NCBI GenBank assembly: GCA_032718475.1
Contig: JAUCBJ010000177.1
Span: 1-36,531, forward strand
DNA length: 36,531 bases
Source of the DNA: Nemertoderma westbladi
Lineage: Eukaryota > Animalia > Xenacoelomorpha
Direction: 5' to 3'
Part shown: piece by piece, positions 1 through 36,531 of the stretch
How the letters are laid out: the number at the start of each line of letters is the position of its first letter
How positions within the stretch are numbered: the stretch's first letter is position 1
Position numbers and translations under genes: made by a program
Notes under the pieces: generated by a model
What the model was told of the DNA's origin: nothing
Databases searched by the model: none
What the model saw: the letters and a program-made list of their open reading frames with translations, nothing else

Positions 1-35
1 CTACTACTCCTTCCCGCAGGACTCTCGAAGAGAGA

Positions 36-2522
36 ATGCCACAAGAACGAATATACCAAGTAAACGATTGGGAAGTGGAGAGCAGTGAGGTGGACGAACT
101 AACTGAGGGAACACCATACTCCTCAGATAATGACGACATCTACCAACTCTTCGATGAAGAGAACACAATCGACCTACTTACAGAAAACAAAACTTGGAAA
201 AATCAGGTGAACCTATGTCAACTGATTCGCCCATCGGAACCCATTGATTACAATGACGAACTAAATGACGAGATAGAGCGCTACAACGCTAGAACTCGGG
301 ACGAACTCACCGTACGATTCTTTACTCAAGAATTGGTAGAGCCCAATTCATACGATAAGGCTCTATCGATAGAAGAAGAAAGAGCCAAGCAAATCCAGGA
401 AACAACTACACGTTTTTTAAAGGACCAAGGTAGATATGAAATCGGCCTACCATTTCGAAAACGAGACCCTAGATTTATAAATAACAGACCCTTGGCAGAG
501 AAAAGAATCGCTCAATTACATCGACGCCTTACGGCTAATGCTTCAGCTAAAGAAATGTACCAAACTCAGTTGAAGAAATTTATAACAAAGGGATACGCGG
601 AGCGAGTACCGGAAGGAACACCAGTGACTGAGAGAACGTATTACTTAACACATCATTACGTTCCCAAACCCGGTAAACCCCACGAATTACGAGTCGTATT
701 CGATGGCTCTGCTCTATATATGGGCCAATCCCTCAATTCCGAGTTGTTACCAGGACTCAACTTACTCCAATCTTTGTTGGGAATACTTTTGAGATTAAGA
801 CAATATTCCATCGCGTTCGCCTCCGATATAGAAGGAATGTTCTTACAAGTCAAGGCGCTGGATAGAGATAGAGACAGTCTGATATTTCTGTGGTGGCCTG
901 AAGGAGACCTCAACCAGAAACCGGTAGAGTACTGGATGACCATCCAGGCTTTTGGGATCATATCAAGCCCTTCCAACGCCTGCTCCGTGGTGCGAACCAC
1001 TGCGAATGACAACCGAGACGCCTTCTCCAAAGAGGTGATAGACAACATCAAACGTAATATATACATGGACGACAATTTAAGGTCCCTTCCATCAGTAGAA
1101 GAAGCCATAGATGTCGCGAAAGGAACGGTAGAGTGTTTGAAAAGAGGTGGATTTCGACTGACGAAATTCACCAGCAACTCCCATGAGTTTCTGGAAGCGA
1201 TACCGGTAGAAGACCGAGGAGCGAAAGACCAAGACTTAATAAAGGACGATCTTCCAGAAACCAAGACGCTTGGCTTGAAGTGGGACACTGAAAGAGACAT
1301 CCTGTTTTTTCAGCTCAAACAGCGAGATAATCCAGTTCGGACCAAACGGATTTGTTTAAGCATCCTGAGCACTTATTTCGACCCATTGGGATTTATTAGC
1401 CCAGTTATATTGATTGCTCGGAGTTTAGTACAACAAATGTGGCTTGAAAACCACTCATGGGACGATCCACTTAAGGGAGAACTGTTAAAGAAATGGATGA
1501 AATGGGAAGATTCTCTACCTGCCATCGAGAGCTTTATAATTTCCCGTGCATATTTTGGTCATGTTCTCCCTACTTATTCCTATCAACTCCATGTGTTTGG
1601 AGACGCCAGCGACATGGGAATAGGTATAGTGGCATATCTGCGAGTCGAAACTCCGGATGGAATCAAGGTCGCCTTGGTTACCTCTAAGGCATTGATTAAC
1701 AACAAGTTAAAGGTTCCTCGAGCGGAGTTAAAGGCGGCTTTATACGCTACAGCCATCGGCCGGAACGTAACAGAACAAATCGACTATCCACTGGAGAAAA
1801 CTGTTTATTGGACCGACGCTTTACTCGTGTTGGAGTATATAACCAATGAAGTCTGTCAGTTCAGCGTTTTTGTTACTAACAGGGTACCTATTATTCTTAG
1901 TCGCACAAAGATAGATCAATGGAGACATTGCCCTGGTACGATTAATCCAGCCGATATCGCCTCCAGGGGAGCGACTCCACAGGAACTGATAGATACTCCA
2001 GACTGGTTGGGTGGACCCGACTTCCTGAGCAAGGAAGAGGATGAATGGCCTCCTCACCTTACTACGGCGGAGATTAGACAAGCCAAGGGAGCGGAGACAG
2101 TCAAACCTAAAACCCGGGCGAGTAAATCGAAGTTATTTAAACCGACGATCGATCTATCTGTATTACATACTTCCGGGAAAGATGCTTCGGATCCACAATC
2201 CCTCAACACAAATAAGTCTGTTGTGGAAATTAGAGATAGAGATTGGAAATCTGGAATACCAGACGTCTCGCAAGGAATCTCACCCATGCTGCAGAGAGCA
2301 ATGCATCACTACAGTTCCTGGAATCGGCTCTGTAAAGCCGTCACGTATTTAAGGAGATGTTTTCATCATCACTACTCCAGGACGAAGACCATTAGTGATA
2401 CCGCTCCATTGACATCTGCGCAAGTTCATGTTATTAAAAATTTACCCAAATATAAAACATCCGACCGGTTTCTAAAGGAGAAAATTAGTCACCAGGAGCA
2501 TGAAGAAACATCGCTTCTCTAG
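36..2522 (+). CDS. pol: Pol, RT + RNase H part (frame is open from position 3, so it is 5'-truncated by the window)
   Basis: RT: YYLTHHYV..K...LRVVFDGS, DIEGMFLQV, FGIISSPS, YMDD, LGLKWD. Pao RNase H: LHVFGDAS, PRAELKAA, YWTDA, NPADIASRG. Confidence 0.95.
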   Translation: MPQERIYQVNDWEVESSEVDELTEGTPYSSDNDDIYQLFDEENTIDLLTENKTWKNQVNLCQLIRPSEPIDYNDELNDEIERYNARTRDELTVRFFTQELVEPNSYDKALSIEEERAKQIQETTTRFLKDQGRYEIGLPFRKRDPRFINNRPLAEKRIAQLHRRLTANASAKEMYQTQLKKFITKGYAERVPEGTPVTERTYYLTHHYVPKPGKPHELRVVFDGSALYMGQSLNSELLPGLNLLQSLLGILLRLRQYSIAFASDIEGMFLQVKALDRDRDSLIFLWWPEGDLNQKPVEYWMTIQAFGIISSPSNACSVVRTTANDNRDAFSKEVIDNIKRNIYMDDNLRSLPSVEEAIDVAKGTVECLKRGGFRLTKFTSNSHEFLEAIPVEDRGAKDQDLIKDDLPETKTLGLKWDTERDILFFQLKQRDNPVRTKRICLSILSTYFDPLGFISPVILIARSLVQQMWLENHSWDDPLKGELLKKWMKWEDSLPAIESFIISRAYFGHVLPTYSYQLHVFGDASDMGIGIVAYLRVETPDGIKVALVTSKALINNKLKVPRAELKAALYATAIGRNVTEQIDYPLEKTVYWTDALLVLEYITNEVCQFSVFVTNRVPIILSRTKIDQWRHCPGTINPADIASRGATPQELIDTPDWLGGPDFLSKEEDEWPPHLTTAEIRQAKGAETVKPKTRASKSKLFKPTIDLSVLHTSGKDASDPQSLNTNKSVVEIRDRDWKSGIPDVSQGISPMLQRAMHHYSSWNRLCKAVTYLRRCFHHHYSRTKTISDTAPLTSAQVHVIKNLPKYKTSDRFLKEKISHQEHEETSLL

Positions 2523-3858
2523 CACAATGATAGATGGGTTAATACGTGTTGGAGGAAGGCTCACCAATGCGCCATTATCCTTTGACACTAAATTCCCCAT
2601 ACTCATTAGAAATCTTGAAGTACAAATCAAGATGATTGTAGATGTTCACAGCAAACTTTATCATGCTGGTAGAGAACGAGTTCTTAGCGAAATCCGAACT
2701 CGCTATTATTTTTATAAACCCCGTAGAGCTCTGAACCAAGTTCTTAGGAACTGCATACCCTGTAGGAAAGCATTCAGTAGGCCTTTAACACAGCGAGAGG
2801 CAGAATTACCTAGGGAACGAGTAAGCTTCTATGAACCACCTTTTACTAATACTGGTGTAGATTTATTTGGCCCTATTGAAGTATATCGTGCTAGGACTAT
2901 AGTCAAGAGATGGTGTGTCATCTTCGTATGCATGACTTGTAGAGCCATTCATCTCGATATGGTGAACGATCTGTCTACCAACAGCTTCGTCTTAAGTTTA
3001 CGCCGACAGATCGCTCGCTTCGGGACGAGTAATACCATGAGATCGGATAAGGGAACGAACTTCATTGGTGCCAACAACGAAATACAGGCTTACGTGAAGG
3101 ACTGGAACCAAAGACAGGTGGACGATCAGCTAAGGATAACAGCGTCTAGCTGGACCTTCAACGCCGCCGACGCCCCTTGGTGGGGAGGAAGTTGGGAGAG
3201 ATTAATTAGAAGTGTCAAGACCGCATTTCACTTTATAGTGCCATGCCGCGCGTATCTCACCGACGAACTTTTGCGGACGTTAATGGAGGAAATAGCTGCC
3301 TATCTCAACGAGAGACCGCTTATGCCAGTCTCATCGAGTCCCGATTCCCTGGAAGCGCTAACACCCGCGCACTTCCTACTGAAGAAACCTGTAGCCATGC
3401 TCCCACGATCGGAGATTGCCGACGGAGACGAATACTGCCGTCAAACTTGGCAACTTATGCAGTTGCTATCCCGTCGTTTCGCTGACCATTTCGAGAAACA
3501 TTATCTGCCCACGCTACAACTTCGAACTAAGTGGTTTGCGCAGCAAGAAAACGTCAGCGCCGGAGATATGGTGCTTATTGTAGATCCAGACCTCCCACGT
3601 AAACGGTGGCAGACAGGTCGTATCATCGAGACTCACATCTCGGATGATGGTTTAGTGCGCTCGGTAGAACTCGTCGTCATGCGGCGTAACTTCAAGAAGC
3701 CAGGTATAATCTTTGAGACGCAACAACTCAACCGCCCAGTTGGTCGTTTATGTTTACTGGAAAGAGACAGAGAACTCTCCGGAAACTATGGAAGGCAAGA
3801 CACTCTTCCCACGACCACCTCCCTAATTCCTCAAACATCTAGGGACTCCCCAACGTGA
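2500..3858 (+). CDS. pol: Pol, integrase part (out-of-frame continuation of pol; the annotated ATG is probably not a real start)
   Basis: GLIRVGGRL, HHCC finger (HSKLYH...CIPC), DDE core (GVDLFGP, SDKGTNF, PWWGGSWERLI), Pao C-terminal W..GRI.....DGLVRSV. Confidence 0.95.
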   Translation: MKKHRFSSTMIDGLIRVGGRLTNAPLSFDTKFPILIRNLEVQIKMIVDVHSKLYHAGRERVLSEIRTRYYFYKPRRALNQVLRNCIPCRKAFSRPLTQREAELPRERVSFYEPPFTNTGVDLFGPIEVYRARTIVKRWCVIFVCMTCRAIHLDMVNDLSTNSFVLSLRRQIARFGTSNTMRSDKGTNFIGANNEIQAYVKDWNQRQVDDQLRITASSWTFNAADAPWWGGSWERLIRSVKTAFHFIVPCRAYLTDELLRTLMEEIAAYLNERPLMPVSSSPDSLEALTPAHFLLKKPVAMLPRSEIADGDEYCRQTWQLMQLLSRRFADHFEKHYLPTLQLRTKWFAQQENVSAGDMVLIVDPDLPRKRWQTGRIIETHISDDGLVRSVELVVMRRNFKKPGIIFETQQLNRPVGRLCLLERDRELSGNYGRQDTLPTTTSLIPQTSRDSPT

Positions 3859-3862
3859 TACG

Positions 3863-3877
3863 TCTGGAGTGGGTGTA
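3863..3877 (+). promoter_or_regulatory. Polypurine-tract-like motif + TGTA (PPT 1)
   Basis: TCTGGAGTGGG-TGTA starts 5 nt after the integrase stop, the usual position of the BEL/Pao PPT/LTR junction. Confidence 0.55.
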
Positions 3878-3969
3878 TGACTATATTATTTTATCTATTT
3901 TATTATATTTTATATGTGAACATTATTATGTACTTTATTATAATCGTTTTTATTCAATTTTATTTAGTA

Positions 3970-5400
3970 GAAGGTTATTTTAGATTATTTGGTAGATTAG
4001 TGCAATATATTAGTGTTTATTACGTAATTACATATATATAATATATATTTAGTGTGACGGCGAGAAATAATTTTTCTCTTTCCTTACTGTCCGTATCATA
4101 TTATAAATACGTGACTACAGTAAGATGAAATGTCCGTACTTATTAAAGTACAATAAAGCCACTACTATATTTAAGTATTATTGGTAGGCAGAGTATTAGG
4201 AATGCAAAGTTCAGATCATCGTGTCTCGGCTAAACCAAGCTCTGGGTAGACCTTGGAAACGACTTGCCTCTTCACACTGACATTGCTTCGTGCGATATTG
4301 CTCTTCTACCTTATATTAAATAATACATATAGTAGCGTGATGTCCATATAACAGTAGCGTAAAACGCAAATAAATCTGTTAAACCTTTTGACCATCTGTA
4401 ATTCTAGTCGATTAAGATATCGCGGCACCCACCGATATACTTGAAAGACAAATTCTAGAATCAGTGGTTAACGTCCCCAGACAAGTTCTGGAATAAATTG
4501 GTGCCCATCTTGAATATTAATTTAATATTTATTAAAATCTGTAAAATTCAGATCCTTTAAAATTTCTAGTCAATTAAGATATCGCAGCACTTACCGATAC
4601 TCTTAAAAGACAATTTTATAGAATTAGGGATCCTCAGTCCCCAGACATGCTCTGGAATAAAAAATTGTGTCAATTTTAACATCAAATAATAAAATTCACG
4701 GGAAGAAATTTAAATTCATATTTTAAATGAATTTCATAAATTGTCGTTTTGTGCAATTTATAACATTCCCAAAATTCCATTAATTAATAGATCATGGGAG
4801 CGGAGATTCATCCTATTGAGTGTATTAGAGTGCGAGAATCTCCAACATATAGTCAATAGCCGATAAAATTAATAAAATCATGCATAAAGAGGATATTGAC
4901 AATTAAAGAATTACTATTAAATAGCATCCCAGATCTGTATGCATGAGAATTACCCTAATTCTACCGCTAGCATTCTATAATGTCACCATAGCAACACCCA
5001 CGCTAGAATTAGAAGCAAGTTAAAAGAACAATAGAAAGCTTGTCCCATTGCATAGCATAGAGAATACATAGCACACTGTTAGTATCCAAGGATACACAGT
5101 AATAATGTGACATTCTGGAAGGCACTGACTAACGGACAAATGGCCTGTATGTGTACAATTGGTGACAGTTGTGTGGAATTTATGCGTTTATAGGTGAATG
5201 TTACTGCTAAAGTATGTTTACAGTAGCTAGTCGCAATTGTAAAAGTAGCCCAACTCTCCTATAGAAAGAACCTAAGTGGATCCAAGCCTTTGGGACGGAC
5301 AGTGGAGTGACTTGTGCCGGTTATCGTTGTCGTGCTGTTGCTACATGTTGGCGTAAACACCGCGACGACGGTACATCGGCGCTGAGAATCCCACTGTCCG
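3970..5400 (+). ncRNA. Highly structured non-coding RNA region (array of stem-loops) between pol and the accessory ORF
   Basis: Stems read by eye: 4083-4124, 4162-4335, 4401-4461, 4564-4623, 4802-4843, 4878-4946, 4955-5012, 5040-5139, 5144-5194, 5296-5400; several use G-U pairs on the + strand. Confidence 0.6.
4400..4661 (+). repeat. Diverged ~100 bp direct repeat (4400-4497 / 4562-4661), each copy forming two hairpins
   Basis: TTCTAGTCRATTAAGATATCGCRGCAC..ACCGATA..CTTRAAAGACAA...GTCCCCAGACA.G.TCTGGAATAAA in both copies. Confidence 0.85.
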
Positions 5401-5479
5401 GGGGCAAAGAGAAGTAGGCAGCGACGCCCGCTCGCCTAAATATAAACTCATTTGATATTAATAAACTCAGATAGCAGAT

Positions 5480-8400
5480 ATGACGGAGTTGATAGAAGAT
5501 GATCTTGGTATTAGGGAGCGATATACTCTACCTTTGCAAGCATTTGTGGATAGCTTAATACGCGGTGAAGCCGATCCAACCATTACGGAGGACGATGGTC
5601 GTTATATCGAACCGCCGATGTCCCAAGAGCAACTTGCGCGTGAATTGGATTATCGAAAATTCACCGCTCGCTATACGAATCGTAATGGTACGTATATGGA
5701 CTTCTTAACTACCGGCCATCCTATCGATTTACATGACACGGACGATGTAGATACAGAGAGGGAAATGGTTCTATTTAAATATCATACCCAGTGGAGTCGT
5801 AACGATAAACTGAGAATAGATCACGAAAATTCTATTCGTAATAGACTGGAAAGAGAAAACGTTGAAGAACCGGATAAACGCATCGACTTCAACGAATACC
5901 TAGAATTTTTGAGAGAAACCTATCTCAACATCGCCAGTCAGCAGAACCTAGAGACTCGATATCCTCAAGGTATACATCATGACCCTGTGGTAGAACTCAA
6001 ACGGCTCTATTTCACGATGATGTATCTTACCGCCGATCATCCACTACCTGTTATCCCGGATAGTTTTGAACAAATGGAGGAATATTGCAAAACTGGAGAA
6101 CGATCACCCGCGTTTCCTCTGCAGGACGTACGTCTTTGGTATTATTGTGACGAATGCCCTAGACCCAACCAACAAACTGAAAGACATAAACATCCGCGGA
6201 GACGTTGCGCTAAACACAGTTTTACGCGTTACACTTACGGGAGTTTCGAGCGAAACCTGTTCGACGTACCACCTACGATCGCTCGTCTTAAACGATCACT
6301 GAATAAACCCATGATCAGAGTTCCGGAATACTCGGTCAGGCCTCCTCATTCCCTAGTGAGACCTCAAACTCTTGATCCTAACAGTATCACTGATCCTCCC
6401 GAACTATATTCCCTGTTCAAAGACTTAGTGTTACCCGAACAATTAATCGGTGGTGTTCCGGTAGTGGGTTCGTTAGACATTCGCCCATCCTACTTAGCTG
6501 GATTGGGACGCGGGCAGCTAATATCGCCCTTTGATCCTTACAATCGTCCAGGATTAAACCCGATGCAACCTGCCACGGAAGTCGAGGAGAGCGTTATAAG
6601 AAACGCTTTAGACGCTATTCGACAGAAGATCGGAAAGGGAACACAAGATTGTTTAGAGAAACGTAAATTACAACAACAAGTCCAATCGGTGAAGGAGTTA
6701 GCCTTGCCACAGTTCGATAGAGAAATCCAAAACCTCGAGGAAGACATCGAGCTTGGACGCACGTATTCTCTACAAGAATTTTTAGATGAACGCTTACAGA
6801 GACAAGCGGAAGAAAATCTACTCGAGGAGAAACACACGAAACTGGAAGAGAGAGAAGAAGCCGCTTTAGCCCAACCTGAAGCTCAAATCCTTATGACGGA
6901 CCTCTACTCTCAAACCATTCGTCATCCCTCGATGATTCCATATTTCGGAGACAAACTCTTCGCGACGATACAACCTCAACCGGTTGATATCAGTACAGGA
7001 TCGCAAAATCTTATCGCTGACGCCCCTATGTTACAGCGTCCGCCGATAGAGGCCGCTCGTGTTGACGGTATACTCGTTGAACCTCCGGACAATCGAGCGG
7101 ATCTTGTCCGTCGTATGGTACACGATGTCAACATACGCGCTAGACCTTTACAGAACTCGTTTTATGGGATTAAAGACCACCCTTATTACGTTAATCTGAC
7201 TCAATATTATATGGTAAAACCAGAAGACCCGACGCATAATTTAAAGTTTCTACCACTAATAAATCCTCTAGACATTGTCGAACTCGAACAATTGCAGAAA
7301 CATCTGGATCAGTTAGTAAAAGTAAACTCATTTAGAAAACCATATAACATTTCTAGAATCGAGAAAGATATAGAACCCCCTTATAATCTCGATGGATTTA
7401 TTAAAACTCGATTAGTCCATTGGAATCTAGATGTATTATTTGAAGAAGAGAAAATACAAAGATATGGAAATGTGGAGACGTATACCACTCGGCACATGAA
7501 GTATAGTGATCTCCCTGACGCTAACCAATGCACCACCTTGTGGCATCCAGTAGGGATGACCCTAGAGAACGCCACCAAGGAGTGGAATGAAACTCTTAAT
7601 GTTATTGAGATGTATGGAGTTGTCACCTACGATAATGAAGGTAGCGTTCCGGTCGGAGAACTAGGAACTACGCGCATGATCCACATACGCGGATTAGCTG
7701 GTTCTACCCACGTGTTTACTCGAGCGTGTTCCGACGTGATTGATTATTCCTTTGAAACTCTCACCGAAACACAAAGGAATCTCCGACATGGACAATTCGA
7801 ACTCGCGCAGCGTTACGTCATTGACACCGAACGCAAACCGGCCATGGGTATCGATGGATCGATGTTACCCCAGCCCGTACTCGAGATGTTGTTCAACGAA
7901 AGAATCCTTAAAATCGGCTCAGCTGTTTATGGAGATCTCCAAAACGACTTTCGGAATATGGAGAACATTCCATACCCTTTCGTTGATACTCAGCTGATTG
8001 CTCCCTGGGCAGAAGGTCGAGGTTTCTTCCGCACCATGTATGCTAATACGTCTAGCAACATTACAAAGGTGCAACGAACTTCCATCGGACATCTTGCCTT
8101 TCAGGAATACGGATGGAATTTCAAAGTCGGAAATCCCATTAACTATCAACAAGTATACGGAGACCATTATTCTCGATTATACTTTGATGGACCATTGACC
8201 GCACCTGGCGCCGTGTATAGCTTCATGAGTGTTCCACTCCGTCCCTCCTTAGCTATATACACGATCTTTGAAAACACCGCACTTGCCGGTTGGCTAGCCG
8301 ATGTGTGCAGTCGTACTATACGCGCCCATCCATTAATACTTGGGACCAAACTCGCTAAGCTAGATGAACATAATAAATTCATCCGCTTTGAATGTTTCCG

Positions 8401-8893
8401 GCGATTTTTAACCCCGTTCCGCAACGTGGATAGCCAATTTAAAGACCGCGCTTTGACCAAGCTCAGCCTAAGAAACTCAGCTGCAGAGAAGTTGGATAGC
8501 GCTGGATTCGCCATTTTCCAAGAGATTTGTATATCGAACTTGCACTCCTCTGTTATACAAAGACCTCGAATCCCCACAGGTTATTCTGTCGTGGAAATTC
8601 AGACAATAGGTCCACCTGAAGAGACAGACACGCCCACCTCAGCTATGCACTTGGAAGACGAACCAATATGTCTAGAATCTGAGGAGATTCAACCTATCGC
8701 GCCCCGGAACAGCGACAACGATTACATCATAGAATGGTATCAAGGTCCACAGTGTCTCACTGCGTACGATTATCGGCATGCCAACTATGTTTCTAGGCAA
8801 CGTTGTCGGTTATATGGACACAAACGTCCGCTGTTCCTATTTCCAAGAACAACCGACTATGGAACTTTATTGCGCATATTGCAGACTCAATAA
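5480..8893 (+). CDS. Intronless 1137 aa accessory protein: Cys/His motif, coiled coil, DEDDy 3'-5' exonuclease (WRN-exo/EXD2/Mut-7/RNase D-like)
   Basis: ExoI VVTYDNEG (D718, E720); LPQPVLEMLFNERILKIGSAVYGD (ExoII D819); FVDTQ; TSIGHLA; ExoIII-like YTIFE; also YYCDEC...HKH....C and a Q/E/L/K-rich helical segment. Confidence 0.75.
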   Translation: MTELIEDDLGIRERYTLPLQAFVDSLIRGEADPTITEDDGRYIEPPMSQEQLARELDYRKFTARYTNRNGTYMDFLTTGHPIDLHDTDDVDTEREMVLFKYHTQWSRNDKLRIDHENSIRNRLERENVEEPDKRIDFNEYLEFLRETYLNIASQQNLETRYPQGIHHDPVVELKRLYFTMMYLTADHPLPVIPDSFEQMEEYCKTGERSPAFPLQDVRLWYYCDECPRPNQQTERHKHPRRRCAKHSFTRYTYGSFERNLFDVPPTIARLKRSLNKPMIRVPEYSVRPPHSLVRPQTLDPNSITDPPELYSLFKDLVLPEQLIGGVPVVGSLDIRPSYLAGLGRGQLISPFDPYNRPGLNPMQPATEVEESVIRNALDAIRQKIGKGTQDCLEKRKLQQQVQSVKELALPQFDREIQNLEEDIELGRTYSLQEFLDERLQRQAEENLLEEKHTKLEEREEAALAQPEAQILMTDLYSQTIRHPSMIPYFGDKLFATIQPQPVDISTGSQNLIADAPMLQRPPIEAARVDGILVEPPDNRADLVRRMVHDVNIRARPLQNSFYGIKDHPYYVNLTQYYMVKPEDPTHNLKFLPLINPLDIVELEQLQKHLDQLVKVNSFRKPYNISRIEKDIEPPYNLDGFIKTRLVHWNLDVLFEEEKIQRYGNVETYTTRHMKYSDLPDANQCTTLWHPVGMTLENATKEWNETLNVIEMYGVVTYDNEGSVPVGELGTTRMIHIRGLAGSTHVFTRACSDVIDYSFETLTETQRNLRHGQFELAQRYVIDTERKPAMGIDGSMLPQPVLEMLFNERILKIGSAVYGDLQNDFRNMENIPYPFVDTQLIAPWAEGRGFFRTMYANTSSNITKVQRTSIGHLAFQEYGWNFKVGNPINYQQVYGDHYSRLYFDGPLTAPGAVYSFMSVPLRPSLAIYTIFENTALAGWLADVCSRTIRAHPLILGTKLAKLDEHNKFIRFECFRRFLTPFRNVDSQFKDRALTKLSLRNSAAEKLDSAGFAIFQEICISNLHSSVIQRPRIPTGYSVVEIQTIGPPEETDTPTSAMHLEDEPICLESEEIQPIAPRNSDNDYIIEWYQGPQCLTAYDYRHANYVSRQRCRLYGHKRPLFLFPRTTDYGTLLRILQTQ

Positions 8894-9707
8894 CTTGCAT
8901 ATTTTTGCGGTTTGCCCTCAATTTATGACTCAATGTCACCATTGTCAACTAAAGGGACACGCCAGTTTCGATTGCCCTTTTAATCACGATTTGGAAAGCG
9001 TAGATGAAATGATCACACTACGTTACATCAGAGCTTGGGAAGCGAACGCTGATTTACATTGTGATTCGCGCCATCGCTATTATCCCGGACGCGCTTACGA
9101 AGGAGTTTATGCGTTCCATCCTTATCTATTCGCTTCGGTCGAACAGAAATCACGCATATCGAGTTACGAGCTACTGAAGCGCGTCGGAGAATGTATTTCA
9201 ACCAAATTCGTACGCAAATTTCTCAGGAGTGTTAATCCTAGCGACCTTCATTCCTATAACTTAATCAATTATATCCGTCAGGATCCGGACTATGGAGACT
9301 TATTTGTTAACTCACACCCCGAGTTACAGGAAGTATATCGATGGCCTTACGAATACCGAGCCCGCGAACGCGAGTTGGGAAGAACCATTAAACCCCGGAG
9401 GTTTCTAACTGCCTATGGTCCACCCACGGCCCTCGTTCAGACCACTTGTAAAGGACCCGTAAGAGCGGCTGTCTTAAAACGAGCTCTCAAAGCCGTTAGA
9501 CCCCTCTCCCCCGACGTTGATGTCAATCAACCCGGTACTTCGACTGGCGGATACACCGACCATAATCCTACACCCTCTGATGCAATCATATTGCACCCTT
9601 CACCCAGGAGTTATAGCCCTCCTTGTAAAGTGGCTCGCCCCAAAGAGAAAAGGACTCTGGCTAGCTTTAAAAAACTGCGTAAACGCCGTCCACGCAAGAA
9701 AGACTAA
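8778..9707 (+). CDS. Zinc-knuckle protein with a basic C-terminus; probably the frameshifted C-terminal part of the 5480 ORF
   Basis: CAYC-x5-H-x4-C and CHHC-x4-H-x4-C; ends KKLRKRRPRKKD; overlaps the upstream ORF in the +1 frame. Confidence 0.7.
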   Translation: MPTMFLGNVVGYMDTNVRCSYFQEQPTMELYCAYCRLNNLHIFAVCPQFMTQCHHCQLKGHASFDCPFNHDLESVDEMITLRYIRAWEANADLHCDSRHRYYPGRAYEGVYAFHPYLFASVEQKSRISSYELLKRVGECISTKFVRKFLRSVNPSDLHSYNLINYIRQDPDYGDLFVNSHPELQEVYRWPYEYRARERELGRTIKPRRFLTAYGPPTALVQTTCKGPVRAAVLKRALKAVRPLSPDVDVNQPGTSTGGYTDHNPTPSDAIILHPSPRSYSPPCKVARPKEKRTLASFKKLRKRRPRKKD

Positions 9708-9774
9708 CTGTTTAGAGTATTTACATATATTAGAAACTGTGATTTTTGTATATTTATAAACTTGAATCCCATTT

Positions 9775-9789
9775 TCTGGGAGCGGTGTA
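9775..9789 (+). promoter_or_regulatory. Polypurine-tract-like motif + TGTA (PPT 2)
   Basis: TCTGGGAGCGG-TGTA, ~70 nt after the last accessory ORF; resembles PPT 1. Confidence 0.55.
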
Positions 9790-10950
9790 AAAGCTTTTGC
9801 GGATATACTCAGTCCCCCTCGCCCGCAAGGTACCGTTATAGGTGTTTTAACGGACATAAAAGTCATTCTTCTATATGTGTGCTTTGGCGGACATGGTAAG
9901 GCAAAAAACCCGCAATGCGACAAATACCCTGGCACAGCTTAGCCTTGATGATTCAGATTACGACATCTAACAGCTGGTTGCTGACATGGAAACGGCCATT
10001 GGACACATGGTTCTTTGTTTAGCTTAACAGCCAATCAGAGCGATTTTTTCTGTCGATGTGGAGATAATTGGCCGATCGTGCTAGGAGTGTTCAGTCTTAC
10101 TGTTTTTCTTGATACTGTTGTGTTGTTTCTATCTAGGCCAGGAACACCGGCTCTAGAGTCAATTCGTTTTCAGACTTTAGAAGAAACATTAGTAGGCTTT
10201 AGATTATAGAGCGTATAACTGTTATCATAACATAACATATCATTCATAACAACCTTAACAACTCAATCGGCACATATATTGTCATATCATATCTTAACCT
10301 ACCGTCTTAATGCTTTTTACTGTTGTCATAATTTGTATCAGTTGGTTGAATATTATTTGGAGAACATTTATAAAGAACCCAAATTTCCCAATTTTCTTGA
10401 TACACTACAGGTTAGAGAGACAGGTTACATATAGCGATTGCGACTTATATTATTGTGGTTTGTAGTGAATTTAATGCTATTTGATAAGCACTACATGAGT
10501 CAGTTGCTGTTCTCTTTATATATGATAAAATTCATTGACGGTCGGCAAATTAGTGTGCAGTATTGTGTGTTACCGGTAGTGTGCATGATTGTGACTGATA
10601 ACTAAGCATTTCCTAAAGAATGCGCCTCATACGTGAATCATAAGCCTTACCGACTTACCGTTGTGATTAGTATAAGTCATATCTCTGTTTACCTAGATAG
10701 AGCGCCACGTCCTAAAGGAACTGTTAATATTTCCCGAAAGTGAATAATATTAGTCAGAAATTATTTATTAACGATCAATCGAATAATACAGTAAGCTTAC
10801 ACTGCAATAACAATCTAAGCCCTCAGAATCCAGTCTCCCGGGTATATCCAGCGGGTGAATGGACGCGCACTAGGCTGGCTTCTGCTAATGTTGTGTATAT
10901 TGGTATTAAATATTTGTCAATTTCTAAAGTCTATTTATAAACCAAAAGAC
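9786..10950 (+). mobile_element. Candidate 3' LTR (right boundary not determined)
   Basis: Starts TGTA after PPT 2; CCAAT at 10031; non-coding. No 5' LTR in the window to confirm it; the end coordinate is a guess. Confidence 0.35.
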
Positions 10951-12611
10951 ATATAAATTTTGGCAGGTTAAACTGCTAAAGGTCTTCAAAAGCGCGTACA
11001 AAAGTTTAGAAATTTCCCAAGTTGAATTTGCGTGTGGCCTTCGAGAAGCTAATATAATAGCAGTTAATTAATTAAGTTGGTTAGGGTAAAAACAGCATTT
11101 TCAACATTACTTTTAATGGAAATTAATTATTTTAGAGTATAAGATTTAAATAATTATACTTAAAAATTATACAACTATATTCCCCATACCCCATTCTATT
11201 ATAGTTTTTAATTAGTTCAAGTGATTTGCATTAAGAAATGTGTTTTTAATTGATCTAAACGTAATTAAGTTATCAAAATGCCCTCGTCACTCTATAACTC
11301 CCTCATTCCTTGGCATGCTTGCTATTGCCTACAGTTTGGGAACCAGTCCAATCATATCACCACTACTTGGCAATGATAATTACATCTGTAGGACATAGGC
11401 ATGCACTACTAGTGTAAGGTGACGTACTGATAAGCCAACTTGCTTATTATTTATCTCGCAAAATGATTGCCTGAGTATTTAATCCTGATTCTTTAGAATA
11501 ATTAGCTAAATAATTTCGTTGAGGTGTTGACATGATAAATTAATATTTCAGTATCTATACTATAGGCTATAAGGTAAGTTTTAATATTTTTTACAAATTG
11601 GGTCGCATCTACGCCTAAAATTTCATGTCTGCATGAAATTCAAATCTGCAATTCATTAATCCTCTGTGCGCCTTTGGGTTGGGGTGGTTCGGTCCGGCAG
11701 TCGTGCAGATTAAGAGGGGGTTGAAGGAACTTTTCTCTCTTCTTTGATTTATTCTTATTGGCAGTTTGGTCAAATCTCTTATTTATTTATTTAAATTTCT
11801 GGTTTGGTTTTGTTAGATTTTGGGAGAGAATTGCTCAATTTTAATCTGTATCTGATAACTGACCATCGTGCTGCGCGAAGGCCGCACGAACGTGTAAGGA
11901 TTATCTGCCTATTAAACAGTTCATTGTAAGGTAACAAGAAAAATATATACGAATAACAGTATATTTAAAATGGAAATAATGTTGCAATTTTTCCGATCGA
12001 ACAGTAATAATTAAGTAGTTTTTTTTATACGTAGAATTTAATATTGAATTTAATTAATCTGAAATTCATAATTAAAAGCATTTCACAATTTGTAAACATA
12101 AAAGCTCCAATGATATAAATTCTTAATTTTTATAATGTCCTCTATTAGAATTTATTCGATTTGCATTTATGTTTAGCGACAGTTGACAATCTCTGACACT
12201 TGAAGAAAGGAATGTACTCCTACAGTTTAGACCCTAGTAGTCAATGTTCAAATAGTTTTAGCTTTAATCATGCAACCCTGTATAAACCATAACCCAATAT
12301 TGTACTGCCTAGAATAATGTCACCTGATAGTCTACGAATTTATCTAATACTGTTGGTTATGGTAAATTGATGCCTTACATGATTTCACCCAATTTCTCCA
12401 CTCCTTACAGCGTTTGAAGCACGTTCGTTCTACCTGCCATTATGATTATTACATTAATTAATTATTATAGCTTCTCCAGCTACTAGTAAAGGAGAGGTCA
12501 GGATTTCCAATTACAATGATGTGTCTGTTGTCATATTTCAATGAGGCCTACGAGCGAAGTAAAAAAACTCTTACATTAGTTCGACCCCTCTCCCCATTCC
12601 TTCCATTTTCG

Positions 12612-12882
12612 AATAAAATTACATACTCTAAGTAGTAATCTAGTACTTAATAAAATTACATACTCTAAGTAGTAATCTAGTACTTAATAAAATTACATAC
12701 TCTAAGTAGTAATCTAGTACTTAATAAAATTACATACTCTAAGTAGTAATCTAGTACTTAATAAAATTACATACTCTAAGTAGTAATCTAGTACTTAATA
12801 AAATTACATACTCTAAGTAGTAATCTAGTACTTAATAAAATTACATACTCTAAGTAGTAATCTAGTACTTAATAAAATTACA
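12612..12882. repeat. Perfect 37 bp tandem repeat, 7.3 copies
   Basis: Unit AATAAAATTACATACTCTAAGTAGTAATCTAGTACTT, identical copies. Confidence 0.97.
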
Positions 12883-13821
12883 GATCTCGCCTCTGTTAAA
12901 AACGCCCGTAATTTTTGGTCATGGCAGTGATGGCAGTCATGGCAGTGCATTAAGGAACACAATTAAGGAAGCAATAAGGGACAAAATTTACTGTTTAACC
13001 AACAATTTTTTTAATTTACAAAATTGAATCTATTGGGCAATTTATGGGGCAATAAGGAACCACATTAATTATAATTAATGATAATTTAATGTATAGTAGT
13101 TGTAGAATATGTGTAGGGCTCTCATGCATAGATAATCATAAAATTATAATATGCATACTGTGGCATGTGGAGTGGGACGGCCATACCTGAGCGGGAGTTT
13201 ACTAAAAAAATATATTCTCCGTAAGAGCCTTGGTATATGCCATTTTTTGAAAATTATATAAATTACACAAAACATGGATTGTACCGAACAGCCGTTCAGT
13301 ACTTACACCAGGGGTGTCGCGAGGTGTTACAAAAACGATGTAGGACAATTCGGTAGCGGACAATTCAGTCCCATTTATTTAGTGTTTTGGGACAGACCGA
13401 ATAGTCCGGGACCGAATTAAATTAAGACATAAATTTAATAGCTATTTATTCTTGGATTTATACATATTAATATGCTAAATACTGTTGTATAGTAAGTAGC
13501 TAAATATTTGTAATTCAAATTTCATAGTATTTTGTTTTTGGTCGGAATTATAGATTAAGAGAGATTCACAGTTTCCCTTAATGCATAACATGCCGTTCCT
13601 TGATGACCTTCTAGGTGGAGTATTAGGGAATCATTTTATAATTTTTTAAAAGCCGATAACTCAGTGGAAGAAGAAACAAAACCCGAAGATCAGTAAACCA
13701 GGGGTTGATTATCATGACAACTTCCCAAGTTCAGACTATTTATCACTTCCGTAGGACCGCTACTTAATGACAATACGGATTGTAAGTTGAAAATGAATTT
13801 TTATATTTGTATAAAAATTAT

Positions 13822-13827
13822 TTTATT
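13822..13827 (-). terminator. Polyadenylation signal candidate for CANT1
   Basis: AATAAA on the - strand ~65 nt downstream of the stop codon. Confidence 0.5.
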
Positions 13828-13890
13828 GCTTCAATAAATAAGTACTGCCTCTGCCTCATAATATTATACGGTACTTTTTCATTCAAACTA

Positions 13891-15102
13891 CTAAATAAAT
13901 TCCACACCTTCGTATTTAATATTTCCGGCTATTTTAGTCTCGGTAACTAGAACGTTCCCGTCCACGTTAAATACCGTTATATATGTCGAAACATCGCCCG
14001 AGTTCTCCTCCGACTTCAAGGCGACGACGAGTTGTTCCTGCGAGTTCGGAACGAACTTAAACGAGGAGAAACCGCGGAAGAGGTTGAGCGGAGTGACTTC
14101 GGCCACATTGAGTCGGGTGAACGATTCGTCGGCGGTTATCATTATGTTACCGGCGCGTCGCTCGTCGTCCATCTCGTTGTATCGGAATCGCGACACTCTG
14201 CGGGGAAGGAAGATCCACCGGTCCCGCGGGGCCGACCAGCATACGGCCTCGTGGATGATGTATCCGGGGGCCGCGATCCCGGCGGCCGAGCGTTGCGAGT
14301 CGTAACGCGTCGACCAGTCCATGTGGACCACCTGCCCGGTCACCGAGATTGCCTTTACCCACTGCGGGTCGCGATTCAACGGCTCCCCTTCCGGGGTCGT
14401 CCACTCCTTACCCAACCCGCCCACGTACAGAACACGATCCTTTACGGTCATCCACTCTGCTTTGAACCCTTTACTAACAGTCCCGTCACCGTCTGCGAGA
14501 ATAACCCAAGGATAAACGCGATTCCCGACTACCTTATAAACGATTCCAGTTCGATCGTCCACCGTTAATAATTCCCCGTTAAACACGACGAGTTCCGATA
14601 ACTCCATCCCTCGCCCGCCTAACGAATACTTCGACTCCAACCGCAACGGCTCTCGATCCCAGACAACCGCGACTGTCTTCAGATCATAGGAAACCTGCAG
14701 ATCACCTTTCAGTAAATAACTGACCCATAAATTTGGTGCATCTTTTACTTTGGAATTTTGATCAAGGTCGGAAACTATCGCAATTCTGTAGGTATAGCCA
14801 AAAGAGTTCCGCAACGGTAAGGATAAAGGGTAGGTGTAGTTGTAATTCAATACCGGTGTAGAGATTGTGTTACTAGGAGAACTCGTAGATGGAATTAATA
14901 TAAGTATGAGACATATAAAAGAGAAAACGAATAATATAAATATAATTCTCGAATGTTTCGTTAGAAGACGAGTGATCCTTGTTGACATATCCGACCTGTG
15001 GTGGATCCCCAGAGGGGCACGCACTTTCGCATTCCAGTCTCGCATTTTGTCGTCAGCCAAATTGAAATTTTTATCGGAACACAACAAAGACGTATCTGTC
15101 AT
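13891..15102 (-). CDS. CANT1: Soluble calcium-activated nucleotidase 1 / apyrase (type II membrane anchor), intronless CDS
   Basis: N-terminal TM helix; IAIVSDLD, GRGMELSEL, DDRTG, GFKAEW, GGLGKEWT, HEAV, LPRR, GFSSFKF, KSEE, KYEGVEFI-stop. Confidence 0.95.
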   Translation of the reverse strand: MTDTSLLCSDKNFNLADDKMRDWNAKVRAPLGIHHRSDMSTRITRLLTKHSRIIFILFVFSFICLILILIPSTSSPSNTISTPVLNYNYTYPLSLPLRNSFGYTYRIAIVSDLDQNSKVKDAPNLWVSYLLKGDLQVSYDLKTVAVVWDREPLRLESKYSLGGRGMELSELVVFNGELLTVDDRTGIVYKVVGNRVYPWVILADGDGTVSKGFKAEWMTVKDRVLYVGGLGKEWTTPEGEPLNRDPQWVKAISVTGQVVHMDWSTRYDSQRSAAGIAAPGYIIHEAVCWSAPRDRWIFLPRRVSRFRYNEMDDERRAGNIMITADESFTRLNVAEVTPLNLFRGFSSFKFVPNSQEQLVVALKSEENSGDVSTYITVFNVDGNVLVTETKIAGNIKYEGVEFI

Positions 15103-16347
15103 TATGGTTGCTGGGCTGGTAAACCCTCTCGGTCAAACTTTACACAAACACAAGCGAACTGATAGACTTGCAGTCTTTGTCAGTTCAGCAGTTAGTTGTG
15201 GTAAAAAATGAACAAACTCAACATTTTCACACTTCTGCACTTATGTAACTGGTTCTGGTAGTGGTAGGCCTACTACAGCTGTACAGTAGGCCTACTACAG
15301 TATATAGTTTACAGTATAAGCATAAGGGCAGAAGGGTATCGGTACATGATGGTAGGCCCAGATTGCGGAACTATGTGGTTGTGTGAATTGTGAATATCGG
15401 AAACTTAAGGTGTGACTATTTAGAGAACCATTCTCCTATATTGGAGTCCATGTTGGGCTCTAACTCAGTAACTGCTAAGGATACCAAATCTCTGGATGTC
15501 ACTCACACAATAAACTGATAAAGCTGGGCCGTGTTCTCTGTGTTACTGTGTTAAGTGCAACTCACACATCGCCAACCAGACCATGAACCAGACACTACTG
15601 TATAATATTGGAGGTGTTCCATTTGTCCCTCCAAGTTTGAGATTTGAATAGTGCCTCCTCCGCGCTTCGCAGCACATTGCTTTCGCGGAGAACCACCCTA
15701 TGCACAAATAAAACTGTAGTACGGTACGCATATTTACAATTGGGGTGTCGTTTCAGCCTATGGCTGTGGCTGTATGGAAGGAATTCTGGGGTTCTAATTG
15801 GATGTTCCTTCAATAAGCTCACCTCATTGGCTAACACTCTCCCATAGCCAAAAGGTGTGTCGGTTCAGCCTAATTGCAAAAAGGGATGTCGCTTGGGGAA
15901 ACTGTCTGAGTGAGTATCGGTAGGCCTACTGCTGTACTGCTGTACTGACAGAAAAAAATATTAAAAGCTAAAGCTCCTGACAGCCTGCTGAGCCCATCAG
16001 TATCTGCCTACGCCTGTAGGCTAGGTGCTAGGTCAATAAAATGGTAATAGGTCAGTAAACTATGGTAACAGGTATAAATAGGTAGGCCTAGGGTAAGCGG
16101 ATTGTGAGCTTCAATGCGTGGTCAGTTATACAGTAGGTACTGTAGACCCTTTCTGCCTTTGACCTTAAGACTGATAGAGGTAGCTCCAGCAGGATAGTCC
16201 TATTGTTTTTAAATAAGACTACGTCTGGTTGTCACTACTGCACTGTCCGTACTCGCTGACATTTAGGATGGCTAAAACGTCTGTCCTTATCTGATCTGAT
16301 CTGATCTGATCTGACGGTATCTGATACTTGTTCCACCTTGGTTCAGA

Positions 16348-16640
16348 GCGCACCTTGGTGTAGTGGTTATATTGAATTCACATCTCTCGGAGGTTGTGGG
16401 TTCAACCCCGGCATGGGGCCAAGGTAGTTTTCGTTTCGGCACGAATGTTTTGAAGGGTTTAGCAAGGAATCTCTGCCTTGCATCCTTAAATGGTAGCTAA
16501 ATGAGTACTGGACTTTCTGCCTATGTCAGCATGTGAACTTTCCCCGGTATTCCCCTTAAACCCGGGGGGGGGGGGGGGTCAATATAATACCTCCCGCTCT
16601 GAAACTAACGATACTAACTATAAAGACTAACTGAAACGAA
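16348..16640 (+). mobile_element. tRNA-derived SINE
   Basis: A box TGGTGTAGTGG (16356), B box GGTTCAACCC (16399), TAAATGAGTAC core (16498), ACTAA-rich tail. Confidence 0.65.
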
Positions 16641-17361
16641 CTAAAAGGAATTCAAATAAATTAGCTAGAAATTTTAAATTTGTTTTTAGCGGATGGTGCC
16701 AAAATTTGGTGCCGGTCCATGTGAAGAATACCGCCCATGTGAAGAATACCAGGATTTCACTTTTCGCGGTCGACTTTTATTGGAATTTTATTTTTGAAGA
16801 TTTTAATTCTTTTTTAATTTATCTTTATTGAGTGTATTATAGAGCTTATTTATGTGTTATAACCTGCACATATACTAATTCGTTTATTGTTTTGTTTATA
16901 TTCAGCCAGTCAGCCCTTCTGTAACCTGTGTTTTTGGTGAAAACCTGGTATTCTTCACATGGGGGTAACTGCAAAGTGAAATAAAACGGCAGAAAGTCTG
17001 GTATTCTTCGCCCATGTGAAGAATACCAGGATTTCATTTCTCGGTCGATTTTTTATTGGTCGATATTTTTTATTAAATTTATCTTTATTAAGTGTTTTAT
17101 GCGCGTGTGCGATGTCCTTGATTTTTTGAGGGGGGTGATCTATTGATCAGTCAGTCGGACGGTTAGTAAGAAGGTGGGTGTAAACAAGCCGCCGCGGTAA
17201 CATATTCTCCTTTCCCTCAATTGGTAGGTAACAAAATCGTTTATTATTGTTTTGGTTAGAAAACCCTGTCTCGGTAACCTGCTCCTTTCCCTCAATTTGT
17301 AGGTAACAACGTCGTTTATTGTTTTGGTTAGAAATTACAGCCGCTGTAACCTGGTCTTTTC

Positions 17362-18528
17362 GGGTTTGACTAAATACGCCACCGACAACCACCGACACCT
17401 TTCGCATACCACCGACTACCACCGACAACAAAAGACACAAACCGACACAAACCGACAGGTAAAATCACAAACCGACAGTATACTGACAACTTCGGCAATG
17501 TTAGTAAACTATTTCAGTACATGATTATACAATTTTTATTTCCAGTCCAAATATTTATAACAAATTATACCCAGTAAAAAATCCCTATGCGTAACGCATT
17601 AGTGCCACATCAGCACATGCAACATTCGTAAAAGGCTGAAAGGTGCGTGGAATGTTATTTAAGATTCGTGAAGCCTTCGTCAGTGGTTCGTCAGTCCGAA
17701 TAATTTAGGTAACGAATGTGTCTGTGCGTATAGTATTCCAGTATTCGTATCGCATGTGAGATTTCACTTGTCAAATATATTCGTGGCTCATCATTCGTGG
17801 CACATGCGATACGAATGCTTCCACTCCACGCAAAAAATAATTCGTGGTTCATTCGTTCGTGGCACATGCACATCCGATACGAATGCATAGCCGCGGCACG
17901 CTTAAAATTTTTCGTGGTCCATTCGTGACGTGACGCATGCGATACGCGTGCAAAGCATTCTCAATTAGAGTACATACTCTAATTTGGCCAATCACAATTC
18001 GGCAAATAATCGAACATGGTGTTATTAGTTAGTACCGGTAGCTCTCCCCCATAGAGTACACTATGCTCTCCCCCCTTGTTACTAAGTCAGCTAGTTTCCA
18101 TGTGCTATATATTTAATGGGTTACCCAGTAATTCTTAACTCCCGTTTATTATTTTGGTTCCCCCATCGGACAGTATGTAATAATAATAATAATAAAACAT
18201 ATATTTATAGCGCCTTTACCAAGAAGGTTCAAAGGCGCTTTGAAAGCTTATGTAAACCTGTTCCCTTTACAAACATGCTTTATATAATATCTAGAGGTAA
18301 TGTACTGTAGGCTATACATATTTGTAGTATTAGTAGTCCTACTGTATTTGGACTGGAAATAAAAATTGTATAATCATGTACTGAACTGCTGAAATAGTTT
18401 ACTAACATATTGCCGCGAAGTTGTCGGTTTGTGATTTTACCTGTCGGTTTGTGTCGGTTTTGTGTCTTTTGTTGTCGGTGGTATGCGAAAGGTGTTGGTG
18501 GTTGTCGGTGGCGTATTTAGTCAAACCC
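17362..18528. mobile_element. Mutator/Foldback-like MITE (element C)
   Basis: ~190 bp TIRs (17362-17553 / 18345-18528) starting GGGTTTGAC, with internal ACCGAC repeats; perfect 9 bp TSD GGTCTTTTC (17353-17361 / 18529-18537). Confidence 0.88.
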
Positions 18529-20229
18529 GGTCTTTTCCTTCAATTGGAAGGTAATAACAGTGTTTATTAATTCTCACATTCCCATTCACCTTCCCATATT
18601 CTTTCATCGTCTGGGTATAAACTCCACTTTATCAGCTGGCAATATGGGGCATATGTTAAGTGTTTCGTCATATACACAAACACAAGTACACAGTAGGCCT
18701 AGAGAGATACCCCTTCCTGCCTTCCCTTTAGCTGTTGAGCGTAACAAACAAACAATAAATATTTTAAATGTAATATATTAATACTGTAATAAGTATCATT
18801 ACCGTACTTAATTAATAATATATAATTATAATTAATATAATTAACTTTAACTATTAATAATGATAACTATTAACAAGAAAGATTTACGAAAAAAAATATT
18901 GCAGCAAATGCTGTATTGTTTTTAATAAAAGTTTATTGTTTCAACACCAACTAACAGACTAAATCTACGAAAGTTGTTTACATCTGAAACTATCCATCTT
19001 TGCTGGGACAATCACACAACTTACATACCCACCATCCTTCATCCTACTGTATATCGCATTTTTAATATATAATAACATGCCTTTGTGCATTAGATGCATA
19101 CCGATATGCCTGTACTGCTACTTCATATGATGATACTGATACGTAACAGGCAACCTGAAACGTGATCCCCTATTCAGCTATTGGCTATTTACCTAACAGA
19201 CAGTTAGGTAAATATTATATATCTTTCTCCTGATTGGTTATAGAATCAGATGCTGTCAGATCAGATCAGATCAGATCAGATAAGGACAGACGTTTTATTC
19301 TACCTCGCTGACATTGACATACTGTATGTATAGGTCTAATAACTGAATAAGCATGTTGACTACTGTATGTACCAATTAGTAACATTTAGAACAATTAGTA
19401 ACATTTAGAAAGTAACATTAAAAAATTATTTGTAATATTTTGTAAACGAATAATGTTAATTGTTTTTATCCCTCCAACAAAACCTTATTCCCAAGGTTTT
19501 GAACCGACTGACAACTACTGTACTGTAAGAAATCGAGGTTGTTGAATGTTTAGACATTTCACCCGCTAGCGGTGGTTAAAATCACATATTTTGATCGTAT
19601 TTAATATCTAAATATTACAAACTTTAAGATTTAAATCACACTTATTATGTTATTAAGCTAACGGCGACAAAAACCAATGTCAAGTGTTTCCCTTTATTGA
19701 CCCCACCCTCCCTTCACCTCCCACCCTCCCTTCACCTTCCACCCCCCCCCCCCCCCCCCCCCCCACCCAACCCTGTCTAGTTACAAATTCTTCGGCTACT
19801 ACTGTACGTGGCTCGCGCAAATACTGTATTATTGTGAATTAATATATAATATACAGTAATTATATATGGCAGTAGTATTTGTTAATTAACTAAACCCAAT
19901 ACTAATGGTGTGGTAACAAATAACACCAGACATTAGTGAACATGACAATATAATTGTGATTTACCTGTTTAAAAGGGGGAAGGTGTAGGCAGGCCTAAGT
20001 AAAATTTACAAGTAATAAAAGTGAGTTTCCCCAAGCGACACCCCTTCTGGCAATTAGGCTGAACCGACACACCTTTTGGCTATGGGAGAGTGTTAGCCAA
20101 TGAGGTGAGCTTATTGAAGAAACCGCCAATTAGAAGCCCAGAAATACTTCCATAGGCCGAAACGACACCCCAATTGGAAATAGGCGTACCGGTACTGTAT
20201 AAGCCGTTTTGTATATGTTACTCATTGTA

Positions 20230-20708
20230 ACGAATTAATTTGCCAATAGGACCGACGATTTATGGAATAGCTTGCCCGCCGAGGTTGTTAACTGTACCAG
20301 TGTCTCATCTTTTTCTGAGAAACTAAAAGATTTCGATTTGCTGCCATATTGTAATTTTAATATATTTTTAGTTAGACTAACATATTATTTCACTATTATT
20401 CCAGCAGCGTCATCATTCCGCTTTTCTGTAAATAATTATATTTTAAATTATGCATTATACTGTATTATATGTTTGATTTGGTCTACCACGAACCGTTTTT
20501 ATTTTTATTTCTGTATAATTTTGAAATGTTTACGTATCAATGTCTATTTTTTATACCTTTTAAACTTGAATTATGTTTAGCCTATTTACAGTATAATTAT
20601 TATGTTTGTTTATTTGAGTTTATATCCACCTATTAGTGTAATTTAATTGTGCCTTGGTGGTGTTTTCCCCTTTTAATATTAATTTTAATATAATGTAATA
20701 ATAATAAA
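20230..20708 (+). mobile_element. 3' end of a CR1-like LINE (5'-truncated)
   Basis: FANRTDDLWNSLPAEVVNCTSVSSFSEKL matches the CR1/L2 ORF2 C-terminus; T-rich 3' UTR ending in (TAA)n. Confidence 0.65.
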
Positions 20709-20939
20709 CGTGTCATACAGCAAGGTGGACATGACCTTTTTCAGAGGCCGATATATCATTCTTAATGCGCACGTGGCATCACATCAAGCCAATTGTGTAA
20801 TCATGGTGATGTGGGTGGCGCAAATTGTTTGTAAGGCGATAGCATAGCATCTCAATGTGTAGTGCAGCGCTGCATCTGCAATGCAGCAGGTCGATTAAAG
20901 CAAGCCTTCGCAGCAAACAATTATAATTTTACTCTGGCT

Positions 20940-21240
20940 TACTACTATTACTCCTTGGTCAGGCGAGATCGGACAGTGGAAATGAGATCCTTCCAGGCTT
21001 CCCGATTCTCCATAGTTGTCGCAATTTCGTTTCTCTAAAGTTTAGTATCCCTTTCAGGTTGGTCTGAATAATATGTCATACCCGGTCGTCCATGGCTACG
21101 CTTTCCTTGTGTTGGTTGCCACAGTAGGCCTACTGTAGATCTGGAATGACCTCGTTTTTACTTATCTTGCAGTGCCCACTGAATCATAATCTGCGTTTAC
21201 GGAGGGTGGTTGGTTGATACTGGTTGTATTGTACCATAAA
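20940..21240 (-). mobile_element. Decayed 3' end of an RTE-clade LINE
   Basis: LRKRRL*FSGHC...LLWQPTQGKRSHGRP...MENREAWK with stops; short TAG-type tail. Confidence 0.7.
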
Positions 21241-21675
21241 ACTCGGGCTTTTGTCGGTTTGTCACATCTTGCTCCTTCATCTGATGGTTTTCGGCCCTTA
21301 CTAAGGCAAATCACCACAACTCATATTTTTCATGTATATACCCAAATCTAATATACTCTTTCCGATAGTGACTGGAAATACGATTTCTCGCACACCCCAT
21401 CACGTTACTTTTATAAATATCGTGCCATGGTTCAAGGTAAAACACCCCAGATAAGCTTCGATACACTGGACTTTATGTATTCCAAAGCAAAACACCCCAG
21501 GGATTGTGTACTGTAGGGTGATTTCCTTTCTCGAATTGGTCTAGAATTACTAAACATTCACCATCTTGGGTGTTTTACCTCAGATTAATACAGCTTTGTT
21601 ATAAACTAATGAGGTTTATTGTTAATTAATTTTTTATAACATTGGGTGTTAGTGCACTACAATTAAGTGACTTAC

Positions 21676-21738
21676 CTGTTCAGTTTTGAAGGCTATAGTT
21701 GGCGTAGTTTTTTTACCTACAACCACATTGCAAGGACT
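21676..21738 (-). CDS. Candidate internal exon of an unidentified gene (SPCNVVVGKKTTPTIAFKTEQ)
   Basis: cctatag acceptor, CAG|GTAAGT donor, 63 nt, open in phase 0. Confidence 0.3.
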
Positions 21739-22389
21739 CTATAGGTAAGTCTGATTTATTAATTATACGTAGCACCTGAACTTATCTACGTATTGTACGT
21801 GGTACGTATAGCCTATTAATTGGTCCGTGGTTAAATATAATTAAAGGTTATATTTTCGAATGAGATTGTGGCCACACGCGTCATCAGGTCTTCCAACATC
21901 CAACTGTCTTCCAATATTATGATATAATATCATACGCTCGACTTTAGTGTGAACATGCCTGGAAATACTGTTAGATGAAATCATAGCATTCATTAAAAAA
22001 ATATGACTTTATTGAGTAAGTTTATATAGCGATTTTAAATAAAAATATTAAAAGGGGTCTCGGATTTGCGAGTCCGTCCTATATTTTCAAATAGTTGTAA
22101 CAAAAATTTTATGAAGCCTATTTAAGAAAGGTATTGATAAATTTGTTCTGAATTGAGGTGAAGTGAATTGATCAATTTAAAGTTCATTAAAAGCGGGTAG
22201 CAGTGATTAGCATGTGATCAAAACTTCAGTTAATTGCTTGCGTATATTTTAAGTATGTTTACACCGGTTGTCTGGACAAGGAACTACCTCTGGAATTGAT
22301 CAATTTTCTTCCAAGTCCAGTATCTCTTTCAAGTTCATCTATATGGCATTAAATGAATTGGAGTTGAGCTGTTAATGTAATTGTAATTA

Positions 22390-22618
22390 ATGATGTAATA
22401 TTATGGTTTTGTTCAGACATGGAAAAAAATGAGGAAGCATGTCACCAGGGGTTGAACCAGCGCTATACGTACGTTTCCGCCTATCAGGCCTCATAAGTAG
22501 CGCTAACCAGTTCAGCCACTTGCCCATGACCCTTAACTCTCCCATCTAATCCTATTTCTTGAACTTAAGTTGCATATGTAAGTTCCATTTCTGAACAAAA
22601 ACACTAATATTACATCAT
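22390..22618 (-). mobile_element. Short inverted-repeat element enclosing a tRNA-like Pol III promoter
   Basis: ~35 bp IRs at 22390-22424 / 22583-22618; internal - strand A box TGGCTGAACTGG (22518-22507) and B box GGTTCAACCC (22458-22449). Confidence 0.6.
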
Positions 22619-23077
22619 ATATGTCCAGATAGGCGGGGGGGGGGGGGGGGGGGTACTTTCGACGCAATACAAATGCATCCCTCTCCAGGGGAAATTCGAC
22701 GCAAATAACAGCTGATTACTCTCAAAAATAAAACTTTAACCTGTTCTATTCTGTTTAGTTTATTGTTTTGGTTAAAATAACGTGCTACTGTAACCTGCTC
22801 CTTTCCCTAAATTGAAAATTTAACATTGAGGCGGTATATTAATTCGCTGAGATGGGATTTGTAAGGCATAGCCGCGGTGTTTGTCAGGTGTTGTCTCCAT
22901 AGGTGACAGTGCTTCCGTTAGAAGTGTTGTACTTGTTCTTATAGCGTCGATAGATTAGTTTGAACGAATTCGGCACTCCACTGTCCATGTCTCCTCCCAA
23001 ATAAGTGATATATAATTTCCAATTTCCTAATGTTTAGGCCTAATTAAATATTTCATTCCTGAATTCTATATACTTAC

Positions 23078-23269
23078 CTGCAATGAATCTGTAATCCGGC
23101 CTACTCGATCGTATATTAAAGGAACGTCAACCGAGTTGCTCCCAACTCCGGTTGTATAACGATGTGAGTCAGCAGACCTGCTGCCAATCCCGCCATTCAA
23201 CCTATGGACGTTGTGGCCCGGTATGGGACTGGGTGTCAATCTAGTAGACGTAGCACCATCGGATAACAC
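23078..23269 (-). CDS. Candidate internal exon of an unidentified gene (64 aa, VLSDGATSTRL...RITDSLQ)
   Basis: Pyrimidine-rich ctctccctcaatcctag acceptor, CAG|GTAAGT donor, 192 nt, open in phase 0. Confidence 0.55.
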
Positions 23270-23430
23270 CTAGGATTGAGGGAGAGTTATACGTGTGTAT
23301 AAATTAATGTGGCAAGTGATATCGTAAGTCACTCTGTCGTGAGTCACTCTCACTCTTGATACATATAGTAAAGACAATTACTTGCATGGATACTCAAATA
23401 ATTATTATTGATAGTAACTATGTGTTGGCA

Positions 23431-23671
23431 TAGGAAGGCGGGGTAGCTCATTTGGTTGAGCGCCGGGCCTGCAATCTATTGGTTGTAGGTTCAGCCCCGC
23501 CAGGGTCCACTCAGCCTTTCATCCACTAGGGTCGATAAAATGAGTACCAGTTAAATAACTGGGAGCAAATCTTGGGATAGGAGTAGCGCCCACCCCTACC
23601 CTCGGGTAGCAGCTATCGAAACAGGAGCCTTCGGGTCGCCTCCGGCTTCGGCCGACTGTTTGCTTTGCTTG
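23431..23671 (+). mobile_element. Apparently complete tRNA-derived SINE with 11 bp TSD
   Basis: A box TAGCTCATTTGG, B box GGTTCAGCCC, central GGGTCCACTCAGCCTTTCATCC...AAATGAGTACC (resembles Deu/Nin-type domains, from memory), (TTTGC)n tail, TSD ATGTGTTGGCA at 23420-23430 / 23672-23682. Confidence 0.85.
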
Positions 23672-24114
23672 ATGTGTTGGCAAGCAGTGTTTTTCGAGGT
23701 GTTTGTTATTATATATTTATAGGAAGGCCTAGTATATATAATATCCTATAATGGCTATAATCCCAATAGAATAGCCTATATAATAGGGTGGCCTAGTGGT
23801 TGTTGTCTCGGCTTCCACCTTCGAATCCGACACCACGCTCAAGAGACCCAGTAAAGTCGAAACGCGTATGTGGTTTGGAGAGATATGGGATATTGATAAT
23901 AATAATTTCAATTAAAATTACGCGATTCCTAAATTTGTACACTACCCAGTTAAAAAGTACGCATGTGATGGGATTAGTCCTACAATTGCGCCAATAAAAG
24001 ATAAGTTGTTTTCGGTAAAATAAACTTATCATTCGAGGTTATAAGACCCCCAGATCCCTTCCTATAAATGTCAAATAATTATGGTTTATTATTGAATAAT
24101 TATGCCATCGTTTT

Positions 24115-24372
24115 CGGTTTGTGGTACGGATTATGGTTCGGTTTGTAGAACCGGTTATGGTTTGGTTTGTTGTTCCAGTTATGGATCTGTTTCTGGTTAT
24201 GGTTAGTTTTGTGGTTCCAGTTATGGTTCAGTTTATGGTTCCGGTAATGGTTCAGTTTGTGGTTCCAGTTATGGTTCAGTTTGTGGTTCCGGTAATGGTT
24301 CAGTTTGTGGTTCCGGTTATGGTTCTGTTTCTGGTTCCGGTTATGGTTCTGTTTGTGGTTCTAGTTATGTTC
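24115..24372. repeat. 24 bp minisatellite, ~10 diverged copies
   Basis: Unit GGTTATGGTTCAGTTTGTGGTTCC. Confidence 0.9.
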
Positions 24373-24557
24373 ATAACACCAAAAGCATTTAGTTACCTTT
24401 AAGGCGATCGTGAACAGTAACAGTAGTAACAGTAACAGTAAGGACTGTACATTATTTGTAACGGACAGTATTCATTGGCCTACCGGCAGACCGGTAAACT
24501 ACTGTATCATGTCCAAGGCCTACTAAGTCTTTTAGTAGGCCTTAGATCATGTCTCAC

Positions 24558-24650
24558 CTCGTCTCCATCTATCCGCTCATCATCCCCATCCAATCTCTCT
24601 TCGTCCGTTATTCCATGTGACGAAGTTACAGAGGTATCTCCCAGATCCAT
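24558..24650 (-). CDS. Candidate first coding exon of the unidentified gene (MDLGDTSVTSSHGITDEERLDGDDERIDGDE)
   Basis: ATG at 24650, 31 codons, GAG|GTGAGA donor in phase 0, compatible with the exon at 23269. Confidence 0.5.
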
Positions 24651-25334
24651 AAAAACCTCGCCAACGTGATGATAAACTAATGAAATGTTCTAATTAATGC
24701 TATAGATGCCGACTAGATAAGATAAATTATCATAATATTCCTTAAATACCGGTAGTTATTATTTATGATTCAAATATAAATCCTAAAATATTCATAGACT
24801 GATAAAGAGTCATAAATATATCAACTCATATGTAAGGTGAACCAGACCCCATGGAGAAGAAGGTTAACACACGTTATGACTTCTTGTGGAAATTCGATAT
24901 ACGGGTGGGGGCAACTTGACGTGAATTTCTTGATTAAATTTTAACTAATTCAGTAATAGTTATTAAATCCGAATGAAAAAACAAAAATCCAGGCTCTAAC
25001 CTAGTGTAAGAATACCCTTATCTGAAAACTGGTACGTTAATGCCCTAACCGTTTAATGACATGTTAAGTTTATTTCATAGCCATACAATTCCTAAGGCCT
25101 ACCCTATAAACTGTAAAAATATCTACAATGATAATACAGTATTAGTAGCGCAAAGACACAAGGTGAAACTGTCGTCCATCCCCAATGCCAGGTTACCTAC
25201 TCTCAAACAGTATAAGCCGTGCTGAATGAACAAGCAACACGAATAAATCAATACAAACCCACTACGGTCAATAACTTCCATCACAAACACATATTGGCGT
25301 ACCTGCTGGCTTGGGAGCTTACCAATCACTAGTC

Positions 25335-25348
25335 GTTACCCTAGCAAC
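25335..25348. promoter_or_regulatory. RFX X-box next to a CCAAT box
   Basis: GTTACCCTAGCAAC fits the X-box consensus; CCAAT at 25322; possible - strand donor CAG|GTACGC at 25302. Confidence 0.5.
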
Positions 25349-26431
25349 TGATATGATTATTATACAAGTAGTCAGTGCCAACAAAATAAACCCAAATCGT
25401 AGGCGTAGCGTAGCCTATTATGAATAGTCTAAGTAAAGAGTTTTTTAAATGTAGAATACAGGATTCGATGTGAATAAATAAAACATCATACCGTTATTCT
25501 GTTTATGAATTTTCTACGAGTTTCTATAGAAAATGTACTGCCTTATTGGTAAAAACAGTGAGCAAGAAAAGTATGAGAGCAAATGTTAATAATATAACTG
25601 GGCCTGTAGCAGATGCAATGGGGTATTGGGGTCGCATATTACCAATTGGGGTGCCGTTTCAGCCTATTTTAACACATGAACTTAATTTCGCGAATATTTA
25701 ATTTCGATATTCAACATTTGAGGTACATTTTAAAGGAAAGTAGCAGGGTATATTGGCAGACTTTTCTAACCAAAACAATAAACTAAATTTAGGAACACAG
25801 TTTACAGTAAGATTTATACTTCCAGACACTAATTTTTCAATATTAATTTAACATTAACCCTATGAGAAGGCTCTAACTACACCCAATTGGCAATTTGCTT
25901 GTTGAAGTATGTAAAGAAGGTTGCTAGGGTTGGGGAATATACTCTCAGGAATGTAATGACATTCTGTTGTAGTAGGGATTGTAGGACCTTATCGCCCCTC
26001 GCACCTTTACAGCCCCTCCTGGACTCAAAAAATCTTGAGATTGACTTTGAAATCCACTTCAAGGTCACCTTGAAACTCAAGTTTTACCTTGACTAAGATT
26101 TTCTTGAGTTTCAGTAAAGCGGGTAACTCAAAGCAATACTTATAAAATGTTGTACAAATACCGGGAGGGGGTCATATTGACCCCCCCCCCCCCCCCCCCC
26201 CCCTCTAAAATCTACAAATTTTTACGAAAACGTCTGATTTTTTTGTTTGTACGTAGGTATCAGTAGTCTGGATCCGAACGAAAAAAAAAGTTTCGAAAAA
26301 ATCTACTGGGGTGTGGTTATATTGCAGCTCCAAAATTACAAGTAGTGCACAATTTTCACAAAATTTGAAAGTTACATTTTTCGGCTAATTGTTTTTCAAT
26401 ACAGGTTTTCTGGGGCGCACAAACACGTGTT

Positions 26432-27101
26432 TCTTCGTCGGCATACAAATGATACCCAAGACCATATTATTTAGCAATAACGCGGGATAGTGACCGAGTA
26501 TACAGTGTGAAAAGCAGGGGTCCAAGTACCGAACCTTGTGGTACACCATACCGCAATGTTCTGGAAGCAGATTGTGCTGAGCCTATCTGAACCTTCTGTA
26601 TCCGATCTGACAAATAAGATTTGAACCAATTTAGAGTCTGGCCGTAGATACCAAAATCGTTCTTTAGAGTGGAAAGCAATATATCGTGATCGATCGAATC
26701 GAAAGCAGCGGATAGATCTAGCATTATCAAAATAAAACTCTCACCATCATCAATGCATCGTAAAACGTCGTTATTTACACGCAATAAGGCGGTCTCAACA
26801 CTGTGCGCTACGATAGGCACTCTGAAAAGGTTCATGTAGTGAGTTTATAGTTAAATGATGCATTAACTGTCTTGCAACTACTCTCTCCGTGAGTTTATCT
26901 ATATACTTCAGATTAGATATTGGTCTGAAGTTGTTTAGAACATTTGGATCAAGGCGCACTTTCTTAATAAGGGGCCGTAATATTGACTCCTTGAAGAGGA
27001 TCGGTACTTTTGCAGTAGAGAATGACAAGTTGATGATTAATACAAACACTGGAATTAATAAGTGGATGCAACCCTTCAGGATTGTAGAAGGTAGGGGATC
27101 T
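26432..27101 (-). pseudogene. L2/CR1-group LINE reverse transcriptase fragment, with a frameshift and a stop
   Basis: NFRPISNL, FQSAYR, SVETAL, LDLSAAFDSIDH, GVPQGSVLGPLLF, YAD; frameshift near 26810, stop at 26467. Confidence 0.92.
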
Positions 27102-27477
27102 CCGGGACCGGTTTTTATAGGTGTTGTTTTAATATTCAGGCTAGCTAGTGATTTTGCAAGTTAGCTATTATTAAAAAAAAAACAATTTATTACACATAAT
27201 TTCAATTAATTTCTGAAATTTTTTTTTAAATGATAGCTAAACTTGTAAAATCACTAGCTAGCTTGAAAATAATTAGTAGCTATTAATGTTTATAGATAAT
27301 TAAACTATTTATTAACATAACAAATAATTTCAAATAAATTTATTTTTTTTAAATGTTCTAGAACAAAAAATATTAGTTCTAGAACATTTTTTTTTACAAA
27401 ACTATAGCTAATTTGATATAGAAAATTAAAAAAAAGTAGCAAAAACTAGCTACTACCAAAAAATCCCGGTCATGGGT
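27102..27477. mobile_element. AT-rich palindromic MITE-like element
   Basis: GACCGG.../...CCGGTC ends; internal inverted repeats ~27137-27180 / ~27220-27265 and an AATGTTCTAGAAC / GTTCTAGAACATT pair at ~27352-27389. Confidence 0.5.
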
Positions 27478-27959
27478 ACACATTTTATTTAGAAATTTCG
27501 GGTCTGGGGTATTCTGCAAAAATGCCGCTTACCGTACCGGTAGCGGAAGGCTAACAGCTAACTGCTGAAACATTGATCTGAAGATACCATGGAATTTGAA
27601 GGTACCTACATGGCTACCTTGAAATTTATCTCGAACCTTGACTTCAACTCAAGTCAAGATATTTTGTGTTACCGGCTTGAAATGTCAAGTTTACCTTGAG
27701 GAAAATCTTAAGTCTACCTTAAGGTTGACCTTGAAATATTTCAGATAGGAATACTAGTAAAATAGATTCAAGGTTAGTTTCAAGGTCAATCTCAAGATTT
27801 TTTGAGTTACTCGGCCCTGGGAACTATCGCCCCTCAAATGGTCCTTTATCGCCCTTTGGGAACATATCGCCCCCGGGTCTTTGTAGACCCTGGAAACTCA
27901 TCGCCACTGTAACAAATATGAAATTTGAATGAGTTAAACCTTTTGGCTTAGTAAGCCAG

Positions 27960-28822
27960 GGAATGCCTGTCCACATCCATGGGTGATCTTCCACATTAAA
28001 CCCTTCCACTCTGTTTCCTAAAGGAATGCCTGTTCACCACCCCATGGGTGATCTTCCACAGTAAACACTTCCACTCTGTTTCCTAAAGGAATGCCGGTCC
28101 ACCACCATGGGTGATCTTCTACAGTGAACCCTTCCGCTATGTTTCCTGAAGGAATGCCTGTTCACCACCAAGGGTGATCTTCCACAGTAAACCCTTCCAC
28201 TCTGTTTCCTAAAGGAATGCCTGTTCACCACCATGGGTGATCTTTCACAGTAAACCCTTCCACTCTGTTTCCTAAAGGACTGCCTGTTCACCGGCGATCT
28301 TCCACAGTAAACCCTTCCAATCTGTTTCCTAAAGGAATGCCCATTCACCGCCGATCTTCCACAGTAAACCCTTCGAATCTGATTCCTAAAGGAATGCCTG
28401 TTCACCACCATGGGTGATCTTCCACAGTAAACACTTGCAATCTGGCTCCTAAAGGAATGCCTTTTCACCGCCGATCTTCCACAGTAAACCCTTCCAAACT
28501 GATTCCTAAAGGAATATGCCTGTTCACCACCATGGGTGATCTTCCACAGTAAACCCTTCCAATCTGTTTCCTAAAGGAATGCCTGTTCACAACAATAGAT
28601 GATCTTCCACAGTAAACTCATCCAATCTGTTTCCTAAAGAAATGCCTTTTCACCGCCGATCTTCCACAGTAAACCCTTCCAATCTGATTCCTAAAGGAAT
28701 GCCTGTTCACCACCATGGGTGATCTTCCACAGTAAACACTTCCACTCTGTTTCCTACAGGAATGCCTGTTCACCGGCGATATTCCACAGTAAACCCTTCC
28801 AATCGGTTTCCTAAAGGAATAC
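27960..28822. repeat. Minisatellite of ~14 units, mostly 63 or 57 bp
   Basis: Unit GAATGCCTGTTCACCACCATGGGTGATCTTCCACAGTAAACCCTTCCACTCTGTTTCCTAAAG; the short variant lacks 6 bp. Confidence 0.95.
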
Positions 28823-28984
28823 CTCATAAATGCAGTTTTTAAAACTGAGTCAATTCGGTGCAGGGGATTCACACGTTGAATTTTCTGGTTTAAGATTAAT
28901 TTTCAGGATTGGTACTTAATCTATTTAATTAATGAAGAAAGAGTTTCAAGGTCATTGAAATGTTTTATTGCTTTGGTTTTGCTA

Positions 28985-29090
28985 ATGTTTACCGAAAGAC
29001 TTTGGATTCTAATGAGTTACCATAAATTGCCAGATCGTCTGCGTATAACACAACAATGACATCAAATCCAACAAGAACTGTTGGGAGGTC
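28985..29090 (-). pseudogene. Heavily decayed non-LTR RT fragment
   Basis: VVLYADDLAIYGNS motif only. Confidence 0.45.
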
Positions 29091-31656
29091 AGAGATAATA
29101 ACGAACCTACCTATTAATAGGCCAGGGTAGTTCTTGTCAAGAGTTGAGCCGTTCAAAAACACGATGTAGTTATGTGTTTTAATAGCAAACTCTACATCAA
29201 TTTTGGTTGCGCACAAGACTGTATATTTTTTGTGGCGTTTCGATCAAGGGGTCACTGAAAAATAGCGGTTTTGAAAATTTAAAGTCGAATTTCACCGATT
29301 TCAACTCGTCGAGTATGCACCAACTTTGTTATTTGGGCTATTCAGTCATTTGAGAAACATATTTGAGCCTCATAATCTTTTCAAATATCGCCAATCTCGC
29401 ACAGAACGTCGCCAAAATTTGTTAGTCTGGCAAAAAAACGCACAAATTCGTCTGAAAGAGTAAATTATTTGGTTGCAGAATAATATGATTCAACTAGAAA
29501 AGCCAGCCAGCTGGCTATAAGGAGACCGTCCATATAGACAAACGTTGATTTGCGACTGACTCCCAAAAATAACAACGTTTTATGGCGCGATGCAGAATTT
29601 AATCTTAGCGTTTATGGTCTCCTTGTATTCATTTCTCAGGAGTCTGTATTGATCGCGTCCAGCGACGTCCCCGTCTTATAAGGTGCATGTGAGCTTCCTC
29701 CAGTCTTTTTTGTAGATGGTAACATTGCGAGTTGAACCATGGCTTTGATTTGCGCTTTCTTGGTTTAAAAACTAAAAGATATTTTTATACTGGACGAGCG
29801 TGACGAGATTCGTACATGGGGTTGCGAGTTTTTGGACAAAATTATAAACTTAGATATCAGCCCGCGCCCTTGCGCACGCCTCGAGCAACCATTGTCTTGT
29901 CATTAGCGAGAGTTTCTGCCCTTAGCAACGAACTTCCTTCCGGAGACCGTAGACTAGCCGGTGTAGTAGTCTAGTGTAGACGTTACTCATATAGATCGAG
30001 TGTTTTCTCATCAGTGATAGACCCTCTTGCCCCTTACTACCCTTGAGGTATTCGACCTCCCTGGATTATCACGAGTCCAGCGAAGAACTACTTGTCCCTC
30101 GAAGATCAAAATAAAAACATTGGAAATTTCGGTTCCTATTTAACAGGCGATAAGTTCCGAAAAACTCAGAACGGGGGGGGGGGGGGGGGGGGTGATAAGT
30201 TCCCAACAATAAGGGCGATACGATAAGGTTCCAGGGGCGATATAATGAGCGCAAATCTCTTGCGCAAAATTTGCAAAAAGCAGTTAAATAGGGGGTTTAC
30301 ATTCGACAAAGTGAATAAATGTATGTTGTGTTTGCATTGAAACAAACAGATAATTATTAATAATTCATAATTATTATATTTACAATATAATCATAATATA
30401 TGACGTAACAATTTACCAAATAATCACGAATGGCACAAGAAGAAATATTATTACACAACTGTGCAGTGCATTCAACATGCACTAAACGCAATATAGAACT
30501 GGAAAATAATTCAATTTTATACTTAGAAACGAAAATATAAAAAGGAAAAAATGGAAAGAAACACAAAAACATTTTTCACGTAAATAAAATTGGAATTGAC
30601 CATGTGCTAATTGCACCGCACGATATATTCCAGAAAAATAAGTTCTATCTATCAAATTCAAAATAAAGTTATTAATAATAAATATAGAGATAGGGCAATC
30701 ATAAAATATAATAGAATTCAAAAGTGAGTGCATTCAAATATATTTATATGCAAGAAGACTCCATATCTTTATTTAGTCCCAAAAATACGTGCCAAGCTGG
30801 AAAATTTACTAAAAATAAAAAACTATGAAAAGACTAAGGTAAAAACTACAAACATTTCAAAACAATTTGGAATTATAATAATATGGGAGGATGGGATATC
30901 ATCTATTTGTTCCCTGATTTATTAAACCAATATTTGGTAGTAAGCCATGTCATCAAATGGAGTATACAGTTCCTCTCACGAGCCACATCGGCAAATAAAA
31001 ACTTCTTATTTTATAGTGACCTATAACAAGGAGCACTTTTAAACAATTAATAAAAACAATTGCAGGGCTGAGCATAAAAAGGCCCTATGTGACAAAAGTG
31101 TCATTCTGAGATAATCACACTTTTGCGTTTTTTTTACCTACACATTACAGTTGATGTTGGCATTCTGTATTTTTGCATGCAGGTACAGAACATAGATGTA
31201 CTTAAAAATCTTTACTTTCAAAAATTTTTTTTTCACAAACTTCAAAATTATTTCGCATATATCAGGCAGTATTGTTCATAAGACCCTTTTTGTTTATGTC
31301 TATGCGATTTTTACTGTACATAGTCTGACTATTTTACTCCAGGATATCAGGCAGTATTGTTCATATGATCTCAGAACCTTATTGGTAAGTCTCATAGGAC
31401 CTCTGTATGAGTATAACTCTGATTCTAAGAAAATGTCACATAAGACCTTAATAGGCTCAACCCTTCAATTATACACTGAGATAAGCGAGTACGATTGTTA
31501 TACACAACTGCATAAATTACAATGGCAGTGGTAATTCACAATTAATAATAATAATATTTCGATTTATTATAATGAAAAAAAAATAAATATGAAAAGACCC
31601 ACTAACAAAAGACATACAAAAAGATCCGCAAAAGTGCCTCTGCATTAGTGCTTAAA

Positions 31657-32500
31657 GGGATGCATTACTCGTTACGCGCTAAATCCCTGGAGGGATGCAT
31701 TACTCGTTACGCGCTAACTCCATGGAGGGATGCATTACTCGTTACGCGCTAACTCCATGGAGGGATGCATTACTCGTTACGCGCTAACTCCATGGAGGGA
31801 TGCATTACTCGTTACGCGCTAACTCCATGGAGGGATGCATTACTCGTTACGCACTAACTCCATGGAGGGATGCATTACTCGTTACGCACTAACTCCAAGG
31901 ATGGATGCATTACTCGTTACGCACTAACTCCAAGAATGGATGCATTACTCGTTACGCGCTAACTCCAAGAATGGATGGATTACTCGTTACGTGCTAACTC
32001 CAAGGAGGGATGCATTACTCGTTACGCGCTAACTCCAAGAATGGATGGATTACTCGTTACGTGCTAACTCCAAGGAGGGATGCATTACTCGTTACGCGCT
32101 AACTCCATGGAGGGATGCATTACTCGTTACGCACTAACTCCATGGAGGGATGCATTACTCGTTACGCGCTAACTCCATGGAGGGATGCATTACTCGTTAC
32201 GCACTAACTCCAAGGATGGATGCATTACTCGTTACGCACTAACTCCAAGGATGGATGCATTACTCGTTACGCACTAACTCCAAGAATGGATGCATTACTC
32301 GTTACGCGCTAACTCCAAGAATGGATGCATTACTCGTTACGCATTAACTCCATGGAGGGATGCATTACTCGTTACGCACTAACTCCATGGAGGGATGCAT
32401 TACTCGTTACGCTCTAACTCCATGGAGGGATGCATTACTCGTTACGCGCTAATTCCAAGGAGGGATGCGTAACTGGATAACTCCATGGAGGATTGCGTTA
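31657..32500. repeat. 35 bp minisatellite, ~23 copies plus a degenerate end
   Basis: Unit GGGATGCATTACTCGTTACGCRCTAACTCCAWGGA with constant 35 bp period. Confidence 0.97.
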
Positions 32501-34370
32501 CTCCTACCTTACTCGCAAGGCTATTAATAGTAAGTTTCAGCGCAGTTTCAACTAAATTTATAACTTATTAAGTTATGGTACATTTTGGTTTGTATCGGAT
32601 TAGGGTTGGCATGGGATATCGGCATCCATTGAAGCTGTTATATAAACACTATAAATACAAAAAGAGGCACGAAGAGGTTCGGTAGAAAAGGTCGAAAATA
32701 AGTGACAGACAAACTATTTAAATAATATAGCTATTATAGGTTCACTGTTGAATGACATTACGATAAGATAAGGAACCATTCATTTACGTGCAGTTTAAAA
32801 ACAACACGGCCAACCCATAGACATATGTATATATACGTGTGCATCGTATAAAAAAAAACGAGCAAAAAAAGTGTAATTTTTTTAATAAATAAAGCATATC
32901 AACAAAAAATAGTAGAAACTAAAGGTCTATCAATATAGAAACGGGTTGGTTGGTCTTGGTACCCGTCAGTTGATAGGCCAATTGAGAAGGGGTCATTATT
33001 ATCTTTAATATTTTTTCCTTCCAATTATATATTTACATAAAATTCGGTGTTTGAATCACCAAAAATGCAAAATCTTGTGATTATCCACAGGTCCAATAAA
33101 ATAATTTGATGCTAATAGCACAGAAAGATTTGATAATATAAGATTATTATATCGGAGGTACATTATTGATAACACGTTTCATTGATTAAAGACAACAAAA
33201 TAAATGTAATTTAGTGATACAATATGTTCTAGCTTAGGTGTCATAAGGCCTTAACTAAGTCAAAAATTGCAATTGTTCATGAGAGCCTAAAAAAGATATA
33301 GAGAGATATACGGCCATTCATTCTGCAGTAAAATATTGTCCAATAGGATTATTGGATTTCACTTTACTATACGTAATATTCATCACTTCCCATTGGTTAA
33401 AACTTTACATAGGGCCTTTCGCCTTTCTGCAGTAAAATATTGTCCGCTGGGATATAGGTCTTCACTTTACCACGCAATAATCATAACTTCCTATTGGTTA
33501 AAATGTTCAAAACTTCACCAGCTGATAGAGTATGTCTTAGTGTGGAATTGTATAAAATGGTAAAATCCTACAAAAATCGACTTTGGGCCTTATGACACGA
33601 TGTTAAATACGATTACATTTAAATACCTGATTCATAACAATAATAAACTATTTTAGAAGCTATTTAAATAATACAAATAAAGCGAGATTCAGTTACTGTC
33701 AATAAAACTTGCAACACAAAATAAAAATAGCTGGAAAAATGTCGTAATTTAACGATTAAAATGCGAATTCCCGCGCACCAAATGATCACCTAAACACATT
33801 TAGGATAGATTCACTTCAATAAATAGGTTAGCATGCCGTGCAGGTCGGCCTACCAGAAACTGAAAATATATATTCAGGACATTGAAAGGTATTAAGTTCC
33901 TTATAATAGTGTTTACCTGTGATAAAAATAATAATAATAATGATTAGTGATGGATGGATGATTTAAATAATAACTATATCGGTATAATAATGGATAATCA
34001 AATAATTTATTAATAATTATAATAAATAATAGCATTGCTAGCCCCTAATCATAGCATTGCTATTACTAATGCTAGCATTGATCGCACCCCTTTCCCACTA
34101 TATGTATATAAAATAATATCACTTACTGCTACTATAGCTGCATTGCTGACGGGGTGAGGTCGTATCACAGTCACATGGTCACAGAGATGAGTGAGGTATA
34201 TAATATTAAATAAACAGTTGGTAAAGGAAACTCACGTTCGCATCAACATATCTAGCTGTAATTTTGACTGCAACACACTTCTAGGCCTACCTAAAAACCT
34301 AAAAACAATCTTTCGCAGTAATATTATATACCCAGAACGTAGAATCACAAATTGTCTGAGAGTAAATCGA

Positions 34371-34535
<165 letters not shown>

Positions 34536-35013
34536 TCATCAACATAATATAATATAGCAAAGGGATTTATAGAGGAAAGTGTAGAGAAAAGGAAAAATAC
34601 ACTAAACGATGAGTCTGTTATCTGTAGAAGTAATGACTGAACTTAGAATAATGGTCGAATTAAATATTGAAAGGAGTGAGACAGTTTTTTAGTTTCCTAA
34701 AACATGACCTAAACTAACACTAAATGTGTTCCACCTCAGCATCGAGCTTTTACAGCTATACTAACTAACAGCTTACATTACTTGCCAGAGCGAAACTGAT
34801 AAAAATATGAAAACACTAAATTCACCCAAAAAACCAAATATTACATTATAATTTGATTCACTGAAATTACTTGATGCGTTAAATCCGAAAAGTATTGAAA
34901 AACCAATTTAAGTTACTCACGAAATTAGACGGTTTTAGACTCAAAATCAAAATACCGTAGGTAAAAAGACAAAACTAAAGCAAAGGGCATTCGATAAAAA
35001 AAATTGTTCAGGT

Positions 35014-35300
35014 GCACACATCTCCAACCAGACTCTATATAACATTGGAGGTGTCTCATTGGTTCCCCCAAGCTTGACACTAGAACAAAGCCGCCTCCGC
35101 TTTGCAGGACATTGGTTTCGCCGTGAGGACCAGCCAGTGCATAATCTTGTACTTTGGCAGCCTCATGGAGTGAATAAGCATGGTGGACAGCCCATGACTT
35201 TCTTGAGACGCATCTTAAAGGACACTGGCCTTGAAGATGCGGATGATCTAGCAAATGTCATGGGTGATAGGGAGTTGTGGCGGCGCAATTTTGTCGACAA
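35014..35300 (+). mobile_element. 3' end of an RTE-clade LINE inside the PAK intron
   Basis: HISNQTLY...RLRFAGHWFR...LVLWQP...DTGL...MGDRELWR. Confidence 0.8.
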
Positions 35301-35832
35301 GCCGCACGCACAGCATTCTTAAAAATGCAGCTGCACTGCAGCATGCCGATAGTAGTAGTAGTAGATGTCCATGAAAAATGTCCTTAATTGCGTTTAGTAA
35401 ATTTTCTTTATTTAAGTTGGTGGCAATGGCACCATCAAATACCCTTTCTTTCTTTCTTTAAGTATATTTCCTCCTTTACATGATTTTACACAAATGTACT
35501 TTTGCCTTTTACCGACGATATAAGCAAGAATACTTTTTAATGTTCAATGAAGGCATCAGTACTGAAATCGCTTTTCTAAAATATTTGTGAAATAGACTTA
35601 AATTGCAATTTTATGTTAATCATTCGGCGCGTGTACATTATGTAAAGCATATCTTAAGTCAAAAACAAGGCGTGAAAGACGCCTTAATATGTAACAACAA
35701 ATTAGAAGTTTAAAAAAACACTCAACTTTGAAATTTGTTGTAACATCTGATACATTTTCAATAATGACCGAAAGTAGAAGTAAGTGGGTTCATATAGCTA
35801 TAAATTTATTTAAACTTTATGAACTCAACTCA

Positions 35833-36060
<228 letters not shown>

Positions 36061-36139
36061 CTAGACGAGGTTAATATAGTTTATTTTATTGTTTTACTAA
36101 TAATAATTAAATCATTTACATTTGCTACTTGATAGACTG

Positions 36140-36531
36140 AATAGACTGATAAACTTGCTTGGGCAGCCACCAAACATCGAGGTCAGCCCTACGAAGGAAA
36201 ATATATGACAAGACACTACCTATAGAAACAGGGAACTTCACACCTGCCGAACTCCAAAGAAGCATTAAAAGCATGTCCAATAATAAAGCGAGTGGATTAG
36301 ATGAAATCCCAGCGGAGGTATGGAAAACCGGAGTGCTAAACAGACCATTATTGAATGTTTGCAACCGGATGTTAAAAGGGGAAAAGCCACCACCAATTTG
36401 GACTAAAGGTCAACTAAAGCCTCTCCCCAAGAAAGGAGACCTCGGCATACCAACAAACTATCGTGGGATCTGTCTGCTTGTGGTAGCTGCCAAAATATAC
36501 AATAAAATGATTCTATATAGGATTAGGCCTC
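36140..36531 (+). mobile_element. RTE-clade LINE ORF fragment (region upstream of and into RT), running off the window
   Basis: NNKASGLDEIPAEVWK...PLPKKGDLGIPTNYRGICLL..AAKIYNKMIL. Confidence 0.88.

What the first reader, a model, noticed from the sequence alone, without database searches (positions are those of the whole stretch)
3970..5400. ~1.4 kb array of stacked RNA hairpins between pol and the exonuclease ORF
Seen: about ten consecutive stem-loops with 6-10 bp closing stems, e.g. CTTACTGT/ACAGTAAG (4083/4117), CTACTATAT..GTATTATT / AATAATAC-ATATAGTAG (4162/4319), GGAGATTC/GAATCTCC (4802/4836), TCATGCATA/TATGCATGA (4878/4938), CTAATTCTA/TAGAATTAG (4955/5004), ACTGT..GTATCC/GGATAC-ACAGT (5075-5100). 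There is also a long-range pairing of ~3971-3991 with ~4367-4388. The hairpins mostly differ in sequence, so this is not a simple repeat. Inference: an element-encoded structured ncRNA next to an RNA exonuclease could be an IRES, a packaging/export element, a Dicer decoy, or a polycistronic small-RNA precursor trimmed by the cargo enzyme.
Basis: partly seen in the sequence, partly recalled or inferred. Interest (0 to 1): 0.82.

Follow-up and report, generated by a model that had tools for sequence, protein, structure and literature searches.

The report
Folded RNA spacer in cargo retrotransposon
An animal jumping gene of the BEL/Pao type carries a 1.6-kb non-coding spacer between its replication gene and an extra, likely exonuclease gene; the spacer is predicted to fold into many hairpins that other copies of the element tend to keep, and it likely helps the long genome RNA leave the nucleus and survive, which is untested.

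Summary
The hairpins are real and probably under selection, but the function is not shown. The window holds the 3' part of a multicopy BEL/Pao LTR retrotransposon: pol ends at 3858, a 1621-nt non-coding spacer follows, then a DEDDy-like cargo ORF (5480-8893), a zinc-knuckle-like ORF and the LTR (from 9786). Three of four 400-nt spacer tiles fold at z -2.8 to -4.9; 4 of 33 control tiles do. The 39 listed differences among family copies break fewer predicted sense-strand pairs than random placement (about 10 vs 15.5, P 0.002-0.004). No Rfam family, tRNA, ribozyme core or Pol III B box was found, and no RNA run was listed. Best reading (0.4): a cis-acting export and stability region of the genome-length RNA, working like retroviral CTE/DR/RSE elements without being a CTE. 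IRES and small-RNA precursor remain open.

The parts
3..2522 (+). pol, first part (reverse transcriptase and RNase H region), open at the window's 5' edge
   Evidence: ORF; Pfam Peptidase_A17 (Pao) E 2.6e-36, RVT_1 weak E 0.066
2500..3858 (+). pol, second part (integrase, DUF5641); pol is broken into two frames near 2500-2522 in this copy
   Evidence: Pfam DUF5641 E 1.7e-20, Integrase_H2C2 E 1.5e-7; best relatives about 40% identical
3859..5479 (+). non-coding spacer, 1621 nt, 21 ATGs, no ORF over 68 codons on either strand
   Evidence: covered in all 30 bins by contigs of runs X3, X4, X5
3864..3876 (+). G-rich, polypurine-tract-like motif just after the pol stop; complementary to the apical loops of both modules and to 4993-5000
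   Evidence: complementarity matched by 17 of 300 shuffles, a lead only
3880..4060 (+). U-rich tract (51% U, 6% C) with no folding excess, directly downstream of the pol stop
   Evidence: tile z 0.05
   Evidence: z -4.0, 0 of 200 shuffles
   Evidence: four helices with pair probability over 0.8
4388..4505 (+). module 1: 83-nt irregular hairpin with AAGACA at 4445-4450, then a 5-bp hairpin (4477-4491), AATAAA, and a possible 6-bp pseudoknot (4424-4429 with 4500-4505)
   Evidence: z -2.8; pairs and loop duplex; motif
4551..4672 (+). module 2: same predicted fold, AAGACA at 4607-4612; basal stem differs from module 1 by two two-sided and one one-sided pair-keeping changes; pseudoknot only 4 bp here
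   Evidence: z -2.65; pairs counted by hand after a one-base shift of alignment A3
4795..4803 (+). 9-nt exact copy of the 3' polypurine tract, possible internal plus-strand primer site
   Evidence: another 8-nt copy lies at 2087 inside pol
5154..5241 (+). long G-U-rich hairpin; four listed family differences turn A-U into G-U pairs
   Evidence: 37 pairs, 9 G-U on +, 21 pairs on -; z only -1.7
5296..5400 (+). 105-nt GC-rich hairpin, 44 pairs, the most stable element, 80 nt before the cargo ATG
   Evidence: -59.7 kcal/mol, z -5.8 on +, -3.6 on -
5441..5446 (+). TATAAA 39 nt before the cargo ATG, candidate internal promoter
   Evidence: a consensus match only
5480..8893 (+). cargo ORF3, 1137 aa, with a DEDDy-like 3'-5' exonuclease region at about 7547-8350
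   Evidence: no Pfam or PDB hit; atlas lead 0.88; one relative P0001; similarity to a PF01612 protein on L002
8778..9707 (+). cargo ORF4, 309 aa, zinc-knuckle-like N-terminus; overlaps ORF3 in another frame, whereas P0001 has both kinds of domain in one chain
   Evidence: E 0.07, weak; lead
9777..9788 (+). 3' polypurine tract and LTR start (TGT at 9786); LTR end not established
   Evidence: two X5 contigs of 1170 and 1556 nt match only 9786-9973 and go on in unlike sequence

Best explanation
The spacer is likely a cis-acting control region of the element's genome-length RNA: it lies between the pol stop and a cargo ORF, is predicted to fold on the sense strand into a chain of modules, and would recruit host proteins that export and stabilise an RNA with a 3' tail of at least 5.9 kb. 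Shown: position, non-coding state, folding excess over shuffles, avoidance of pair-breaking differences among copies, the duplicated module with AAGACA. Inferred: the U-rich tract after the stop shields the RNA from nonsense-mediated decay (as the RSV RSE does); the two AAGACA hairpins bind the export receptor NXF1 (as CTE halves or the RSV direct repeats do); the cargo ORF is made from its own short-leader transcript starting near the TATA at 5441, so that the structures mark only the full-length RNA for export or packaging.
For: Folding. Selection: 39 listed family differences break 10.2-10.4 predicted pairs on + against 15.4-15.7 expected, P 0.002-0.004; at paired sites 10 of 16 keep pairing on +, 5 of 13 on -; none of the listed differences inside the two modules breaks a helix of their stand-alone folds. 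Modules fold alike on their own, identity is clumped in blocks (20/21 and 23/25 against 4/15 and 6/13, P 0.004). AAGACA occurs twice in the spacer, once per module; it is the NXF1-binding motif of CTEs (PMC4330393, PMC4174252). RSV direct repeats flank the captured src gene and bind NXF1 (PMC7551171); RSE sits right after a stop with a 7-kb tail (PMC5580461). 21 upstream ATGs and no pyrimidine-tract splice acceptor argue against scanning or splicing into ORF3.
Against: No RNA data. AAGACA is a 6-mer in an A-rich region (0.18-0.28 per kb elsewhere), its two copies come from one duplication, and its GAC is predicted to be paired. The modules are tandem hairpins, not the single two-fold symmetric stem of a CTE. 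The U-rich tract has 6% C, unlike a PTBP1 site (recalled as CU-rich). Avoidance is also seen on the minus strand (P 0.02-0.03) and the excess of pair-keeping changes is not significant (P 0.12-0.36). Only 40 of 332 differences were shown. 4 of 33 control tiles fold as well.
Confidence: 0.4

Rival explanations
1. The 3' part of the spacer is an internal ribosome entry site that lets ORF3 be translated from the same RNA as pol; the 105-nt hairpin and the A/U-rich stretch before the ATG place the ribosome.
For: Strongest hairpin ends 80 nt before the ATG; 21 upstream ATGs exclude simple scanning and no canonical acceptor was found.
Against: No Rfam IRES match at E up to 10; a TATA box sits 39 nt before the ATG; an IRES would not explain the modules 800-1100 nt upstream.
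Confidence: 0.17
2. The hairpins are precursors of small RNAs or decoys for Dicer/Drosha or ADAR, possibly trimmed by the cargo nuclease.
For: Several long imperfect hairpins of 58-105 nt; in the modules the 5' arm is the most conserved part (20 of 21); a two-hairpin dumbbell on the minus strand at 4872-5018 has z -3.75.
Against: Module hairpins carry a 6-7 nt one-sided bulge; a second conserved block lies outside the hairpin; no Pol III B box on either strand; no Rfam match; nuclease identity is weak and its third motif has Glu where Asp is usual (motif recalled).
Confidence: 0.13
3. The spacer is the response element for the cargo protein itself: the nuclease-like and zinc-knuckle-like product binds or trims the folded RNA to control export, packaging or decay, in the manner of a Rev/RRE pair.
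For: Cargo and spacer lie side by side in a multicopy family; the only relative joins an exonuclease-like domain to nucleocapsid-like zinc knuckles.
Against: No binding or activity data; no second lineage with both parts was found to test co-occurrence; adjacency follows from capture alone.
Confidence: 0.1
4. The signals act as DNA or in reverse transcription: promoter/enhancer palindromes for ORF3, an internal polypurine tract, or remains of an older LTR that began right after pol.
For: PPT-like motif plus TGT just after the pol stop, an exact 9-nt PPT copy at 4795, three TTCnnGAA palindromes and a TATA box; pair-breaking differences are avoided on both strands.
Against: No significant similarity between spacer and present LTR region; G-U-rich long hairpins fold on one strand only; compensatory changes in the module's basal stem keep pairing, not sequence.
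Confidence: 0.1
5. Neutral AT-rich sequence with a local duplication; stems arise by chance and slippage.
For: 4 of 33 control tiles fold as well; 1 of 10 control regions has as many perfect stems; first tile shows no excess.
Against: Three adjacent tiles; avoidance of pair breaking P 0.002-0.004; compensatory changes between modules; 5296-5400 at z -5.8.
Confidence: 0.1

Closest known systems
Constitutive transport element (CTE) of MPMV/SRV-1 and MLV gamma-CTE
   Same: Two units, each a stem-loop bearing AAGACA, in a genome-length retroelement RNA (PMC4330393, PMC4174252, PMC7551171; passages).
   Different: CTE is one 150-175 nt stem with two loops in two-fold symmetry; here two separate tandem hairpins, each followed by a second hairpin, with GAC predicted paired; binding untested.
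Rous sarcoma virus direct repeats (DR) and RNA stability element (RSE)
   Same: Direct repeats next to a captured gene; an element just after a stop codon in front of a multi-kb tail (passages).
   Different: No sequence relation shown; both repeats lie upstream of the cargo; tract is AU-rich, not C-rich.
musD transport element (MTE)
   Same: Multi-stem RNA element of an LTR retrotransposon with kissing and pseudoknot contacts (PMC5767303, passages); its place downstream of pol is recalled.
   Different: Rodent retrovirus-derived; no Rfam or sequence match; here the spacer is 1.6 kb and precedes extra ORFs.
DEDDy ORF3 of bdelloid rotifer Juno and Vesta LTR retrotransposons
   Same: 3'-5' exonuclease-like cargo downstream of pol (PMC5408684, passages).
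   Different: Different host and superfamily (BEL/Pao here); cargo is 1137 aa plus a zinc-knuckle-like ORF; the passages read describe no folded spacer ('intergenic', 'IRES', 'untranslated' occur 0 times).

Membership tests
Belpaoviridae (BEL/Pao) | Pao-type pol with RT, RNase H, integrase in that order | tested here: met
   Peptidase_A17, Integrase_H2C2, DUF5641 above cut-off, RVT_1 weak
Belpaoviridae (BEL/Pao) | Polypurine tract of about 10 nt before a 3' LTR | tested here: met
   9777-9785 then TGT at 9786; two contigs start there with unlike flanks
Belpaoviridae (BEL/Pao) | gag, protease, 5' LTR and tRNA primer-binding site | not testable with these tools
   outside the window; no genome held; not seen among loose ends
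Belpaoviridae (BEL/Pao) | [quoted passage not shown] | tested here: not met
   9.8 kb from mid-pol to the LTR start alone; extra ORFs are not env-like by Pfam. A descriptive range; phylogenetic membership rests on pol.
CTE (NXF1-binding) | AAGACA in each of two units | tested here: met
   4445 and 4607
CTE (NXF1-binding) | Motif exposed in an internal loop | tested here: inconclusive
   AA and last A unpaired, GAC predicted in a 3-bp helix between a 2x2 loop and a bulge
CTE (NXF1-binding) | Single 150-175 nt stem-loop with two-fold symmetric loops | tested here: not met
   two tandem hairpins 162 nt apart
CTE (NXF1-binding) | Binds NXF1 and exports intron-containing RNA | not testable with these tools
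   needs binding and reporter assays
RSV RSE-like stability element | Directly after a stop codon with a multi-kb 3' tail | tested here: met
   5928 nt from pol stop to LTR start, if the RNA is not cut earlier
RSV RSE-like stability element | PTBP1-type pyrimidine tract (CU-rich, recalled) and protection from decay | tested here: inconclusive
   51% U but 6% C; function not testable
Rfam families (ribozymes, IRES, miRNA, tRNA-like) | Match to a curated model | tested here: not met
   2 matches at E 2.7, far under gathering score, of 4227 families; ARAGORN 0 genes; lone hammerhead core at 4637 (-) lacks stem II and is changed in many copies
Pol III small-RNA cluster (BLV or foamy virus type, recalled) | A and B boxes with T-run terminators | tested here: not met
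   0 B-box matches on either strand
DEDDy 3'-5' exonuclease (ORF3) | PF01612-type domain with Exo I, II, III acidic residues | tested here: inconclusive
   no direct Pfam hit; Exo II region aligns with a PF01612 protein, E 1e-6 pairwise; Exo I read by eye; Exo III has Glu; model pLDDT 30
sORF2/FAST-like small membrane ORF | 63-107 aa, MGxxxS/T start, polybasic patch after the membrane stretch | tested here: not met
   54-aa hydrophobic frame from 3877 has neither motif; its ATG is not kept in loose ends of X4 and X5

The most novel reading that the evidence does not exclude
A 'complex' BEL/Pao retrotransposon: a separately expressed nuclease and zinc-knuckle accessory protein paired with its own 1.6-kb folded response region in the genome RNA, which also holds a convergently evolved, duplicated NXF1-type export hairpin. 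That would be retrovirus-style RNA regulation (Rev/RRE plus CTE logic) in an invertebrate Belpaovirid.
Probability: 0.1. Interest if true: 0.85.

Novelty: new variant of a known kind. Interest (0 to 1): 0.52.

Why it matters
Replication of BEL/Pao elements is described as poorly understood (ICTV profile), and my searches found no report of a DEDDy-like cargo or a folded post-pol RNA region in this group. If the reading holds, it shows how an element that gains about 6 kb of cargo keeps its genome RNA exportable and stable, and it gives two short, covarying modules that can be tested directly for NXF1 binding. It also bears on the open question of what DEDDy cargo does in retroelements.

Tried and rejected
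No host genome is held, so no full-length copies could be aligned. No RNA holder listed; this says nothing on expression. Rfam, ARAGORN and motif scans for ribozymes, Pol III boxes and splice sites found nothing usable; ARAGORN at lowered thresholds gave only noise-level calls. A model of the two modules found no third copy in the window (next best E 5.2). The spacer is not a detectable second copy of the LTR. Self-encoded primer idea (Cer7, recalled): the primer-binding site was not seen, LTR end unresolved, paper search gave nothing relevant. Loop-to-3866 pairing: 17 of 300 shuffles match it, kept as a lead. The 60-codon stop-free run after the pol stop: 61 of 2000 shuffles match it, frame not kept in other copies. 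Internal poly(A) signal: AATAAA follows both modules but is changed in module 2 in most X4 and X5 depth. Summed contig depth rises from 5275 on in X5 and at 9600-9720, but the tool states depth is no copy number; not used. Homologue searches for the cargo: 0 hits among 3661 candidates, 1 among 1.84 billion representatives, 0 in viral contigs, 2 unrelated-context loci in metagenomes; integrase scan of metagenomes 0 of 53. Structure prediction failed (pLDDT 29.6), so no fold search was run. Three answered look-ups of earlier findings were empty. Host not placed: its CANT1-like protein is 47-57% identical to all 120 listed hits.

Full report
Setting. The first 10 kb of the window is the 3' part of a BEL/Pao LTR retrotransposon in an unplaced animal. 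ORFs 3-2522 and 2500-3858 carry the Pao Peptidase_A17, integrase zinc-finger and DUF5641 families; the nearest integrase relatives are about 40% identical. After the pol stop come 1621 non-coding bases (3859-5479; longest stop-to-stop frame 68 codons), a 1137-aa ORF, a 309-aa ORF, a polypurine tract and an LTR that starts at 9786, where two contigs of run X5 begin to match and are flanked by unlike sequence. The family is multicopy: 4512, 127, 140 and 3 contigs from four runs of four studies lie on the spacer (4 of the 8 listed runs were laid there). No genome is held and no RNA holder was listed.

Observation. All named arms are exact complements. Perfect stems of 8 bp or more are about three times as many as in shuffles (12 vs 4.3, 0 of 200), though 1 of 10 control regions matched that. 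Sense-strand 400-nt tiles give z 0.05, -3.8, -2.8, -4.9 across the spacer; 0 of 11 controls and 4 of 22 reach -2.8. So the signal is real in 4260-5459 and absent on average in the first 400 nt, apart from a three-hairpin domain at 4059-4159 (z -4.0). In 120-nt windows the signal is patchy and some coding windows also reach z -3.5 to -3.7.

Selection. One search showed 40 of 332 differences; I dropped one that lies in ORF3 and scored 39 against pair probabilities of this copy. They break 10.2-10.4 pairs on the sense strand against 15.4-15.7 for random sites with the same base (P 0.002-0.004, 2000 placements), and 11.1-11.3 against 14.7-15.4 on the antisense strand (P 0.02-0.03); the excess of pair-keeping changes is not significant. 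At sites paired with probability over 0.5, 10 of 16 keep pairing on + and 5 of 13 on -. The strand preference is therefore suggestive, not proven, and the 4955-5012 hairpin is better on the minus strand.

Two modules 162 nt apart are 81% identical over 98 nt and fold alike on their own (z -2.8 and -2.65): an irregular hairpin of about 83 nt with a 10-nt loop, a short linker, a 5-bp hairpin and an A-rich stretch. Identity is clumped: 20 of 21 in the upper 5' arm and 23 of 25 in the second block, 4 of 15 and 6 of 13 in the basal arms (P 0.004; flanks chosen by me). The basal stems still pair in both; after a one-base shift of the alignment, the pairs show two changes on both sides and one on one side. 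Each module has AAGACA on its 3' arm, the only two copies in the spacer. Module 1 can form a 6-bp pseudoknot, module 2 only 4 bp, and both loops can instead pair with a G-rich motif just after the pol stop (17 of 300 shuffles). A model of the two found no third copy. A 105-nt, 44-pair hairpin (z -5.8) ends 80 nt before the cargo ATG, followed by a small hairpin and a TATA box.

Cargo. ORF3 has no Pfam or PDB hit. An atlas search by features gave 3'-5' exonuclease clusters at 0.88, a lead only. The single relative among 1.84 billion representatives (P0001, 30% over 175 residues) has a weak PF01612 score and nucleocapsid-like zinc knuckles; a PF01612 protein on L002 aligns with the middle motif. 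ORF4 has a knuckle-like start (weak). Activity is untested and the structure model failed.

Mechanism. Gaining the cargo left the pol stop at least 5928 nt from the LTR. Retroviruses with such RNAs use cis elements: the RSE after the RSV gag stop (PMC5580461, passages), direct repeats beside src that bind NXF1 and the CTE (PMC7551171, passages), AAGACA loops (PMC4330393 and PMC4174252, passages), and the musD element with long-range contacts (PMC5767303, passages). The spacer has the matching anatomy: a U-rich tract right after the stop, then folded modules, two with AAGACA. With 21 upstream ATGs, no pyrimidine-tract acceptor and a TATA box 39 nt before the ATG, ORF3 most simply has its own transcript, which would leave the structures on the full-length RNA only. 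I put this at 0.4. It works like these elements by analogy; it fails the CTE test on symmetry and is inconclusive on loop exposure. Rivals: IRES 0.17, small-RNA precursor or decoy 0.13, response element of the cargo protein 0.10, DNA-level or reverse-transcription signals 0.10, neutral 0.10.

Known versus new. DEDDy cargo is known from rotifer Juno and Vesta LTR elements and Terminons (PMC5408684 and PMC6431247, passages). The ICTV profile (PMC8742986, whole text) and a BEL/Pao survey (PMC3118150, passages; supplements not read, they hold element sequences that could bear on this) name only env-like extras. Seven searches (listings and abstract starts, apart from the papers named) found no BEL/Pao with such cargo or such a spacer, but the library cannot match the slash spelling as one word, lacks most subscription papers, and Repbase and GyDB were not searchable. 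The small hydrophobic frame after the stop does not meet the sORF2 criteria (bioRxiv 10.1101/2025.03.14.642691, passages; supplements closed). BLV and foamy-virus small-RNA clusters, Cer7, Rev/RRE beyond the passages read, and the Exo motif labels are recalled.

Verdict. A real and probably selected RNA structure in an unusual, cargo-bearing BEL/Pao family; a new variant of a known kind, function inferred. Interest 0.52; boldest open reading 0.10 at interest 0.85.

Noticed in passing
window 2500-2522 and 8778-8893: pol is in two frames between RNase H and integrase, and the two cargo ORFs overlap in different frames, while the only cargo relative P0001 has both domain kinds in one chain; decay of this copy or programmed frameshifting cannot be told apart.
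   Followed up: partly
window 2087, 4795 and 9777: The 3' polypurine tract core recurs exactly twice inside the element; the copy at 4795 may lie near the middle of the full element and could be a central plus-strand primer site.
   Followed up: partly
window 9857-9999 and about 5794: One low-depth contig of run X6 runs from inside the LTR into sequence matching early ORF3 (read by eye): a likely deletion derivative lacking gag, pol and the spacer.
   Followed up: partly
window 4494-4660: One X3 contig skips 165 nt, leaving a single module; its depth (178) is tiny beside the region's summed depth.
   Followed up: partly
window 13891-15102 (-): Intronless host gene for a CANT1-like apyrase (PF06079), 47-57% identical to listed animal proteins.
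   Followed up: partly
window 27132-27270: Strong inverted repeat (31-nt arms; tile z -9.6 on both strands), probably a MITE-like element.
   Followed up: no
window 15722-20191, 17361-18529, 26023-27807: Several pairs of long inverted repeats, up to 131 nt at 93%, suggesting nested DNA transposons or MITEs.
   Followed up: no
window 12575-12919, 24089-24398, 27914-28821, 31516-32620: Tandem arrays with 37, 12/24, about 60 and 35 nt units.
   Followed up: no
window 26467-26835 (-): 122-aa fragment that reads like a LINE reverse transcriptase (by eye).
   Followed up: no

What the first reader, a model, noticed from the sequence alone, without database searches (positions are those of the whole stretch)
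5480..9707. BEL/Pao retrotransposon apparently carrying a large DEDDy exonuclease / zinc-knuckle cargo where env would sit
Seen: an intronless ~4.2 kb coding module lies on the pol strand. It contains a Cys/His motif, a coiled coil, a WRN/EXD/Mut-7/RNase D-type exonuclease signature (YDNEG; LPQPVLEMLFNERILKIG...D; VDT; SIGHLA), two CCHC knuckles and an NLS-like tail, and is followed by PPT+TGTA. No signal peptide or TM segment is visible, so it is not Env. Known: host DEDDy proteins (Mut-7/Nibbler, EXD1) act in small-RNA pathways, and extra DEDDy ORFs have been reported in some rotifer LTR elements. Inference: this ~1400 aa multidomain form could be an element-encoded RNA-processing, anti-silencing or RT-accessory protein.
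Basis: partly seen in the sequence, partly recalled or inferred. Interest (0 to 1): 0.88.

Follow-up and report, generated by a model that had tools for sequence, protein, structure and literature searches.

The report
BEL retrotransposon-linked exonuclease–zinc-knuckle gene
A highly repeated animal BEL/Pao retrotransposon region carries, beside its pol gene, a conserved extra gene that likely encodes an RNase D-like RNA-trimming nuclease with zinc knuckles rather than an envelope, a cargo type we found described only for other transposon groups, though whether it lies inside this element's terminal repeats is not settled.

Summary
Mostly real, placement open. Downstream of a BEL/Pao pol (Peptidase_A17, DUF5641) lies a same-strand coding module, but in this copy it is two overlapping frames (5480-8893, 8733-9707), not one 1,400-aa ORF. 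Its middle domain is RNase D/DEDDy-like: the top two of 18,950 NCBIfam models are RNase D (E 0.002, 0.017), the Atlas points to PF01612, and the only homolog among 1.84 billion proteins (P0002, E 3e-6) has the same exonuclease-then-CCHC-knuckle layout in one frame. Exo I/II/III align, with Glu at the last acidic position in both. Structure predictions failed, so the fold is not shown. The module is not a host gene: it is massively multi-copy, keeps its frame between diverged copies, favours synonymous change and has pol-like codon use; no transmembrane segment. Unsettled: the 1.6-kb spacer after pol itself has LTR hallmarks (purine tract plus TG right after pol, 1.8-3.2x pol depth), as does 9786 after the cargo. 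ORF3 inside the element (about 0.5) competes with a tandem or partner unit (about 0.35). DEDDy ORF3s are known in rotifer Gypsy-like elements; none of nine paper searches showed one in BEL/Pao. New variant of a known kind.

The parts
3..2522 (+). BEL/Pao pol, first open frame (RT, RNase H/Peptidase_A17); runs off the window's left end
   Evidence: PF05380 E 2.7e-36
2476..3858 (+). BEL/Pao pol, second open frame (integrase, DUF5641)
   Evidence: PF17921 E 1.6e-7, PF18701 E 1.7e-20
3866..3877 (+). purine tract plus TGTA 8 nt after the pol stop: true PPT/LTR start, or relic/central PPT
   Evidence: tract kept in X4 and X5 variants whose flanking bases differ (loose ends)
3859..5479 (+). 1.6-kb non-coding multi-copy spacer; candidate LTR 3874-5345 in the rival reading; 98-nt duplication 4402-4497/4564-4661; TATAAA 4102; six AATAAA within 3874-5346
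5480..8893 (+). cargo frame A, 1137 aa from Met 5480
   Evidence: no Pfam match
6146..6217 (+). Cys/His cluster, possible zinc site (no family match)
6575..6890 (+). charged, likely coiled-coil stretch
   Evidence: 70% E/K/R/Q/L in the 40 aa from 6734; limits are my reading of the sequence
7568..8329 (+). RNase D/DEDDy-like 3'-5' exonuclease domain; Asp718, Glu720, Asp819, Tyr927, Glu931
8733..9707 (+). cargo frame B, 324 aa stop to stop; frame break lies in the overlap with A
8871..8975 (+). two CCHC zinc knuckles
   Evidence: align with knuckles 2-3 of P0002, 0 of 1000 shuffles reach the score
9630..9704 (+). basic C-terminal tail (NLS-like or RNA-binding)
   Evidence: 13 of 25 residues K/R
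9778..9789 (+). second purine tract plus TGTA
9786..10251 (+). candidate 3' LTR (end between about 10232 and 10251); no AATAAA; no similarity to 3874-5345
   Evidence: depth rise 1.55-2.36x in 4 of 4 runs, collapse between 10198 and 10253

Best explanation
A high-copy BEL/Pao retrotransposon family carries, next to pol and on the same strand, a frame-conserved non-envelope gene whose product is likely an RNase D-like DEDDy 3'-5' exonuclease joined to CCHC zinc knuckles, probably placed inside the element as a third ORF and predicted to trim RNA 3' ends to the element's benefit. Shown: BEL pol, the module, its multi-copy state, frame conservation, no TM segment. Inferred from weak profile matches and one homolog: the DEDDy fold, and that A and B are natively one protein of about 1,400 aa. 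Inferred: expression from its own subgenomic RNA started or spliced in the spacer; knuckles and basic tail bind single-stranded RNA, the coiled coil oligomerises, and the D-E-D-E/Tyr site cuts 3' ends. Of possible substrates I favour host small RNAs or their precursors aimed at the element (counter-silencing, acting in trans), over trimming of the element's own RNA or cDNA; this last step has no direct evidence here.
For: RNase D models rank first and second of 18,950 (E 0.0021, 0.017). Atlas: 0.90 to PF01612 clusters, 10 of 10 best family-bearing hits in one family or clan. Sole homolog P0002 (E 3.4e-6 in 1.84 billion) has exonuclease plus three knuckles in one frame, beats 300 of 300 shuffles on a 36-sequence exonuclease profile, and 5 of its 6 weak phage tblastn hits are Bacillus phages, the one checked falling on a PF01612 domain. 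Pair profile versus exonuclease alignment: score 27.1, 0 of 60 decoys reach it; Exo I/II/III fall in the expected columns. Element-borne: 80,302 and 23,235 contigs laid on 1-12000 in two runs, all bins through pol, spacer and cargo covered in 4 of 4 runs; synonymous 8 of 13 listed cargo variants against 0.28 neutral (p 0.013; pol 11 of 16); gaps in 4 of 15 cargo pieces, 2 of 12 pol pieces, 17 of 23 spacer pieces (p 0.007 cargo v spacer); codon use r 0.49-0.58 with the two pol frames, -0.01 with the neighbouring apyrase gene. Inside placement: tract+TGTA 78 nt after the stop, depth 1.55-2.36x higher there in 4 of 4 runs, falling off by 10253; no depth step up at 3874 (falls 4-6x in 3 of 3 runs) and TGG-after-ACA occurs five times in the spacer; one contig joins pol 3768 to 4984 in another copy (side only 27 nt). 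In X5 an abundant derivative lacks the nuclease (joint 5848-8653), so it is dispensable in cis.
Against: No Pfam match for the domain; alone it does not beat shuffles on the 36-sequence profile (298 of 300 shuffles as good; 19 of 60) and only marginally on a 5-sequence RNase D-type profile (15 of 500). All profile scores are far below curated cut-offs and cover mainly the Exo II region. The Atlas warns that shuffled proteins reach 0.9 in 4-10 of 100 cases and shared features were 151-160, under its 170 guide. The fourth acidic residue is Glu, not Asp, so catalysis is uncertain. The spacer has LTR hallmarks: tract+TG right after the pol stop kept across variants, TGTA...TACA ends (X5 variants read TGTG and CACA), TATAAA and six AATAAA (2.1 expected, p 0.018), mean depth 1.8-3.2x pol in 4 of 4 runs and a 1.3-2.1x step down after 5346 in 3 of 3. 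The 9786 candidate has no AATAAA. No single contig spans pol to cargo, and summed contig depth is not copy number. In X5 cargo depth is 6.6x pol, so many cargo-bearing copies lack intact pol.
Confidence: 0.45

Rival explanations
1. Same protein, different place: 3874-5345 is the LTR, so BEL pol ends normally and the nuclease gene is the first ORF of a second unit sharing that LTR (a tandem copy whose extra ORF precedes gag-pol, or a non-autonomous partner that carries only the nuclease and borrows RT and integrase).
For: Purine tract+TG at the canonical spot after pol, kept in X4/X5 variants; TGTA/TACA ends with a TGTG/CACA variant pair; TATAAA and AATAAA; spacer depth 1.8-3.2x pol in 4 of 4 runs; step down after 5346 in 3 of 3; TGG 4 nt past the end and Met 135 nt further; cargo far more abundant than pol in X5.
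Against: No step up at 3874; no discordant flanks among listed loose ends (454 rows hidden); a 336-nt X5 contig and others run unbranched through the spacer; the TGG motif is common there (5 found, 1.06 expected); PBS match to a tRNA not testable; it leaves the second tract+TGTA and the depth rise at 9786 unexplained, and the two LTR candidates share no similarity.
Confidence: 0.35
2. The domain is a DEDDy-fold RNA-binding module without needed catalysis (as for Egalitarian or Exd1), and the protein is an adaptor that localises or packages the element's RNA. This can hold with either placement.
For: Glu at the Exo III Asp position in both this protein and P0002, long insertions, knuckles, coiled coil and basic tail; Egalitarian works with its catalytic residues mutated and Exd1 is inactive (10.1101/2025.08.03.668247, passages).
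Against: Acidic residues at all four positions and the Tyr are kept between two proteins only about 30% identical, which suits a retained metal site.
Confidence: 0.3
3. The exonuclease likeness is chance and the module is an unclassified retroelement protein, such as an odd gag-like ORF with knuckles.
For: No Pfam, PDB-sequence or fold match; weak single-sequence scores.
Against: Four separate libraries or methods point to the same superfamily at the same stretch; knuckle spacing and the lack of any BEL gag family match do not suggest BEL gag.
Confidence: 0.1
4. A host DEDDy gene or retrocopy lying next to a BEL insertion by chance.
For: Host DEDDy genes exist (general knowledge); no single contig spans pol to cargo.
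Against: Cargo contigs reach depths of 5,700-14,000 like pol contigs (4,500-5,700) where others lie at about 35; copies differ by 10-15% with internal deletions typical of element derivatives; codon use follows pol, not the host gene; no close homolog among 1.84 billion proteins.
Confidence: 0.03

Closest known systems
Rotifer Juno1/2 and Vesta2/5 LTR retrotransposons with DEDDy ORF3 (PMC5408684; parts 1-3 of 5 read, abstract to discussion)
   Same: LTR element with an RNase D-like DEDDy ORF in place of env; altered catalytic signature; function untested there too.
   Different: Those are not BEL/Pao by the paper's clade names (Juno, Vesta); their motif is DEED, here the fourth acid is the changed one; their DEDDy ORFs lack coiled coils, and no knuckles are described on them; this product would be about 1,400 aa. 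Kinship to the rotifer ORFs was not tested (sequences not available).
Belpaoviridae / BEL-Pao (PMC8742986, whole text; PMC3118150, passages)
   Same: pol families and RT-RH-IN order, PPT before LTR.
   Different: Described with gag, pol and at most env in 4.2-10 kb; 'exonuclease' does not occur in PMC3118150's main text. If the cargo is internal this element exceeds 10.2 kb without its gag and 5' LTR.
Terminons (PMC6431247, passages) and Dada DNA transposons (PMC3706591, passages)
   Same: Mobile elements carrying DEDDy exonucleases, proposed to process 3' ends.
   Different: Penelope-like and DDE-transposase elements; in Dada the domain sits inside the transposase.
P0002 (unnamed ENA protein, 648 aa, singleton cluster) and an Atlas cluster of PF01612+zf-CCHC proteins from Euglenozoa
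   Same: Exonuclease followed by CCHC knuckles; P0002 shares the Glu at Exo III.
   Different: P0002 lacks the 700-aa N-terminal part; its genomic context could not be read, so it is not known to be on a transposon.
Host RNase D / WRN / EXD1 / Egalitarian / Mut-7-Nibbler and viral ExoN (PMC7968707, abstract)
   Same: DEDD(y) superfamily; viral ExoN shows nucleases hijacked for proofreading or immune suppression.
   Different: Very low similarity; no orthology shown; Mut-7/Nibbler roles are recalled, not tested.
Plant Retand elements (PMC11963269, abstract)
   Same: Precedent for kilobases of extra sequence and ORFs between pol and the 3' LTR.
   Different: Gypsy lineage, antisense ORFs, TRP28 domain.

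Membership tests
BEL/Pao (Belpaoviridae), for the pol | Pao-type pol domains in RT-RH-IN order | tested here: met
   PF05380, PF17921, PF18701 over cut-off in that order; RVT_1 weak
BEL/Pao (Belpaoviridae), for the pol | paired LTRs with target-site duplication, gag, PBS for tRNA-Arg or -Gly | not testable with these tools
   5' part is outside the window; no genome held
ORF3 of an LTR element | lies between pol and the PPT/3' LTR of the same element | tested here: inconclusive
   two PPT+TGTA candidates, 3866-3877 and 9778-9789, each with depth support
ORF3 of an LTR element | multi-copy with the element and frame kept between copies | tested here: met
env | signal peptide and transmembrane anchor | tested here: not met
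   best 19-residue hydropathy 1.33 and 1.20; hydropathy only, no dedicated predictor
DEDDy exonucleases (PF01612 / RNase D) | profile match over the curated cut-off | tested here: not met
   17.4 bits against 298.95 for TIGR01388 (full-length equivalog), no PF01612 row
DEDDy exonucleases (PF01612 / RNase D) | Exo I D-x-E and Exo II D in order | tested here: met
   Asp718, Glu720, Asp819 align with the family columns and with P0002
DEDDy exonucleases (PF01612 / RNase D) | Exo III Y-x3-D | tested here: inconclusive
   Tyr present, Glu at the Asp position in both proteins; register uncertain by one residue
DEDDy exonucleases (PF01612 / RNase D) | DnaQ/RNase H-like fold | tested here: inconclusive
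   models at pLDDT 32.0 and 29.8; no Foldseek match at E 0.001; best VIA Z 3.0
DEDDy exonucleases (PF01612 / RNase D) | metal-dependent 3'-5' activity | not testable with these tools
   needs an assay
rotifer DEDDy ORF3 pool | clusters with Juno/Vesta/Terminon DEDDy ORFs | not testable with these tools

The most novel reading that the evidence does not exclude
An animal BEL/Pao family has amplified to very high copy with its own active, knuckle-guided D-E-D-E nuclease that destroys or mis-trims the host small RNAs aimed at it, supplied in trans to nuclease-less derivatives, possibly from a dedicated LTR-bounded helper unit that carries nothing else.
Probability: 0.18. Interest if true: 0.85.

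Novelty: new variant of a known kind. Interest (0 to 1): 0.56.

Why it matters
Enzymatic cargo in LTR elements is described from rotifers, with no activity or role shown (PMC5408684). A selected, high-copy case tied to BEL/Pao would extend it to another LTR superfamily and, because copies with and without the nuclease coexist in one host, gives a way to ask whether animal retrotransposons encode their own counter-silencing or RNA-processing enzymes.

Tried and rejected
Whole genome: none held, so LTR pairing and target-site duplication could not be read. Homolog searches with nothing beyond P0002: word-seeded, length-limited; metagenome contigs; viral contigs; plasmids. PDB sequence searches: nothing for the domain; only knuckle hits for P0002. 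PHROGs: nothing meaningful. Two AlphaFold2 runs gave pLDDT about 30, the second on a two-row alignment whose N-terminal part was misaligned; fold searches on it found nothing (WRN exonuclease at ranks 40 and 46, E 9-9.6, is noise level); this neither shows nor excludes the fold. Rfam and ARAGORN: nothing. No RNA holder listed among sequencing runs, so expression is untested. A listed joint 10410-5283 was set aside: the loose end looks like a diverged version of 5255-5282. An LTR end at 11173 was rejected because the loose end resembles the window's own continuation and 10385-11850 behaves as another repeat. Similarity of the region after the knuckles to P0002 is chance (976 of 1000 shuffles as good). 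My mid-session reading that spacer and pol depth are 1:1 rested on single best bins and was withdrawn after the bin means. Earlier findings of the scan: none returned.
Full report
What is there. The window opens inside a BEL/Pao pol, split into two frames, 3-2522 and 2476-3858, with Peptidase_A17 (E 2.7e-36), the integrase zinc domain and DUF5641. After 1.6 kb without a long frame comes the module of the finding. In this copy it is two overlapping frames: A, Met 5480 to 8893 (1137 aa), and B, 8733-9707 (324 aa). The listed features are present: Cys/His cluster, charged stretch, two knuckles (one with an extra residue), basic tail, no hydrophobic segment. The copy is therefore decayed; that A and B are natively one protein is inferred from the homolog below. 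One contig piece within 8653-8791 has a gap against the window, while another over 8303-8791 has two gaps and equal length, so this is not settled.

Is it a DEDDy exonuclease? Likely, by several weak lines. For aa 697-950 the two best of 18,950 NCBIfam models are RNase D (E 0.0021 and 0.017, far under their full-length cut-offs). The ESM Atlas gives 0.90 to PF01612 clusters, with its caveat that shuffled proteins reach 0.9 in 4-10 of 100 cases. An exhaustive search of 1.84 billion representatives returned one protein, P0002 (E 3.4e-6; 31% identity over 150 residues), a singleton with an exonuclease-like N-terminal domain and three CCHC knuckles in a single frame. On a profile built from 36 bacterial and phage PF01612 domains (loci), P0002 scored 8.8 bits and 0 of 300 shuffles reached it, whereas frame A alone did not beat shuffles (298 of 300 as good), though its best stretch was the same Exo II segment. 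On a 5-sequence RNase D-type profile 15 of 500 shuffles matched frame A. The pair as a profile scored 27.1, 0 of 60 decoys as high; A alone 19 of 60. A joint alignment puts Asp718/Glu720, Asp819 and Tyr927-Glu931 in the Exo I, II and III columns; both proteins have Glu where the family has the last Asp. Both structure predictions failed (pLDDT 32.0, 29.8) and the fold searches were empty, so the fold is not shown.

Is it part of the repeat? Yes. Four public runs cover pol, spacer and cargo throughout; 80,302 and 23,235 contigs were laid in two of them, and single cargo contigs reach depths of 5,700-14,000 beside pol contigs at 4,500-5,700 and others near 35 (the tool warns that summed depth is not copy number). 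One of the four runs carries another organism label. Of the differences listed (40 of about 2,077, plus one coding row), 8 of 13 in the cargo are synonymous against a neutral 0.28 (p 0.013), and 11 of 16 in pol. Gaps occur in 4 of 15 cargo pieces (7 gap letters per 610 substitutions), 2 of 12 pol pieces and 17 of 23 spacer pieces (56 per 324); I left out four pieces beyond 10400, one spacer piece and one piece straddling the pol stop. These are the longest or best-supported rows, not a random sample. Codon use of A correlates with the two pol frames (0.49, 0.58) and not with the neighbouring apyrase gene (-0.01). Deletion derivatives exist for pol (136-1912, about 2100-3730) and for the cargo (5848-8653, 6834-9546); in run X5 cargo depth is 6.6 times that of pol.

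Is it where env would sit? Unresolved. For: a purine tract and TGTA follow the cargo stop by 78 nt, depth rises 1.55-2.36-fold there in 4 of 4 runs and collapses between 10198 and 10253, giving a 450-470-nt LTR candidate; one set of variants shares its first 15 nt and then diverges. There is no step up in depth at 3874, a contig bridges the pol stop into the spacer, and one other copy joins 3768 to 4984. Against: a second tract plus TGTA lies 8 nt after the pol stop and is kept in two variants whose neighbouring bases differ; 3874-5345 reads TGTA...TACA, with TGTG and CACA seen in X5 variants (not shown to be one copy); it has TATAAA and six AATAAA (2.1 expected), 1.8-3.2 times the depth of pol in 4 of 4 runs and a 1.3-2.1-fold step down after 5346 in 3 of 3. 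The 9786 candidate has no AATAAA (expected by chance 0.14, so its absence is weak), and the two candidates are unrelated in sequence. The 5' end of the element is outside the window and no genome is held. I put ORF3 inside the element at about 0.5-0.55 and a tandem or partner unit at about 0.35.

How it likely works. Inferred: a separately expressed accessory protein in which knuckles and a basic tail bind RNA, a coiled coil oligomerises, and a D-E-D-E/Tyr site trims 3' ends. Conservation of all acidic positions across 30% identity favours a retained metal site (about 0.6), but an RNA-binding role without catalysis has precedent (Egalitarian, Exd1; 10.1101/2025.08.03.668247, passages). Abundant nuclease-less derivatives suggest action in trans. 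Counter-silencing is my preferred role; processing of the element's own RNA or cDNA, as proposed for rotifer elements, is nearly as plausible. None of this was tested.

What is known. DEDDy ORF3s are described in rotifer Juno and Vesta elements, with a DEED motif, without coiled coils and without demonstrated activity (PMC5408684, parts 1-3 of 5), and in Terminons and Dada (passages); two reviews cite only these (passages). The ICTV profile lists gag, pol and env for Belpaoviridae at 4.2-10 kb (whole text); the BEL/Pao survey has no 'exonuclease' in its main text, nor have the Troyka and Culex papers. Nine full-text searches listed no report of such a gene in BEL/Pao; most hits were seen as listings only, subscription papers, Repbase and GyDB were not searchable, and no supplements were read, any of which could hold an earlier mention.

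Verdict. A real, selected, element-associated RNase D-like exonuclease-knuckle gene; new variant of a known kind; position relative to the LTRs and function open. Interest 0.56.

Noticed in passing
window 13891-15132 (-): Intronless apyrase (CANT1-type) gene with an N-terminal hydrophobic anchor, PF06079 E 1.6e-118; used as host control.
   Followed up: partly
window 10385-11850: A separate multi-copy repeat right after the LTR candidate, with many deletion joints and a short inverted match 11124-11152/11476-11504.
   Followed up: partly
window 15722-20191: Long inverted repeats 15773-15903/20024-20154 (93%) with further nested inverted pairs (16273/19242, 17361/18458, 17513/18345): likely nested non-autonomous DNA transposons or a foldback element.
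   Followed up: no
window 31656-32468, 27960-28824, 12612-12882, 24113-24373: Tandem arrays of 35, 63/120, 37 and 24 nt units.
   Followed up: no
window 26467-27160 (-): Broken non-LTR reverse transcriptase fragment, RVT_1 E 3e-13; 34925-36530 looks by eye like another LINE remnant but had no Pfam match.
   Followed up: partly
window 4402-4497 and 4564-4661: 98-nt internal duplication (81%) in the spacer, possibly enhancer-like.
   Followed up: no
window 3866, 4797, 9779: The same short G-rich purine motif occurs after pol, mid-spacer and after the cargo; motif was defined after the fact, so significance is unknown.
   Followed up: partly
window 5283-5346: In run X5 depth jumps about six-fold at 5286 because a high-copy subfamily is diverged upstream of it; could mark a conserved LTR end or leader.
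   Followed up: partly
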